Shown in pieces: positions 1 to 64,000 of a stretch of 64,000 bases of DNA. The DNA comes from Bacteroidales bacterium. Lineage in GTDB: Bacteria > Bacteroidota > Bacteroidia > Bacteroidales > FEN-979. The stretch's first letter is position 1; every line of letters starts with the position of its first letter. The stretch spans positions 990 through 64,989 of the forward strand of contig JADGPR010000009.1 in NCBI GenBank assembly GCA_017882335.1. The letters run 5' to 3'. The position numbers and the translations under genes are program-made. A model generated the notes under the pieces. That model did not search any database. It had not been told where the DNA came from and saw only the letters and a program-made list of their open reading frames with translations.

Positions 1-616
1 TAATCTTTGAGAAACGCTGCATTTCTGCTGCTGTTTCCTTGATCTGCGAGATGCTTCCGGCAGAAGAATCAATGTTGTCGGTATGAAGGGTTTGAATGGA
101 ATCGATGATCACCATACCGGGGCGAAGTTCTTCCAGGTGCTGGAAGATGATCTGTGTAGAAGTTTCCGTGAGAATATAGCAATCGGTATTTTTGATGCCG
201 ATGCGTTCCGCCCGCATGCGAATCTGTTGTTCGCTTTCTTCCCCGCTGATATAGAGCACTTTTATTCCTTTGCAATTCAGGGCGACCTGCAGCATAAGGG
301 TCGATTTTCCGATTCCAGGCTCTCCTCCAATCAGAACGACAGATCCAGGTACCAATCCACCTCCCAGGACCCGGTTGAGTTCTGCATCGTGTGTATGGAT
401 CCGCTGATCGGTATCAAAGGTGATTTCTGTAACGGGTTGAGGTTTCCGCTCCCTTCCTGATGCGCCCATGGATTGCCATTTACCGGCTTTTTCTTCGCGC
501 TGAACAACCTCTTCGACATAAGTATTCCATTCGCCACAGGAAGGACACTTCCCAATCCATTTTGAGGATTGGGCTCCGCAGTTCTGGCAGAAAAATGTGG
601 TCTTGGTTTTTGCCAT
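1..616 (-). CDS. radA: DNA repair protein RadA/Sms, N-terminal ~205 codons; the 3' end lies beyond the window start
   Basis: Manual minus-strand translation from ATG at 616 gives MAKTKTTFFCQNCGAQSSKWIGKCPSCGEWNTY (C4 zinc ribbon), then LIGGEPGIGKSTL (Walker A). It is missing from the ORF track because no stop lies inside the window. Confidence 0.9.
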   Translation of the reverse strand, partial: MAKTKTTFFCQNCGAQSSKWIGKCPSCGEWNTYVEEVVQREEKAGKWQSMGASGRERKPQPVTEITFDTDQRIHTHDAELNRVLGGGLVPGSVVLIGGEPGIGKSTLMLQVALNCKGIKVLYISGEESEQQIRMRAERIGIKNTDCYILTETSTQIIFQHLEELRPGMVIIDSIQTLHTDNIDSSAGSISQIKETAAEMQRFSKI

Positions 617-636
617 GGAGGAAAGATAAGAATAAA

Positions 637-1134
637 TTATTGATGAAGCTTCAGGATCTTTTGTTCGATTCCGGTAGTACTGTAACCCGGCGTAAGTTCA
701 ATGGTCTTGACCTTTCCTCCTTTTCCAAGCACAATATCATGTCCGACAATCTCTTTGGGCTTATAGTCTCTGCCTTTCACAAGTACATCGGGCTGAATTG
801 TTTTGATCAATTCATATGGCGTTTCTTCATCGAAAAGAACTACAGCCGTGACAAATCCCAGGGCAGCAAGGACCATCGAACGGGAATGTTCATCGTTGAT
901 CGGCCGGCTGTCGCCTTTGATCCTGTGAACCGAGAGGTCAGAATTTAGCCCGATCACCAGTACATCTCCTAAATTTGCAGCTTTTGCCAGATATTCAATA
1001 TGCCCGAGGTGGAGGATATCGAAACAGCCGTTCGTGAAAACCACTTTCATGTTTTTAAAATTCCATAATACACAGGCCCGTCTCAACTGCTCCCGGTCAA
1101 GGATCTTGGAAGAAAGGAATTCTAGCTTTTTCAT
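637..1134 (-). CDS. D-glycero-beta-D-manno-heptose 1-phosphate adenylyltransferase-like cytidylyltransferase (RfaE domain II type)
   Basis: 165-aa ORF with the nucleotidyltransferase motif NGCFDILHLGHIEYL and a C-terminal STTGIEQKI motif typical of RfaE-II/HldC. Confidence 0.8.
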   Translation of the reverse strand: MKKLEFLSSKILDREQLRRACVLWNFKNMKVVFTNGCFDILHLGHIEYLAKAANLGDVLVIGLNSDLSVHRIKGDSRPINDEHSRSMVLAALGFVTAVVLFDEETPYELIKTIQPDVLVKGRDYKPKEIVGHDIVLGKGGKVKTIELTPGYSTTGIEQKILKLHQ

Positions 1135-1142
1135 CTGGTTTT

Positions 1143-2210
1143 TTATTCGTGAAACTCATGGTTTAGTTTGCCCTTGGGTTTATACCTGTGATTAAATGTC
1201 AGCAGGATCAACGACAAACCCCCGACAATAAAGATCATGACAGTTTGTGCGGTCCAGGCAATCCAGCCCAGCGCCAGTCCGGTTACACGTGAAAGTCCGT
1301 AAAGTAATAAGGTTTCCTGGATAATCGCCGGATAGAGTCCGATCCCTCCCGGAGTGATCATGATCCCGATAGTGCCAAGAACAAGAGAAGACAAACCGGC
1401 TCCGGGGCTCAGTGTACTGGTTGAAGCGAAGCAGAAGAAACAGGTGTAGACCATCATGAAATAAAGAAACCAGATGGCCAGGGAATAAAAAACAAAGAGT
1501 ACCGGCCTCCGGATCTGGCTGAGGGATTTAAATCCTTCCCAGAAGCCATGGATAAGCAAACCAATTTTATGATAAAATTTGCTGTTTTTTATCTTTTTCC
1601 TGAAAAGAAGAAAAAGAAGGATGACCAGTGCAAAAAAACCTGCAATTCCGAAAAGGAAAAGGGAATTGGAAAAAGGATGGATAAATTTCCCCTGGAGCTC
1701 CGGGTAAACATGGTTGTTGAGGTAATCGCGCAGTGTACCGATTTGGGTAAAAATGGTCAGAAGGAACAAAAGGAAAAAAATGATCAGGTCCAATGCCCTT
1801 TCGGTGACCACCGTTCCGAAGGATTTGTTGAATGGGATCTTCTCGTATTTTGCAAGGATCCCACAACGGGTCACTTCGCCGAGCCTTGGAAAAGCCATGT
1901 TGGCAAAATAGCCAACCATAATGGCATAAAATGTATTTTTAAAAGAAGGATGATACCCCATGGGCTCGAAAAAGATCATCCAGCGTAACGAACGTATCAC
2001 ATGACTTAAAATGCCCAGGAGGATCGCAAGAAAAACCCAGTTATAATTGGCAATCCGGAAGGAATGGATGATCTCATCCTTTTCTGTAAGGGTCAGGTTC
2101 CGTATCGACAACCAGATAATAAGGATTCCCAATCCCAGGAAAAAAACGAACTTGATAAGTGTGAGGAATTTGTTCCTGTGGGAAGTGGATTCAGCGCCGA
2201 AAAATGCCAT
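1143..2210 (-). CDS. Polytopic membrane protein, lysylphosphatidylglycerol-synthase TM-region / flippase-like (UPF0104) family
   Basis: 355-aa ORF that is hydrophobic throughout with multiple predicted TM helices. Its start codon overlaps the panD stop by 1 nt (TAATG). Confidence 0.55.
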   Translation of the reverse strand: MAFFGAESTSHRNKFLTLIKFVFFLGLGILIIWLSIRNLTLTEKDEIIHSFRIANYNWVFLAILLGILSHVIRSLRWMIFFEPMGYHPSFKNTFYAIMVGYFANMAFPRLGEVTRCGILAKYEKIPFNKSFGTVVTERALDLIIFFLLFLLTIFTQIGTLRDYLNNHVYPELQGKFIHPFSNSLFLFGIAGFFALVILLFLLFRKKIKNSKFYHKIGLLIHGFWEGFKSLSQIRRPVLFVFYSLAIWFLYFMMVYTCFFCFASTSTLSPGAGLSSLVLGTIGIMITPGGIGLYPAIIQETLLLYGLSRVTGLALGWIAWTAQTVMIFIVGGLSLILLTFNHRYKPKGKLNHEFHE

Positions 2211-2578
2211 TAGTTCCGTTTTTTACCCTTCGTAAGCCGGTTGTTCTTGTCAGGAAATACGAGCCGGGGTTTGAATTTTTTCGCCTCTTCAAAATCCATC
2301 ATGGCATAGGAGGCAATAATCGTGATATCTCCGGGCACAAATTTCCGGGCAGCAGCGCCATTGAGGCAAATGATCCCGCTTCCTTTTTTTCCTTTGATCA
2401 CATAGGTTTCGATCCGTTCCCCGTTGTTGATGTTCAGCACATGAACCTTCTCAAATTCGATCAGGTTAGCGGCTTTCATAAGGTCCTCGTCGATAGTGAT
2501 ACTGCCAACATAATTGATATCCGCCTGGGTAACTATAGCCCTGTGGATCTTGGATTTCAATATTTCGATCTGCATCAT
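2210..2578 (-). CDS. panD: Aspartate 1-decarboxylase
   Basis: 122 aa: [33 protein letters not shown], including the GS self-cleavage site that yields the pyruvoyl group. Confidence 0.95.
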
Positions 2579-2587
2579 GCTGCAAAA

Positions 2588-3436
2588 TTACGAAAAAAGT
2601 TCCATATTATCGATGAGACGTACATCTCCAAGAAAAACGGCAGTGCAGGCCAGGGCATTTTCTTTTTCCTTCCAGTTTTCAAGGATGTGAAGGTCGTTTT
2701 TATCCACGATCTCAAAATACTCGACTGTGAAAGCAGGGTTCGAACTGATCTTTTTTATTGCCCATCGCCGGAGTTCTTTCACCGGTAAATGCCCGGCTTT
2801 TTCTTTCACCTTGCAGAGTGTCTGGTAGATCAGGGATGCCATCTCCCGTTCGCCGATTGTTAGCCGTAAATTGCGTGAACTCATGGCCAATCCATCAGGC
2901 TCACGAAAGGTAGGGCTGGCATGAATCTGCACAGGGAGCTGAAGAACAGAAACCAGGTGCCGGATGATTAGCAATTGCTGATAATCCTTCTTTCCAAAAT
3001 AGGCATGGTCGGGAGTAATAATTTCAAATAATTTTTTCACGATAATGGCCACTCCCTTAAAATGGCCGGGGCGAAATTTCCCTTCCATGACTTTGTCAAG
3101 GGACCCGAAATTAATGTCCAGACGAGGAGTTCCTTCCGGATAGACCTCTTCATTTTCAGGAATAAAAACATAATCACAACCAGCCGACTGAAGCAGTCTG
3201 AGATCTTCCTTCAGGTTACGCGGGTATTTTTCGAGATCCTTTTTATTGTTAAACTGGATAGGATTGACAAAAATACTACAAACCGTGATGTCGTTGGCTT
3301 TCTTGGACTCTTCCATCAATGAAAGATGCCCTTCGTGCAACGCGCCCATGGTCGGGACAAATCCAATGGAGTGCCCGGCTTTGTGTTCCTTCTGCACGGC
3401 CTTTACCATTTCGCTGATCAGAGAAAAGGTCTTCAT
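2588..3436 (-). CDS. panC: Pantoate--beta-alanine ligase
   Basis: 282 aa with GFVPTMGALHEGHLSL (HxGH), SIFVNPIQF and AMSSRN motifs. Confidence 0.95.
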   Translation of the reverse strand: MKTFSLISEMVKAVQKEHKAGHSIGFVPTMGALHEGHLSLMEESKKANDITVCSIFVNPIQFNNKKDLEKYPRNLKEDLRLLQSAGCDYVFIPENEEVYPEGTPRLDINFGSLDKVMEGKFRPGHFKGVAIIVKKLFEIITPDHAYFGKKDYQQLLIIRHLVSVLQLPVQIHASPTFREPDGLAMSSRNLRLTIGEREMASLIYQTLCKVKEKAGHLPVKELRRWAIKKISSNPAFTVEYFEIVDKNDLHILENWKEKENALACTAVFLGDVRLIDNMELFS

Positions 3437-3501
3437 GGATTCAGGTAAAAAGGGTAGCTGCTATTGACTATTCTGGATCAAAATTAGAACTATTTTTTGT
3501 T

Positions 3502-3619
3502 AATTATGAATTATGAGATATGAGTTTGAATTATGATTTCATTCTGATCAGAAGCATCTGAATACATTAGAAACTGTCATCTGATCAAGATTCATAATTC
3601 ACCCTCATAATTCATAATT
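3502..3619. repeat. 118-bp intergenic element bounded by perfect 16-nt inverted repeats made of ttatga/tcataa words
   Basis: aattatgaattatgag at 3502-3517 and its exact reverse complement ctcataattcataatt at 3604-3619. The interior holds a second palindromic tctgatca motif. Confidence 0.7.
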
Positions 3620-3628
3620 TATTCTTAA

Positions 3629-3658
3629 AGAAAAAGCCGCTCCTTTCAGACCGGCTTC
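3629..3658 (-). terminator. Putative intrinsic terminator downstream of amt
   Basis: On the minus strand: gaagccg-gtctgaaaggag-cggcttttt. A 6-7 bp stem is followed by a T run, about 45 nt past the amt stop. Confidence 0.45.
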
Positions 3659-3699
3659 ACTAACAACTTGCATTCCTGCATTCAGCATTCCTGCATTAA

Positions 3700-4929
3700 C
3701 TAAAGGCTTCCTTCGTCGTAAGCTTTTTCGCCATGCAGTGCAATATCAAGTCCCAGTTTCTCATCTGCCTCGGTAACCCTAACCTTTACGAAGAGGTTGA
3801 TGAGGGCAAGCATGATATAAGTGAAAATGAAAGCGTAGGCCGATGCCGCCAGGACCGTGATCAGCTGTTTGAAGAAAAATGTTGACTCACCAAAAGCCAA
3901 ACCATTGACTGTAACACCTGGATTGATCAATTTACTGGCAAACACCCCGAGAAGGATAGTGCCGAGCACGCCGCCAACGCCGTGAACTCCCCAAACATCG
4001 AGGGCGTCATCCCATTTCATCTTGTTTTTCCACTGAACGGCAAGATAACACAATAATCCTGCAGCAATCCCGATCAGCGGAGATGCCCATAGCGGGACGA
4101 AACCGGCACAGGGGGTGATCGTGGCAAGTCCTGCGATCGAACCGGTGAGCAAGCCGAGCAATTTCGGCCTTCCTTCCCGGATCCATTCAATAACAACCCA
4201 TGCCACTGTGGCAAAAGAAGCTGCAATATCTGTATTCAAAAATGCGATGGCCGTAATCTTGTCCACCTGCAATTCGCTGCCCGCATTGAACCCGTACCAG
4301 CCGAACCACAATAAACCTGATCCGATTGCTACCAGGGGAATGCTGTTTGGCGTCGAATTTTTATCCACCCTGGCGCCAACATAGAAAACGGAAGCCAGGG
4401 CTGCAAAGCCTGCCGTAGCATGAACCACGATCCCGCCTGCAAAGTCAAGAACACCCCACTGTGCCAGTAAACCACCACCCCAAATCATGTGAACAAAGGG
4501 ATAGTAAACGAGGATCTGCCAAAATGTAAGGAAGATCATGTAAGATTTGAACGTTACACGGCCGGTGAAAGCCCCGGTGATCAAGGCAGGTGTGATAATG
4601 GCAAACATCATCTGGTAGGCAACAAAAACAATTTCCGGGATCTTGCCGTTGCCGGCAAAGACGGAATCCATGGTCACCCCATGAAGAAAAGCCTTGTCAA
4701 GATTCCCAAAAAATCCTCCTGCGCCTCCACTGAAGCAAAGGGAATACCCGAAAGCAAACCATAAAACAGTTGTCCATCCCAAAGAGGCAAAACTCTGGAT
4801 CATGATACCCAGGATATTTCTTTTTGTGGCCAGCCCTCCATAGAAGAAAGCCAGGGCCGGTGTCATTAGCATGACGAGGCTTGCTGATAGCAGCATAAAG
4901 CCCGTTGAACCAGTGTCAAATTGTCCCAT
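3700..4929 (-). CDS. amt: Ammonium transporter (Amt family)
   Basis: 409-aa polytopic ORF with FAFGYSL, DFAGGIVVHATAGFAAL and WGVHGVGGVLG signatures of Amt/MEP. Confidence 0.95.
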   Translation of the reverse strand: MGQFDTGSTGFMLLSASLVMLMTPALAFFYGGLATKRNILGIMIQSFASLGWTTVLWFAFGYSLCFSGGAGGFFGNLDKAFLHGVTMDSVFAGNGKIPEIVFVAYQMMFAIITPALITGAFTGRVTFKSYMIFLTFWQILVYYPFVHMIWGGGLLAQWGVLDFAGGIVVHATAGFAALASVFYVGARVDKNSTPNSIPLVAIGSGLLWFGWYGFNAGSELQVDKITAIAFLNTDIAASFATVAWVVIEWIREGRPKLLGLLTGSIAGLATITPCAGFVPLWASPLIGIAAGLLCYLAVQWKNKMKWDDALDVWGVHGVGGVLGTILLGVFASKLINPGVTVNGLAFGESTFFFKQLITVLAASAYAFIFTYIMLALINLFVKVRVTEADEKLGLDIALHGEKAYDEGSL

Positions 4930-4984
4930 TTTTTTAAATTAAAAATTAAAAATTAAGAATGAAAAATTATGTTGTTTGTTTTTT

Positions 4985-5015
4985 TTCACCACAATAGGCA
5001 CATAGAACACAATAG
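4985..5015. repeat. Dispersed repeat module B (ttcaccacaatag...cacaatag)
   Basis: ttcaccacaataggcacatagaacacaatag. Related copies lie at 15214-15245, 19453-19490, inverted at 19506-19539, and partially at 38399-38414. Confidence 0.7.
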
Positions 5016-5067
5016 TTTATTTTTTTACTCACCAAATCGCCAGCTCACCAGCTCGCGAACTCATCAG

Positions 5068-5868
5068 CTATAAGGAGACCCCAAACACCAGGAATACGCT
5101 CTGTGCCTGTGGATTTGAAATGACGGATGTAAAGACAGGCAGATCATATTCTTTGGAGATCCGGATCGATTTTGAAACAGTCAGCCCGGCATTTACAACA
5201 CCTCCGTAAGGCCCGAACCACCCGCTGCCAAAGGGAATACCTCCCACAAAGGGTTTTACACTGATCCCTCTGACCGTAAAAGGACAGGATACTTCAAAGT
5301 AGGTTGAATAATTATTTTTTGTTCCCAGGCAGTACACTCCGGTCGAGTCCTTCCCTTTATCTGCACCGTAAAACAGCGTACCTGCGAATACCTGTATAGG
5401 GAATTTTTCCGGGCCGGTGAAGGTTATACAAGCTTCAAAAGCATGCCCTGTTTGTTTGGAATCATAGTTGAAATACCGGTTGTTATCATTCGCGGTGAGT
5501 CCGTTTGGAAAGAAATAATCAGTAACGCCTACCGTAAACCATTTCCAGGTATAGGAAATATAGGGATCAAACTCGGCATAATTGCCTGAATTTTCATTGT
5601 AGATAACGCCATAGGATCCCCAAACCCCGATCTTAAATCCGGCAAGCGAAAATGAGACATTGGGCTGTATGGCGGGTGAATTCCCGTAATCTTTTCCCCG
5701 CCAGATATAACGGCTTACCAGGTCGGCGCCCAAACTGAACCGGACAGACTTTGCCGATCCCTTTTCATCCTGATGTGTGTCGTCGGTTTGTGAAAAACAG
5801 GGCGAGATGGAAATTGCAACAAGGAGAGAAGTCAGGATAGATTTGAAGGCAGGTACTCTTTTTTTCAT
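5068..5868 (-). CDS. TorF-family (Gcw_chp-type) putative outer-membrane porin, co-oriented upstream of amt
   Basis: 266 aa with a signal peptide and alternating beta-strand pattern. The VSRYIWRGKDYGNSPAIQPNVSFSLAGFKIGVWGSY motif resembles the TorF porin family. Confidence 0.6.
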   Translation of the reverse strand: MKKRVPAFKSILTSLLVAISISPCFSQTDDTHQDEKGSAKSVRFSLGADLVSRYIWRGKDYGNSPAIQPNVSFSLAGFKIGVWGSYGVIYNENSGNYAEFDPYISYTWKWFTVGVTDYFFPNGLTANDNNRYFNYDSKQTGHAFEACITFTGPEKFPIQVFAGTLFYGADKGKDSTGVYCLGTKNNYSTYFEVSCPFTVRGISVKPFVGGIPFGSGWFGPYGGVVNAGLTVSKSIRISKEYDLPVFTSVISNPQAQSVFLVFGVSL

Positions 5869-6016
5869 TGAGTGCAGGATTGTTGAGAATTAAATTGAGT
5901 CCTACAATTTTACGCTCAATTAAAATACTGTACAATCCTGCAAATTACTGATATTGAAATAAGAGAAATACTTATTTGTGAAACTAAAATTTTAATGTTC
6001 TTACACCCTCCCTAAT

Positions 6017-6036
6017 CCTCCCCCATATGGGGGAGG
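6017..6036 (-). terminator. Perfect 20-nt palindrome just 3' of the response-regulator stop (hairpin, no T tract)
   Basis: cctcccccatatgggggagg. It belongs to the loose C-rich/G-rich hairpin module also seen at 24568-24620 and 59105-59128. Confidence 0.3.
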
Positions 6037-6053
6037 GCCGGGGTGGGGGCTAT

Positions 6054-6713
6054 TCAGATCTCAGCGATTTTATTGCGAATCGCAAATTTCACCAGTTCAA
6101 CGGTGGATTTGAGACCCAGTTTGCGCATTATGTGATTTTTGTGGGTTTCAACAGTACGGATACTGATATCGAGTTTATCACTGATCTCCTTATTGATGAA
6201 TCCTTCGACATACAACTTCAGGATTTCAATTTCCCGGCTGGTAAGGACCGCATGGGTTTTGTCCTCCGGTTTGTCTTCGTTGGTCGCCCTTTTTATATAG
6301 CTTTTAAGCATGACCTTCGAGATGGATTCCCCAAAGAATTCTTCCCCTTTGTTGATCGTATAAATGGCTTCCAGGAGTTCATCCCTTGAGGTATTCTTCG
6401 GCAGGTAACCCCTGGCGCCCGCTTTCAGTGAATTGAAGATGAATTCTTCGTTGTTGTACATAGAAAGGATCAGTACGTTGATCCCCGGGTATTCACTGCA
6501 TATTTTTTTTGTGATCTCAATACCGGAAATTTCAGGCAGGGAAATATCCATGATCAGAAGGTCAGGTTTCAGGTTTTCCAGTACCCCGAATAATTCTGTT
6601 GCTCCGGAAGCCTCCCCAATGATCGCAATATCGGGAATACCGGTGAGTAATGCTTTGATCCCATCCCTTACCAATTGATGGTCGTCTATCAAGATGATCT
6701 TGATCTTTTCCAT
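6054..6713 (-). CDS. Response regulator, NarL/LuxR (REC + HTH) family
   Basis: 219 aa: N-terminal REC domain (ILIDDHQLV, LLIMDISLP) and C-terminal LuxR HTH (LTSREIEILKLYVEGFINKEISDKLDISIRTVETHKNHIMRKL). Confidence 0.9.
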   Translation of the reverse strand: MEKIKIILIDDHQLVRDGIKALLTGIPDIAIIGEASGATELFGVLENLKPDLLIMDISLPEISGIEITKKICSEYPGINVLILSMYNNEEFIFNSLKAGARGYLPKNTSRDELLEAIYTINKGEEFFGESISKVMLKSYIKRATNEDKPEDKTHAVLTSREIEILKLYVEGFINKEISDKLDISIRTVETHKNHIMRKLGLKSTVELVKFAIRNKIAEI

Positions 6714-6717
6714 GGTT

Positions 6718-8499
6718 TCAATAAACAGGTACGTTTATGATAATGGTTGTTCCTTCTCCCGCTGATGACTGGATGTTAATGGTTCCCTGCATCAGGGCTA
6801 CCCGCTCGCGCATATTGTGCAAGCCGTTTCCTTTCCCGGTAGCAGCATCTTCCACATCAAATCCCTTCCCATCATCCCGGAGAATAAAAGTAAGGATATC
6901 TTTGGATCTTGACAGCGTAAAGGTGATTTCTTTCGCTCCGGAATGTTTCAGTATATTATTCAGTGCCTCTTGCGCGATCCGGTAGAGATACGTTTTTGTT
7001 TTCGTGTTGATGTCCTCCAGTTCGCCTGTCGTTTGAAAAAGGATCTCCACTTCGCCATGTTCCTCGGTTTCATCACAGAGGTTTTTCAATGCAAGAATGA
7101 TCCCGAAAACTTCAAGTACCGAAGGCATCAGGTTGTTGGAGATTCTCCTGATCTCATCGATGGTAACATTAAACTGGTCTTTCAGGATACGGATCTGATC
7201 CTTGATCTCGGGATCATTCATATATAACAGGCTTTCCAGGCGGAGTTTATGTGCAACCAGGGATTGTCCGATCCCATCGTGGATCTCGCGTGATAGCCGC
7301 TGTCTTTCCTTCTCTTCGGCATCGATCACCGACCGTAACCGCCCTGTTCGTTCAGATTGCAATTCACGGGTTTTTTCTTTGATCTGCACCGACATGGAAT
7401 TAAAGGCCTGGGTCAGTGCACCTATTTCATCATTCGACCTCACCGGGATATCAATGTCATACTGGCCTTTCCCGACTTTAAGGGCGGCTTCTTTCAGTTG
7501 GATTATTGGCCGTGTGATCCGTTTTGAAATAATGAATACAAAGACAAAAAAGATGATGGAGATCAACATACTCAGCAGCAGGATGCTGTTGCGCATCCTG
7601 TAAATTGGCACCATGGCTTCTTTCTGGTCGATCTCGGCCAGAATGAACCAGTTCAAACCTGGTATTTTCACCCTGCTGTAAGACGAAAGGACTGGGATAA
7701 ACCTGTAATCCCGGGTGATAGTTTGGCCTTCCTCCCCGCGGATGGCATTCAATAGCGGCAGGGTATGAACGGTTGTTCTCAGGATAGAATTCCTGATGAA
7801 TCTGGAACTGGACCGCATTTTAAAATCTTTTCCCACCAGGTAAGTTTCCCCTGTCAGGCCCAAGCCACTATTCGGATCGTTGTTCAACATGATGGTATTA
7901 ATTTCATCGGAAGGCAACTCCAGGATGATCCGGCCTGTAAGGCTGTGGTTCGCTGTAAATACAGGCGCTTCCATGAACATTTTTATTTTTCCGGAGATAG
8001 GGTCAATCATTTCATCCCGGAGGATTACCGGCATCGGATTCATTTGAATGAGTTTCCGGCTGCCAGATTCAATCGTGGGATCAGCAGTATATCCTTTAAC
8101 GAATTTATTATTATTTGAGATGATCATTAAACTTGTAAAGTACCCGGTCAGTGATTTGTATTTTTCCAGGTAACCAGCCAACTCCCTTTTGCACTCCCTT
8201 TCCGGAGCGTAGAACTGCATCTCAGCGATTTTTCGCGTATCATAGGAACCGGAAAGCAGGATCACCTCCTTGATCCGGTCTTTAAAAAAGATCTCAACCT
8301 GGTTTTTTTTGGCAATCCTCAAGGATGTGAGCTGATCAAACGTACGGCTCATCAAGGCATCCTGGGTACTGAAAAAGGAATATATACTGATGAAGAAAAT
8401 GGTCCCCAACCCGAGGGAAAGGAAATAGAGAATAAGTTTCTCGCTCAGGGTGATATTCTTCATCGAAATTTTGCTACTTTTGGCTTTCTGGTCCAGCAA
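6718..8499 (-). CDS. Sensor histidine kinase (periplasmic Cache-like sensor, HAMP, HisKA_3, HATPase_c)
   Basis: 593 aa with two TM segments flanking a ~270-aa extracytoplasmic domain. HAMP region (RPIIQLKEAALKV...DEIGALTQAFNSM), H-box REIHDGIGQSL, N/G boxes (ALNNILKHSGA, DDGKGF, GNGLHNMRERV). A 4-nt gap separates it from the response-regulator gene. Confidence 0.9.
   Translation of the reverse strand: MLDQKAKSSKISMKNITLSEKLILYFLSLGLGTIFFISIYSFFSTQDALMSRTFDQLTSLRIAKKNQVEIFFKDRIKEVILLSGSYDTRKIAEMQFYAPERECKRELAGYLEKYKSLTGYFTSLMIISNNNKFVKGYTADPTIESGSRKLIQMNPMPVILRDEMIDPISGKIKMFMEAPVFTANHSLTGRIILELPSDEINTIMLNNDPNSGLGLTGETYLVGKDFKMRSSSRFIRNSILRTTVHTLPLLNAIRGEEGQTITRDYRFIPVLSSYSRVKIPGLNWFILAEIDQKEAMVPIYRMRNSILLLSMLISIIFFVFVFIISKRITRPIIQLKEAALKVGKGQYDIDIPVRSNDEIGALTQAFNSMSVQIKEKTRELQSERTGRLRSVIDAEEKERQRLSREIHDGIGQSLVAHKLRLESLLYMNDPEIKDQIRILKDQFNVTIDEIRRISNNLMPSVLEVFGIILALKNLCDETEEHGEVEILFQTTGELEDINTKTKTYLYRIAQEALNNILKHSGAKEITFTLSRSKDILTFILRDDGKGFDVEDAATGKGNGLHNMRERVALMQGTINIQSSAGEGTTIIINVPVY
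8475..8482 (+). promoter_or_regulatory. Bacteroidota-type -7 box TActTTTG upstream of the flavodoxin gene
   Basis: Matches the TAnnTTTG consensus 64 nt upstream of ATG 8546. It lies inside the 5' end of the divergent kinase gene. Confidence 0.35.
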
Positions 8500-8545
8500 G
8501 ATCAGTGAATATAAAGGATTACAAACGCATTATTTTTTGGAAGAC

Positions 8546-9052
8546 ATGGCAAAGATCGGGATATTTTATGGCTCAACGACCGGTAACACGGAAAAAGTTG
8601 CAGACCTCATAAGGCAGGCTTTCGGTGACGAAAATGCCGATGTTTACAATGTGGATGTCACCGAATTGGCAGATATTGAAAAATACAGCTATATCATATT
8701 CGGCGTATCAACCTGGGGTGTAAGCGATCTTCAGGATGATTTTGAGGATTTCATGGAGATTCTTGAGCAGGTTGATTTCTCAGGGAAAAAAGTAGCCCTT
8801 TTCGGCCTTGGGGATCAGAGTACCTATACAGATTCTTTTGTGGATGCTATGGGTATTCTCTATGACCGGCTGAAGAAAAAAGGAGTGAAGATCGTTGGAT
8901 TCGTACCCCGGAAAGGATACAGTTTTAATGCTTCCATGGCATTGGTGAAAGATCAGCTTGCAGGGCTGGCCATTGATGAGGAATTCGAGGGCAACCTCAC
9001 TGGCAAACGTGTAAATGAATGGGTTGAAATGTTAAAGAAGGAATTTGTTTAA
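8546..9052 (+). CDS. fldA: Flavodoxin (long-chain)
   Basis: Internal Met of track ORF 8450-9052: MAKIGIFYGSTTGNTEKVA (FMN phosphate-binding loop). The start is trimmed because the upstream part of the ORF overlaps the kinase gene. Confidence 0.9.
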   Translation: MAKIGIFYGSTTGNTEKVADLIRQAFGDENADVYNVDVTELADIEKYSYIIFGVSTWGVSDLQDDFEDFMEILEQVDFSGKKVALFGLGDQSTYTDSFVDAMGILYDRLKKKGVKIVGFVPRKGYSFNASMALVKDQLAGLAIDEEFEGNLTGKRVNEWVEMLKKEFV

Positions 9053-9067
9053 GAAATTATTAAACTT

Positions 9068-11398
9068 ATGAAGCACCTCCTGCTTGGTTTGCTCTTTCTT
9101 GGTTTTCTAAATGTCTCAGGACAAGAAAAAACCACTACATATCTGACCGATCCATCTGCAACTCCACCCGATCTCATTATTACCCTTAAACACATCCGGG
9201 CAGATGTCAGATTTAACCCCGAAGAAAATCTCATCCTGGCAAAAACAGAATTTACATTCACCCCGAACCGTTACCAGACTGATTCAATCATTTTTTATGC
9301 ACCCGAATTCAAGGTAAATTCAATTCAGATCACTGGTAAGGATTTTTCCATCAAACTGCAGCCTTTCGACTGGAAACTCAAAGGCCCGAACCTGGTTCTT
9401 TATCCTCCTTCATCCGCCCTGAAATATCATTCAGAATATAAACTGGTCATCGACTATACGTCGCAGCCAAAAGCTGGGGCGATCTATTTCATCGGGTGGA
9501 GGCCTGAAGAAAAAGGAAAACGGAAAGAGATCTGGGCACATCGCCCGCACGGCTGGCTTCCATACCTGGATGCCCGTATTACGATGGACATGTTCTACAC
9601 GTTTAACAGGAATTACAAGGTGTTTGCCAATGGAGAAAGGGTAGAGGTAAAAGACAATCCCGATAGTACCCGAACGTGGCATTACCGAATGGCAAAAGAC
9701 CATCCTTATTTCTCAACCGCAGTGGTCATCGGTGACTATGATTATAAGACTTCAAATTCAGCCGGCGGGGTTCCCCTCGAATTCTGGTACTATAAGGGCC
9801 AGGAAGACAAAGTTCAGCCTACCTACCAGTACACGGAAGCCATGATGGATTTTCTGGGAAAAGAAACCGGCGTAAAATATCCTTATCCTGTTTACCGGCA
9901 GGCGCCCGTCATCGATTATATGTATGGTGCCATGGAGACTACCACATCCACGGTTTTCGGCGATTTCATCTTCATTGATCCGCATGCTTACTGGCAACGG
10001 AACTACATCAATACCAATGCCCATGAAATGGCTCATCAATGGTTCGGCAATTGCATTGCACATTTCGTGAACAAGGATGTGTGGCTGACGGAAAGTTTTG
10101 CGACCTATTATGCGAAGATTTTCGAAAGGTCAATTTTCGGAAAAGATTATTACCAGAATGTCATGAACGACGAACTGACCCTTGCCCTCAATGCAGCAAA
10201 GACCAACAATTACCCGGTTGGAGGCTCGATGGGCGGCAATGCAAGGATCTACCAGAAAGGTTCCCTGGTGCTGGGTATGCTCCGGAACGTAATGGGCGAC
10301 CGTGAATTTAAGGATGCGATCAGGTTGTATCTGGAAAGATATAGTTTTAAGTATGCACAAACCGGTGATCTTCTTAGCTGTATCTATGATGTAACCGGCA
10401 AATCCTATAACTGGTTCTTTGAAGAATGGATCCTGCATGGAGGCGAACCGGAGTATAAGGTTTCCTATACTGTTCTGGATGATACAACCGGGAAACGTGC
10501 AACCCATATCACGGTCACACAAATGCAGGAGACCGGTAACCTGGTTGGCTTGTTCAAAATGCCCATCCGGTTTGAAGTGCATTATAAGGATTCACATTCC
10601 GACACCCTGGCCGCGTGGATCGAAAATAAAACCCAGGAAGTCATCATCCCCAACCCGGAAAAGAAAACCATCGATTTTGTGTTGTTCGATCCGGGAAGAA
10701 AAGTAGTGAAGAAAGTCACATTTGAAAAAGATTTTGAGGAATTGTCGGCACAGGCCATGAAGACGCCCGAAATGATCGACCGCTACGATGCCCTTACCGC
10801 TTTGCGTTCCTTTCCGGTATCCCAAAAGAGAGCGATCCTGGCTGGCTGTTACCGGAAAGAAACTTTCCACCTTACGAAGTCAGAGATTATTGATCAACTC
10901 TCAACTGACCGGACCGATGTTTCTATTGAACTATTCCGGCAGGCCCTGAACGATACCGATGCCAATGTCAGGAAAGCAGTTCTCAAAGATGTTTTTCCTA
11001 TTCCGGGCTCACTTCAATCCGAGGCAGAAAGAGCCTTGCAGGATTACTCTTATCTGAACCAGGAACTCGCGCTGCAGAATCTATGTCAATCCTTTCCTGA
11101 GAATACAAATAAATATCTTGAAACGACCAAAAGTCTGACAGGTTGGAGGGGATTAAACATCCGGATGAAATGGCTGGAAGTAGCCATCGCTAAAGGCAAA
11201 ACGGAATTCCTCCCGGAACTTGTAGCGTATTCAGGTCAACAATATGAGTTTGAAACCCGGATGAATGCACTCTCGGTAATGAAAAGGCTGAGATACATCG
11301 ATGAGATGACATTGGCCAATGCAAGATCAGCAAGCCAGCACTGGAACAATAAACTAAGGGATGCCGGTAAGGAGTACTTAAATTATTTCGGGAAATGA
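9068..11398 (+). CDS. Secreted M1-family zinc aminopeptidase
   Basis: 776 aa with a signal peptide and the gluzincin signature HEMAHQWFGN followed by WLTESFATYY. The C-terminal region looks helical, as in ERAP1_C domains. Confidence 0.9.
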   Translation: MKHLLLGLLFLGFLNVSGQEKTTTYLTDPSATPPDLIITLKHIRADVRFNPEENLILAKTEFTFTPNRYQTDSIIFYAPEFKVNSIQITGKDFSIKLQPFDWKLKGPNLVLYPPSSALKYHSEYKLVIDYTSQPKAGAIYFIGWRPEEKGKRKEIWAHRPHGWLPYLDARITMDMFYTFNRNYKVFANGERVEVKDNPDSTRTWHYRMAKDHPYFSTAVVIGDYDYKTSNSAGGVPLEFWYYKGQEDKVQPTYQYTEAMMDFLGKETGVKYPYPVYRQAPVIDYMYGAMETTTSTVFGDFIFIDPHAYWQRNYINTNAHEMAHQWFGNCIAHFVNKDVWLTESFATYYAKIFERSIFGKDYYQNVMNDELTLALNAAKTNNYPVGGSMGGNARIYQKGSLVLGMLRNVMGDREFKDAIRLYLERYSFKYAQTGDLLSCIYDVTGKSYNWFFEEWILHGGEPEYKVSYTVLDDTTGKRATHITVTQMQETGNLVGLFKMPIRFEVHYKDSHSDTLAAWIENKTQEVIIPNPEKKTIDFVLFDPGRKVVKKVTFEKDFEELSAQAMKTPEMIDRYDALTALRSFPVSQKRAILAGCYRKETFHLTKSEIIDQLSTDRTDVSIELFRQALNDTDANVRKAVLKDVFPIPGSLQSEAERALQDYSYLNQELALQNLCQSFPENTNKYLETTKSLTGWRGLNIRMKWLEVAIAKGKTEFLPELVAYSGQQYEFETRMNALSVMKRLRYIDEMTLANARSASQHWNNKLRDAGKEYLNYFGK

Positions 11399-11416
11399 AG
11401 CGGATAATAAAACAAT

Positions 11417-11556
11417 GTTCTCGCAGATTTTCGCTGATTTAATCGCAGATTCCCGCAGAAAACCTTATAACTATTCATATCAGCTTATTTTTTTTATCAA
11501 AGACATGAATCCCATCTGCGAAAATTTGCGGGAAATCTGCGTTAATCTGCGAGAAA
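11417..11556. mobile_element. MITE-like non-coding element of repeat family A (CGCAGAT words in inverted terminal arms)
   Basis: Left arm gttctcgcagattttcgctgatttaatcgcagattcccgcagaaaa. Right arm catctgcgaaaatttgcgggaaatctgcgttaatctgcgagaaaa, whose termini are reverse complements (ttctcgcagatt / aatctgcgagaa). No coding capacity. Confidence 0.6.
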
Positions 11557-11574
11557 AAAAACAGAGAATGGAGG

Positions 11575-12786
11575 ATGGTAAAGAGGCATAAAATGAGTAA
11601 AACAAAAATATTAACCCGAACCATTCTGCTTGTCTCCTTTGTCAGTCTCTTCACCGACATTGCCAGCGAAATGCTCTATCCGATCATGCCGGTGTACCTC
11701 CGTTCGATAGGTTTTTCTGTTCTTCTGATCGGGATACTGGAAGGCGTTGCGGAAGCAACCGCCGGTTTATCCAAAGGTTATTTCGGGAACCTTTCCGATG
11801 TCCTTCAGAAACGGGTTCCGTTTGTCAAAGGCGGGTATACCCTCAGCGCCATCTCCAAACCCCTGCTGGCTATTTTTACGTTTCCTCTGTGGGTCTTCTT
11901 CGCCCGCACACTCGACCGTCTCGGGAAAGGCATACGTACCAGCGCCCGTGATGCAATTTTAAGTGATGAAACCACGCCTGAACATAAAGGAAAGGTGTTC
12001 GGGTTTCACCGTTCAATGGATACCGTAGGTGCTGCCATCGGCCCCGTTTTCGCTTTGATCTTCCTTTATTTTTATCCTGGGGAATATAAATGGCTCTTTA
12101 TTATTGCCTTCTTTCCGGGGATTGTAGCCATTGCACTTTCCTTTCTCCTGAAAGAGAAAAAGAAAAATCCGGATGATGTTTCCCAGGATCCCGCAAAAAT
12201 ATCTTTCTTCGGATACTTCAGGTACTGGAAAAAAGCTTCTCCTGGATTCCGCAGGCTGACAGGCGGTCTGCTGGCTTTCGCCCTGTTCAATAGTTCCGAT
12301 GCATTCCTTTTGCTGGCATTGAAGAACCAGGGAATGTCTGATACCCGTATGATAGGCTTTTATATCTTTTATAACCTGGTTTATGCAATGTTGTCATATC
12401 CGGTTGGTGCGATGGCCGACAAGATCGGCCTGAAAACCATGCTCATCACAGGATTGGTCGTCTTCTCACTGGTTTATTTTTTCTTCGGATTCGCCACTTC
12501 CCTCATGGCATTCGGAATACTGTTCTTCTTTTATGCCATTTACGCTGCTTGTACTGAAGGGATCTCCAAAGCGCTGATCACCAATATGGCCGATAAATCC
12601 GATACAGCGACCGCAATTGGTTTTTATACCAGTTTTGCAAGCATTTTTACGCTCCTGTCGAGCAGTCTTTCCGGGTTGTTATGGTATTCCATCGGACCCA
12701 AGTCGATGTTTATGATTTCCGGACTGGGTGTTTTCGCAGTAGTTATCTATCTTGTGTTGATCCTTGGGAAAAGATCAACCCGATAA
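11575..12786 (+). CDS. MFS transporter
   Basis: 403 aa, about 12 TM segments, with an MFS-type loop motif (RTLDRLGKGIRTSARDA). The start could instead be the Met at 11593. Confidence 0.85.
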   Translation: MVKRHKMSKTKILTRTILLVSFVSLFTDIASEMLYPIMPVYLRSIGFSVLLIGILEGVAEATAGLSKGYFGNLSDVLQKRVPFVKGGYTLSAISKPLLAIFTFPLWVFFARTLDRLGKGIRTSARDAILSDETTPEHKGKVFGFHRSMDTVGAAIGPVFALIFLYFYPGEYKWLFIIAFFPGIVAIALSFLLKEKKKNPDDVSQDPAKISFFGYFRYWKKASPGFRRLTGGLLAFALFNSSDAFLLLALKNQGMSDTRMIGFYIFYNLVYAMLSYPVGAMADKIGLKTMLITGLVVFSLVYFFFGFATSLMAFGILFFFYAIYAACTEGISKALITNMADKSDTATAIGFYTSFASIFTLLSSSLSGLLWYSIGPKSMFMISGLGVFAVVIYLVLILGKRSTR

Positions 12787-12870
12787 ATAAATTATCTTTC
12801 TTGTTTACCGATATTTTCAAGTCAAAAAAACATTTTCTTCGTAACTTAGCTTGTTTCAAAATTATAAATT

Positions 12871-15099
12871 ATGAAAACGATCTTTACATTCCTGGCTTTT
12901 TTGCCTTTGTTCCTGGTTGCCCAAATCCGGATCCCCATTACCAACAATATGATCATAAACAGCAATTCCAACATCAAATTCATCCCCGGAAACTATGTGT
13001 TCGCCGATCCCGAACTGAATGGTGTGATCCAGATCAGCGGGAAACAGAATATCACCCTTGACGGGGATAGCTGCACCGTGAACGGAACAAATTTTCAGGG
13101 GTATATGATCAAGATCGATAACTCCTCAAACATCATGATCAAGAATTTTGATTCTGTTTTTAATTACAAATATGCAGTATATGCTACCAATTCAAGCCAT
13201 ATCAATATTAACGGGAATAACTTTTCCAGGAATAAAGTGGATTCGGCCGGCTGGATCAACGTGTGGGCAGATTATCAGCAAGCGCTCGGCGGCGGAGTTA
13301 TGATGTACCAATGCAGGGCTGCCCATATCTATAATAACACTATGAAGTTCCAGAATGACGGAGTTGCCCTGTACCACTGCGACAGCATTCGTGCACACGA
13401 CAATGACTTTGCCTGGAACACCTCATATGGCATCCGCATGTTCTGGACCGACTCCTGTTATATTTACAACAACATTGCCAACCACATCAACCGCCCTTTT
13501 ACAGATCCCAGCGACTGTGGCGCCCTGCTTATGATCATTTCCAATGAAAACCGGGTGGAGAACAATGACCTTTCCTGGTCGGGTGATGGAGTTTTTTTAG
13601 GACAATACCAGCATTCCAACATCCCGAACAACAATTATTTTGCCTGGAACGAGTGCTCATATTCCCCGCACAATGCCATCGAAGCAACCTTCGCAGATGG
13701 GAATGTTTACAAACACAACAATTGCAACTACAGTGATTACGGGTTATGGCTGGGATATTCCTTTAACAGTATTGTCGACAGTAATGAGATCACCGGTAAC
13801 TTTCATTCCGGCATTGCTATCGACCGTGGTTTCTCCAATTCCATCACCCACAACACCATTAGCGATAATCCCACCGGTATTGAGTTGTGGAAAGGCAACC
13901 CGATCACAGGATATGATACCCAGCTCTCGAAAGATTATTTCATAAGTCAAAATGTTATTGAAGGGAATACACAAGGGCTATCAGCAATCAATACCCAGCA
14001 CCTGGTCGCTGCCGGGAACCAGTTTAATTACAACGAGAACCAGTCGATCTACCTGGAATCAACCTCTACCCTGGATACAATAAGTGGTAATGATTTCCGG
14101 ATGCCTACCTCATACCATATTAAAAACTGGTCATCGAATGATATCTATGCTCCCGGCAATTCCTTTGAACCAAACGATTCGACATTGATCGCCGCCAAGA
14201 TATATGATAAGTCCGACAACATCATTAAAGGCCAGGTTAACTGGAATCCTGCCATTACAGGCCCCGCTCCGGCAATTCAGAACAATCCGCCCTGCGACAT
14301 GGCTGAACCCCAATCGGTCTGGTATGCCTATCCCGAAACCGGGTACCCGGGCCCCCGCATCCCGGATACAGTTTATTTCGACAGTACGGAAAAGGTGAAA
14401 GGGTATGCTTCCGTTAAGCTTGTTACAGGAAGAGGCTGGGATGTAGCATTGAATTACCGACCGGCGAATGATTCCGTTTCCCGGTGGTCACTGACCTCAC
14501 AGGATACCCTTTATTTCTGGGTCAGGACCATCCCAAATATTATGATTGGTTTCCAGTATTTCCATATCCGCATCGGGGATGTGGCAGGAAATTATTACAA
14601 GTACACGGCTTCTGCGACCCTGCTCACGTCAGCAAACCTGATCTGGAAACAATACAAAGTTCCCCTGGCTGGAAATTCACAGTTCAACCGCACAATGGTT
14701 GGAACCATGTCGCTGGATAAGGTCAATTATGTAGAGTTTCATGCCGATACCTGGGACTATGGATATACGCTCTGGGTAGATGGTGTCCAGTTCCAACCCT
14801 GTTCTCCGGTAACAGCCATCCCGCCCAAAACAGAAACAGGAACAAATTCACTTCAGATCCGGCCCAATCCATCTGACGGTAATGCGTGGATCACTTACCA
14901 TTTACAGGAAAGTGGAAATATACTCCTGGAGATGATTGATGCGCAAGGAACACAGGTCAGTACATTGGCAAGCGGATACAGACAACCGGGAGACTACAGC
15001 ATTCCCGTCTCAAAAGGGTTCCTGCCTTCAGGGATATATATGATCAGGCTGACAACTTCGGAGGGATCAGAGACAGAGAGGTTGGTTGTTGTAAAATAA
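12871..15099 (+). CDS. Secreted right-handed parallel beta-helix repeat protein with a T9SS type-A C-terminal sorting domain
   Basis: 742 aa with a signal peptide and repeated PbH1-like segments (NININGNNFSRN, IYNNTMKF, ITHNTISDN, ISQNVIEGN). The C-terminal ~80 aa (IRPNPSDGNAWITY...GIYMIRLTTSEGSETERLVVVK) looks like a Por secretion tail. Confidence 0.75.
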   Translation: MKTIFTFLAFLPLFLVAQIRIPITNNMIINSNSNIKFIPGNYVFADPELNGVIQISGKQNITLDGDSCTVNGTNFQGYMIKIDNSSNIMIKNFDSVFNYKYAVYATNSSHININGNNFSRNKVDSAGWINVWADYQQALGGGVMMYQCRAAHIYNNTMKFQNDGVALYHCDSIRAHDNDFAWNTSYGIRMFWTDSCYIYNNIANHINRPFTDPSDCGALLMIISNENRVENNDLSWSGDGVFLGQYQHSNIPNNNYFAWNECSYSPHNAIEATFADGNVYKHNNCNYSDYGLWLGYSFNSIVDSNEITGNFHSGIAIDRGFSNSITHNTISDNPTGIELWKGNPITGYDTQLSKDYFISQNVIEGNTQGLSAINTQHLVAAGNQFNYNENQSIYLESTSTLDTISGNDFRMPTSYHIKNWSSNDIYAPGNSFEPNDSTLIAAKIYDKSDNIIKGQVNWNPAITGPAPAIQNNPPCDMAEPQSVWYAYPETGYPGPRIPDTVYFDSTEKVKGYASVKLVTGRGWDVALNYRPANDSVSRWSLTSQDTLYFWVRTIPNIMIGFQYFHIRIGDVAGNYYKYTASATLLTSANLIWKQYKVPLAGNSQFNRTMVGTMSLDKVNYVEFHADTWDYGYTLWVDGVQFQPCSPVTAIPPKTETGTNSLQIRPNPSDGNAWITYHLQESGNILLEMIDAQGTQVSTLASGYRQPGDYSIPVSKGFLPSGIYMIRLTTSEGSETERLVVVK

Positions 15100-15165
15100 A
15101 GTACGAAGTACGATTTTTATTCTGCACTTCTGCGCCTCTTCGAGTAAAGAAATATTTGAACAAAT

Positions 15166-15306
15166 GTTTCTCGCAGATTAACGCAGATTAACGCAGATTT
15201 TCGCAGAGAAACGTTCACCACAATAGTCACAGTAGTTCACAATAGAAAAAACCCAGATGGCGCGCGATTGTAACGCGTGCCTCGTCACTGCTCGTCTTTG
15301 ACGAGC
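15166..15306. repeat. Composite of dispersed repeat modules A, B and D between convergent genes
   Basis: gtttctcgcagattaacgcagattaacgcagattttcgcagagaaacg (A), ttcaccacaatagtcacagtagttcacaatag (B), and cactgctcgtctttgacgagc (D, a 7-bp-stem hairpin). Module D abuts the stop of the minus-strand gene at 15308. Confidence 0.7.
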
Positions 15307-15307
15307 G

Positions 15308-18300
15308 TTAATCTTTCAAACAACGAACAGAGAAACCATTAACACGAGATGCCGGATAGATCGACACACTCGGATCAACATCATTCATCCCATGTGCCCA
15401 TGCCTTATTATCACTCCTTGCAGTCGATGACCAAAAGAAGGTTGCAAATCCCTGAAAATCCCATCCTTTGTTGATGTGTCTTGCTCCGGATAATAATGCA
15501 TTGAAACCAGAATAACCAGAATACTTCAGCGGACTTCCTGCAAATCCATTGTTGATGAAAGTTGCAAATAAAGTGTTCCAATCATTTTCTGAGGGGATAT
15601 GCCAGCTAGGTGGACAAAATCCTTGGTCAGCGGGAGTTTCATCAAATTGCATCAGTTCATCCCATTGATAAAGTCCGCCGTAGTTTATGCAATTGATTGG
15701 ATTGTCGTTGTAACAATACTTTTCTGCTATGCAGTTGTCTCTTTGATCCTGTGACGATGATAGGATTGTTCCATAGTTAAGGTTTGAAGCCAGCCAGCAT
15801 TGTGAGCCGATCTGCACGGTTGGATAGACTTTGTTGTCCCGGATATCCGTTAGTGGGTTGCCACAAATGAGGATGGAGGATGGAAGATTGAGGATGGAGA
15901 TTGATTTTGCAGCGCTGCAGAGTGCGGTATTCGTGTAGGTGTAGGTGATCGTGTGTGTACCGATGCCGGCAAGTGAGGGAGTAAAAATACCGGTCACTGA
16001 ATTAACGCCGGGACCGGAATAGATTCCTCCCAGCGGGATTCCTCCTTTGAGTTTGATTGGTTTGGCGTTGATAGTTGTAATCGTATCAAAACAGGATGTG
16101 AATGTGACAATTGGAGCCAGGGTTCCTCTCATGATGATCTTTGCCGAGCTAGCAGGATTTCCTGTTATACAAGCCAGGTTTGAAGTCATGATGCAGCGAA
16201 CACTATCGTTATCGGACGGATTATAAGTGTAGGTTGGTGAATTTGTACCCACATTAATTCCATTAACCTTCCATTGATAGGCTGGCGCTGATCCTCCATT
16301 AGTGGGTGAGGCAGTGAAAGCGACAGACGATCCGGGGCAGAAGGGGTTGCTGGATGCTGCTATGCTGACTCCTGCGGGAAGACTGTTGTTTTCTACCATT
16401 GTGATAGTGATGCTGGATGCAGGATTGCCGGATGTGCATAGTTCTGACGATGTGAGAATGCAAGAGACCTGATCATTATTTACCGGGTTGTAGATAAAAT
16501 TCGGACTGTTGGTTCCGGCATTAACTCCGTTTACTCTCCATTGGTAGGATGGGGTTGATCCACCATTTGTTGGTGTTGCTGTAAACGTAACGGAACTTCC
16601 CTGGCAAAAAGGATTGGCCGAAGTTGAAATAGAAATACTAACCGGCAAGTTAGGATAGACGACCATAGTGATTGAATTGGAAGTCGCAGGGTTGTTTGAT
16701 ACACAGATCGTATTTGAGGAAGTGACGATACATGTTACCAGATCATTATTCAGGGGTATGTATGAAAAGATATTGCTATTTGTCCCCTGATCTATTCCAT
16801 TCACATTCCATTGAAAAACCGGGGAAGACCCTTGATTGGTGCAGGTTGCTGTAAAGGTCACCAGGTTATTTGCACATACCGGATTAACAGATGGATTTAT
16901 GTTTATGCTAACTGGCTGACCAGGAGTCACGGTCACTGTGAAAACTTTCTGAGTTCCGTTACACGAATTCAGGGAAGGGGTGACAAGATAAGTTACAGTT
17001 TGATCAACTGTTCCTGAATTGACCAGTGTTTGTGCAATGATTGGCCCACCGGAACTCGAATAACCTGAAACTGACGGATCACTTCCGGTCGCAATCCAGC
17101 TAAATGTCGTGGAAGTAACATTGCTCGAAAGAATTATATTAGTTGTGTTTCCGGAACAGACCTGGTAGGAAGTAACTATATTGGTTACCTGTGGAATTGG
17201 GGTTATTGCAATATAAAAATTAACTGTATCTCCGGGGCAGGATAAGGCAAAGGGAACTACCCGGTAGATGACAGAATCTACTTCGCCACCGGTATTGATA
17301 AGGATTTGCTGGATAGGATTTGCAGTACCGCCAACATAGCCTGAAATAAAACCAGAAGTTGCAGTGGCCGTGTAAGAATAGGTTGTTGAAGAAATTGTTG
17401 ATTGAAGGTTGATATTTATAGCATTTCCTGAACAAATTGAAAAAGAGGTAACTGTATTCGTGAGATGGGGACTGATGTTGGCTTGCAGTTGAATGCCTGC
17501 TCCTGAGGTTCCGGGACCAAAAGGGCCATAACCACATAGAAAATTTTGACCTCTTACCTTCAGATGCATAGGTCCAGCCGGAAATGTTGAAAAAGATAAA
17601 GTAATCGAGGGCCCTTGGTTTACAAGATCCACCAATACAGTATTCGTTACATCGTCAGTCAATACCCATTCGTACAAATTATCATTCGCTCCGAGGATAG
17701 GAAAAGGAACAATGGTATAGGTATTGACTGCGCTTTGACAGAATGTAGTTGGACCAGTAATATCATCGGGGGCAAGAGGAGCTCTCTGGACAATCAGCAT
17801 TATTGGATTTGTTTCGCTGGCTGCATACCACCAGGTATTCACAGTATTTTCTGATCCGATACCAATGCCACCATAATTACCATTCCAGCGATGACACCCA
17901 ACTGTATCATAGCTGTAACACCCATTTAGTTGAGTCCTGCCTCCTTGGCTTGCAAGCAGAGTATCATTCCAATAGGTTGCAATAGGTGGACCTGAAGGCC
18001 TGACCTGTGTTACAACAAAACCATGAAGATGCCTTTCAAGGTCATATACGGGAAAGTTGGTTAGTCCATTAATGAATGTAAGTATCAGAGGGATCTGTGT
18101 CCCGGTTGATAAAGATTGTCCCAGGCCGTTTAAGCCGTTCCAGTTGAGATCATTCCAGCCGGCTTGCACGGAATCCATAATAACAACATCTTCCGGTTGT
18201 ATTCCCGGTAAAGGATTGATGTTAAATAACGCTTTAACCAGTCCCGACTTGCCAACAAAGAAATGAATGGTAAAAGAACCGTCGCATCCTTGTGTAACTG

Positions 18301-19108
18301 TCAGGTTATTTTCGTTAATAGTTCCAATGATCCCGGTTGGATAGCAAATTGTGTCGGGGTTATTTACAAAGATCTTATACTGAGGGTAACTATGATTGTA
18401 AAGCGCCGATTTACAACTGCTGTCCCATGGCATCGGTGGAGGATAGCAACCATTAGCATTGCAGGATACTGTGAATAAATCCCCCTGCATATTATTAAAA
18501 AATATGGAAGTCACGACCGAATCTTCCGAATAAATATACATGGTTCCCAGGAATGCATTTGTAGGAATATTAATTGAGTTTGATTTAAAATTCCATGTTT
18601 TTGCCCAAAGCCTTCCATTGGTTGCTGCATATGGAGTAATGGTTGTATCAATAACCGTGACATCCAATTGAAGAAGTGAGCCCATACTCAGGTCAATTTC
18701 ATAATCTCCCGGATAAACAGGAGCATAGCTGATTGGATGGTATCCGCCACTGCCCAATACATCCGGACCAACATAGGCCTGGCTGAAATATTTGATAAAC
18801 CCGTTTGATGAGCTACTCGTATTAACCGGACCATACATGAGGGTACCATTGAGTTGTAGCTTTACAGTTACTCCACCGTATACAGAAGCAAAACCCATGT
18901 ATATCTTTTCCCCCGGATGATCAATGTGAACATATAGTTTATGGTCTATGTCACAGAATTCCGTCCCGAAACAATTAGGGTTCGATGTAATGTATAAGGT
19001 TGTGTAATAGAGTGAATCGGGCGTAAGTTGTTTCATGCCTTCCGAAAATAAAAGAAAAGGCATTAAAAGCGTAAGAAAAGTGATAAAAAAATGCTTAATA
19101 GAGACCAT
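15308..19108 (-). CDS. Large secreted surface protein: unknown N-terminal region, PKD-like/Ig-like repeats, C-terminal FISUMP (Fibrobacter succinogenes major paralogous) domain
   Basis: 1266 aa with a signal peptide. Two PKD-like modules (VTSFSICSGNAININL..., VTSYQVCSGNTTNIIL...) and three tandem ~88-aa repeats (NPFCQGSSVTFTATPTNGGSTPSYQWRVNGVNAGTNSP...). C-terminal motifs are IGSQCWLASNLNYG, GGLYQWDE, CPPSWHIPSENDW and GFSVRCLKD. Confidence 0.8.
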   Translation of the reverse strand: MVSIKHFFITFLTLLMPFLLFSEGMKQLTPDSLYYTTLYITSNPNCFGTEFCDIDHKLYVHIDHPGEKIYMGFASVYGGVTVKLQLNGTLMYGPVNTSSSSNGFIKYFSQAYVGPDVLGSGGYHPISYAPVYPGDYEIDLSMGSLLQLDVTVIDTTITPYAATNGRLWAKTWNFKSNSINIPTNAFLGTMYIYSEDSVVTSIFFNNMQGDLFTVSCNANGCYPPPMPWDSSCKSALYNHSYPQYKIFVNNPDTICYPTGIIGTINENNLTVTQGCDGSFTIHFFVGKSGLVKALFNINPLPGIQPEDVVIMDSVQAGWNDLNWNGLNGLGQSLSTGTQIPLILTFINGLTNFPVYDLERHLHGFVVTQVRPSGPPIATYWNDTLLASQGGRTQLNGCYSYDTVGCHRWNGNYGGIGIGSENTVNTWWYAASETNPIMLIVQRAPLAPDDITGPTTFCQSAVNTYTIVPFPILGANDNLYEWVLTDDVTNTVLVDLVNQGPSITLSFSTFPAGPMHLKVRGQNFLCGYGPFGPGTSGAGIQLQANISPHLTNTVTSFSICSGNAININLQSTISSTTYSYTATATSGFISGYVGGTANPIQQILINTGGEVDSVIYRVVPFALSCPGDTVNFYIAITPIPQVTNIVTSYQVCSGNTTNIILSSNVTSTTFSWIATGSDPSVSGYSSSGGPIIAQTLVNSGTVDQTVTYLVTPSLNSCNGTQKVFTVTVTPGQPVSININPSVNPVCANNLVTFTATCTNQGSSPVFQWNVNGIDQGTNSNIFSYIPLNNDLVTCIVTSSNTICVSNNPATSNSITMVVYPNLPVSISISTSANPFCQGSSVTFTATPTNGGSTPSYQWRVNGVNAGTNSPNFIYNPVNNDQVSCILTSSELCTSGNPASSITITMVENNSLPAGVSIAASSNPFCPGSSVAFTASPTNGGSAPAYQWKVNGINVGTNSPTYTYNPSDNDSVRCIMTSNLACITGNPASSAKIIMRGTLAPIVTFTSCFDTITTINAKPIKLKGGIPLGGIYSGPGVNSVTGIFTPSLAGIGTHTITYTYTNTALCSAAKSISILNLPSSILICGNPLTDIRDNKVYPTVQIGSQCWLASNLNYGTILSSSQDQRDNCIAEKYCYNDNPINCINYGGLYQWDELMQFDETPADQGFCPPSWHIPSENDWNTLFATFINNGFAGSPLKYSGYSGFNALLSGARHINKGWDFQGFATFFWSSTARSDNKAWAHGMNDVDPSVSIYPASRVNGFSVRCLKD

Positions 19109-19402
19109 TAATAAATATTGAAGTCAAATGATAATGCAAAAATTAAAATCTTTTTCAAAGTCGTCTTAATGTCCATTTTGAAATATAAAGACTGTTGATT
19201 TTATGTGATTATCCTTTAAAAAGACATGTATTTTTTGAATAGTTGCCTGAACCAGTGATTTGGGGAAGGAATCAGATAAATAGCAGTGAAAATAAAACCA
19301 CTAAAGAAGAATGATCTTTCGGAAAGACAAGTAAATGGCAGAAGGTTGCTTCGCTGTTTTAGCGTCTTCGCGTCTTAGCGGTTAAGAAAACGTTAGAACA
19401 AA

Positions 19403-19652
19403 GGTTTCTCGCAGATTAACGCAGATTAGGCGCAGATTTCCGCAGAAAAAAATTCACCACATTAGTCACTTTAGAACACAATAGTGTCACTTAAGGTAAT
19501 TCTAACTAATGTGAACTATTGTGTCTATTGTGGTGAGAAAATAAAGGCAAGAAGGAAATATTGGGGTTGCTTCGTCGCTGCGCTCCTCGCAATGACAAGG
19601 ACGAGGGGTGTATAAGGAGATTGCTTCGGCACTTCGTGCCTCGCAATGACAA
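19403..19652. repeat. Composite repeat tract (modules A, B, inverted B, and two copies of module C) inside an 817-bp intergenic region
   Basis: ggtttctcgcagattaacgcagattaggcgcagatttccgcag (A). ttcaccacattagtcac...cacaatag plus an inverted copy (B). ttgcttcgtcgctgcgctcctcgcaatgaca and ttgcttcggcacttcgtgcctcgcaatgaca (C). Track ORFs 19502-19684 and 19525-19776 are read-throughs of these modules. Confidence 0.75.
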
Positions 19653-19898
19653 TCCGTTGAATACCCCATGCCACAATCCCACACTGCGTTAGGGGCTGTA
19701 GTGGAAAGCCCGGAGCGAGGAACGAGCGAGGACTTGGAACGGAAGACCCGACCCGAAGGGGAACGCCCAAAATCAATTAAAAATTAAAAATGAAGAATTA
19801 TGTCTTTGCAGTAAAGGCTTCATAGACTATTCGCTTATTGCTCCGACCTCTGACCTCCGATCTCTGACCTCGGAACACCGTCATCATACAATAATTAT

Positions 19899-19906
19899 TA
19901 CCTTTG
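19899..19906 (+). promoter_or_regulatory. -7 box TAccTTTG upstream of mnmA
   Basis: TAnnTTTG match 20 nt upstream of ATG 19926. Confidence 0.45.
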
Positions 19907-19925
19907 CAGCCTTCAATTTTATTGA

Positions 19926-21017
19926 ATGTCAGGAAAGAAAAAAGTTATCGTCGGCCTTAGCGGAGGAGTTGACTCTTCGGTTGCAGCATACCTTCTGAAA
20001 CAACAGGGATTTGATGTCACAGGTGTGACCATGTCGATCTGGGACGGGAAACCCAACCAGGTTCCTTCCGGAAAACATGCCTGTTATGGCCCCGATGAAA
20101 ATGAGGAAATTGAAGAGGCAAGAGAACTGGCCGGCATCCTGGAGATTCCTTACCGGGTATTCGACTGCTCTCAGCGGTATAAAACACTTGTTCTTGACTA
20201 TTTCCGGCAGGAGTACCTTTCGGGACGTACCCCAAACCCCTGCGTAAAATGCAACCAGCTGATCAAATTCGGGATGCTTCCGGATACAGCAAGAATGGAA
20301 GGACTGGCGTTCGACTATTTTGCTACCGGTCATTATGCCATTGTCGAATGGGATGATCAGCGGAAACGGTATTTGCTGAAAAAGGGAGTGGATCCCAGGA
20401 AAGACCAAACCTATTTCATCTATCGCCTTACCCAGCAGCAGCTTTCAAAGGTTCTTTTCCCGATCGGAAAAATGACCAAACAAGAAGTCAGGGAGATTGC
20501 TGCAAAGATCAACATCCCCTTATCTGAAAAGGAAGAAAGCCAGGATTTCTACAGCGGGGATTACAGGGATTTGCTTGATCTAAAAGATACGCCAGGCGAT
20601 ATTGTCGACCATAAAGGAAATGTTCTCGGGAAGCACAAAGGGTTCTGGAATTTTACAATCGGCCAACGGAAAGGCCTTGGAGTCGCTTATTCCGAGCCAC
20701 TTTATGTGCTCAGCCTCAACAAAGAAAAGAATACGGTTGTGGTCGGAACACGGGAAGAGGTGATGAGCTCATCTTTCATTGTAAACGACCTGAACTGGAT
20801 TGCAGTTGAATCACTGTCCGGTCCCATGGAAGTAGAAGTAAAGATCAGGTCGGCACAGAACGCAACAGGTGCACGGATTGAACCCTTTGAAAAGGATTCA
20901 GTTAAAGTCACATTTCATCTCCCGAATGATGGCATCACTCCGGGACAATCTGCTGTTTTTTACTTGGAGGACCTGGTGATAGGTGGTGGGGTGATTGAAA
21001 AAGTGGTGACATGGTGA
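19926..21017 (+). CDS. mnmA: tRNA 2-thiouridine(34) synthase
   Basis: 363 aa with the PP-loop VIVGLSGGVDSSVAA, catalytic NPCVKCN and ATGHYA motifs. Confidence 0.95.
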   Translation: MSGKKKVIVGLSGGVDSSVAAYLLKQQGFDVTGVTMSIWDGKPNQVPSGKHACYGPDENEEIEEARELAGILEIPYRVFDCSQRYKTLVLDYFRQEYLSGRTPNPCVKCNQLIKFGMLPDTARMEGLAFDYFATGHYAIVEWDDQRKRYLLKKGVDPRKDQTYFIYRLTQQQLSKVLFPIGKMTKQEVREIAAKINIPLSEKEESQDFYSGDYRDLLDLKDTPGDIVDHKGNVLGKHKGFWNFTIGQRKGLGVAYSEPLYVLSLNKEKNTVVVGTREEVMSSSFIVNDLNWIAVESLSGPMEVEVKIRSAQNATGARIEPFEKDSVKVTFHLPNDGITPGQSAVFYLEDLVIGGGVIEKVVTW

Positions 21018-21128
21018 CATGGTGAAGTGGTGAGTTTAAATGGCGAAATGCGAAATGCGAATAGCGAAAGTAACAATTCAACTTTAAAAACTTTAAAAAC
21101 TTTACAAACTTTACAAACTTTATAAACT
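21003..21128. repeat. Concatenated tandem word repeats: (gtggtgaca/gtgaagtg)n, (gcgaaat)n, (aaactttaMa)n
   Basis: gtggtgacatggtgacatggtgaagtggtgag ... ggcgaaatgcgaaatgcgaatagcgaaag ... aactttaaaaactttaaaaactttacaaactttacaaactttataaact. The first block begins in the last codons of mnmA. Confidence 0.8.
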
Positions 21129-21139
21129 GACTTCTAATC

Positions 21140-22924
21140 ATGAAAAGAATCCAAATCTTCCTTTTTTTTATCTTTATCCTGACAGATGTTGTATTCTCGC
21201 AGCGTAACCCCGAAATCACTGCCAAAGAACTCAAAACCGATGTTTATTTTCTTGCATCCGATTCATTAAAAGGTCGGAAACCCGGAACAAAGGAAGGCAA
21301 CGTTGCCGCAGGTTACATCCGCGACCAGTTCAAAGCCTCGGGCCTGAAACTGATCTGCGACAATGGCTTCCAGTATTTCGAAATTGTCACGGATGTCACC
21401 GCCGGCGATCATAACGACCTCCGGTTTGGGGATTTTCAAGGAACTTTTAAAAAGGATTTCATGCCGGTAGCCTATTCCTCCAATGGAACCATCGGCAATT
21501 CCGTTGTATTTGCAGGATATGGTTTCGATATCGACCAGGACAGCTTGAAGTGGAAAGACTATGAAGGAGTGGATGTAAAAGGGAAATGGGTCATGCTATT
21601 CCGCGGTGATCCCGAACTGGATAATAACGACAGTAAATTCATCCCTTATACCGAAATCCGGGGAAAGATCCTTGTGGCAAAAGATCATGGGGCAGCAGGT
21701 GTTCTGATTGTTACACCGGTGAATGTGGATAAAGACGATAAACTGATCGGACTTCACTCGGAAAACAATGATGTAACTGCGGGAATCCCCGTCATCAACA
21801 TCAAACGCGAGGTGGCGAATATGTTGCTTAAATCCTCCGGATACAAAGTAGATTCACTTGAAAAAATCCTGAATAAAACGAGAAAGCCCAAAACCATCCT
21901 TCTTCCGGTGATGGTCAATGCATCTGCCGAAATCATCCAGAAAAAAGCATTGACTGAAAACGTGGTAGGGATGATCGAAGGAACCGACCCGGTTTTAAAA
22001 GATGAATATATTGTCATTGGCGGCCATTACGACCACCTCGGGTTTGGTGGTCCGGGTTCCGGCTCGAGGATACCCGACACGGTTGCTGTTCATAATGGCG
22101 CCGACGATAATGCATCCGGAACTGCTATGGTCATCGAACTTGCCGGAAAACTGGCAGCAGAAAAAAACCGGTTGAAGAGAAGTGTTATTTTCATTGCTTT
22201 CAGCGGGGAAGAAATGGGACTCCTGGGATCGAAATATTTCACCGATCATTCGCCGGTGGACATGAAGAAGATCAAAGCCATGTTCAATTTCGATATGGTA
22301 GGCCGGTTTGATAAAGAGAAAAATTCCATCTCAATTAGCGGCACCGGAACTTCATTGGAAGGCGATTCCATAATCCGTATGTATGAAAAACAACTTCCGT
22401 TTACCGTTACCCACTCCCCCGATGGTTACGGGCCTTCCGACCATGCTTCGTTCTATGCATCCAATATCCCTGTATTCTATTTTACGACCGGGGCTCACAC
22501 CGATTATCATACTCCTTTTGATGATGCCGATAAACTGGATTACGGGAAGGAGAAAGAAATTGGGGACTTCAGTTACAACATCATCATGAATATTGATAAC
22601 TTACCCAAAGCCCTTACCTTTCATGAATCAGGCAAGAAAGAAAGTGCAGGAAGAGGAGGGCGCAGGATGAAGGTCACCCTCGGGATCATGCCCGATTTTG
22701 CAGGAACTGAGAAAAAAGGTTTGCGCGTAGATGGGGTCACCAAGGATGCCCCTGCGGATAAAGGAGGCATGCTGAAAGGCGACATCATCATCTCCATCAA
22801 CGGAATGACGGTTGGCAACATCTATGAATACATGTCCCGGATGGGAAAACTGAAACAAGGCCAGACCATCAGTGTTGAGGTGATCAGAAAAGAGAAGAAT
22901 GTGGTGCTGATAATACAGTTGTAA
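21140..22924 (+). CDS. Secreted M28-family metallopeptidase with PA domain and C-terminal PDZ domain
   Basis: 594 aa with a signal peptide. M28 metal-ligand motifs GGHYDHLG, GADDNASG and FSGEEMGLLGS. PDZ-like C-terminus (GVTKDAPADKGGMLKGDIIISINGMTV). Confidence 0.85.
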   Translation: MKRIQIFLFFIFILTDVVFSQRNPEITAKELKTDVYFLASDSLKGRKPGTKEGNVAAGYIRDQFKASGLKLICDNGFQYFEIVTDVTAGDHNDLRFGDFQGTFKKDFMPVAYSSNGTIGNSVVFAGYGFDIDQDSLKWKDYEGVDVKGKWVMLFRGDPELDNNDSKFIPYTEIRGKILVAKDHGAAGVLIVTPVNVDKDDKLIGLHSENNDVTAGIPVINIKREVANMLLKSSGYKVDSLEKILNKTRKPKTILLPVMVNASAEIIQKKALTENVVGMIEGTDPVLKDEYIVIGGHYDHLGFGGPGSGSRIPDTVAVHNGADDNASGTAMVIELAGKLAAEKNRLKRSVIFIAFSGEEMGLLGSKYFTDHSPVDMKKIKAMFNFDMVGRFDKEKNSISISGTGTSLEGDSIIRMYEKQLPFTVTHSPDGYGPSDHASFYASNIPVFYFTTGAHTDYHTPFDDADKLDYGKEKEIGDFSYNIIMNIDNLPKALTFHESGKKESAGRGGRRMKVTLGIMPDFAGTEKKGLRVDGVTKDAPADKGGMLKGDIIISINGMTVGNIYEYMSRMGKLKQGQTISVEVIRKEKNVVLIIQL

Positions 22925-22944
22925 TTGAGGTCTGACCAAAAAGA

Positions 22945-23098
22945 TTTTTCTCGCAGAGTTTCGCGGATTAAACGCTGATTCACGCAGAAATCCGAATAAC
23001 AATTCTATAAGTTTATTTATAGAATGACTAATTTTCTCTGCGAAAACCTGCCTGCCGGTAGGCAAGTTTGCGATTCATCTGCGTAAATCTGCGAGAAA
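22945..23098. mobile_element. MITE-like non-coding element of repeat family A, the most complete copy
   Basis: Left arm tttttctcgcagagtttcgcggattaaacgctgattcacgcagaaa. Central ttctataa...ttatagaa palindrome and cctgcctgccggtaggcaag hairpin. Right arm catctgcgtaaatctgcgagaaa. Track ORF 22628-23065 (MPTGRQVFAEKISH...) reads through it. Confidence 0.6.
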
Positions 23099-23121
23099 TA
23101 ATAAATGTAAATTAGGATTTT

Positions 23122-23523
23122 ATGGAATTAACTAAAATTCTTGATAAGGTTTTCCTTTTCAAATTTATAAAGTTCTGCTTGGTGGGGTTTTCAGGAATCT
23201 TCGTCGATTTCGGGACCACTTATTTCTTCAAGGAGGTGATGAAGGTCCAGAAATATGTTGCCAATGCCATCGGATTCACACTTGCCGCCTCAACCAATTA
23301 TTTTTTGAACAGGATCTGGACTTTTAATAGCCATAATCCACAGATCATCCAGGAGTTTTCACGATTTTTCGTCATCGCCCTTATCGGCCTGGGAATCAAC
23401 AGCACAATCATCTGGCTTTTGAACGATAAGTTCAGGATCAATTTCTATCTTTCGAAACTGTTTGCTACGGTGATCGTAACCTTGTGGAATTTCCTGATCA
23501 ACGCTTATTTCACTTTTGCCTGA
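23122..23523 (+). CDS. GtrA-family membrane protein
   Basis: 133 aa, 4 TM segments, FIKFCLVGFSGIFVDFG and WNFLINAYFTF motifs typical of GtrA-like proteins. Confidence 0.8.
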   Translation: MELTKILDKVFLFKFIKFCLVGFSGIFVDFGTTYFFKEVMKVQKYVANAIGFTLAASTNYFLNRIWTFNSHNPQIIQEFSRFFVIALIGLGINSTIIWLLNDKFRINFYLSKLFATVIVTLWNFLINAYFTFA

Positions 23524-23535
23524 ACCGGCATAGCA

Positions 23536-24573
23536 TCAGTCGTCATCGTCATCTCCGCCTGATCCGGATTGAGTAGTATCATTTTTCACGGTATCTGCCT
23601 TTGCGTTTTTCAAAGGTGCAGACGGAGTTATAGCAGGTGCAGGTGTTATGGCGGGGGCTGAAGCTTCCTGGGTTTTGGTCATATCTTCAGGTATGCAAAC
23701 GATAAAATCAGCTTTTCCAAGATTGTCTTTTTCAAGTTCATCCAGGTCGTCCTGCTCAACGGTAGTTATGGTAAGGATCTTCAGTTCCGTGGCATTTCTT
23801 TTATTGTATTCTTTCAGGTACCATACGATTCCTTCATAATTTTCGGAGTGGTAACTCCCGTTAATATGATAAAAAACATACCCGTCATTCAGGTTCTTTA
23901 AAATGAAATGGGCCATAGTTGCATCCTTGATCGCCTGTGCTTTCGGGAGGTTATCCCCCATATGCGTCTGGGAGCCGGTAAACATATCGCGGATCTTTTT
24001 ATAACAGTTCAATTCAGGATTGTATTTTAGGGGTAATGGGGCTATCATCCCGCGTTCCAACGAATTGATGCTATCGAGTCCTTCAAACCCTTTGAGGTTT
24101 ACAATAGCCGAATAACGCCTTGGAATATTTGTCGCAATGAATTTTACCCCTTTTTTTGCAGCAAAATCCACGATGGGAGCATAATCAGTCTTGTAATTGG
24201 GCCAGAGTTTTGCTTCCGCTTCGAAATCTTTTTTCCGGATCATGGAAGAGATGTATTCATTCAAAAGCAGTTGGTTGTCTCGTTCAAACATCTCTGCCCC
24301 AATGATCAGTTGGCCCTTCTTCTCTTTATAAAGATCTTTGGCAAGTTGCAATTCAAGCCAGTGGCAAATCGGGTTGGTATGGTCCTCGCCAAAAAACACC
24401 ACATCCGCATTTCTTGCGGCTTTGAGGATGTCGCCATAATCTGCAACACGGCCTTTACTATTGAATACACGGTAAGCGGGTTTGTCGCTTTTTGCGGAAA
24501 CCAGCAAAACAAAAATTGCTATAATTCCAATGTGGGCTTTGATTTTCATAATAATGTTTCTATTTAACCTCAC
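23536..24573 (-). CDS. ChaN-family (haem-binding uptake / Tiki-like) lipoprotein with a low-complexity acidic tail
   Basis: 345 aa. ADVVFFGEDHTNPICHWLE matches the ChaN GExH motif. The C-terminus is PAITPAPAITP...SGSGGDDDDD. The start may be the Met at 24549. Confidence 0.65.
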   Translation of the reverse strand: MRLNRNIIMKIKAHIGIIAIFVLLVSAKSDKPAYRVFNSKGRVADYGDILKAARNADVVFFGEDHTNPICHWLELQLAKDLYKEKKGQLIIGAEMFERDNQLLLNEYISSMIRKKDFEAEAKLWPNYKTDYAPIVDFAAKKGVKFIATNIPRRYSAIVNLKGFEGLDSINSLERGMIAPLPLKYNPELNCYKKIRDMFTGSQTHMGDNLPKAQAIKDATMAHFILKNLNDGYVFYHINGSYHSENYEGIVWYLKEYNKRNATELKILTITTVEQDDLDELEKDNLGKADFIVCIPEDMTKTQEASAPAITPAPAITPSAPLKNAKADTVKNDTTQSGSGGDDDDD

Positions 24574-24620
24574 CCCCCGCCCCCCTCTCCTTCAGGAGAG
24601 AGGGTGAAGGGGGAGAGGTG
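24568..24620. repeat. C-rich/G-rich hairpin module E (ccctctcc-ttca-ggagaggg type)
   Basis: cctcaccccccgcccccctctccttcaggagagagggtgaagggggagaggtg. A related perfect hairpin lies at 59105-59128. Confidence 0.6.
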
Positions 24621-24683
24621 ATTGGGTCAATTCATTTCACTTTATCGTAATAAAACAATTCTTTATTCTTCATTTTTCATTCT

Positions 24684-25172
24684 TCATTTCTTAAGACCTT
24701 CTTCTTTGAACGAAAGCGGGAGAAGCGTTTCCATTCCTTCGATGGTCAGCACTTTCCCGGTTTCTCCCATCAGGATGATCCGGATTTTTTCAGAACTTAG
24801 CATCTCGTATTCGATGATGGCCTGCCGGCAGGATCCGCAAGGTGTCACCGGCTTTTCAACCGGAAATTGCAGTGATTTTGCCGTAATGGCGATTGCTTTG
24901 ACCGCAATCCCCGGGTTTGCAGATGCTGCTGCAAACAGTGCCACCCTCTCAGCACAAAGTCCCGAAGGGAAAGCCATATTCTCCTGGTTGTTGCCAGTGA
25001 TGATTTTACCGTTTCCCATCCTTACGGCCGCACCGACCTTGTAATGTGAATATGGAGCATAGGCAGAATCCACGGCAATCTTTGCATGTTCAAGCAACTC
25101 CCGGTCTGAGGGGGGCAATTCTTCCATTGAATCATATTCCAGGTAAGAAATGGAAAGGTTTTTCTGTTCCAT
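24684..25172 (-). CDS. cdd: Cytidine deaminase
   Basis: CAERVALFAAAS (HAE/CAE zinc site) and PCGSCRQAIIEYE motifs. The start is trimmed to MEQKNLSISY (25172) because the longer track ORF overlaps the upstream S41 gene. Confidence 0.9.
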   Translation of the reverse strand: MEQKNLSISYLEYDSMEELPPSDRELLEHAKIAVDSAYAPYSHYKVGAAVRMGNGKIITGNNQENMAFPSGLCAERVALFAAASANPGIAVKAIAITAKSLQFPVEKPVTPCGSCRQAIIEYEMLSSEKIRIILMGETGKVLTIEGMETLLPLSFKEEGLKK

Positions 25173-25182
25173 GAAGGGGATT

Positions 25183-26916
25183 TTAATGGTTTCCGGGATC
25201 ATCATCCGTCGAATCGTCATCCCCGGTTTTATTATCGGTGCTTCCCGATGGGGCTTTATAAGTTCCGGCCAGTACCGATTTGTAAAGATTCTGATCGACC
25301 AGCGTATTTATGGCTTCTGCTATGTCTTTATCGGTATCCAGGGAGGCGATAATTTTGCCCTTCTGGTAATAATATCTCGAAACGATCTCCAGCTTGATCA
25401 AATCACTGATCTGCGATTTGAATTTCGTCAGATCGCTTTTTTTATCATTATCCATCTGTTTCTTCAGGGCATCGTATTCCGATTTGATTGCATTAAAATA
25501 GTGTTCTTTCTCCGAATCTTTCCGCAGGTCTTCCAGGGCTTCTTCACTTTTTGTTCTATAATCATAATTCTTATCGGAAATAAAAGCTAAGAAGGCATTG
25601 AAAATGGTATCGGTAATCTCAAATTTATCTGCGGAAGGAATAGTGGGATGTTCTCTTCTGAATTGAGTAGCAAAGTCAAAGATCAGGTACTTTGTATAAA
25701 GCGCCATTGAAATGTTGCTGTATTCCACTTTGTTGCTGTGAATATCGGGTTTGATTCCTCTTCCTTCGTATACGGTGCGCCCATCCTTTGTTTTAAACGC
25801 TGCGATCAGGGAATCGGGGATTTTGCCAAATATGCCTTCTTTGTTTTTGTGCGAATAATCAATGGCCTGTATACAACGTCCGCTGGGAATATAATACTTA
25901 GCTACGGTGACTTTCATCTGGGCATTAAAACTCAGCGGGACAACATTTTGAACCAGTCCTTTCCCAAAGGTCCTGCGACCGACGATCACGCCGCGGTCGA
26001 GGTCTTGCATGGCGCCTGAGAGGATCTCGCTGGCCGATGCGCTCTGCCCGTCAACGAGAATGACCACCGGTATATTCACATCCACCGGTGCATTCATGGT
26101 TTTGTAAGAGTGGTTCTTGTCTGGAAGTTTTCCTTTTGTGGTGACAACTTCCTGCCCCCGGTCAACAAAAATATTTACAATATCAACGGCTTCATTCAGC
26201 AAACCGCCACCGTTCCCGCGGAGGTCTATGATGATCCCTTTCAGCTCGCTCTTTTCACGGAGTTTCATAAGAGCCTGTTTGACCTCTGATGCGGCTTTCT
26301 GCGTAAAACTGGTGAGTTTAATATAGCCGATACCATGATCCAGCATACCGGAATAGGGAATGTTATCGATTTTGATGATCTCACGGTTGATGGTCTTCTC
26401 GATTGGGGCATTTTCACCCGGGCGTTGGATTTTCAGGGTGATCGTGGTCCCTGACTGTCCTTTAAGGATAGCACTTACATCAGAATAGGTTTTTCCTTTG
26501 GCGGATTGTCCGTTGATCTCAAGGATCATATCTCCGGCCCTTAGATCGCTCTTCTGTGCCGGGGCACCTTCGTAAGGTTCCGAAATTACAACATATTCCC
26601 CGTTCTGATGGATCAATGCCCCGATACCGCCATATTCACCGGTGGTGATGAATTTATAGTCTTCGATCTCTGTCTCGGTGATGTAGTTGGTGTATGGATC
26701 GAGCGACTCAAGCATAGCGTCGATGGCCGTTTTTGAGAGTTCTCCCGGCTTAATGTCATCCACATAATTTGTGTTCAACTCTTTAATGACATTCGAAAAA
26801 ATGTCAAGATTTTTTACAATTTCAAAACCCTGTTCGCTTGGTGCCTGTGCCTCTGCAATCTTGCAAGCGCCCAGCAAAACCATAATCAGTAAAACAATTT
26901 CTCCTCTTCGTATCAT
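25183..26916 (-). CDS. S41-family C-terminal processing peptidase (PDZ-containing)
   Basis: 577 aa with a signal peptide, a PDZ domain (PAQKSDLRAGDMILEING), and catalytic-region motifs DLRGNGGGLL and SASASEILSGAMQD. Confidence 0.9.
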   Translation of the reverse strand: MIRRGEIVLLIMVLLGACKIAEAQAPSEQGFEIVKNLDIFSNVIKELNTNYVDDIKPGELSKTAIDAMLESLDPYTNYITETEIEDYKFITTGEYGGIGALIHQNGEYVVISEPYEGAPAQKSDLRAGDMILEINGQSAKGKTYSDVSAILKGQSGTTITLKIQRPGENAPIEKTINREIIKIDNIPYSGMLDHGIGYIKLTSFTQKAASEVKQALMKLREKSELKGIIIDLRGNGGGLLNEAVDIVNIFVDRGQEVVTTKGKLPDKNHSYKTMNAPVDVNIPVVILVDGQSASASEILSGAMQDLDRGVIVGRRTFGKGLVQNVVPLSFNAQMKVTVAKYYIPSGRCIQAIDYSHKNKEGIFGKIPDSLIAAFKTKDGRTVYEGRGIKPDIHSNKVEYSNISMALYTKYLIFDFATQFRREHPTIPSADKFEITDTIFNAFLAFISDKNYDYRTKSEEALEDLRKDSEKEHYFNAIKSEYDALKKQMDNDKKSDLTKFKSQISDLIKLEIVSRYYYQKGKIIASLDTDKDIAEAINTLVDQNLYKSVLAGTYKAPSGSTDNKTGDDDSTDDDPGNH

Positions 26917-26968
26917 AATCCCTGATAATTATCTTTTATAAATACTTTATTTGTTTTTATTCCGGATG

Positions 26969-27190
26969 TCAGGGCACAGGATCGTACCCGTTTCCACCCC
27001 AGGGGCGACAGCGCACCAGTCTTTTGAGGGTAAACCAACCACCTTTGAAAGGGCCATGTTTCCTAATCGCTTCTATTCCGTAAACCGAGCAGGATGGCGT
27101 AAACCTGCATGACGGCATCAGGTAAGGAGAGATTGCGCCCTGGTAAAACCGGATCAAAAGGATGAAGAAATTACCCAGTAATTTGCACAT
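26969..27190 (-). CDS. yidD: Membrane protein insertion efficiency factor YidD
   Basis: 73 aa with the canonical [31 protein letters not shown]. Overlaps the rnpA 3' end by 20 nt. Confidence 0.9.
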
Positions 27191-27563
27191 GTTCTTTCCT
27201 TAAACGTTGTAAAAGTAATATTATTTTTTCCCGGATCAGACTGGATGGAAGGATTTCTTTCGACGTGTAAGTAATGCAAAATGCCATCTGTTGTTGTCTT
27301 TCCGTAAGAGCTTCGTATAGGATCCCCTTGTTTGTGCGGTAGGCTTCCCGGATCCAGCGTTTGATTTTGTTCCGGTGAACGGATTTTCGCAGGTTTTGTT
27401 TTGGAACTGAGATAAGTACCTGTGCGGGAAAATTTACAGGGATCCCGGTTTCCATGAAAGTCACGCGAAATGGATGGATATAAAAAGAATGGCCTTCCCG
27501 GAAGAGTTTTGTGATCAGAATTTTCTTGCACAACCTTTCATCCTTTGTGAAAGTTTGCTTCAT
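27171..27563 (-). CDS. rnpA: Ribonuclease P protein component
   Basis: 130 aa, basic, with the [17 protein letters not shown] (RNR-motif-like) signature and conserved position upstream of yidD. Confidence 0.85.
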
Positions 27564-27564
27564 G

Positions 27565-28317
27565 TCATTTTTTCTTCAACTCATTCTGCAGGTACTGCTC
27601 AATGGCCAGGGTCATGGAAGATGCCGTTTTTGAGGGAGCCGAAACATTCAGCGTAAGACCTGCATCCACTACTGCTTTTGCGGTACTCGGCCCGAATGCA
27701 CCGATTGCAGTTTTATCTTGTGTGAATTTCGGGAAATTCTTGAATAAAGATTTGATCTGGGCTGGACTGAAAAAGACCAGCATATTATAATCTTCAATTT
27801 TGACGTCAGAGAGATCGCTTGCAAGCGTACGGTAAATAACGGCTTTTTTAAACTGGATCTTGTTTTCCTCCAGCATATTTGCGATCTCCTGCTTATGGAT
27901 ATCCGAACAGGGCAAAAGAAATTTTTCGGTTTTGTGCTTTTTGGTCAGTTCAACAAGGTTCGTAAAGCTTTCTTTACTGTGAAAAACTTTTCTTTTCCTG
28001 TACTGAACATATTTCTGGAGATAGTAGGCCGTAGATTCGGAGATGCTGAAATACTTCATACTGTCGGGCACCTCAACACGCATTTCTTTACATATTCTGA
28101 AAAAATGATCTACCGCGTTGCGGGAAGTGAAGATCACCGCTGTGTAGTCAAGGATGTTGATCCGGTCTTTCCGGAATTCCTTGGCAGGAACACCTTCAAT
28201 CTTGATGAACTTACGGAATACAATAGTAACATTGAACTTTTTAGTCAGATCAGCGTAAGGCGATTTTTCAAGATCTGATGGCTGGGGTTGAGAGACAAGG
28301 ATGGTTTTTATTTTCAA
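27565..28317 (-). CDS. hemD: Uroporphyrinogen-III synthase-like (HemD family)
   Basis: 250 aa with HemD-like two-lobe repeats (VIFTSRNAVDHFF, VFFSPAQIKSLF). The position next to DUF4271 and rnpA is typical of Bacteroidota. Confidence 0.75.
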   Translation of the reverse strand: MKIKTILVSQPQPSDLEKSPYADLTKKFNVTIVFRKFIKIEGVPAKEFRKDRINILDYTAVIFTSRNAVDHFFRICKEMRVEVPDSMKYFSISESTAYYLQKYVQYRKRKVFHSKESFTNLVELTKKHKTEKFLLPCSDIHKQEIANMLEENKIQFKKAVIYRTLASDLSDVKIEDYNMLVFFSPAQIKSLFKNFPKFTQDKTAIGAFGPSTAKAVVDAGLTLNVSAPSKTASSMTLAIEQYLQNELKKK

Positions 28318-28366
28318 TGCTACGTATTTTTTATCGTTGCATACTCAAACTTAATATCCGGATCGC

Positions 28367-29209
28367 TTATAAATAGTATCTCAAAACAATTTTCATCAGT
28401 ATGACCAGGGGTAGAATTTCGAGGCTGCAAAGATACACAAATAAAAACAAGTAGGAAAATTTCGTTATTGAAATTCCTATCAAAAACCCTCTCACAAATC
28501 GAAATAAAAAGAACAAAGCGAAAATTATCATGCAGATCCACAGAAAGATAACGGATTTCAGATACAATGCGAAAATCAACAATGGCAATAAAAAAATCCC
28601 GGTCAATATGTTGAAAATCAAGATATTTAAAATGTATTCCCGGGTAGTTTGACGGGTTCTGAAGATGAATGACAGGAACCGGATCAACCCGATTTTCAGG
28701 ATCCAGAAGCCAAGCACAAAAATGCTTATCATGGCGAAAAGCGGAAAGCCCTGGAGCAATCTGCCGGTATCTTTTACGAGTACAAGCTCATAGAGTTGAT
28801 AGAGGAATAATGAAGTTGTTATTAAATAGATGAACCCCGTGGCCAGCGCGATCCGTTCAGTAAAAAGGTCACCATCCCTTATTAACTGACTCAGAAACCT
28901 TTTGGAATAAGGTGCCAACAGGATCTGTCTGAGCCTTCGGCGATAGAACACCTGAACCCATGCAAGAAAAACAAAACACAACAGAAGGAGGCCCAGGATC
29001 CATTCAGGCTGATATTGTTTGAATAGCACGGGCCGAATCCCCTGTGTTTTCAACTGATGAGAAATGAAAAATGATTGTGCAGGAGCAATACCCGGGGACA
29101 AAATGCTCTGAAAATCTGCTGTTGAATCGGTACTTACCTGATGAGAAATAAGTTTAAGATTCCGTGAAAGAACTGTATCGGATTGTATGGCAATATCAGC
29201 AGCCTTCAT
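28367..29209 (-). CDS. DUF4271-like polytopic membrane protein
   Basis: Track ORF 28367-29395 trimmed to Met 29209 to remove overlap with the upstream pseudouridine synthase gene. Multi-TM C-terminal half; the neighbourhood next to hemD matches DUF4271. Confidence 0.55.
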   Translation of the reverse strand: MKAADIAIQSDTVLSRNLKLISHQVSTDSTADFQSILSPGIAPAQSFFISHQLKTQGIRPVLFKQYQPEWILGLLLLCFVFLAWVQVFYRRRLRQILLAPYSKRFLSQLIRDGDLFTERIALATGFIYLITTSLFLYQLYELVLVKDTGRLLQGFPLFAMISIFVLGFWILKIGLIRFLSFIFRTRQTTREYILNILIFNILTGIFLLPLLIFALYLKSVIFLWICMIIFALFFLFRFVRGFLIGISITKFSYLFLFVYLCSLEILPLVILMKIVLRYYL

Positions 29210-29234
29210 TTTTATGGAGTGTAACAATAATTCC

Positions 29235-29942
29235 TCAACGTTTGTTATTAAGTTGTGCCAGGAATGACCCCCAGAGCCTGTCATCCGGTGGATCAGCAAC
29301 CACATGTATTTCTTCTTTACTAACCGGATGCGTAAATTCGATTTGCCTCGCATGCAGATGGATAGAACCATCCGGATTCGACCGGTCAAATCCATATTTC
29401 AGATCGCCTTTGATCGGGCATCCGATCTTTGCAAACTGGCTGCGAATCTGATGATGCCGCCCTGTGAGCAGGTTCACCTCCAGCAAAAAATAATTCTGAC
29501 TCTGACCGATCAGGTGAAATGTGAGTTCAGCCTTCTTGGAACCGGCCACTTCCTTGTCATGCGCGAAAGATTTGTTTTTTTCTTCATTTTTTTTCAGGTA
29601 ATGAAGAAGATGTCCGCTTTCTTCAGGCGGCTGGTTCTTAACAACCGCCCAATAGGTCTTATGAATTTGTCCCCCTTTGATCATTTCGTTCAGGCGGGTA
29701 AGGGCTTTGCTGGTTTTTGCGAAAATAACAACCCCGCTTACAGGCCGATCGATACGGTGAACAACTCCCAGGAATACATTGCCGGGCTTATGGTCACGCT
29801 CTTTGATGAATGCTTTGAGAAGATCACTGAGTGGTGTATCGCCGGTTTTATCTCCCTGGACGATCTGGGAGGGTTGCTTGTTAAAGATGATAAGATGATT
29901 GTCTTCGAAAAGAATATTGCTTCCGATCGAGGTCCTGTTCAT
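29235..29942 (-). CDS. RluA-family pseudouridine synthase
   Basis: 235 aa with the catalytic motif VHRIDRPVSGVVIFAKTSKA and the later GRHHQIR motif. Confidence 0.9.
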   Translation of the reverse strand: MNRTSIGSNILFEDNHLIIFNKQPSQIVQGDKTGDTPLSDLLKAFIKERDHKPGNVFLGVVHRIDRPVSGVVIFAKTSKALTRLNEMIKGGQIHKTYWAVVKNQPPEESGHLLHYLKKNEEKNKSFAHDKEVAGSKKAELTFHLIGQSQNYFLLEVNLLTGRHHQIRSQFAKIGCPIKGDLKYGFDRSNPDGSIHLHARQIEFTHPVSKEEIHVVADPPDDRLWGSFLAQLNNKR

Positions 29943-30760
29943 TAGTATTGTTCCCGCTCGTTAGGGAAATCAAGAGATTTGACATCATTGATATAATTGG
30001 TAACTGAACCCTGGATCTCTTCCGAGAGGTTGTTGTACCGGCGAAGAAAACGCGGGGAGAAATCGAGTGTTATACCCAGCATATCGTGCAGTACCAGGAC
30101 CTGGCCGTCGACATCCCGTCCGGCTCCGATCCCGATGGCAGGAATCTTTATTTCACGTGCTACCTGGCCTCCGAGTTTTGCGGGGATCTTTTCAAGGACA
30201 ATGGAAAAACATCCGGCCCGGCTGAGCAGATGAGCATCTTCCAAAAGTTTTACCGCCTCTTCCTCTGTAGTGGCCCTGACAACATAGGTTCCGAATTTGT
30301 GAATGGATTGCGGCGTCAAACCGAGATGACCCATCACAGGAATGCCGGCTGACAGAATCCGGTCAACAGACTCAATGATTTCTTTTCCTCCTTCCATTTT
30401 AACTGCATCTGCACCACTTTCTTTCATGATCCGGATAGAAGAAGACAAGGCCTCCTTCGAATTGCCCTGATAAGTGCCGAAAGGCATATCAACAACTACC
30501 AGCGCCCTCTTCACAGCCCTCACAACCGAAGAAGCATGATAGATCATCTCGTTGAGCGTGATGGGGAGTGTGGAAGTGTGGCCCGCCATTACATTGGAAG
30601 CGGAATCCCCGACAAGAATAATGTCAATGCCCGTTCCATCAAGGAGCCTCGCAAATGAATAATCATAAGCCGTAAGCATGGCAATTTTCTCCCCTTCCAG
30701 TTTCATTTCCTGGAGCACATGCGTAGTAACTTTCGAAACATTCCGATAGGATGTTGTCAT
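29942..30760 (-). CDS. panB: 3-methyl-2-oxobutanoate hydroxymethyltransferase
   Basis: 272 aa with [35 protein letters not shown] and VKMEGG motifs. Confidence 0.95.
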
Positions 30761-30778
30761 TCTTTAACTATTTATCAG

Positions 30779-30786
30779 CAAAACTA
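30779..30786 (-). promoter_or_regulatory. -7 box TAgtTTTG (minus strand) upstream of panB
   Basis: Plus-strand caaaacta, 19 nt upstream of the panB ATG at 30760. Confidence 0.4.
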
Positions 30787-30808
30787 CAACAAATAATTAA
30801 AAAATCTT

Positions 30809-30816
30809 TACTTTTG
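30809..30816 (+). promoter_or_regulatory. -7 box TActTTTG upstream of the lipoprotein gene
   Basis: TAnnTTTG match 27 nt upstream of ATG 30843, divergent from the panB box. Confidence 0.45.
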
Positions 30817-30842
30817 TCCTCCTTTTACAGATCGAATCAACC

Positions 30843-31847
30843 ATGCGTTACCTCAGAATTATCCTTGTTGTCCTTGTGTTTATCACGGTTCTCTATTCCT
30901 GCAATAAGAACCTGAATGTGAATGCTGATTGGCGGGACATTACAGTGGTTTACGGCATCCTTAGCCAGAATGAAGATACCACATTCATTAAAATCACAAA
31001 AGCATTTCTTGGAGAGGGTGATGCATTGATGTTTGCGAAAATCCCCGATTCCAGTACTTATCCTGATAAGCTGGATGTGAAACTGGAGGCATGGTCGGGC
31101 AATAACCTGGTGAATACATACACCTTTGATACCATCACAAAGCATCACAAAGAAAAGGGGGATTCAATATTCTATTATCCCGACCAACTGGTTTATTTTA
31201 ATCATACGGGGCACCTGGATGAAAATAATACCTACAGGCTTAAAATAACCCACAAGAATACGGGGATGGTGGATTCTGCAACCACCAAGCTGGTTCACGG
31301 CTTTACCGTAGAAACCCCGGATCCATTCATTAAAGTGGCGGAGTACATCCCCGGACACAGTTTTGAAGTCAAATTTGCCCAGGCTTATGGAGGGAAACGC
31401 TATCAGCTTGTGATCCGTTTTCACTACCTTGAAACCACTCCAAATGGTACTGTGTCGAAATCCTTTGACTGGATGTTGTTCAATAACCTGCAGGTAGTAA
31501 ATCCCTATGAGACTTCACCTGAGTCAATTTTCAAAAATTTTCCCGGAGATATTTTTTATACGGTTGTGGCAGGGAATATAAAAGACACCAATGTCACTGT
31601 CACTTCGAGAACTGCACGTTCCGTAGATTATATCTTCAGTGTTGCTTCTGAGGATCTCAACACCTATATGGAAGTTACTGAACCATCTCTCTCGATCATA
31701 CAGGAACGCCCCTCCTTTTCCAACATTTACAATGGGATTGGACTCTTCTCGAGCAGGTTCGTAAATGAAATAGATTCTATCGCTATTGGCCATAATACAC
31801 TGGATGAGCTAAAGATCAATCCGCTTACTGCCAAGCTGAAGTTCTGA
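30843..31847 (+). CDS. Hypothetical lipoprotein, possibly DUF4249-like
   Basis: 334 aa with a lipobox (VLYSC). The C-terminal NIYNGIGLFSSRF resembles the conserved G-x-G-I-F-G/S motif I associate with DUF4249. No neighbouring TonB-dependent receptor. Confidence 0.45.
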   Translation: MRYLRIILVVLVFITVLYSCNKNLNVNADWRDITVVYGILSQNEDTTFIKITKAFLGEGDALMFAKIPDSSTYPDKLDVKLEAWSGNNLVNTYTFDTITKHHKEKGDSIFYYPDQLVYFNHTGHLDENNTYRLKITHKNTGMVDSATTKLVHGFTVETPDPFIKVAEYIPGHSFEVKFAQAYGGKRYQLVIRFHYLETTPNGTVSKSFDWMLFNNLQVVNPYETSPESIFKNFPGDIFYTVVAGNIKDTNVTVTSRTARSVDYIFSVASEDLNTYMEVTEPSLSIIQERPSFSNIYNGIGLFSSRFVNEIDSIAIGHNTLDELKINPLTAKLKF

Positions 31848-31968
31848 CTACCCCTTTTTTCTTTCCCTGTCGTTTTGTCACAATCTGGCAGCCAAACCTG
31901 TTTTGGCATAATGATTGACATTAAGGGGTGAAATTCCAAAAAAATTATTCACAATAAATTTGATTAAA

Positions 31969-33885
31969 ATGGGAAAAATCATTGGTATCGATCTTGGAAC
32001 CACGAACTCTTGTGTAGCTGTCATGGAAGGGAACGAACCGGTTGTCATCGCAAACAGTGAAGGAAGGAGAACAACTCCATCCATCGTTGCTTTTACTGAA
32101 AATGGTGAACGAAAAGTAGGCGATCCGGCCAAGCGTCAGTCAATCACGAATCCTCATAACACCGTTTTTTCCATAAAACGTTTCATGGGGGAGACCTATG
32201 ACCAGGTTGAAAAAGAGATCAAACGCGTACCGTACCATGTAGATCATGGAGATAATAATACTCCGCGTGTCAATATCAACGGCAAATTGTATTCTCCGCA
32301 GGAAATTTCTGCCATGATACTTCAGAAAATGAGGAAAACGGCGGAAGATTATCTTGGAATGGAAATCAAGGAAGCAGTCATTACAGTACCTGCATATTTC
32401 AGCGATTCACAGCGTCAGGCTACCAAGGAAGCAGGTGAAATTGCAGGCCTGGATGTCAAACGTATCATCAATGAACCTACTGCAGCTGCCCTGGCCTATG
32501 GCCTCGACAAGAAAAACAGAGACATGAAGGTTGCCGTATTTGACCTGGGAGGCGGAACGTTTGATATTTCCATCCTGGAATTGGGTGAAGGCGTATTTGA
32601 GGTAAAATCCACCAACGGGAATACCCATCTTGGAGGAGATGATTTTGATCACCTCATTATTGACTGGCTTGCAGAAGAATTTTTGAAAGAAGAACGGATT
32701 GACCTGCGTAAAGATCCGATGGCATTGCAGCGTTTGAAAGAGGCTGCCGAAAAAGCCAAGATAGAATTATCCAGCTCTACAGAAACCGAGATCAACCTGC
32801 CATACATCATGCCGGTTGACGGTATTCCCAAGCACCTGGTAAAAAAACTTTCGCGTGCCAAATTTGAGCAGTTGATTGACCAATTGATGCGGTCTACCAT
32901 TCCACCCTGCGAACAGGCCATGAAGGATGCCGGGTTGAAACCATCTGACATTGATGAAGTGATCCTGGTTGGCGGCTCCACAAGGATTCCCGCTGTACAG
33001 AAACTGGTCAGGGATTTCTTCGGAAAAGAGCCTTCAAAAGGGGTGAATCCGGATGAAGTCGTAGCCATTGGTGCGGCGATCCAGGGAGGTGTTCTGACAG
33101 GGGAAGTGAAAGATGTCCTACTGCTGGATGTCACACCACTGTCACTCGGAATCGAAACCCTGGGCGGGGTAATGACCCGGCTGATCGAGTCCAATACAAC
33201 CATTCCGACCAAAAAATCAGAAGTCTTTTCCACTGCAGCAGATAACCAGACTTCCGTGGAGATCCATGTTCTCCAAGGTGAAAGGCCCATGGCGAATCAG
33301 AATAAGAGCATCGGCCGTTTCCACCTCGATGGAATTCCTCCTTCAACACGCGGCATCCCACAAATCGAAGTGACATTTGACATTGATGCAAACGGGATAC
33401 TGAATGTTGCTGCCAGGGATAAAGCAACCGGAAAATCGCAACAGATCCATATTGAAGCCTCTTCGGGATTATCAGATGCTGATATCAGGAAGATGAAGGA
33501 AGAAGCCCAGGTGAACTCAGATGCAGATAAACGGATAAAAGAAGAGATCGATAAATTAAACACTGCAGATTCTTTGATCTTCCAGACCGAAAAACAACTC
33601 AAGGAATTCGGCGACAAGATACCGGGAGATAAAAAAGAGTCGATCACGAAGTCGCTGGAAGAATTGAAAACCGCGCATAAGAACAAAGACCTTCCGGGAA
33701 TTGAAAGAGCTATGGCGAACCTGAATTCGACATGGCAAAGCGCCAGCGAAGATATGTACAAGAATGCACAACAGCAGCCACAGGAAGGCCCTCAAGGCGG
33801 CCCTCAGGCCGGACCAGAACAAAAACAGCAAACCGGTACCGATGAAGTCACTGATGTTGATTTTGAAGAAGTGAAAGATAAATAA
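31969..33885 (+). CDS. dnaK: Molecular chaperone DnaK (Hsp70)
   Basis: [26 protein letters not shown] and [11 protein letters not shown] motifs. The track ORF starts upstream at a TTG (31915); trimmed to the canonical ATG. Confidence 0.97.
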
Positions 33886-33938
33886 CCTGTCTGGTGCAGC
33901 CAATAGGACGATCGTGTTCCGGCTTGGTTGAATAATTG

Positions 33939-33992
33939 ATGAGCTGTTTCGACCGATGAAAAAAATTGCGGCGAAACAGCTCATTTATTTTT
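33939..33992 (+). terminator. Intrinsic terminator of dnaK
   Basis: 13-bp perfect stem (atgagctgtttcg ... cgaaacagctcat) with a ~20-nt loop, followed by ttattttt. Confidence 0.6.
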
Positions 33993-34209
33993 GTTAATAT
34001 TTTCTTAAACATAAAATGACCAGAGTCAACAAAAATCTTTATACATTTGTTAATTAAGAATAATTCTCTTAGAAAGGTGGTTGAAAGCAATATACTGCAT
34101 ATAAACGAAACATGCCGGATATACTTCTGAACCCTTCGATTAGATTGATGGGATCAACATGATATTGAAATTTCAGAATAATTAATAACCTATTGGAAAA
34201 ATAAACTCT

Positions 34210-36582
34210 ATGAAAAGATTTACACCTGTTGCCATTAGTTTTTTAGTTGTTTTATTGATCGGAATAAATGGAATCGGGCATGCACAGACCATTCTTTATG
34301 AGGATTTTAACTATGCACCGCCGGCATATGTCGGTGGGAATGGGAATGCTGGCAGTTCTTCCAATAACTGGACCACGCACAGTATAACAAGCGGACAAAC
34401 AACAACCATTGACGTTGTAAACGGCAATTTATCATTTACTGGGCTTTTCCCATCAAATGGTTATAAAGTATCCATGTTTGGAAATACCAATCTTACCTCG
34501 AGAGATATAAACCGGGCGTTTACTTCTTCCAGTAATGTTCTTTATTTTTCAGTTTTATTAAATCTTGTCGATAATTCCGGGATAACTGCAAATGGTGATT
34601 ATTTTATGCATTTTGGAGCAACGTCCGGTGCAGCGGTTACTATTTTTGGCGCCAGGTTGGGAGCCAAGTCCGTCAATTCCGGGGCAAATTATCGTTTCAT
34701 TATCCAGAATACTTCAGGTGGAACACCAACATTCACTGAGTTTGCACAGGATCTTAACTTTGGAACAACTTACCTGGTTGTGGCTAAATACAATAAAAGT
34801 TCTTCGCCCACTACTGCCAACCTTTGGGTGAACCCGGCCAGCTTGGGAGGAACTGAGCCTTCCGGATCGGTCACAAATAACAGCGGAACCGGAGCTTTTG
34901 CCACCTTTGCCTCCATCTGTTTAAGAAACAATGCAACAACGCCCAAAGTTGAAATCGATGAAATCCGAATTGGGCCGACATGGGCTGATGTAACACCCCT
35001 GGGGGTACAAATAATCATTACAACCAGTGCCGTTACAGCAATAACGTCAACAACGGCCACTGGAGGCGGAAATGTTATTTCTGATGGCGGATCTACCATT
35101 ATGGCAAGGGGCATTTGCTGGTCCACCAGCACCGACCCGACCATTTCCGGGAATCATACTACCGAGCCCGGTACCACTGGTCCCTTTACGAGTAATATGA
35201 CCGGACTCGCACCCAGCACTACCTATCACGTCAGGGCTTATGCCACCAATGGCATCGGAACGGGATATGGCAGCGATGTTGCTTTCTCCACTTTATGCGA
35301 ACCATTTGCTCCTATAACAAATTTTTGGGCAAGCAATACAAACATCACAGTAGGGCAATCGATCAACTTCTTTGATTCCACAAGGTATTGTCCGACTTCC
35401 TGGAATTGGTCGTTCGTGGGAGGAATCCCGATGTCGTCCACTGCCCAGAATCCAACTGGAATCGTTTACAATTATCCCGGGGTTTACAACGTATGCCTTA
35501 CAACTACCAACGTTTACGGCAATAGTACACTCTGTAAATCGGAATACATTACAGTGAATGCCCCGTTGAATTCAAAGATGGTCGTCACGGAAATCATGTA
35601 CAACCCTCCTGAAACCGGTATTGATTCACTTGAGTTTATTGAATTATACAACAACGATACTGCAGCGATCGACCTCCAGGGATTCTATTTTTCAAATCCC
35701 ATTAGCTATACGTTCCCAAGCTACATCGTTGGTTCGCATTCTTATACACTGGTAGCAAAAAGCGCATCGGCCATGTTCCATACATTTGGAGTAACTGCAT
35801 TGCAATGGGCGAGCGGATCCCTGAGCAATACCGGTGCCCTTATCAAACTGAAGGACCGGTTCAATGCCACTGTCGATTCGATGCAGTATGGTGTTCTTAT
35901 GCCCTGGGATACACTGGCAAACGGACGTGGCTCTTCGCTTGAATTGTGCGATCCAAACTCCAATAATACACTTCCTTCCAACTGGCGACATGCCATCGAG
36001 TTTGCCGCTGTCAATGCAGCAGACGACACCATCTGGGCTTCACCGGGAATGGGCTGTTCCTACCCACCAGTTGCCAATTTCACAGCCAATAGCACCCATA
36101 TTCACCTGAATGATTTTATTCAGTTTGCCGATTCTTCTATGGGGCAGGTTGATACCTGGAACTGGGAATTCGAAGCAGGAACACCATCCTCCTCCAATTT
36201 ATTAATTCCGCCCCCGGTACAGTATACTTCTTTTGGCACCTATGATGTTTCACTTACAGTGTCTAACATCGCCGGAGCGGATATTAAGGTGAAATCCGGA
36301 TATATTGAGGTTGGTACAACCGGACTTGGTACCTTGAGCGAAAGAAATTCCTTCGTGATCTATCCGAATCCGACAACCGGAAAATTCACTGTGATTTTTG
36401 CAGGAAAAGATTCCCATGAGGTAAAAATCATTTCCGGAATGGGCAACATAATTGAACAAAAGCAGTCTACCAGGGAGTTCATGGAATTTGACCTCTCGGG
36501 ATTTACAAAGGGGATCTATTTTGTCCAGTCCTTTGACAACGGAACTCATACAATGATCTCAAAAAAACTGATTATACAGTAA
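34210..36582 (+). CDS. Secreted multidomain T9SS type-A cargo: N-terminal jelly-roll-like region, FN3/Ig-like module, PKD, lamin-tail (LTD) domain, PKD, CTD
   Basis: 790 aa with a signal peptide. ARGICWSTSTDPT module; PKD-like segments (WNWSFVGG...YNVCLTTTN, WNWEFEAGTP...YDVSLTVSN); LTD-like MVVTEIMYNPPETGIDSLEFIELYNN; C-terminal IYPNPTTGKFTV...GIYFVQS...KKLIIQ. Confidence 0.75.
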   Translation: MKRFTPVAISFLVVLLIGINGIGHAQTILYEDFNYAPPAYVGGNGNAGSSSNNWTTHSITSGQTTTIDVVNGNLSFTGLFPSNGYKVSMFGNTNLTSRDINRAFTSSSNVLYFSVLLNLVDNSGITANGDYFMHFGATSGAAVTIFGARLGAKSVNSGANYRFIIQNTSGGTPTFTEFAQDLNFGTTYLVVAKYNKSSSPTTANLWVNPASLGGTEPSGSVTNNSGTGAFATFASICLRNNATTPKVEIDEIRIGPTWADVTPLGVQIIITTSAVTAITSTTATGGGNVISDGGSTIMARGICWSTSTDPTISGNHTTEPGTTGPFTSNMTGLAPSTTYHVRAYATNGIGTGYGSDVAFSTLCEPFAPITNFWASNTNITVGQSINFFDSTRYCPTSWNWSFVGGIPMSSTAQNPTGIVYNYPGVYNVCLTTTNVYGNSTLCKSEYITVNAPLNSKMVVTEIMYNPPETGIDSLEFIELYNNDTAAIDLQGFYFSNPISYTFPSYIVGSHSYTLVAKSASAMFHTFGVTALQWASGSLSNTGALIKLKDRFNATVDSMQYGVLMPWDTLANGRGSSLELCDPNSNNTLPSNWRHAIEFAAVNAADDTIWASPGMGCSYPPVANFTANSTHIHLNDFIQFADSSMGQVDTWNWEFEAGTPSSSNLLIPPPVQYTSFGTYDVSLTVSNIAGADIKVKSGYIEVGTTGLGTLSERNSFVIYPNPTTGKFTVIFAGKDSHEVKIISGMGNIIEQKQSTREFMEFDLSGFTKGIYFVQSFDNGTHTMISKKLIIQ

Positions 36583-36631
36583 TTCATATATCCATTCAAC
36601 TTTTATAAACGATTCATTAAATCATGCGCAA

Positions 36632-38248
36632 ATGAAAAAAGTACTTTTACTCAGTTTATTTTTATCCCTGATCCTTGTAGTTCAAAATGCAAGAAGCCAG
36701 GGATTGGAAAATTTCAACAATTATCCTGAAACTACAAATGCTTACCATAATGGTACATTTACCGGGCAAGACGGTTCTATATGGAGCTATAACCAATGTC
36801 GGGGAGATTCGGCAATCAATGCTCCCACACCGACAATGGGGAAAAACAGGACTCCCACCGGAGAAGTTTTTTCGGGAACGATTCATGGAGGTTGTGGAAC
36901 ATTAAACTTTGATTACAAACAGGTGTTTACGACCAGTGTTTCATTAGATGTTTTTGTTAACGGCATTTTATTGACCACGGTTACTACCACCAATGAGATA
37001 GGGATCGTAAAAAATTCCGGAATTATCAATGTGAATGCCGCAGGTGATATTGTTTTTGATTTCAAGCAGAATTCCACTGCTGCCGGACAATGTGCAATTG
37101 ACAATATTTCATGGACAGGGAACAGTACCGTATTGCCGGAACCCACGAATTATCCTACAAATTTCACGGCAACACCGGGATATTTTAAGGTCACCCTCAA
37201 CTGGACAGATGCTACCAGTGGACAAGCCCCGACATCCTACCTTGTTCTTGGAAGCAATGCAAATAACATCGTGGCACCGACAGATGGCACCCCGGTTACT
37301 GATGATCCAAACCTGGCGGATGGAAGCGCTGCATTAAATATTCTGCAGGGAGTACAGACCTGCGTGTTTACAGGGTTATTGAGCAGCACACCCTATTATT
37401 TTGCCATTTATCCCTATACCAACTCGGGAGCACTCATCGATTATAAAACAGATGGTACAGCCCCTGCAGCAAATGCAACTACTCCAAACGGTGTCATTAT
37501 TTTCCATCGTGATTTCAATAACAGGCTTATGGCACCAATGATTGCGAAGAACATTCAGGGACCAGACCAATTCTGGTTGATCGATACCATTCATGGAACA
37601 TCCTCTTCCGCATGTGCAACGATGTCCGGTTATCTCGGTGGTTCCTATTATGTGAACGAAGATTGGCTGATCACACCAGCCATGAATTTTGATCTTTATA
37701 CCCATGAGGTACTTAACTTTATGAGCTCTTATAATTATACGGGAAATACGCTGTTAGTAAAAATTTCCAACACTTATGACGGTTCCGGTGATCCCAATTC
37801 CTTTACCTGGACGGATCTCGCCCCGACCTTGTCACCGGGCGGCTGGATCTGGACTAACTCAGGCGACCTTGATGTGTCGGGGACCAACGGCACCAGCGTT
37901 TATGTTGCATTCAAATATACATCCGACGCTACGGCTGCTAAAACATGGGAACTGGATGATATCCTGGTTTTAGGGACTCCTGTTGTTGGTATCGCGGAAA
38001 AAACCAATTCAACAGATTTCACAATCTCCCCGAACCCATCGCAGGGGATGGTTAAACTGGCCTTTAACGGTAAAGGGAATAAGGAAATCAGTATTATGAA
38101 TGTGACAGGAAATAAAGTTTACCAGGAAACAACCGACCTTACGATCCGGAATATTGATCTTACGAATCTTTCCAGCGGGATCTATTTTGTACAGGTTACC
38201 GATGTGTCAACATCCAAAATCTCGGTGAAGAAACTCATTATTCGTTAG
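36632..38248 (+). CDS. Secreted T9SS type-A cargo with an FN3-like module and a choice-of-anchor-J-like domain
   Basis: 538 aa with a signal peptide. FN3-like PTNFTATPGYFKVTLNWTD; DWLITPAMNF...VYVAFKYTS...WELDDILVLG resembles choice-of-anchor J; C-terminal ISPNPSQGMVKL...GIYFVQV...KKLIIR. Confidence 0.7.
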   Translation: MKKVLLLSLFLSLILVVQNARSQGLENFNNYPETTNAYHNGTFTGQDGSIWSYNQCRGDSAINAPTPTMGKNRTPTGEVFSGTIHGGCGTLNFDYKQVFTTSVSLDVFVNGILLTTVTTTNEIGIVKNSGIINVNAAGDIVFDFKQNSTAAGQCAIDNISWTGNSTVLPEPTNYPTNFTATPGYFKVTLNWTDATSGQAPTSYLVLGSNANNIVAPTDGTPVTDDPNLADGSAALNILQGVQTCVFTGLLSSTPYYFAIYPYTNSGALIDYKTDGTAPAANATTPNGVIIFHRDFNNRLMAPMIAKNIQGPDQFWLIDTIHGTSSSACATMSGYLGGSYYVNEDWLITPAMNFDLYTHEVLNFMSSYNYTGNTLLVKISNTYDGSGDPNSFTWTDLAPTLSPGGWIWTNSGDLDVSGTNGTSVYVAFKYTSDATAAKTWELDDILVLGTPVVGIAEKTNSTDFTISPNPSQGMVKLAFNGKGNKEISIMNVTGNKVYQETTDLTIRNIDLTNLSSGIYFVQVTDVSTSKISVKKLIIR

Positions 38249-38310
38249 ATCTGATGCCGACAACCGGAGATACATCTCATTCGTAGATCCGGCCGATGAT
38301 TATAATTAAG

Positions 38311-38349
38311 AACTGCAATCTCATTTTTAAAGGGGTTGCGGTTTTTTTT
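38311..38349 (+). terminator. Putative intrinsic terminator after the 36632-38248 gene
   Basis: aactgcaa ... ttgcggtt stem (one G-U pair) followed by a run of T residues ending at 38349. Confidence 0.45.
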
Positions 38350-38398
38350 CTTGGAACTCTGATTTTCTGTATTCCTTTCTCCTTCTATTCAATCTTCC

Positions 38399-38546
38399 TT
38401 CACCACTAAGTCACAAACCTGCTTACCGGCAGGCAGGTTTGCACAGAAAAAATTACGATCAAAGTTTAAATAACATCATCTGATTTGACAAATTATAAGG
38501 TCTTCTGTGTGAATCAGCGTTTAATCTGCGAAAATCAGCGAGAACG
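38399..38546. repeat. Composite repeat element (partial B module, ctgcttaccggcaggcagg hairpin, family-A right arm)
   Basis: ttcaccactaagtcac; aacctgcttaccggcaggcaggtttgc; gtgtgaatcagcgtttaatctgcgaaaatcagcgagaacg. Track ORF 38459-38785 reads through it. Confidence 0.65.
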
Positions 38547-38624
38547 ACTTTCATGTTATCTGATTTGAAGTTTCTGGGATTGAGTTTACTTCGACAAACA
38601 TTCCTTTCAAACAGGAATAATGCA

Positions 38625-38632
38625 TAAATTTG
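38625..38632 (+). promoter_or_regulatory. -7 box TAaaTTTG upstream of the 38652 gene
   Basis: TAnnTTTG match 20 nt upstream of ATG 38652. Confidence 0.45.
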
Positions 38633-38651
38633 TATTGGCAAATCAAAACAG

Positions 38652-40217
38652 ATGAACAAGAAAAGCATTTTCTGTCCTTTCCTGGTTTTTTTACTTTTTT
38701 CCGGACCCGGATCACAAAGCCAGGGGCAGCAGGCTTCTTTGAGCATCGACAAGCCTGTAAGGGTTGAAATTCCGGCCCGGTCCACCGACGAAACGTATCA
38801 TATCATTCCTCTTAATTCGACCGGAGTGTTGCTTTACTTCAGAAGCGTTGAAACGGTGAATGATTCCCTTACAAAATGGTATTTTTCGCTTTATGACCAA
38901 AACCTTCATCCAATCTGGGTGAAGAGTATCCCGGTGAGAACAGGAATGGAGATCAGGGATTATTATCTTGAGCACGAAATGCTCACATTATTATTTCTTG
39001 CAAGTGAGAAAGTAAAGGGAATTACCGGATCTGAGATGATCGTAAGACTGGATTGCAAATCCGGGAAATTTAGCGGAAACCGGCATTCGTTGAGTGGGAA
39101 TGTTATACCGGTAGAGTTTTTGGTTTCTCAGGATCATACTTTTCTGGGATATAATCTCAAAAATGAACCCGCACATATCCAGGTCATCGATCTGGAATTG
39201 GGGAAAGTTGCAGATTATCCGTTGACCTCTTCGGGAACGATGTCGAACCTGACAGGTTTTATTCTTGATACCTTGAACAGTATCTTATATGCGACCATCC
39301 GTAAACCTGTTTTAAAAAAGCATATCGTTTGCGACCTTCTGAAAATGAATTTTGCAGGAACGATCCTCTCAGAAACGGAGATCAGCACTGTTTCTCCATT
39401 GTGGGAAATCAGGAACCCCCAGCTTATCCTGGTAAATCCGGATGAACTATTGGTAATTGCAACCTATTCTGTTTCCGGGAAAAATGGGTCGTTAACCAGT
39501 TCCTCTGGGTTTTTTACCTGCAGGTTCAGGAATGGAATTCAGACGGATATTCATTTATTGAATTTTCTTGATCTGAAGAATTTTCAGAACATTGTGGCAG
39601 AAAAGGACCTGATTGCGATCAAAAAAAAGGCGTTGAAAAAAAACCGGCCGATAAATTATTATGTTCCGGAAGTGAATTTATTGGTTCATCCTGTCATTTT
39701 TCACCATGACCAGGTCATTTTTATGGGAGAAAGTTATGTGCCGGAATACCATCCCGAAAATTTTACGGAATTTGACTTTTACGGCCGTCCATATATCAAT
39801 ACGTACAATGTATTTGATGGATATCGTTATACCAGTGCAATCATTGCCGGCTTTGATAAAACCGGAAACCTGAAATGGAATAATTCAATGGAGATCCGGA
39901 ATCTTATCTCCACCGAGCTGATTCCCAAAGTGAATCTCTTCTGTTCCTATTCTGATACCATGGTTCTTTGTTATTCAAGCGAAGCAAGGATCGCGTCAAA
40001 AATTATCAGAGAAAATGAGGTGGTAGAGAAGCTTGATTTTTCTGGTATAGAACAAATGAACCCGGAAGACAAAATGCTTTCTGATAGTAAAAATTACATG
40101 GTTCCCTGGTATGGCCCATTTTTCCTTTGTTATGGTTACCAGGAAATTAAAAACATCAATTCTTCAGAGGATAAAAAGAGGCTGGTTTATTACTTTACAA
40201 AAGTAAGGTTTGATTGA
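38652..40217 (+). CDS. Hypothetical secreted protein, no recognisable family
   Basis: 521-aa uninterrupted ORF with an N-terminal signal peptide (FCPFLVFLLFSGPGSQSQ). Beta-rich composition; no catalytic motifs recognised. Confidence 0.6.
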   Translation: MNKKSIFCPFLVFLLFSGPGSQSQGQQASLSIDKPVRVEIPARSTDETYHIIPLNSTGVLLYFRSVETVNDSLTKWYFSLYDQNLHPIWVKSIPVRTGMEIRDYYLEHEMLTLLFLASEKVKGITGSEMIVRLDCKSGKFSGNRHSLSGNVIPVEFLVSQDHTFLGYNLKNEPAHIQVIDLELGKVADYPLTSSGTMSNLTGFILDTLNSILYATIRKPVLKKHIVCDLLKMNFAGTILSETEISTVSPLWEIRNPQLILVNPDELLVIATYSVSGKNGSLTSSSGFFTCRFRNGIQTDIHLLNFLDLKNFQNIVAEKDLIAIKKKALKKNRPINYYVPEVNLLVHPVIFHHDQVIFMGESYVPEYHPENFTEFDFYGRPYINTYNVFDGYRYTSAIIAGFDKTGNLKWNNSMEIRNLISTELIPKVNLFCSYSDTMVLCYSSEARIASKIIRENEVVEKLDFSGIEQMNPEDKMLSDSKNYMVPWYGPFFLCYGYQEIKNINSSEDKKRLVYYFTKVRFD

Positions 40218-40249
40218 CCCCGGGAAGAAAATTTTCGGTTTTACTGCAG

Positions 40250-40564
40250 TTATTGAACGATCAGCAGTTTTTTATCACAGGAAAGAATGATCAGTGATGT
40301 ATCCCTGTTGATTCCGGTGGCAGAAATATTAATGGAGTAAGTATGCTCACCTGACAGTTCGGTGCAATGCATGTAGTCTTTCAGAATTTCAAACTGCTCA
40401 TGAGTAGATTTGAGGCTGACAACTATCGTAGAATCCAATTTATTTTCAATGCACAATGTTCCCTTACCGTTACAAGGTATTGCTTCCTTTTTCTTTTTAC
40501 ATCCTGAGCTTAAAATGAAAGTGCCGAGAATCAACAAGAAGAGTAGCGGAAGATATTTTTTCAT
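40250..40564 (-). CDS. Small hypothetical lipoprotein
   Basis: 104 aa with a signal peptide and lipobox (ILSSGC), four further Cys residues, convergent with the 38652 gene. Confidence 0.5.
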   Translation of the reverse strand: MKKYLPLLFLLILGTFILSSGCKKKKEAIPCNGKGTLCIENKLDSTIVVSLKSTHEQFEILKDYMHCTELSGEHTYSINISATGINRDTSLIILSCDKKLLIVQ

Positions 40565-40584
40565 AACGATAAGGTTACTGAATG

Positions 40585-40592
40585 CAAAAATA
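40585..40592 (-). promoter_or_regulatory. -7 box TAttTTTG (minus strand) upstream of the small lipoprotein gene
   Basis: Plus-strand caaaaata, 21 nt upstream of ATG 40564. Confidence 0.4.
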
Positions 40593-40699
40593 AGAGGATA
40601 AATTGAATAACAAAATTTATTTTGGAATTATTGTTCAGGCAACCAAACTAATTCCTGCGTGTCTAATTGACAAAAGTTGAATAATCAGAGAATTTTTTT

Positions 40700-40707
40700 T
40701 ACTTTTG
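40700..40707 (+). promoter_or_regulatory. -7 box TActTTTG upstream of the giant PKD gene
   Basis: TAnnTTTG match 88 nt upstream of ATG 40795 (118 nt upstream of the alternative ATG 40825). Confidence 0.4.
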
Positions 40708-40794
40708 TTGGATAATGATGTAGTGGCGTTTTTAATCTCTTTGAAAGATGGGTTGCTAAAACCTTTTTTTCTCATTACCGTATAAAATTATTGC

Positions 40795-43700
40795 ATGGGA
40801 ATCAAACTTTCTAATAACCATAATATGTTTCATAGATTTTTACTCTACCTCACCTGTTCGTCCCTGTTTCTTGGCATGACTACACATTCGCTTTCTGCTC
40901 AACCATGTGCAGACACACAGCCAACCATTGCAGGTGCACAAATCGTATGTAACAACCAATCTGGTGTTATTTATTCAACACCGAACATACCGGGACATAC
41001 CTATTCCTGGTCCATCTTAGGGGGTGCCATTATTTCGGGAGCCAATACGAACCAAATTACCGTGAACTGGGGCCCTGTCGGAGCCGGCTCCTTAAGTGTG
41101 ACAGAGACGAACCCCTCGATTCCCTGTTTTACGATGGTGTCCAAAGCGGTAAAAGTCCAGCCACTGCTGATTTCCTACTTTTATTATACCAATACATCCT
41201 GCTATGGAGATATGCTATCATTTTGGGATGCATCTGTAGCCGACGTGACAAAACCCATCGTAAATTATCAAATTAATTTCGGAGATGGAACAGCAGATTA
41301 CAATTCCCCTGTCCGGCCAAATCCAGTCACACATACCTATGCTGCGCCATATGATGTTACTTATATCATTACTTATATTGCAACGAATAATGAAGGAACC
41401 AATGATACAATCTATGATGCTGTTTATGTAAATCCCAACCAGTTTATTCCCACGGCGGCATTTAACTACATAATACCCAACTGTTCCTACCAACCGGTTA
41501 GTTTTGACGGGACAATTTCAACGACGCCTCCATTGACAACTCCCTTTGAGCGATTTGCCTGGGATTTCGGGGATCCTGCTTCGGGATCATCAAATTATGA
41601 TAGCTGTTTAAATTGCGGTATTGTAACACATCTATTCACCGGCCCTGGAACCTATAATGTTAAACTTTCCGTTCTAAATGAAAAGTCTTGTAGAAATTCT
41701 GTTACACAACCGGTTACTATTGGTCAATCTGTTCCATCAGCCGCATATTCGTTCTCTTTCCCAACCTGCCAGAATAACCCTGTATTCTTTACCAATAACT
41801 CGACTTTCCCTGCAGGGAAAGACATCGTTACCTGGGAATGGTATTTTGGAGATGGAACTGCACCCGTGATTCGCAATGCACCCGCCAGTCCGAATGTTTC
41901 ACATGTATTTCCAGCCCTTGGCCCTTATACGGTTCAATTGGTAGTGATCAATAACCTTACCTGTGCTGACACTGTCTACCATACTGTTACACTGACACCA
42001 TCTCCAATAGCTTCTTTTACTTACAGTACTCCCTGTGCAGGCGATACAATGCATTTCCAGAATCATTCCCAGCAGAATAATGGCCCTGCCATTGTTTATT
42101 ACGACTGGAATTTTGGTGACCCGGCTTCAGGAAATAACACTTCCAACCAGATGAACGGGACCCATGTGTACGCCGACTCAGGTACCTATATTGTCAGGCT
42201 GGCAATTGCAAATACCACGGGATGCCCGGATACGATAAGGAAGACGATTCACATTAACGCCAGGCCTGCTGTTGAATTTACATGGAATACAGGCGCTATG
42301 AACAACCAGATCGAATTTCATATTGATTCATTGCCCACCGGTATCACAAACCTTGGAGCGATAGGGAATATGTGCCAGTGGAATTTCGGCGATGGCAGAT
42401 ATGGATCCGGTCATAACCCGGTTCATACCTACACGGGTTCCAATAACTGGATCGTAACGCTCACCGTTATCGATACTAATGGTTGTTCAAATTCAGTCGG
42501 TCATGTGGTCTATGTACCAGAAATACCAATGGCATTCTATTCGAGCAACTCACCGGTTTGCCTGAATACACCGATGTGTTTCACCGATCTTTCTTCGGTT
42601 CCTTCCCCACCATTTGGTTATATTGCCTCCTGGACATGGACTTTCGGTGACGGATCACCCACAGTTACTATTAATTTTCCGAACAACCCGAATGTTTGCC
42701 ATACCTACCCCGCGCCGGGCACTTACACGGTGACGCTCTCGGTTACTGATAATTCAGGATTTACAGATAGCTATAGCCATGACCAGATCGTATTGCCGCT
42801 TCCCATCGCAAACTTCTTCTGGTCAACACCCTGTAAAGGGGCACTGGTTCAGTTTACCGATGCCTCATTCCCCAATGGCGGCGGAAATGTCATTTCCTGG
42901 GAATGGAATTTTGGCGATCCTTTATCAGGGACCAATAATACAGATTTACTGCAGAACCCGAGTCATATTTTCACTGACAGCGGCTACTTTAATGTCAGAT
43001 TGATCATCCATAATTTTGATAATTGCATAGATACCATCATAAAACCGGTGTATGTGTTTCCTTCCCCTCCGGTTGACTTTACCCGGGATACCGCCTGTCT
43101 TGGTGATCTGGTTCATTTCTTTGCAAATACCATCATTACACATATCGATTCGATTGTAAGCTGGTCATGGGATTTTGGCGATGGAATGCCCCCCAGCACA
43201 GATGCAATTAATACTTCGCATCTATATACAGCTGCCGGCATCTACATTTGTACCTTAACCGTGGTCGATCATCATGGTTGTACAAATTCCGTTTCACACC
43301 AGGTAAAGGTCAATCCTAAACCCATTCCGGAATTCAGCTGGTCATCCCCTGCCTGCAGCAGCAGTGTGATACAATTTACGGATCAGTCATCCGTTCCTGC
43401 CGGCTACACCGGATTCGTGGCAAGATGGCTGTGGGATTTCGGTGACGGAACCCCCACTCAAAATTTCATCATCCCGGCCTCACCGAATGTCACTCATGTT
43501 TTTCCCATTACAAGCAATTCATACGTTGTCCGCCTGACCATTTGGTCAAGCGACAGTTGCACCCTGTTCAAAGAACATACCGTTACACTTATTCCTTCTC
43601 CTATCGCCAATTTTGATTATTCAACCGTAACCTGCCAGGGCCAGTCTATACAGTTTACAGACTTATCGCAGCCCAATGGGGGTGGAGGTATAACCCAATG

Positions 43701-46700
43701 GCATTGGAATTTTGGCGATCCTGGTTCGGGATTCAACAACCTTTCTACCATTCAAAACCCGCCGCATACTTATGCAGTTGCAGGTCCTTATACGGTGACC
43801 CTGATCATTCAGAATTCGACCGGGTGTATGGATACGATCATAAAAACAGTTACTGTTAATATGCTTCCGCTCGCTAACTTCCATGCAGATACAGCTTGCC
43901 TCAATAGCCCGACCCAGTTCACCGACCTTTCCGTCCCCAACGCAGGGGCCATGATCAGTTATTTATGGGATTTTGGTGATGGCTCTTTCTCCTCCATGCA
44001 GAATCCTTCAAATACCTATTCTACCTATGGAACGTTTAACGTAAAGCTGACGGTGGTCAATTCCAACGGCTGTACAAAAGATACCACCAAGCAGATCCTC
44101 GTACATCCGCTGCCCATTACTGAATTCAGTTTCTCTTCACCCAATTGTTTCGGTGCAGTGGTTTGTTATACCGATCTTTCACATACGGTATCCGGATATC
44201 TTGGCAGTATTGTAAAATGGGTTTGGGATTTTAATGATGGGACGATTATTACCATCAATTTCCCGGTCAACCCGAATGTCTGTCATACATTTGCAGGTAA
44301 CGTTCTTTCGCATAATGTACGGCTGACCATTAAAACCAGCGACAGTTGTACCGCATTTATAGAACATATTGTCAACAGCATCCCTGCACCCATTGCCAAT
44401 TTCGAATTCTCTTCAATCACCTGTGCCAACCAGTTGGTTCAATTCACTGACTTTTCACAGAACAACGGTGGCGGTTCCATCATTTCCTGGGATTGGAATT
44501 TCGGCGACCCGCTATCCGGAGGAAACAATATCTCAAATACACAAAACCCTCTTCATTCCTTTTCAGGACCCGGGCCCCACATTGTTACTTTGATTGTAAG
44601 GAACACCGACGGTTGCCAGGATACTAGCTGGAAGACGGTTGATGTTAGCCAGTTACCTGTCGCAAACTTCACGGCAGATACTGCATGTCTGGGTTCTCCC
44701 ACCACATTTACAAGCACCTCTGCTCCTCCCTTACCTGCGAGCATAATCACCTATTCCTGGGATTTCGGGGATGGAATATTTTCACCCCTGCAAAACCCGC
44801 CCCATATCTATCTTACTTATGGTATCAAGAATGTAACGCTAACTGTCACCAACAGCAATGGATGCGTGAAAGATACGACCAAACAGATATTGGTTAATCC
44901 GTTACCCATTGCAGCATTTATATACACAACTCCAAACTGCCTGGGATCCGTGGTCCAGTTTACAAATCAATCTACTACTGTGACCGGTTACCTGGGTTCA
45001 ATTGTCAGATGGCATTGGGATTTTGGAGATGGAACTCCCGGTATCACTATTTTCGCTCCGGGCGATCCTAATGTAACACATACATTTGGTGGCGCACAGA
45101 ACCATACGGTGAGACTGACGGTTACAACTTCCGACAGTTGTACCGCGTTCATCGAGCATGTGGTCAACAGTATGCCTTCACCAATTGCAAACTTTAGTTT
45201 CCCAACCAGTAATTGTGCAACCCAGTCTGTTCAGTTTACGGATATTTCCCAGGCTAACGGTGGCGGAAATATAACCCAATGGCATTGGGATTTCGGCGAT
45301 CCTACCTCAGGTAATAGCAATTTTTCCACTTCCCAGAATCCAGCTCACACTTTTTCAGCTTCTGGAGCCTATACTGTGACGGAAATTGTTTACAATGCAT
45401 CCAATTGTTCTGATACAACCTTCCAGCAAGTTACTGTAATTGCTCTTCCGGTGGCTGACTTCACTGCAGACTCTGTCTGTCTTGGATCAGTTACGACTTT
45501 TACCGATAATTCCACTCCAACCGGAACAATTTCACAACGGTTGTGGGATTTCGGGGACGGGGTATATTCTAATGCCACGAACCCGCCACACCAGTATTCG
45601 ACTGCCGGCGTGTTTTATGTTACATTAACTATAACAACCAATGAAGGGTGTATCGGAGTTATCACAAAAGCTTATCGTGTTTACGGGAAACCCGTTGCTT
45701 CCTTCACGGCCACTGCCCCAACGTGTGCGGGGGACTCTGTTCTTTTCACCAGTCTCTCTTCCACACCACATGGTGTTATAAGCACGTGGGACTGGACTTT
45801 TGGGGATGGCGGTAGTGGTACAGGACAGGTTGTTAGCCATCTCTATACAAGCGGAGGAACATACTCTGTAACATTAACAATCACCACATCAGATAACTGT
45901 TCCGCATCGACAACCATCCCGGTTGAAATCCAGCCAGCCCCTTTGGCTGCATTTATATATGCCACGACACGATGTGCCCAGGAGCCGGTGCAATTTACCG
46001 ATATGTCGCAAACGGGAGGCGGAAGTGCCATCACACTGTGGTTATGGAATTTTGGTGACCCGACCTCCGGTTCAGCCAATACGTCCCCGATAAAGAATCC
46101 TACACACTACTTTACCCATGGCGGGACTTTTACGGTCAATTTAATGGTAACAAGTGAAACAGGGTGTTTTGACTCAATCAATAAACTGGTGACCATCAAT
46201 GCTGCACCTTTAGCCAATTTTACGGCTGACACAGCTTGTGTGGGAAGTCTGACGCAATTCGCTGATTCATCTGTTGCAAATTCAGCAAGTATTGCTTCCT
46301 GGCTATGGAACTTTGGTGAACCTTCCTCAGGAACCAACAATACTTCTACTTTGCAGAACCCCTCACATAACTATAGTAATCCCGGACTTTATACGGTAAT
46401 GCTCACGGTTACAAATTCAAACAGCTGTACGCATGATACTACGAAACAGATTTCGGTAAATCCCAGACCACAGGCGATGTTCAGTGCGTCTGTTTCCTGT
46501 GTTGGAGATTCAACCTCTTTTACTGACATGTCGATTGCCCCGGGAAGCGGCCTCTCTGCCTGGGACTGGAATTTCGGGGATGGCAGCCCACATTCAACAA
46601 TACAGAATCCGAAACATAAATATACCACGGCTGCTACATTTAATGTTGTGCTTCGTGTTACAAATCTCAGCGGCTGCGTGGACTCTATCTCGATTCCTAT

Positions 46701-48861
46701 AACAACACGGCCAAAACCGGTTGCCGCCTTCACTTATACTAATTTCTTCTGCCCGGCAGGCCAGGTGGTCTTCCAGGATCAGTCGCAGGGAACAGGCGCA
46801 GCTATTGTCCAGCGTGAATGGATTTTCATACCAGGATCGACATCAACACTGATCAATCCTACCTTTATTTTCCCGGTAACGGATATGAGTTACCTTGTTA
46901 CATTAATCGTTACGGATAGCTATGGCTGTATGGACACTATCAGTGACAGTGTATATGTAAAACCCGGATTTGCCTTTACCTTCAGAAATGATACGGTTTG
47001 CTTTAATAACCCGACGCATTTTACCGCTGTTGACCTTGCAAAAGGCGATAGCCTGTACAATGTTTCCTGGAACTTTGGTGACCCGGCTTCAGAACCCTTG
47101 AACACTTCTTATCTATTCAGCCCGCAACATACCTTCACACACCCCGGGATCTTTGCTGTGAAACTGAAAGTAACGAATTCGGATAATTGTACCGACAGTC
47201 TATACAAGGAAGTGACCGTATATGCGCTGCCTGTTCCGGCATTTTCTGTTCTTTCCTTACCATGCGACAGTGTCATTCGTTTCAATGAATCCACTTCGGC
47301 CGGCGATGGTTCTATTTCTTCCTGGGAGTGGACCTTCGGGGACGGTTCTCCGGTGGTTACAATTCCCGGGTCCGTGGGATCAGGAGACACCTCTCATATT
47401 TACCTGGTACAGGGAATCTATCCGGTTACCCTGAAGGTAACAAACAGCTTCGGATGTTATGATACCGTCATGAAGACCGCCGAGTTGTATCCTTGTATTT
47501 TGGCAGGGTTTACGCACAATGATACCTTGATGTGTGCAAGATACAACATCGCATTCTCTGATAATTCCTTTCCTGTTAACATCATCGATCAATGGCATTG
47601 GATCTTCGGGGATGGTTTTGATACCACATATACGAATCATGCTGCCGTGATACACCATATATTTGCTGACCCCGGGGTCTATAATGTCAGGCTGATCATT
47701 CATGCAACCGTTATTGGTTCCGGCAACACTTTTGTCGATACCAGCGCGCAATCCATTGTGATACACCCGACACCTTTGCCCTATTTCTCGAATTTATCGG
47801 TTTGTAAGTTGCAGACCACCCTGTTCCAGGATACTTCAAACACATTTGGTAGTTCTACTACCTCCTGGAAATGGATCTTTGGAGAATCGTATTCAGGATC
47901 GAAGGATACATCTTATTTTAAAAACCCGACCCATAAGTATGATTCTGCCGGAGTATATACCGTTAAGATGGTCGTAATGAACCGGTTTGGTTGCAAAGAT
48001 TCCATTACAAAGCCGACACGGGTATTTGAGATCCCGACAGCAATATTTGACCATTCCAACGCCTGTAGCGGCAATCCGACCTATTTTACCGATAAATCGT
48101 TGATTGCCGATACTGCCAACATTGTTAACTGGTTATGGAACTTTGGGGAAGCCGGTGCAAATAAAGATACCTCCATGCTGAAGGATCCGACTCATCAGTA
48201 TAAAACAAATGGGGATTTCCTGGTTCGCCTGATCATAAAAGATCAACATGGATGCTATGATACGGTTGATTCTACCGTTAGGGTAAATATCACTCCGACA
48301 AGCTCATTTACCTTCACGGAAAACATTAATAATATGACCGGAAGACTGCTATTCAACAACAAATCGAATGGTGCCGATACGTATTTCTGGGACTTTGGTA
48401 ACGGCCAAACCTCGACAGATGAGAATCCGATCGTTGCCTATGCTAAGGATGGATCTTTCCTGATCATGCTTATCTCGAATAATCAATTTAATTGTTCCGA
48501 TACGGCCTACTATACATACATGTTTCACTTTAAGGGTCTTTATATCCCGAACGCTTTCATACCATCCTATTTAGGTTCAGGAGCCAATGTTTTTAAACCT
48601 ATCGGGGTTTATCTGAAGCAATTTAAAATTGAAGTGTTCGATACATGGGGTCATATGGTGTGGAGTTCAACAGCGCTTGATCCCATTACCGGGATGCCAA
48701 CAGAATCGTGGAACGGGACAGACTCAAACAATGCGATGTACCCCTCCGGTACCTATATGTGGAAGGCCAGCGCGACGTTCCTTGACAACACTATCTGGGA
48801 AGGCTCTGATATTGGCAAGGGCCAGTACACTACATTCGGAACGGTAACCTTAATTCGCTAA
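40795..48861 (+). CDS. Giant cell-surface protein with about 28 tandem PKD domains and a T9SS type-B (gliding-motility-associated) C-terminal sorting domain
   Basis: 2688-aa ORF. The W-x-F-G-D-G/P PKD signature recurs about 28 times. The signal peptide is more convincing from Met 11 (40825, MFHRFLLYLTCSSLFLGMTTHSLSAQ). The C-terminal LYIPNAFIPS...FKIEVFDTWGHMVW...GTYMWKA...GTVTLIR matches the type-B CTD pattern. Confidence 0.9.
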   Translation: MGIKLSNNHNMFHRFLLYLTCSSLFLGMTTHSLSAQPCADTQPTIAGAQIVCNNQSGVIYSTPNIPGHTYSWSILGGAIISGANTNQITVNWGPVGAGSLSVTETNPSIPCFTMVSKAVKVQPLLISYFYYTNTSCYGDMLSFWDASVADVTKPIVNYQINFGDGTADYNSPVRPNPVTHTYAAPYDVTYIITYIATNNEGTNDTIYDAVYVNPNQFIPTAAFNYIIPNCSYQPVSFDGTISTTPPLTTPFERFAWDFGDPASGSSNYDSCLNCGIVTHLFTGPGTYNVKLSVLNEKSCRNSVTQPVTIGQSVPSAAYSFSFPTCQNNPVFFTNNSTFPAGKDIVTWEWYFGDGTAPVIRNAPASPNVSHVFPALGPYTVQLVVINNLTCADTVYHTVTLTPSPIASFTYSTPCAGDTMHFQNHSQQNNGPAIVYYDWNFGDPASGNNTSNQMNGTHVYADSGTYIVRLAIANTTGCPDTIRKTIHINARPAVEFTWNTGAMNNQIEFHIDSLPTGITNLGAIGNMCQWNFGDGRYGSGHNPVHTYTGSNNWIVTLTVIDTNGCSNSVGHVVYVPEIPMAFYSSNSPVCLNTPMCFTDLSSVPSPPFGYIASWTWTFGDGSPTVTINFPNNPNVCHTYPAPGTYTVTLSVTDNSGFTDSYSHDQIVLPLPIANFFWSTPCKGALVQFTDASFPNGGGNVISWEWNFGDPLSGTNNTDLLQNPSHIFTDSGYFNVRLIIHNFDNCIDTIIKPVYVFPSPPVDFTRDTACLGDLVHFFANTIITHIDSIVSWSWDFGDGMPPSTDAINTSHLYTAAGIYICTLTVVDHHGCTNSVSHQVKVNPKPIPEFSWSSPACSSSVIQFTDQSSVPAGYTGFVARWLWDFGDGTPTQNFIIPASPNVTHVFPITSNSYVVRLTIWSSDSCTLFKEHTVTLIPSPIANFDYSTVTCQGQSIQFTDLSQPNGGGGITQWHWNFGDPGSGFNNLSTIQNPPHTYAVAGPYTVTLIIQNSTGCMDTIIKTVTVNMLPLANFHADTACLNSPTQFTDLSVPNAGAMISYLWDFGDGSFSSMQNPSNTYSTYGTFNVKLTVVNSNGCTKDTTKQILVHPLPITEFSFSSPNCFGAVVCYTDLSHTVSGYLGSIVKWVWDFNDGTIITINFPVNPNVCHTFAGNVLSHNVRLTIKTSDSCTAFIEHIVNSIPAPIANFEFSSITCANQLVQFTDFSQNNGGGSIISWDWNFGDPLSGGNNISNTQNPLHSFSGPGPHIVTLIVRNTDGCQDTSWKTVDVSQLPVANFTADTACLGSPTTFTSTSAPPLPASIITYSWDFGDGIFSPLQNPPHIYLTYGIKNVTLTVTNSNGCVKDTTKQILVNPLPIAAFIYTTPNCLGSVVQFTNQSTTVTGYLGSIVRWHWDFGDGTPGITIFAPGDPNVTHTFGGAQNHTVRLTVTTSDSCTAFIEHVVNSMPSPIANFSFPTSNCATQSVQFTDISQANGGGNITQWHWDFGDPTSGNSNFSTSQNPAHTFSASGAYTVTEIVYNASNCSDTTFQQVTVIALPVADFTADSVCLGSVTTFTDNSTPTGTISQRLWDFGDGVYSNATNPPHQYSTAGVFYVTLTITTNEGCIGVITKAYRVYGKPVASFTATAPTCAGDSVLFTSLSSTPHGVISTWDWTFGDGGSGTGQVVSHLYTSGGTYSVTLTITTSDNCSASTTIPVEIQPAPLAAFIYATTRCAQEPVQFTDMSQTGGGSAITLWLWNFGDPTSGSANTSPIKNPTHYFTHGGTFTVNLMVTSETGCFDSINKLVTINAAPLANFTADTACVGSLTQFADSSVANSASIASWLWNFGEPSSGTNNTSTLQNPSHNYSNPGLYTVMLTVTNSNSCTHDTTKQISVNPRPQAMFSASVSCVGDSTSFTDMSIAPGSGLSAWDWNFGDGSPHSTIQNPKHKYTTAATFNVVLRVTNLSGCVDSISIPITTRPKPVAAFTYTNFFCPAGQVVFQDQSQGTGAAIVQREWIFIPGSTSTLINPTFIFPVTDMSYLVTLIVTDSYGCMDTISDSVYVKPGFAFTFRNDTVCFNNPTHFTAVDLAKGDSLYNVSWNFGDPASEPLNTSYLFSPQHTFTHPGIFAVKLKVTNSDNCTDSLYKEVTVYALPVPAFSVLSLPCDSVIRFNESTSAGDGSISSWEWTFGDGSPVVTIPGSVGSGDTSHIYLVQGIYPVTLKVTNSFGCYDTVMKTAELYPCILAGFTHNDTLMCARYNIAFSDNSFPVNIIDQWHWIFGDGFDTTYTNHAAVIHHIFADPGVYNVRLIIHATVIGSGNTFVDTSAQSIVIHPTPLPYFSNLSVCKLQTTLFQDTSNTFGSSTTSWKWIFGESYSGSKDTSYFKNPTHKYDSAGVYTVKMVVMNRFGCKDSITKPTRVFEIPTAIFDHSNACSGNPTYFTDKSLIADTANIVNWLWNFGEAGANKDTSMLKDPTHQYKTNGDFLVRLIIKDQHGCYDTVDSTVRVNITPTSSFTFTENINNMTGRLLFNNKSNGADTYFWDFGNGQTSTDENPIVAYAKDGSFLIMLISNNQFNCSDTAYYTYMFHFKGLYIPNAFIPSYLGSGANVFKPIGVYLKQFKIEVFDTWGHMVWSSTALDPITGMPTESWNGTDSNNAMYPSGTYMWKASATFLDNTIWEGSDIGKGQYTTFGTVTLIR

Positions 48862-48880
48862 TTTCTAATCATTTTTCTAA

Positions 48881-49978
48881 ATGAAAAAACTTATATTCAT
48901 TCCAATCTTCCTTTTTGGATTCCTGTTCCTCTTATCCTCCGCAAGGGGGCAGGATCCTAACTATTCACAGTTCTTCAGTACTCCTTTGTACTACAATCCG
49001 GCATATACGGGAATCAATACGGGAGTAAGGGCGCGGTTTACCTTCCGGGATCAATGGCCAAATTTACCGGTGGATTTTCGTTCCTATTACTTTTCGGCAG
49101 ATCTTGGCGACAGGAATTTGCCTGGTTCCGGTGGATTAGGCCTGATCGTCAATTCCGATAATGAGGGGATTGGGTTTATTAAAAATCTCTCTGTTGGGTT
49201 ATCAGTTGGCGTCAGGATCCCAATCAGCGCGACAGTGGTTAGCCAGGTTGGGATTAAAGCCGCTATTGTTCAGAAGAGTTTGAATTGGGATAATTTTGTT
49301 TTCAGTGATCAATTGAGTGAAAAGTACGGAAACATCTACCTGAGTGCCTTCGTCCCTCCCGATGCAAACAAAAAAGTTTTTCCTGATTTTGGCGCAGGAG
49401 GCTTAATTCAGTTCGCCAATCCCGAAGGGACTGTGACCGGAGTAGCCGGATTTGCCGTGGATCATATTTTCCGCCCCGACGAAGCTTTTCTCTCATACAG
49501 CAATGCTCCTTTACCAAGGAAGTTTGTAGCCCATCTTGATATTGTGATTGCTGCTGGTGGTGGGGCCTCTTCTTCCATGTATGCATCCGGGGGAGGCAAT
49601 GACCCCATGAAGATCAATCCTGGGATCATTTACCAGAATCAGAATAACATGAATTCCCTGGAAGTTGGTTTTAATATGCTCAAGTACAATATCTATCTGG
49701 GTGGATGGTACAAGTCAGGATTAAATAACTTCCCGACCAGTTCACTTGCGCTGGTAGCAGGCTACCGCTATACATTCGCAGAAGATATGAGCATCAAATT
49801 CATGTATAGCTATGATCTGATGATTTTAGGAAGTAATCAGGGACTGGGTGGCGCACATGAGATCAGCCTGATCCTGGAATTTGATAAGCTTTCGATCTTT
49901 GGAGGAGGTAGCGGCGTAAATACTCCTGGTCGTTCGATGCGAAACAATGCTGCTCTTGAATGCCCGAGTTTCTATTAA
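48881..49978 (+). CDS. PorP/SprF-family type IX secretion system membrane protein
   Basis: 365 aa with a signal peptide followed by QDPNYSQFFSTPLYYNPAYTG, the hallmark N-terminus of PorP/SprF. Begins 19 nt after the giant gene. Confidence 0.85.
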   Translation: MKKLIFIPIFLFGFLFLLSSARGQDPNYSQFFSTPLYYNPAYTGINTGVRARFTFRDQWPNLPVDFRSYYFSADLGDRNLPGSGGLGLIVNSDNEGIGFIKNLSVGLSVGVRIPISATVVSQVGIKAAIVQKSLNWDNFVFSDQLSEKYGNIYLSAFVPPDANKKVFPDFGAGGLIQFANPEGTVTGVAGFAVDHIFRPDEAFLSYSNAPLPRKFVAHLDIVIAAGGGASSSMYASGGGNDPMKINPGIIYQNQNNMNSLEVGFNMLKYNIYLGGWYKSGLNNFPTSSLALVAGYRYTFAEDMSIKFMYSYDLMILGSNQGLGGAHEISLILEFDKLSIFGGGSGVNTPGRSMRNNAALECPSFY

Positions 49979-50018
49979 TCCCGGGTTAATCTCTCCCCGG
50001 GGATTATTATCAGGGCCT

Positions 50019-50819
50019 TTAGAGATCCGAATACATTTTTAACATCGATTTGCTGACAAGTGTTCCGGAAAATTTTCTTGGTATTACCCGGGTAAGAAAA
50101 TAATAGAATAACCTGTTTTTCCATCCCGGAATACAAACCGGTCTATTCCCCAGCATCTTTAAGGCGTATGTTGCTACCTCCAGGGGTTGCATTATTTCTA
50201 TGATCTTGCTCTGGTTTCTGGGATTACTGTTCCAGTAAGTAGGGGTTGATGTTGGTCCTGCACAACAGGCTAACATATCGACTTTGTCATTTTTCAGTTC
50301 ATAAAATAAAGATTCAGAGAAAATAATCGAAAATGCTTTTGTCGCGGCATAAGGTGCAGCCAATGCAGGCCCCAGCAGCCCGGCAAGAGAAGACATCAGG
50401 ATGATTCCGAATCGTTGTCCTTTTTGCTTACGCCTTAAAAATGAGTGAACAAGATGAACTGGTGTCCTGACATTGAGCGACAAGAACCGGTCTATCTCCT
50501 CTGCAGTGTAATCAGCAAATTTCCCGACCGGGCTGAAAGCAGGAACATAAATCATTAACCGGAAATCAATTTCTTTGACTTTATCAAGACAATCCCGGCT
50601 GGCATTTTCTTCTGAAAGATCCTGATGCAGCCGGACCGTTGTAATCCCATGAATCGTTTCTAATTCATCCGCCAATAAATTCAATGAAGGAAGATTGTTA
50701 TCTGCAAGAATGAGATTCATACCGTATCCTGCAAGCGTGGTTGAAAATGCCGCGCCTATTCCTTCGGCCGCACCGGCAATCAATGCCCATTCCCCATACC
50801 TTGAAACAAAGTCATTCAT
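50019..50819 (-). CDS. SDR-family oxidoreductase
   Basis: 266 aa with a glycine-rich NAD(P) motif (IAGAAEGIGAAF) and catalytic YAATKAF (YxxxK). Confidence 0.85.
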   Translation of the reverse strand: MNDFVSRYGEWALIAGAAEGIGAAFSTTLAGYGMNLILADNNLPSLNLLADELETIHGITTVRLHQDLSEENASRDCLDKVKEIDFRLMIYVPAFSPVGKFADYTAEEIDRFLSLNVRTPVHLVHSFLRRKQKGQRFGIILMSSLAGLLGPALAAPYAATKAFSIIFSESLFYELKNDKVDMLACCAGPTSTPTYWNSNPRNQSKIIEIMQPLEVATYALKMLGNRPVCIPGWKNRLFYYFLTRVIPRKFSGTLVSKSMLKMYSDL

Positions 50820-50828
50820 GGAAATTTC

Positions 50829-50836
50829 TAACTTTG
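50829..50836 (+). promoter_or_regulatory. -7 box TAacTTTG upstream of the DUF1214-like/sulfotransferase/SDR operon
   Basis: TAnnTTTG match about 100 nt upstream of ATG 50937. Confidence 0.35.
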
Positions 50837-50936
50837 CCTTTTATCTTGTGAGCTGCAATAATAGTTATTTCTTTTCAGTATGAGGAATTTGTTGTTTTTA
50901 TTTTTACATGTCCTGAAATTATTCCGGCGGTTAACT

Positions 50937-52076
50937 ATGAAAATCAGGAGAATAAAACAGGAAGACGTCCATGCCGAAAGGGTGGTTACCGGTAAATCGT
51001 GGGAGGATTTTTGCGATCATCTTAAAGCTGCAGGGGCAGCGTTGATGTATCCGGGAACTCCGGTTGACGCTTTTCAGCAAGCGGAAGGGTTACGTTACCT
51101 GACCCGGCTGACCCGTGCAGGTCTTGAAGCATTTGTTGAATATAATGATCCTGCATTTCCTGTTCTCAGGAGAATGGTGCATGAAACTGTAAAAATGGGG
51201 GCAGATAATCCGGATAATCACTATTTCAATGCCCAGATCAGCGGAAATTATGAATACCGTATCACCGGAAAACGAAATACCGTACATTATCTTGGGTTTT
51301 TTACGCAGAACGGAAATTATGGTACTACCGGGGAACTAACGCCCTGTGGGAAGCTGGATCATTCTGAGCTGGAACTTATGCCCGACGGGAGTTTCGAAAT
51401 CATTCTGAGCAAAACAAAAAAAGGAACGAACTGGCTTAAGATCGAAGATGAAACCGGGTTGGTGTTAGTAAGACAGACCTTCTCAGACCGTTCCATCGAA
51501 GTGCCGGCAAAACTGTACATCGAGAACCTGGACGAACGACGGGCTCCTGATCCTGTTACACCCGGGATGATCGACGAAGGGTTGAAAACAGCTTCCCTGT
51601 TTGTTGCCGGAGCGCCAATTCTTTTTGCCCGGTGGGCAAAAGGGTTTCAAAAACACACGAACCAGCTTCCGTTATTTGATCCGGAAACCTCCAATAAGGC
51701 AGGAGGCGATCCAAGCATCTTTTATTATCATAGTCACTGGAAATTAGCCTCAGATGAAGCACTGGTAATAAACGTGAAGCCACCAGATTGCGATTCGTGG
51801 AACTTCCAGTTAAATAATTATTGGATGGAATCGCTTGATTACCGGTATTTTCATATCTGCATAAACAAAGCGGCTGCAGTCTTTAATAGGGATGGAAGCG
51901 TAACAGTAGTTGTTGCCCACCGATACCCCGGGCTTCCGAACTGGATAGAAACCGCCGGTCACACGGAAGGCACCATGTGCTGGCGCTGGTACAGGCTCAT
52001 GCACGGGGAAACCCCTGTAACTCCATCGTGCAGGTTGATGAAGATCGACGAAGTAAAATCCTTTTTGAATTCATAG
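50937..52076 (+). CDS. DUF1214-like protein
   Basis: Track ORF 50880-52076 trimmed to MKIRRIK (50937). The C-terminal WNFQLNNYWMESLDY...GSVTVVVAH...PNWIETAGHTEGTMCWRWY resembles the DUF1214 pattern. Assignment is from memory only. Confidence 0.5.
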   Translation: MKIRRIKQEDVHAERVVTGKSWEDFCDHLKAAGAALMYPGTPVDAFQQAEGLRYLTRLTRAGLEAFVEYNDPAFPVLRRMVHETVKMGADNPDNHYFNAQISGNYEYRITGKRNTVHYLGFFTQNGNYGTTGELTPCGKLDHSELELMPDGSFEIILSKTKKGTNWLKIEDETGLVLVRQTFSDRSIEVPAKLYIENLDERRAPDPVTPGMIDEGLKTASLFVAGAPILFARWAKGFQKHTNQLPLFDPETSNKAGGDPSIFYYHSHWKLASDEALVINVKPPDCDSWNFQLNNYWMESLDYRYFHICINKAAAVFNRDGSVTVVVAHRYPGLPNWIETAGHTEGTMCWRWYRLMHGETPVTPSCRLMKIDEVKSFLNS

Positions 52077-52105
52077 AAAAATAAAAAGAAGATCAACCGC
52101 GAAAA

Positions 52106-53359
52106 ATGAAATCTGACAGTATAGCTCATTCCCGGAATTTTGAGAAACGCCCGTTCTGGTTTACCCTTGTGAATAGTTCCTGGAAAGCTACCTATTTCCT
52201 CGGCACGAAGATAAAACTTGATAAGGATGAGCTGATTCGTTCGGCAAAGAAAGTTACCGGCCTGGATGACCTGGGAAAAGATTTTTCTGATGAACCATTG
52301 GAAAAGCTGTTACGATCTGTGAATGAAGAAGCGGACCTGCATCCTGTCGGAAGATTCATCACACGCCAGCGGTTTATCAGCCTGTTAAGTATCCGGCTCC
52401 GGGCAGAGTACTTCTTCCACCGTCATCCCGAAATACTGGAACAGCCCTTATATCCCTCGTGGATCATCATCGGACTGCAGCGAACAGGTACCACAAAACT
52501 TCAACGCTTGCTGGCCGCCGATCCCGATCACCGGGTGATACCCAGCTGGGAGGTTATCAATCCCATTCCTCTTACCCTGAATGAAAAGGCCCGGGATAAA
52601 CGGATTGCTGTTGCAAGAACTTCCGTAAGAGCATTAAAACTGATATCACCTGGTTTTTTTGCCATTCATCCGATTGACATCTATGAGCCGGAAGAAGATA
52701 TTCTGCTCCTGGATGTGAGTTTTTTAAGTACCACTCCGGAAGCCATGATGCATGTTCCTTCCTATGCTGACTGGCTGGAGAAGACCGATCAATCAGCTGC
52801 ATACGCCTATGCAGCTAAGCTCCTGAAATTTATGCAGTGGAAGAAGCCTGCAAAACGCTGGGTGCTTAAAACGCCCCATCATCTTGAATTTCCGGACCTC
52901 ATCGAAAAACATTTTGGAGAAGTCCATTACTTGTGGCCGCACCGCCGGATTTATGAATCGGTTCCTTCTTTCCTGAGTATGGTGACCTATAATCACATGA
53001 TCTTCAGCGATCATGTTGACGAAATAAGAATTGCTGCTCATTGGATCAGAAAAACCGGTTATATGCTGGATAAAGCCTTGGATTACCGGGCAAAAGATAA
53101 CAATCCTGCGAGGTTTACCGACATTTACTATGACGATCTGATCCGGAATTCAGAGAAGGAGCTTTCCAGGATATACTCGTTGGATGGCGGATTAACACCG
53201 GAATTGATCACACGGTTTGGAATACATGAACAGGATCATCCTCACCGGAAATATGGTACGCACCACTATTCACTCGCCGATTTTGGCCTGACAGAAGCAG
53301 ATATCGACAAACACACAAGCCGATACCAAAAATTCATCTCAGAACGCTATGGCCGATAA
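52106..53359 (+). CDS. Sulfotransferase-family protein (Sulfotransfer_3-like)
   Basis: 417 aa with a PAPS 5'-phosphosulfate-binding loop (IIGLQRTGTTKLQRLL) and a later LKTPHHLEF segment. Confidence 0.7.
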   Translation: MKSDSIAHSRNFEKRPFWFTLVNSSWKATYFLGTKIKLDKDELIRSAKKVTGLDDLGKDFSDEPLEKLLRSVNEEADLHPVGRFITRQRFISLLSIRLRAEYFFHRHPEILEQPLYPSWIIIGLQRTGTTKLQRLLAADPDHRVIPSWEVINPIPLTLNEKARDKRIAVARTSVRALKLISPGFFAIHPIDIYEPEEDILLLDVSFLSTTPEAMMHVPSYADWLEKTDQSAAYAYAAKLLKFMQWKKPAKRWVLKTPHHLEFPDLIEKHFGEVHYLWPHRRIYESVPSFLSMVTYNHMIFSDHVDEIRIAAHWIRKTGYMLDKALDYRAKDNNPARFTDIYYDDLIRNSEKELSRIYSLDGGLTPELITRFGIHEQDHPHRKYGTHHYSLADFGLTEADIDKHTSRYQKFISERYGR

Positions 53360-54341
53360 TAAACAAGAGAAGTACAGCAATCCTTTCAACGCTACATTCA
53401 CAGGGATCATGGACCTCTTCCGGAAACATGAACCTGCAGGTGAATTGAAGCCTACCGACCGCTTTGACGGAAAGACTGTTCTGGTCGACGGGGCGAGTTC
53501 AGGGCTTGGTTTTGCAATAGCCATTGAAGTGGCCAGGAGAGGGGCAAAGGTCATCATGGTCTGTCGCAGCGGGATCCCCGGAAAAGGAGAAAAGGTTAAA
53601 AGACTGTCCCGTTCGGACGATATTCACATGTTACAAGTCGATTATTCAGACCTGTTATCCATCCGGCGGCTGGTAGCCGGTATCCGCGATCAATTCGGAA
53701 AGATCGACATCCTGATCTGCAATGCAGGCCTGGTTCCGAAGAAAAGCCGGAAAACACCGCAGGGACTTGAAGAGATGTTCATGGTGAATTATTTGTCGAA
53801 GTTCATTTTTGTGAATCTTCTGTTAAAGGAAAATTGCTTCCGGCATTCTGGTTCCGGCCATCCGAGGATCATTTTCGTTTCCTCGGAAACACACCGGAAT
53901 CCAAGGAAATTTGATTGGGATTCTTTTGGCGTTTACAAGGAATACAGCATCAACAAAAGCCTTGAACTCTACGGATATTATAAATTACTACTGACCACCT
54001 TTGCAGTGGAATTATCCCGGAGGCTGAATGCTGATGAGTTTAAATATTCCGTTTTTGCCATCTGTCCCGGTCCCATCAACTCGAACATCGGAAGAGAAGC
54101 GCCGAAAATTTTCCATCCTCTGATGAAGCTGATATTTGCACTCTTTTTCAAATCACCCCCGAGGGCGGCCATCCCGGTTGTTTACCTGGCAGCTTCCCCC
54201 GACATGGAAAATAAGCCTTTCGATTATCTCTTCCTTATGAGCCGGGAGGAAGCAGATGAAAAAGCCCTCAATCCGGAGAACGGGAAGAGATTGTGGGAGA
54301 TGTCAGTGCAGTTGGTAGAATCTATTTGGGTGCTGGATTAA
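53349..54341 (+). CDS. SDR-family oxidoreductase
   Basis: 330 aa with TVLVDGASSGLGFAIA, NAG and YGYYK (YxxxK). Overlaps the sulfotransferase 3' end by 11 nt. Confidence 0.85.
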   Translation: MADNKQEKYSNPFNATFTGIMDLFRKHEPAGELKPTDRFDGKTVLVDGASSGLGFAIAIEVARRGAKVIMVCRSGIPGKGEKVKRLSRSDDIHMLQVDYSDLLSIRRLVAGIRDQFGKIDILICNAGLVPKKSRKTPQGLEEMFMVNYLSKFIFVNLLLKENCFRHSGSGHPRIIFVSSETHRNPRKFDWDSFGVYKEYSINKSLELYGYYKLLLTTFAVELSRRLNADEFKYSVFAICPGPINSNIGREAPKIFHPLMKLIFALFFKSPPRAAIPVVYLAASPDMENKPFDYLFLMSREEADEKALNPENGKRLWEMSVQLVESIWVLD

Positions 54342-54443
54342 TTGATAATGGATAATTGAAAATTGATAATGATTTCGCAATTTCGCAATTTCGCTATTTT
54401 ATTTGTGACTTTGTGACTCTGTGACTTTGTAACTTTGTGACTT
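54341..54443. repeat. Concatenated tandem word repeats: (attgataat)n, (atttcgca)n, (tgtgactt)n
   Basis: attgataatggataattgaaaattgataatg atttcgcaatttcgcaatttcgctatttt ... tgtgactttgtgactctgtgactttgtaactttgtgactt. Confidence 0.8.
54430..54437 (+). promoter_or_regulatory. -7 box TAacTTTG upstream of carA, formed by a one-base variant of the tgtgactt repeat word
   Basis: gtaactttg versus the repeat unit gtgactttg, 30 nt upstream of GTG 54467. Confidence 0.4.
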
Positions 54444-54466
54444 CTTAATGGCATAAAACATACTTA

Positions 54467-55546
54467 GTGGCACAGCTCCTGCTTGATGACGGAACACGGA
54501 TAACGGGAAAACCTTTTGGGGCTTTGTGTTCCGTTTCAGGAGAAGTGGTTTTCAACACCGCCATGACCGGCTACCCGGAAAGCCTTACAGATCCTTCATA
54601 CAAAGGTCAAATCCTGGTATTGACCTATCCGCTGATCGGGAATTACGGCGTTCCGGGGAAAGCGATCCAGGAAAATCTTTCGAAATATTTCGAATCGGAC
54701 CGTATCCATATTTCCGGGCTGGTCATCTCGAGTTATTCCGCGGAATACAGTCACTGGAATGCACTGGAAAACCTTTCCGACTGGCTCCTGGCGCATAACG
54801 TTCCGGGGATCAGCGGGATAGATACCCGTGCGCTCGTCAAGCTACTTCGCGAACGGGGTACTATGCTCGGGAAGCTTTTCCAAAATGATGAAGACGAGGT
54901 CGAATTTTACGATCCCAACAAGGATAACCTTGTCGAACAGGTCAGCATCAGGGAGAAGATCACCTACCCGGGCAATGAAAACCGGATCATCCTTGTCGAT
55001 TGCGGTGTCAAAAATAACATCATCCGTTGCCTGATGGATACCGGCGCCACCGTGATCCGGGTTCCATGGGACTATGATTTTACCCAGGAGGATTATGACG
55101 GGCTCGTGGTTTCAAACGGTCCCGGCGATCCGCAGATGTGCAGGGAAACGATCGGAAATCTTGAAAAAGCCATTGCATCAGGTAGACCCATCTTCGGTAT
55201 TTGCCTTGGAAACCAACTCCTGGCCATTGCTGCCGGGGCCACTACCTATAAACTTAAATACGGCCACCGGGGATACAACCAACCGGTATTATTGTGCGGG
55301 ACAAAAAAGACCTATATTACCTCCCAGAATCATGGGTTCGCAGTGGATGACAGCCATCTTGGCAAGGATTGGAAACCCTTTTTTATCAACCTGAACGACG
55401 GGACCAACGAAGGGATCCGTCATAAGAAGAAACCTTTTTTCTCAACGCAATTCCACCCTGAGGCTTCGGGCGGACCTACCGATACACGGTTTCTCTTTGA
55501 CGATTTTATGGACCTGGTCCAAGCTTTCAAAATGAAAAGAAAATGA
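54467..55546 (+). CDS. carA: Carbamoyl-phosphate synthase small (glutaminase) subunit
   Basis: 359 aa with a GTG start, FNTAMTGYPESLTDPSY, GICLGNQLL (catalytic Cys) and QFHPEA. Overlaps carB in ATGA. Confidence 0.95.
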   Translation: MAQLLLDDGTRITGKPFGALCSVSGEVVFNTAMTGYPESLTDPSYKGQILVLTYPLIGNYGVPGKAIQENLSKYFESDRIHISGLVISSYSAEYSHWNALENLSDWLLAHNVPGISGIDTRALVKLLRERGTMLGKLFQNDEDEVEFYDPNKDNLVEQVSIREKITYPGNENRIILVDCGVKNNIIRCLMDTGATVIRVPWDYDFTQEDYDGLVVSNGPGDPQMCRETIGNLEKAIASGRPIFGICLGNQLLAIAAGATTYKLKYGHRGYNQPVLLCGTKKTYITSQNHGFAVDDSHLGKDWKPFFINLNDGTNEGIRHKKKPFFSTQFHPEASGGPTDTRFLFDDFMDLVQAFKMKRK

Positions 55547-58500
55547 GAAAGGGGATCCATAAAGTGCTTATCCTGGGATCCGGGGCTCTCAAGATTGGTG
55601 AAGCCGGAGAATTCGACTATTCCGGTTCGCAGGCATTGAAAGCGTTGAAAGAGGAAGGGATCGAAACGGTATTGATCAACCCGAACATTGCCACCATCCA
55701 GACTTCCGATAAGATCGCCGATAAGGTCTATTTCCTGCCTGTTACACCCTATTTTGTTGAAGCGGTGATCCGCAAGGAAAATCCTGACGGGATCCTGCTT
55801 GCTTTTGGGGGCCAGACGGCACTCAACTGCGGAGTTTTGCTATACCGTGCAGGAGTATTCACTAAATACAAGGTACGTGTATTGGGAACTCCGGTTGAGA
55901 CCATCATCAGCACTGAAGACAGGGAGCTGTTTTGCAGGAAACTGGATGAGATCCAGGTGCATACCCCGCGTAGTGTTGCCGTTACCGATGCGGAAAGCGC
56001 CAGGAAAGCTGCCGAACAGGTTGGCTACCCATTGATCATCCGGGCTGCCTTTGCACTGGGAGGACAGGGAAGCGGGTTCTGTTCCAATGAGAACGAGCTT
56101 GACTTGCTCGTTGCCAAAGCATTTTCTTATTCCAACCAGATCCTTATCGAGGAATCGCTGAAAGGCTGGAAGGAGATCGAATATGAAGTAGTCCGTGACA
56201 GTCACGACAATTGTATCACGGTATGCAACATGGAGAATTTCGACCCCCTGGGCATCCATACCGGCGAAAGTATTGTAGTTGCCCCTTCGCAGACCCTTTC
56301 CAACCTTGAATATTACAAGCTCCGGGAGTTGTCGATTCGCGTGATCCGCCACCTGGGTGTCGTCGGTGAATGCAATATCCAGTATGCACTCAACCCGGAA
56401 TCGGAAGATTACCGGGTGATCGAGGTGAATGCCCGGCTGTCAAGGTCTTCCGCGCTTGCCTCAAAGGCGACCGGCTACCCGCTGGCATTTGTCGCTGCCA
56501 AGCTGGCCCTGGGATATGGACTGCACGAGCTGAAGAATTCTGTGACAAAGACCACAACGGCCTGCTTTGAACCGGCGCTGGATTACATCGTATGCAAGAT
56601 CCCTCGATGGGACCTTGGTAAGTTCGTGGGCGTGTCGAAGCAGATCGGATCAAGCATGAAAAGCGTAGGCGAGATCATGGCCATCGGGCGGACATTTGAA
56701 GAAGCCATTCAGAAAGGGTTACGGATGATAGGGCAAGGGATGCACGGTTTTATCGGCAACAAGGAGCTGCGAGCCAATGACCTGGAAAATGAGCTTTCCA
56801 ATCCCACCGACATCAGGATCTTCCATATTGCCCAGGCATTTGCAGAAGGCTATTCGGTTGAAAAGCTCTGGGAACTGACCCGGATCGATAAATGGTTTTT
56901 GTACCGGTTGAAAAACATATTTGATACAGGGCAGATCCTTGAAAAATATAATGACATCCGGGAAGTTCCTGACGACCTGATCCTGGATGCCAAGCGATTC
57001 GGATTTTCCGATTTCCAGCTAGCCCGGCTGGTATTCAAGACCGGAAAAAGGAACCCGGAACCCGATATGCTGACAATCCGTGAATACCGGAAAGAAAAGA
57101 ATATCATCCCCTATGTAAAGCAGATCGATACCCTTGCGGCAGAATATCCCGCTCAGACAAACTACCTTTACCTGACTTATAGCGGCAGCGAACATGATGT
57201 GGATTTCCTGCATGACCGGGGATCGGTGATCGTCCTGGGCAGCGGCGCATATCGGATCGGGAGTTCGGTTGAGTTCGACTGGTGCAGTGTCAACACGTTG
57301 AACGCCATAAAAGATGCAGGATACAGGTCGATCATGATAAATTACAATCCCGAAACGGTCAGTACGGATTATGATATCTGTGACCGGCTTTATTTTGATG
57401 AGCTTTCATTTGAACGTGTGATGGACATCGTTGAGCTGGAAGATCCCAAAGGGATCATCCTTTCGATGGGAGGCCAGATCCCCAACAACCTTGCCATGCG
57501 GCTTCACAAGATGGATGTGCCGGTCCTGGGAACATCACCTGTTTCGGTTGACAACGCCGAAGACCGGCATAAATTTTCTTCCATGCTGGACAGGCTGGAA
57601 ATTGATCAGCCCCGGTGGAAAGAACTTTCAACGCTGGAAGACATCTATGCTTTCACAGAACTAGTCGGCTTCCCTGTGTTGATTCGTCCTTCCTATGTGC
57701 TCTCCGGAGCTGCCATGAACGTGGTTTCCAACAAAAGCGAATTGGAGTATTTCCTGACACTGGCAACCAATGTCTCCAAAGAACACCCGGTGGTCGTATC
57801 AGAATTCATCGAGGAAGCCAAGGAGATCGAGATCGATGCTGTGGCTAAGGAAGGAGAGATCGTTGCTTATGCCATTTCGGAGCACATTGAATTTGCCGGA
57901 GTTCATTCCGGCGATGCGACGATCATTTTTCCTCCGCAGAAGATCTATGTGGAAACAATCCGACGGATCAAGCGCATCAGCCGTGACATAGCCCGGTCGT
58001 TACAGATCTCCGGACCGTTCAACATCCAGTTTCTTGCCAAGGACAATGATATCAAAGTTATTGAATGCAACCTTAGGGCTTCGAGGAGTTTCCCGTTTGT
58101 TTCCAAAGTACTGAAAATAAATTTCATTGATATCGCAACCCGGGTCATGCTTGGGATACCATTTGATAAGCCGGATAAATCCTTCTTCGATATTGATTAC
58201 ATTGGGGTGAAGGCTCCCCAGTTTTCTTTCTCGCGGCTTCAAAAAGCGGATCCGATGCTGGGGGTTGACATGGCTTCAACCGGCGAGGTGGGCTGTATCG
58301 GCGATACCGTTTACGAAGCCGTGCTGAAGTCCATGCTTTCCGTCGGATACCGCATTCCGGAGAAAAACATTCTGATCTCATCGGGACCGGTAAAATCCAA
58401 GACGATCCTGCTGGAAGGTTGCCGGATGCTGGCCGAAAAGAGGTTCCATATTTTTGCCACAAGAGGAACTGCAGAGTTCCTTCAGGATAATGGCATTGAC

Positions 58501-58761
58501 TCGACCATCCTTCATTGGCCCGATGAGGATGCCTCTCCCAATGTGATGGAATACCTGAAAGATCATAAAATCGATCTTGTGATCAACATCCCGAAGAACC
58601 TTTCAAAGGATGAGCTCTATAATGATTACACCATCCGCCGTGCAGCAATCGATTTCAACGTACCGCTGATCACCAATGCCAACCTGGCAAATGTGTTCGT
58701 AATGGCATTCTGCAAACTGAAACCGGAAGATCTGGAGATCAAATGCTGGCAGGAATACTAG
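55543..58761 (+). CDS. carB: Carbamoyl-phosphate synthase large subunit
   Basis: 1072 aa with duplicated ATP-grasp halves (VLILGSGALKIGEAGEFDYSG; VIVLGSGAYRIGSSVEFDW) and an MGS-like C-terminus. Confidence 0.97.
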   Translation: MRKGIHKVLILGSGALKIGEAGEFDYSGSQALKALKEEGIETVLINPNIATIQTSDKIADKVYFLPVTPYFVEAVIRKENPDGILLAFGGQTALNCGVLLYRAGVFTKYKVRVLGTPVETIISTEDRELFCRKLDEIQVHTPRSVAVTDAESARKAAEQVGYPLIIRAAFALGGQGSGFCSNENELDLLVAKAFSYSNQILIEESLKGWKEIEYEVVRDSHDNCITVCNMENFDPLGIHTGESIVVAPSQTLSNLEYYKLRELSIRVIRHLGVVGECNIQYALNPESEDYRVIEVNARLSRSSALASKATGYPLAFVAAKLALGYGLHELKNSVTKTTTACFEPALDYIVCKIPRWDLGKFVGVSKQIGSSMKSVGEIMAIGRTFEEAIQKGLRMIGQGMHGFIGNKELRANDLENELSNPTDIRIFHIAQAFAEGYSVEKLWELTRIDKWFLYRLKNIFDTGQILEKYNDIREVPDDLILDAKRFGFSDFQLARLVFKTGKRNPEPDMLTIREYRKEKNIIPYVKQIDTLAAEYPAQTNYLYLTYSGSEHDVDFLHDRGSVIVLGSGAYRIGSSVEFDWCSVNTLNAIKDAGYRSIMINYNPETVSTDYDICDRLYFDELSFERVMDIVELEDPKGIILSMGGQIPNNLAMRLHKMDVPVLGTSPVSVDNAEDRHKFSSMLDRLEIDQPRWKELSTLEDIYAFTELVGFPVLIRPSYVLSGAAMNVVSNKSELEYFLTLATNVSKEHPVVVSEFIEEAKEIEIDAVAKEGEIVAYAISEHIEFAGVHSGDATIIFPPQKIYVETIRRIKRISRDIARSLQISGPFNIQFLAKDNDIKVIECNLRASRSFPFVSKVLKINFIDIATRVMLGIPFDKPDKSFFDIDYIGVKAPQFSFSRLQKADPMLGVDMASTGEVGCIGDTVYEAVLKSMLSVGYRIPEKNILISSGPVKSKTILLEGCRMLAEKRFHIFATRGTAEFLQDNGIDSTILHWPDEDASPNVMEYLKDHKIDLVINIPKNLSKDELYNDYTIRRAAIDFNVPLITNANLANVFVMAFCKLKPEDLEIKCWQEY

Positions 58762-58825
58762 ACGAAGGGAATTCAGAATTCAGAATGCAGTAAACTATAG
58801 ACCCTTGCTGGTTAGTGTGCCTTAT

Positions 58826-58846
58826 CACTGCTCGTCTCTGACGAGC
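58826..58846. repeat. Hairpin module D (cactgctcgtctctgacgagc), 65 nt downstream of the carB stop; candidate terminator
   Basis: 7-bp stem gctcgtc/gacgagc. A near-identical copy with shared flanks (gtgcct..tcactgctcgtct.tgacgagc.tta) lies at 15286-15306 next to another gene 3' end. Confidence 0.55.
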
Positions 58847-59053
58847 TTTATTACACTAAATTAATTGCTTCTTTCAACATTTGCCCTCAGGCCGGGCGGG
58901 CCCTCGTCACCGCAACGCGTCTGCGCCCAGCGCTGTTTCTTCAACCTTTTTCCAAACTTTCCACTATTGGACCCGCGCTGGTCAAGGCCGCTTATGCGGC
59001 GACTGATATTGTAGGGTATTCATACATTCCACTGCTGCAGGAACCTTCGCCGT

Positions 59054-59082
59054 GTGGGTGCCCCGCTGAAAACCTGAAGGCA
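59054..59082 (+). repeat. 29-nt direct repeat, copy 1 (gtgggtgccccgctgaaaacctgaaggca)
   Basis: Identical to 60253-60281. A degenerate inverted copy (ggttttcagcgacccac) lies at about 60093-60109. Confidence 0.8.
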
Positions 59083-59104
59083 GAAAATGCACTTCACCCC
59101 CCGA

Positions 59105-59128
59105 CCCCCTCTCCTGAAGGAGAGGGGG
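59105..59128. repeat. Perfect 10-bp-stem hairpin ccccctctcc-tgaa-ggagaggggg (module E)
   Basis: Read directly from the sequence. Related to the module at 24568-24620. Confidence 0.7.
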
Positions 59129-59230
59129 AGCGCCTCGATCAGTCCGCAGTTTTAACGCAAATTTCATTCTTCAACATCTGTCACCCTCCTGCGATAAATG
59201 GTATAGGATTTCCAGCTTATGCATTTAGTT

Positions 59231-59770
59231 TTACAAATCATCCTTTCTGAATCCAATTCTTGTACACGGGAGATTCTTTCTTTGATGCAATTCATCAATC
59301 CGTTCAAGTAATGAATTAAATGCAAGTGTGAATTTTTTGTCTAATGCCGCCAGCTGTGCCTTCAACTCCTCGGTTTCATGTAAAAGTGCCCTATATCTTG
59401 CAAAAGCTCTCATAATCTCAATATTTATACTGATTGCTTTCTCAGAATGAAGGACCGAAGAGAGCATTGCCACTCCTTGTTCAGTAAAAACAAGTGGGTT
59501 AATACTACTATGCTTAAGAGTATTCAACCGGTCGCAATTTGCGACCAGTTCCTCTTTTTCAGCCTTGTTAAGTTCAAACATGAAATCTTACGGGAATCTT
59601 GAAATATTGCGTTTTACTTGCTCCTTAAGACGCTTAGTATTGACTTTATAAAGTAAAGCAAGGTCTGCATCCACCATGACTTTTTTCCCCCTTAAAGTAA
59701 ATATCATTTTTTCGTAACCCGATTTGATTAGTTCTTGTGACATTTCCAATGTATTTTTTTGATAAAACAT
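59231..59770 (-). pseudogene. ORF6N-domain (KilA-N-related DNA-binding) gene interrupted by one in-frame TAA
   Basis: Track ORFs 59588-59770 (...KVMVDADLALLYKVNTKRLKEQVKRNISRFP*) and 59231-59581 (MFELNKAEKEE...FTEQGVAMLSSVLHSEKAISINIEIMRAF) share one frame. They are separated only by TAA-GAT-TTC, reading RFP-stop-DFMFEL where family members as I recall read RFPEDFMFEL. Confidence 0.75.
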
Positions 59771-60117
59771 AGTGACACATTCACAATATGCTACTATGCA
59801 TTGATGTTGGACAGTATTGAAGGTTGCATAATGTTTTTATTGTGTTCATTGCATTCTGTTTATTGCTTTATCAGTTTGGAAGGAAAAAGCTAATACCACT
59901 GTTGAAAACTTTCTTACGCGGATTTCATTGAGAGACGCGATGCGCCGAAGAAACCCTTTTCGCCTCACATCTCACCATTCACTTTTTCTTTGCGTCCAGG
60001 CCGGTGGGGTTTATTTTACTTTTCTTTTGCTTGCTCTCCCGCTGACGCTGGAAAAACGCCAGAAAAGTAACAAAAGAAAAATGCAGCCTCGGGTTTTCAG
60101 CGACCCACCAAAGACAA

Positions 60118-60247
60118 GTGTAAAGTGTAAAGTGCGAAGTGCGAAGTGCGAAGTGCAATTAATGTTCCTTTTAACTGCATTTAATGCCAATGTCGATGAC
60201 AATCAGAACGAGTAATATCACACTTCGGACTTCACATCTCGGACTTG
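60118..60247. repeat. Tandem word repeats (gtgtaaa)2(gtgcgaa)3 with an inverted partner (cacttcggactt)2
   Basis: gtgtaaagtgtaaagtgcgaagtgcgaagtgcgaagtgcaa at 60118-60158; cacttcggacttcacatctcggacttg at 60221-60247, which contains the reverse complement of cgaagtg. Confidence 0.7.
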
Positions 60248-60252
60248 ATTTA

Positions 60253-60281
60253 GTGGGTGCCCCGCTGAAAACCTGAAGGCA
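60253..60281 (+). repeat. 29-nt direct repeat, copy 2
   Basis: gtgggtgccccgctgaaaacctgaaggca, identical to 59054-59082. Confidence 0.8.
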
Positions 60282-60474
60282 AAAATCCTTATAAATCTTC
60301 GAACAAAAACTGAATTATGATTTACCCTGCGCTTCAGCGCAGGGTTGTAAAAGGTGCATAACCAAGGGCTTTAGCCCGAAAGATTGGGGGGGTAGAAGGG
60401 GAATGCTTTGTCGCTTCGCTCCTCACAATGACAAAGGGAAAAAAAAGACCGGCTTCTGAAGATGCAATCCTAAT

Positions 60475-62109
60475 TTACTTTCCCTTGACTGATATTCCGG
60501 ACTCTTCTTTTTTCTGACTGGTCAGGTTATAGGTGAAACCAACGAAAATTCCGGGTCTGAATGCCTTTTCAACAATGGATGTTTGGTCAATATCTGATGT
60601 TTTGACCGGGGTATCGAGGCTGTATTTCCCTTTCAGGTAATCAACCGGCGCTGCTGCCAGACCACCGGATAGTATAAACCGCTCTTCACGTCCTAAAACC
60701 ATACTTAAACCAACAAAAATGGTAAGATTTGAAATTGCAGATACATTGGCGCCGATTCCCCAGGTAAAGCCTCCTGTCACCGAGTGGTTGGTTCGGAAGA
60801 GGATATGCATTAACGCGCCTATTGTCGGCTGAAAAAGGTTATGGTTCTTATCCTTCTTTATGATTGAAGTGTCTTTTTGTGTTGAAGGATAGACAGAATA
60901 TTTCCGGTCATATAAAAAAGTGGTCACCATTAAACCGGTACTGAAAGCGATTTGAACCCCACCTTTCACGTCGAAGGTCAGGGTTTTCTTGCAGGCAACG
61001 GCATTCCCGCCGGCATTTTTGCCCTTTTTGAGCTCATTGTATTCAATGTTGATGAACATCTGATCCTTTGTTGGTTTGATCGGATCCGGGAAGGAGATAT
61101 CCGTAAAAACCCCGTTCTTCAATTGTATGATCATATTTTGTATGGACTCGGTCAGATTGGAATAACCATCATTTTTTACCAGTTCATCAACAGAACCTTT
61201 CATTGATTCAACTGAGTTTACAAGGGCATTTACGCTCATCCTCATTTCGAGATCTGCATTTAGTACGGAGATAACATTTGTATCCTTGCTGAAGGCGGCA
61301 TAGTCATCCTTAAATGTTTTGTAGTTCTTATTGAATTCAGGAAGAACCCGGTCTTTTTGCTCCAGGAATTTTTTGTAATTCTGTTCATGTGAGGCAAGCT
61401 CTTCCGTGATCATTTCGGGGCTCAGTGAATAGTCATTGAGTATGCTTACCAGTTGGTTATTGAGTCTCTTGATATTTTCGATCTCCTGGAATGAGCCGGT
61501 TACCGACTTTACATTCTCTGTAAGTTTTTCGATGAGGGTTTTACAGTCTGCAATTTTCTTTTGCATTTTCTGTTCTGCCTCGTATTGCTTTATCAGTTTA
61601 GCCAACCGGTCCTGTTCTTCCTTGGTCAGATTACTCTTTATATTGTTCGTTATTTCTTTTTCATTTGATTTATCCGGTTTGATAACATTCATAATATTCA
61701 TCACGCCATTACCTAAAGCTTTTTTGCCCAGGACGCCAATTTCCTTCAATGTCGAACTACTCCCATCGGTGATCTTTTGTTCCTTGTTTTCAATCTGCGC
61801 AGTGAGATTTGTTCCGATTGTGTCTTTAATAGGTGCAGTTTCCGGGATTTTAAAACTTGCTGGTACAATGGGTTCAAAGAAATTCCTCTGGTCGGGGGTG
61901 ATTGAGAAATCACTGTATAATCTTGTATCGATATTCGTGATCTTTAGCCCATATGTTGTATTATATTCCAGAACAAATTTCTCAGGCGGAACCTTTTCCG
62001 GATCAACTGTAATAGTTTTTGTTTTAAAGTCATAGGTAATGATCTTCTGGCTGAAGGAAACAGATGCTATGAAAAATGAGATCGCGGATAACAGTACAAT
62101 TTTTTTCAT
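60475..62109 (-). CDS. Hypothetical secreted protein: N-terminal beta region, long helical/coiled-coil middle, C-terminal beta-barrel-like region
   Basis: 544-aa ORF with a signal peptide (LLSAISFFIASVSFSQ). Middle part is rich in heptad-like K/E/Q/L segments. The C-terminal ~190 aa alternate hydrophobic residues and end in an aromatic-rich strand (GIFVGFTYNL). Confidence 0.6.
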   Translation of the reverse strand: MKKIVLLSAISFFIASVSFSQKIITYDFKTKTITVDPEKVPPEKFVLEYNTTYGLKITNIDTRLYSDFSITPDQRNFFEPIVPASFKIPETAPIKDTIGTNLTAQIENKEQKITDGSSSTLKEIGVLGKKALGNGVMNIMNVIKPDKSNEKEITNNIKSNLTKEEQDRLAKLIKQYEAEQKMQKKIADCKTLIEKLTENVKSVTGSFQEIENIKRLNNQLVSILNDYSLSPEMITEELASHEQNYKKFLEQKDRVLPEFNKNYKTFKDDYAAFSKDTNVISVLNADLEMRMSVNALVNSVESMKGSVDELVKNDGYSNLTESIQNMIIQLKNGVFTDISFPDPIKPTKDQMFINIEYNELKKGKNAGGNAVACKKTLTFDVKGGVQIAFSTGLMVTTFLYDRKYSVYPSTQKDTSIIKKDKNHNLFQPTIGALMHILFRTNHSVTGGFTWGIGANVSAISNLTIFVGLSMVLGREERFILSGGLAAAPVDYLKGKYSLDTPVKTSDIDQTSIVEKAFRPGIFVGFTYNLTSQKKEESGISVKGK

Positions 62110-62148
62110 AATATAAAATTTAGGGGTTTGTTCTAATACATCAATTTA

Positions 62149-62156
62149 CAAATATA
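62149..62156 (-). promoter_or_regulatory. -7 box TAtaTTTG (minus strand) upstream of the 544-aa gene
   Basis: Plus-strand caaatata, 40 nt upstream of ATG 62109. Confidence 0.35.
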
Positions 62157-62370
62157 ATATATAATAATGAAAAGTCAAGTATTTATGATACAATTAAAAG
62201 TTTATTTGATAAGATTTAGCTCTGATTTTGATTGACTGGGGTTCGGGGAGCTTACAACCTGCTGCTCATTCTTTATTTTAACTGCGGAGACGCAGAGACG
62301 CAGAGAAGATATTAGTTTTTATTGAGAGGCAGGCCAGTGCGCAAAAAATTACCCCGCGCTTTAGCGCGAA

Positions 62371-62406
62371 AGATTGCTTCGTCGCCCCGCTCCCCGCAAT
62401 GACATC
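62371..62406. repeat. Dispersed repeat module C (agattgcttcgtcgc...c.cgcaatgaca)
   Basis: agattgcttcgtcgccccgctccccgcaatgacatc. Other copies at 19567-19597, 19618-19652 and 60401-60436. It is preceded by ccgcgctttagcgcgaaag, which resembles gggctttagcccgaaag at 60366-60382. Confidence 0.7.
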
Positions 62407-62613
62407 TGATGCCAGTGAAATATGACAGGATAGTTGGTCTGTATGAAAAATTCCAAATTATATACGGATTTTGGAAAAAAAATCACACCTTTGGGGTGAA
62501 TTATCTTCTTCCTCGTTTTTCAGGATCTCCTTTAAAGAAAATACTTGCATGTTGAATAAATTACACATCAGCACCCTGATGCCCCCGGTATTCACATCTA
62601 AACGTCAGTAAAA

Positions 62614-64000
62614 TGAAGGACTCCATTAAAGAAATGACATTGAATGACCTGAGTACGGATTCATCTTTTCTTGATGGCCTTAAAAATGGAAATTTTTGCC
62701 TAGTGCTTGGAGCCGGTTTCAGCTATGGCCTGGAAAATAAAACCAACTCGGCTTATAATGATGAAAAATTTATTCCGGTTGTAAAAAAATTTGTTGCCCT
62801 GACCAACAGGAAATTTGGAACGAAATTAGACGAGAAGGATTATCATGGTGCCGCGGATGCATGGAATAGAAAAATCCGCCATGATGAAATCAGCTTCACC
62901 GATTTTAAAAATTTATTCCTGCTTGATGAAAAGAAATTTTTATCAAAGAAGTCACTTTATGCTAATATTTTAGTTCCTAAGTGGGCAAGAATTTACACAT
63001 TTAATTTTGATAACGTATTGGATGTATTAATTGAAGATGAAAAAGAAAAATACGGAGTTCTTTTTAGTAATACCGGGGCTTTTGGACCTGATCATAAAAT
63101 TGGAATAGGGTATCTGCATAACTCAATGATCCATGCAAACAGCATAGATAACCTGGTATTTACCTTTAGCCAGTATACAGATCAAATTTTTCTTCCGACG
63201 AATCACCTTTATTATGCTTTATTAAATGATATTGATAATCATCGCAGGGACCTCTTGATACTCGGTTGCGGATTTAATGAGCAAAGTGTCTACACATTTT
63301 TATTTAACCAGATTAAAAGACCGGACCTGAAAATAATCTTTATCAATTATCAGGACAGGCCAAAATTTGAGCTCACTGTTGAGGATAAAATAAAGGACAT
63401 AACGTGGATAAATTGCAAAACTGAAGATTTTTTAAAATATATTCAAAAAATCAGCCATGATCTGTCCCCGCATAAGCACCCCGGGCATACTTATAACCAT
63501 TGTTTTGAAATTGCCGACCCGGGTGATCTTGATAATGTGTCAAAAAACTTTGCAATAGTTGAGAATCCCTTGATCGGTCGCTTTGGAGATAAGGAACATA
63601 ACCTGGGCTGGAACGACATCCAATCCTATATCAGTTATAAAGAAGAGAGTCTTATTGATTTTGATTCACATTATAAGATATTTCCGATAACCGGCGCACC
63701 GGGTACCGGGAAATCAACATTACTGTTTCAGAATCTTTCCAGCTACCTTCTTTCAAAAAGGAATAATAAAAGGAAAATTATCTTTGTTCATCCCAATGAG
63801 CTGATAAATCTTGAAAGTATTCTTAACAATGAGGACCATTGCCTGATTGCCGTTGATTCCCTTGACAGGAGCAATAATCATGATAACGCCACGGTTTTGT
63901 TTGAACCGGTTTACCGGGCTATCGCTTCCAATACGGACGTGAAGTTCGTTTTCAGTATTTATGATAACAGCTGGAATGCAATCGCCGTTAACTATTCCGG
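62614..64000 (+). CDS. SIR2-like (SIR2_2-type) domain fused to a P-loop NTPase; 5' 462 codons, ORF still open at the window end
   Basis: Manual translation from ATG 62614 (in-frame stop at 62557-62559 upstream, no stop through 64000). MKDSIKEMTLNDL...FCLVLGAGFSYG (62710-62724), IYTFNFDNVLD (63001-63015), IGYLHNS (about 63112-63120), LILGCGFNE, then Walker A ITGAPGTGKST (63694-63720) and Walker-B-like HCLIAVDSLD. Absent from the ORF track because it lacks a stop in the window. Confidence 0.75.

Follow-up and report, generated by a model that had tools for sequence, protein, structure and literature searches.

The window, the 64,000-nt stretch of DNA that we analysed, ends in an open reading frame that runs off its edge and encodes the first 462 residues of a protein in which a SIR2-like domain is followed by the start of a putative STAND-type NTPase; we refer to it as the SIR2-STAND gene (Table 1). 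Translation of 62613-64000 on the plus strand gives 462 codons, stop-free to the window edge. The initial annotation had the length and openness of this frame right, but its start one nucleotide off: the ATG lies at 62613, and reading from 62614 yields a frame full of stops. An in-frame stop codon is found 12 codons 5' of the ATG with no alternative start codon in between, and the start position matches that of the relatives described below. The frame had been noted as missing from the ORF track, as is indeed the case because such lists skip ORFs that run off the end. All six motifs that had been quoted from it are present in the translation.

The DNA between carB and the SIR2-STAND gene is strain-specific. 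In strains with a carB protein of 90% identity or more, DNA similarity stops at the carB stop codon (58761), an RND efflux operon occupies the spot after carB, and the SIR2-STAND gene is absent (seven loci). A housekeeping neighbourhood conserved in synteny, named at the outset as evidence that would count against a defence gene, is not what we found: the locus is variable across related strains, and synteny is not conserved. The rest of the initial description of the surroundings was accurate. The stretch is AT-richer (GC 0.366 in the ORF vs 0.446 for bases 1-58761) and repeat-dense, with short dispersed repeats confined to the last 5 kb of the window; the ORF6N gene is decayed, being broken into two ORFs, one matching profile positions 2-40 and the other 44-86; and the orphan secreted protein is a 544-aa product with a signal-peptide-like start and no Pfam match, which remained a singleton among 15 billion proteins. 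A 506-aa gene at the same spot in related strains was considered as a homologue of this 544-aa neighbour and rejected for want of a tblastn match. As far as the window shows, no recognised defence gene stands beside the SIR2-STAND gene, and the window yielded no hits in Rfam and tRNA scans. Lower GC in the gene than in its flanks recurred in 7/7 loci (the window and six relatives). We conclude that the SIR2-STAND gene is an accessory gene in a variable locus.

Exact look-ups with the 544-aa neighbour and carB returned only one other sequence, an 8,031-nt contig from an independent run (SRR10489815) that matches window positions 54544-62574 exactly and breaks off 39 nt short of the start codon. 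We read the ends of this contig as assembly breaks, and not as island borders, because its other end falls inside carA.

Table 1. Features of the SIR2-STAND gene and of the DNA between it and carB (window coordinates)
Feature	Position	Strand	Basis or remark
Strain-specific DNA, carB stop codon to SIR2-STAND gene	58762..62612	.	similarity ends at 58761
Split ORF6N gene	59231-59770	minus	Pfam
Orphan 544-aa gene, signal-peptide-like start	60475-62109	minus	no Pfam match
Upstream intergenic DNA, 503 nt, presumed promoter region	62110..62612	.	no ORF of at least 50 aa
GAGACGCA microsatellite	62287-62306		within 62110..62612
Dispersed element of ~75 nt, one copy	62348-62404		within 62110..62612
SIR2-STAND gene, first 462 codons	62613..64000	+	open frame; collinear with P0015 and P0016 over all 462 aa
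SIR2-like (SIR2_2) domain, aa 1-285, predicted NADase effector	62613..63467	+	PF13289, AlphaFold2, Foldseek
LVLGAGFS glycine loop, aa 30-37	62700..62723	+	near-invariant in 15 relatives
FNFDN, aa 130-134; N131 predicted catalytic Asn, plus D133	63000..63014	+	conservation, KomC alignment
YLHNS, aa 167-171; H169 predicted catalytic His	63111..63125	+	conservation, KomC alignment
LGCGFNE second glycine motif, aa 217-223	63261..63281	+	G218, F221, E223 invariant in six closest relatives
Conserved element DLDxVSKNFxIVENPLxGRFG...W, aa 303-350	63519..63662	+	shared with P0015-17
Start of STAND-type P-loop nucleotide-binding domain, aa 351-462	63663..64000	+	PF25199, identity to P0015; cut at window edge
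Walker A GAPGTGKST, aa 361-369	63693..63719	+	G361, G364, G366, K367, S368, T369 family-invariant
Walker B CLIAVD, aa 410-415, then R419	63840..63857	+	L411, D415, R419 family-invariant

The proposal that the N-terminal ~300 residues form a defence-type SIR2 domain was borne out by profile and model alike. Pfam SIR2_2 (PF13289) matched aa 127-235 with 28.5 bits, above the cut-off of 24.5, and the full-length relative P0016 matched the same profile with 42.5 bits. AlphaFold2 modelled aa 1-285 confidently (pLDDT ~90). In the structural comparison with ThsA- and DSR-type domains that had been suggested, the top PDB matches of this model were defence NADases only: Foldseek placed EfAvs5 (9jap, E 1.4e-9) first, with AVAST5 (9nc9), ThsA, DSR2 and KomC among the best, and at the level of fold each of the best 50 PDB matches was an Avs5, ThsA, DSR2 or KomC structure.

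Conservation and alignment to KomC converge on the same candidate active site. The LVLGAGFS motif, the predicted dinucleotide-binding loop of a Rossmann fold, aligns to the GAGxS loops of the KomC-type chains 9v0g and 8zsf. Among 15 relatives, T129, N131, D133 and L168 are invariant, and the G33-A34-G35 loop and H169 are at least near-invariant (H169 near-invariant). N131 aligned to N107 in the TTNYD motif of KomC and H169 to KomC H146, the residue altered in PDB 9xvc ('KomC(H146N), a SIR2-domain NADase'); these alignments agree with the earlier choice of the FNFDN Asn and the YLH His as catalytic residues. A housekeeping sirtuin was considered and rejected: the classical sirtuin profile (PF02146, Pfam SIR2) did not match, even with E values of up to 1 allowed, and there was no Cys4 zinc-ribbon, the cysteines of the domain being only the scattered residues 29, 219 and 268. 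Sequence and model together identify aa 1-285 as a defence-type SIR2 domain and predicted NADase.

Downstream of this domain the protein continues into a P-loop module that begins well before its Walker A motif. The distance from the SIR2 end (~aa 285) to Walker A (aa 361) is ~75 aa, and not the ~50-aa linker described initially. Its second half is occupied by a conserved element (aa 303-350) in which D305, L306, D307, E317, N318, G322, R323, F324 and W333 are invariant residues common to P0015-17. Since the element is also kept in P0017, a family member without the SIR2 part, we assign aa 303-350 by sequence to the N-terminal part of the NTPase module, and not to a free linker. The best Pfam NTPase match was nSTAND_NTPase5 (PF25199; 28.4 bits, short of the cut-off of 34, over positions 38-140 of 145 in a protein that is cut), vs only 16.4 bits for nSTAND3. 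Identity to P0015 over aa 351-462 is 55%. The NTPase part of the window protein's own model had a pLDDT below 50. A P-loop NTPase fusion had been claimed from the outset; the nSTAND_NTPase5 match and the modelled relative P0017 support it and suggest that the P-loop part is a STAND-type, nSTAND5-like NTPase.

Two other assignments of the P-loop region were rejected. Nhi and AbiO, the best PADLOC hits, cover aa 347-431 only, score 22-23 bits and are gone in the full-length relatives. The Pfam matches to Schlafen helicase, ResIII and AAA_19, which would make the protein a helicase, are likewise confined to the P-loop and gone in the full-length relatives.

The gene is rare among bacteria. An exhaustive protein search identified two full-length collinear relatives, P0015 (1248 aa; 42% identity over all 462 aa, E 2e-104) and P0016 (1238 aa), both of which continue for ~780 aa past the residue equivalent to 462. 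The AlphaFold2 model of P0017 (37-40% identity over the part in common; pLDDT 79) comprises a P-loop domain (70-193), helices (201-293), a winged helix (301-353) and, at 361-958, ~600 aa of all-alpha TPR-like repeats; in the PDB it most resembles 6mfv, a STAND-TPR protein, with SAMD9 and Avs5 next. Because the full-length relatives are collinear, at 1248 and 1238 aa, the complete window protein is probably ~1240 aa long and composed of SIR2, STAND and then a helical sensor, so that the visible part is the 5' 37% of the gene. For the window protein we infer both STAND fold and sensor, from relatives that are 37-55% identical. The initial annotation placed the sensor and any partner genes past the window; the relatives do have a putative sensor region there, but point to no obligatory partner gene. 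The window's carB sits on a 65,164-nt NCBI contig (cluster table), and the SIR2-STAND gene is therefore probably cut in the source record too, as the whole 3.7-kb gene cannot fit.

The SIR2 domain is found in other company as well. The SIR2 domains of P0001-P0005 and P0008 are 33-55% identical to that of the window protein. P0001-P0005 are sister proteins of ~700 aa; the NTPase of P0001 is an NB-ARC/AAA_16-like module and that of P0002-5 another nSTAND5 module, with no BLAST similarity beyond Walker A between their NTPase parts and the window's; one of them, P0004, looks truncated. At P0008, SIR2 stands as a gene of its own (298 aa) with an 889-aa nSTAND5 gene immediately downstream, an arrangement that suggests a functional link between both modules. 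This amounts to module shuffling, one SIR2 subfamily being joined to three kinds of NTPase module and, in one case, encoded separately. The P0008 pair adjoins methyltransferase and HNH genes, and the neighbours of other relatives include IS3 transposases, a DpnII-type restriction enzyme with ArdC-N, and a TIR-domain gene.

Relatives of the NTPase part were found only by exhaustive search; a word-based protein search with that part alone returned nothing. The NTPase-only query identified more distant nSTAND5-TPR relatives of 1100-1540 aa, of which P0031 scores 36.2 bits against the nSTAND5 cut-off of 34 and one bears another N-terminal effector, PRTase-CE. Full-length relatives within the window clade (the window protein and P0015-17) score 17.5-32.5 bits against the same cut-off, and profile-profile comparison of the clade with the nSTAND5 modules of P0002-5 gave a probability of 50% over 93 columns; by these sequence comparisons we class the clade as a divergent branch of nSTAND5. 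Two scans of reference genomes, one querying the protein and the other the family alignment, turned up no relative, a metagenome scan returned only a 53-residue P-loop match, and NCBIfam gave no meaningful match.

We consider it likely that the gene encodes a single-gene, Avs-like antiphage sensor/effector, acquired horizontally as an accessory gene beside carAB in a Bacteroidales-type genome. The protein would consist of a SIR2 NADase (aa 1-285), an nSTAND5-type STAND NTPase from about aa 303, and then ~600-780 aa of TPR-like repeats. By analogy with Avs5 and other Avs proteins, it most likely works through phage-triggered oligomerisation that leads to NAD+ breakdown. In such a scheme the helical C-terminus would bind a phage-made protein, and binding of this trigger would free the ATP-bound NTPase to oligomerise. 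Oligomerisation, whether into filaments like those of Avs5, tetramers like those of Avs1-4 and Avs7 or another form, would gather the SIR2 domains into an active, NAD+-hydrolysing state, and the loss of NAD+ would halt the growth of the infected cell, and the phage with it.

The condition of the locus invites a different view, that the gene is a decaying remnant: a non-functional pseudogene, truncated or disrupted past the window, in degenerating foreign DNA. The neighbouring ORF6N gene is split, the region is rich in short repeats and microsatellites, the gene cannot be traced past 64000, and the existence of P0017 without a SIR2 part and the truncated look of P0004 are of a piece with decay. 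We nevertheless judge this unlikely, as the 462 codons are intact in AT-rich DNA, where the chance of so long a stop-free run at the local base composition is ~1.6e-15; all family-invariant residues are kept, including N131, H169 and the Walker motifs; and identical adjoining DNA (54544-62574) was assembled from the independent run.

An equally improbable reading grants the architecture but assigns it a role other than phage defence, as a STAND-controlled NAD switch acting against plasmids or mobile elements, in kin discrimination or in stress dormancy. STAND proteins with swapped effectors have also been described as general conflict, apoptosis-like systems (PMC8195603), P0015 sits among housekeeping genes with no defence neighbours, and a scan of viral contigs with the SIR2 profile found no member. 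Against this, the best 50 solved structures resembling the SIR2 domain are antiphage NADases, and the patchy spread, low GC and restriction and mobile-gene neighbours fit defence genes. Least probable, and in our view quite unlikely, is that the SIR2-like domain is not an NADase at all, but a deacylase, an ADP-ribosyltransferase or a degenerate NAD-binding regulatory domain. This sub-clade has HNS after the catalytic His instead of the usual HG, and EfAvs5 itself departs at the His position; however, conservation extends to the glycine loop and to the Asn, Asp and His, the sirtuin profile and zinc-ribbon cysteines are absent, and NADases are the nearest proteins, whether judged by sequence or by fold.

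Bacterial immunity is already known to include single-protein STAND sensors that carry SIR2 effectors. Those characterised, the Avs5 proteins, come from Pseudomonadota and use one NTPase type and a short sensor; the antiphage protein that we propose would build the same effector-switch-sensor logic from other components, and its gene lies in a Bacteroidales-type genome. Defence catalogues would gain a family, and the search for what senses Bacteroidota phages a candidate. The protein opens no new mechanism, and with the window copy incomplete a full-length relative is available in, for example, the 1248-aa P0015. More tentatively, the gene may found a very rare, mostly Bacteroidota Avs family with its own ~780-aa sensor and a novel trigger, the SIR2 domain being a portable cassette that occurs on at least three unrelated-looking NTPase modules as well as in a separate gene. 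Were this possibility true, these proteins would constitute a natural experiment on one NADase effector coupled to different oligomerisation engines.

Among known systems, the closest likeness is to Avs5. It too is a single polypeptide in which a SIR2 effector at the N-terminus is followed by a STAND NTPase and, at the C-terminus, a sensor, and no PDB structure matches the window model better than EfAvs5 (9jap). EfAvs5 assembles into filaments in response to a phage protein and thereby becomes an NADase, and it requires the SIR2 Asn, Walker A, Walker B and the sensor; N141A, at the equivalent of N131, abolishes defence (PMC11897194). PaAvs5 (PDB 9nc9) hydrolyses NAD+ upon sensing a jumbo-phage protein (10.1101/2025.07.08.663546). 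There are also differences. EfAvs5 has Asn at the position where other SIR2s have His (PMC11897194), whereas the window protein keeps the canonical His. The Avs5 NTPase is described as nSTAND3 (10.1101/2025.07.08.663546), vs nSTAND5 as the best match here. Avs5 has an 'unusual short' sensor in a total of ~770-850 aa and occurs mainly in Pseudomonadota (PMC11897194), vs an expected ~1240 aa in a Bacteroidales-type genome.

Profile searches separate the two as well. With the defence models of PADLOC-DB 2.0.0, the PADLOC search recommended in the initial annotation gave nothing beyond weak P-loop hits for the window protein and P0015-17; the Avs5 model had no hit in any of these proteins, and only the sister protein P0005 gave a weak Avs5 hit (E 1e-3). 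The family profile searched against the PDB found no Avs5 chain even at E 10. We place the window protein outside the Avs5 family on these comparisons: Avs5 profiles fail to match it, its NTPase belongs to another clade, its expected sensor is long, and it has the canonical catalytic His.

The closest solved structure by sequence is instead KomC of Kongming (8zsf, 9v0g; E 1.5e-5). KomC, ThsA of Thoeris and DSR2 share the fold and catalytic motifs, with canonical Asn and His, but none is controlled by a STAND NTPase: control is exerted through a SLOG domain plus a signalling nucleotide in ThsA, a partner plus dITP in KomC, and a fused non-NTPase sensor in DSR2. For the NTPase, the best Pfam family is nSTAND_NTPase5, whose proteins carry TPR repeats, with the window clade below its cut-off; a 2026 survey of STAND proteins distinguishes 589 clades (PMC12803255). 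A new combination had been thought possible for this gene, but SIR2 joined to STAND is already the Avs5 architecture (PMC11897194): what is new is the family, and its kind is already known.

An open frame of 462 codons on the forward strand begins with an ATG at 62613 and is still open where the window ends. Twelve codons before this ATG the frame is closed by a stop, with no other start codon in between, and the relatives of the encoded protein start at the same position. At the local GC content of 0.366, the computed chance of a stop-free run of this length is ~1.6e-15. The initial annotation had reported this frame as missing from the ORF lists; the reason is that such lists omit frames that are open at the end of a sequence, and all six motifs that it quoted were found in the order given. 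Its observation stands with a one-base correction: it placed the start at 62614, and frame 62614-64000 is full of stops. Searches for the remainder of the SIR2-STAND gene did not retrieve it. The NCBI contig that carries the carB gene of the window is 65,164 nt long, from which we infer that the gene encoding SIR2-STAND is cut in the source record too.

Pfam matched residues 127-235 of the window protein to SIR2_2 (PF13289; 28.5 bits against a curated cut-off of 24.5) and gave no match to the classical sirtuin SIR2; cysteines of a zinc ribbon are absent from the domain. A model made with AlphaFold2 from 15 relatives was confident over residues 1-285 (pLDDT ~90) and unreliable beyond residue 287. 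All of its 50 best Foldseek matches in the PDB were antiphage NADases, headed by the Avs5 protein EfAvs5 'SIR2-STAND' (9jap) and followed by the AVAST5 filament (9nc9), ThsA, DSR2 and KomC. In profile alignments the closest solved structure by sequence was KomC of the Kongming system, whose N107 (of TTNYD) and H146 align with N131 and H169 of the window protein; H146 is the residue altered in the deposited 'KomC(H146N), a SIR2-domain NADase'. Among the 15 relatives, W124, T129, N131, D133 and L168 were invariant, and the GAG loop and H169 were nearly so.

A second conserved module starts at about residue 303 and carries the NTPase elements listed in the table. Its best Pfam family was nSTAND_NTPase5 (28.4 bits, profile positions 38-140 of 145); the score is below the cut-off of 34, and the protein is cut inside that domain. 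PADLOC gave weak matches to Nhi, AbiO and mad8, confined to the P-loop, and a word-based protein search with the NTPase part alone returned no match.

An exhaustive HMMER search across 1.84 billion representative sequences gave just three proteins below E 1e-10. The relatives P0015 (1248 aa) and P0016 (1238 aa) were collinear with all 462 residues of the window protein, at 42% and 40% identity, and run on for ~780 residues beyond them. A third relative, P0017 (961 aa), begins at the motif before the P-loop and lacks the SIR2 domain. In the PDB its model came closest to 6mfv, a STAND protein whose sensor is of the TPR type; SAMD9, TPR solenoids and Avs5 ranked next. Remoter NTPase relatives were nSTAND5-TPR proteins, one with another N-terminal effector, PRTase-CE. 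From the collinear relatives and the P0017 model, the complete window protein most likely comprises SIR2, STAND and then a TPR-like sensor, in ~1240 residues. At its own locus (8001-10886), P0017 is an NTPase and sensor with neither SIR2 nor another recognisable effector, and the gap of 470 nt upstream leaves no room for a hidden one.

Members of the SIR2 subfamily are rare, with 14 retrieved when 5.8 billion clusters were searched twice by a word-based method, and the subfamily is modular. SIR2 domains 33-55% identical to that of the window are associated with differing NTPase modules: an NB-ARC/AAA_16-like module in P0001 and another nSTAND5 module in P0002-5; in P0008 the SIR2 is encoded by a 298-aa gene of its own, immediately 5' of an 889-aa nSTAND5 gene. 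Compared with each other, the NTPase profiles of the window clade and P0002-5 were barely relatable (hhalign probability 50%, 93 columns). The occurrence of fused and split forms argues that SIR2 and NTPase act together.

The gene lies downstream of carA and carB. Proteins with 90% or more identity to CarB of the window carried labels of Bacteroidales or Bacteroidota MAGs. In seven loci with such a carB, an RND efflux operon followed directly or after two unrelated hypothetical genes, and none of the seven encoded the SIR2-STAND protein, the 544-aa protein or the ORF6N remnant. DNA similarity to these loci stops exactly at the carB stop codon (58761). GC content is 0.446 over bases 1-58761, drops to 0.408 in the strain-specific DNA and reaches 0.366 in the SIR2-STAND ORF; the gene was likewise below its flanks in six of six relatives' loci. 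From 58762 the window holds the ORF6N, 544-aa and SIR2-STAND set. Some close strains have nothing between carB and the RND efflux operon, and others have hypothetical genes of 233 and 506 aa there; at some of the latter loci the efflux operon itself is interrupted by a DDE transposase. The space after carB looks like an integration hot spot.

Neighbours of the relatives were an IS3 transposase (P0001), a methyltransferase and an HNH gene (P0008), a DpnII-type restriction enzyme and an ArdC-N/MPTase gene (P0017), and an HTH gene and a TIR-domain gene (P0016); P0015 stood alone among housekeeping genes. No conserved partner gene was seen across these loci, so the SIR2-STAND gene seems to form a single-gene system. 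A gene ~1.7 kb downstream of P0016, at 13419-14888 of its locus, encodes a CAP12-PCTIR TIR-like domain fused to a mannose-phosphate-isomerase-like domain.

The strain-specific DNA contains several repeats. The 33-nt repeat has no other site in the 64 kb, apart from an inverted partial copy at 60089-60109. The second copy of the ~75-nt element lies ~210 nt upstream of the SIR2-STAND start; a miniature repeat and a recombination or insertion scar are candidate readings of this element. The 544-aa ORF had no Pfam match, formed a singleton cluster among ~15 billion proteins, and shows alternating hydrophobic residues in its C-terminal third. The ORF6N gene is probably a decaying gene of mobile-element origin.

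Features of the strain-specific DNA (window nucleotides), the NTPase module and the P0017 model (residues; pLDDT 79)
Feature	Sequence	Position	Strand	Comment
Direct repeat, 33 nt	GTGGGTGCCCCGCTGAAAACCTGAAGGCA...	59054-59086 and 60253-60285		brackets split ORF6N gene
Dispersed element, ~75 nt	…GCTTTAGCNCGAAAGAT…TGCTTNGTCGC..CGCTCCNCNCAATGACA	60358-60434 and 62348-62404		copies bracket 544-aa gene
Microsatellite	AAGTGCG, ~4 times	60116-60158		strain-specific, intergenic
Microsatellite	GAGACGCA, 2.5 times	62287-62306		strain-specific, intergenic
Microsatellite	GAATTCA, 3 times	58769-58790		strain-specific, intergenic
544-aa ORF		60475-62109	minus	signal-peptide-like N-terminus, Lys/Glu-rich middle
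ORF6N-domain gene		59231-59770	minus	split into 60-aa and 116-aa ORFs (profile positions 2-40, 44-86)
Element before P-loop	DLDxVSKNFxIVENPLxGRFG			conserved, NTPase module
Walker A	GAPGTGKST			conserved, NTPase module
Walker B	CLIAVD			followed by invariant Arg, NTPase module
P0017 P-loop alpha/beta domain		70-193		
P0017 helical domain		201-293		
P0017 winged helix		301-353		with beta hairpin
P0017 paired helices				~600 aa, after winged helix

Pfam, the fold matches and the relatives support the earlier interpretation of a fused defence-type SIR2 and P-loop NTPase, a candidate NAD-depleting defence protein. As to the suggestion of a possible new combination, proteins that join SIR2 to a STAND NTPase were known before; what appears new is a rare, divergent family without a match to the PADLOC-DB 2.0.0 models. 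The proposed mechanism is an expected one and the window's copy of the gene is incomplete; the family is of some use as an Avs family from the Bacteroidota side and as a case of effector-module shuffling.

Our analysis shows how the protein is laid out, which catalytic and nucleotide-binding motifs it carries, which folds it is related to, and that its gene is accessory; its mode of action can be proposed by analogy. EfAvs5 defence requires the SIR2 Asn, Walker A and B, and the sensor, and EfAvs5 becomes an NADase upon filament assembly induced by the phage protein T7 gp1.7 (PMC11897194). PaAvs5 hydrolyses NAD+ once it has sensed a jumbo-phage protein (10.1101/2025.07.08.663546). Members of other Avs families bind the folds of conserved proteins of phages through TPR-like sensors and oligomerise afterwards (PMC12803255). 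On these precedents, the helical C-terminus of the window protein would bind a phage protein, the ATP-bound NTPase would oligomerise, and the clustered SIR2 domains would deplete NAD+ and abort infection.

By this comparison the window protein most likely works like Avs5 yet stands outside the Avs5 family. Neither the PADLOC Avs5 profiles nor the solved Avs5 sequences match it. The Avs5 NTPase is nSTAND3, whereas that of the window protein is closer to nSTAND5; the Avs5 sensor is 'unusual short', whereas full-length relatives indicate a long one in this family; EfAvs5 has Asn at the catalytic His position, whereas the window protein keeps the canonical His; and the host lineages differ. The window protein fits the broader group of antiviral proteins built as effector, STAND and sensor. 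In a 2026 survey, 198 of 589 STAND clades were associated with defence (PMC12803255).
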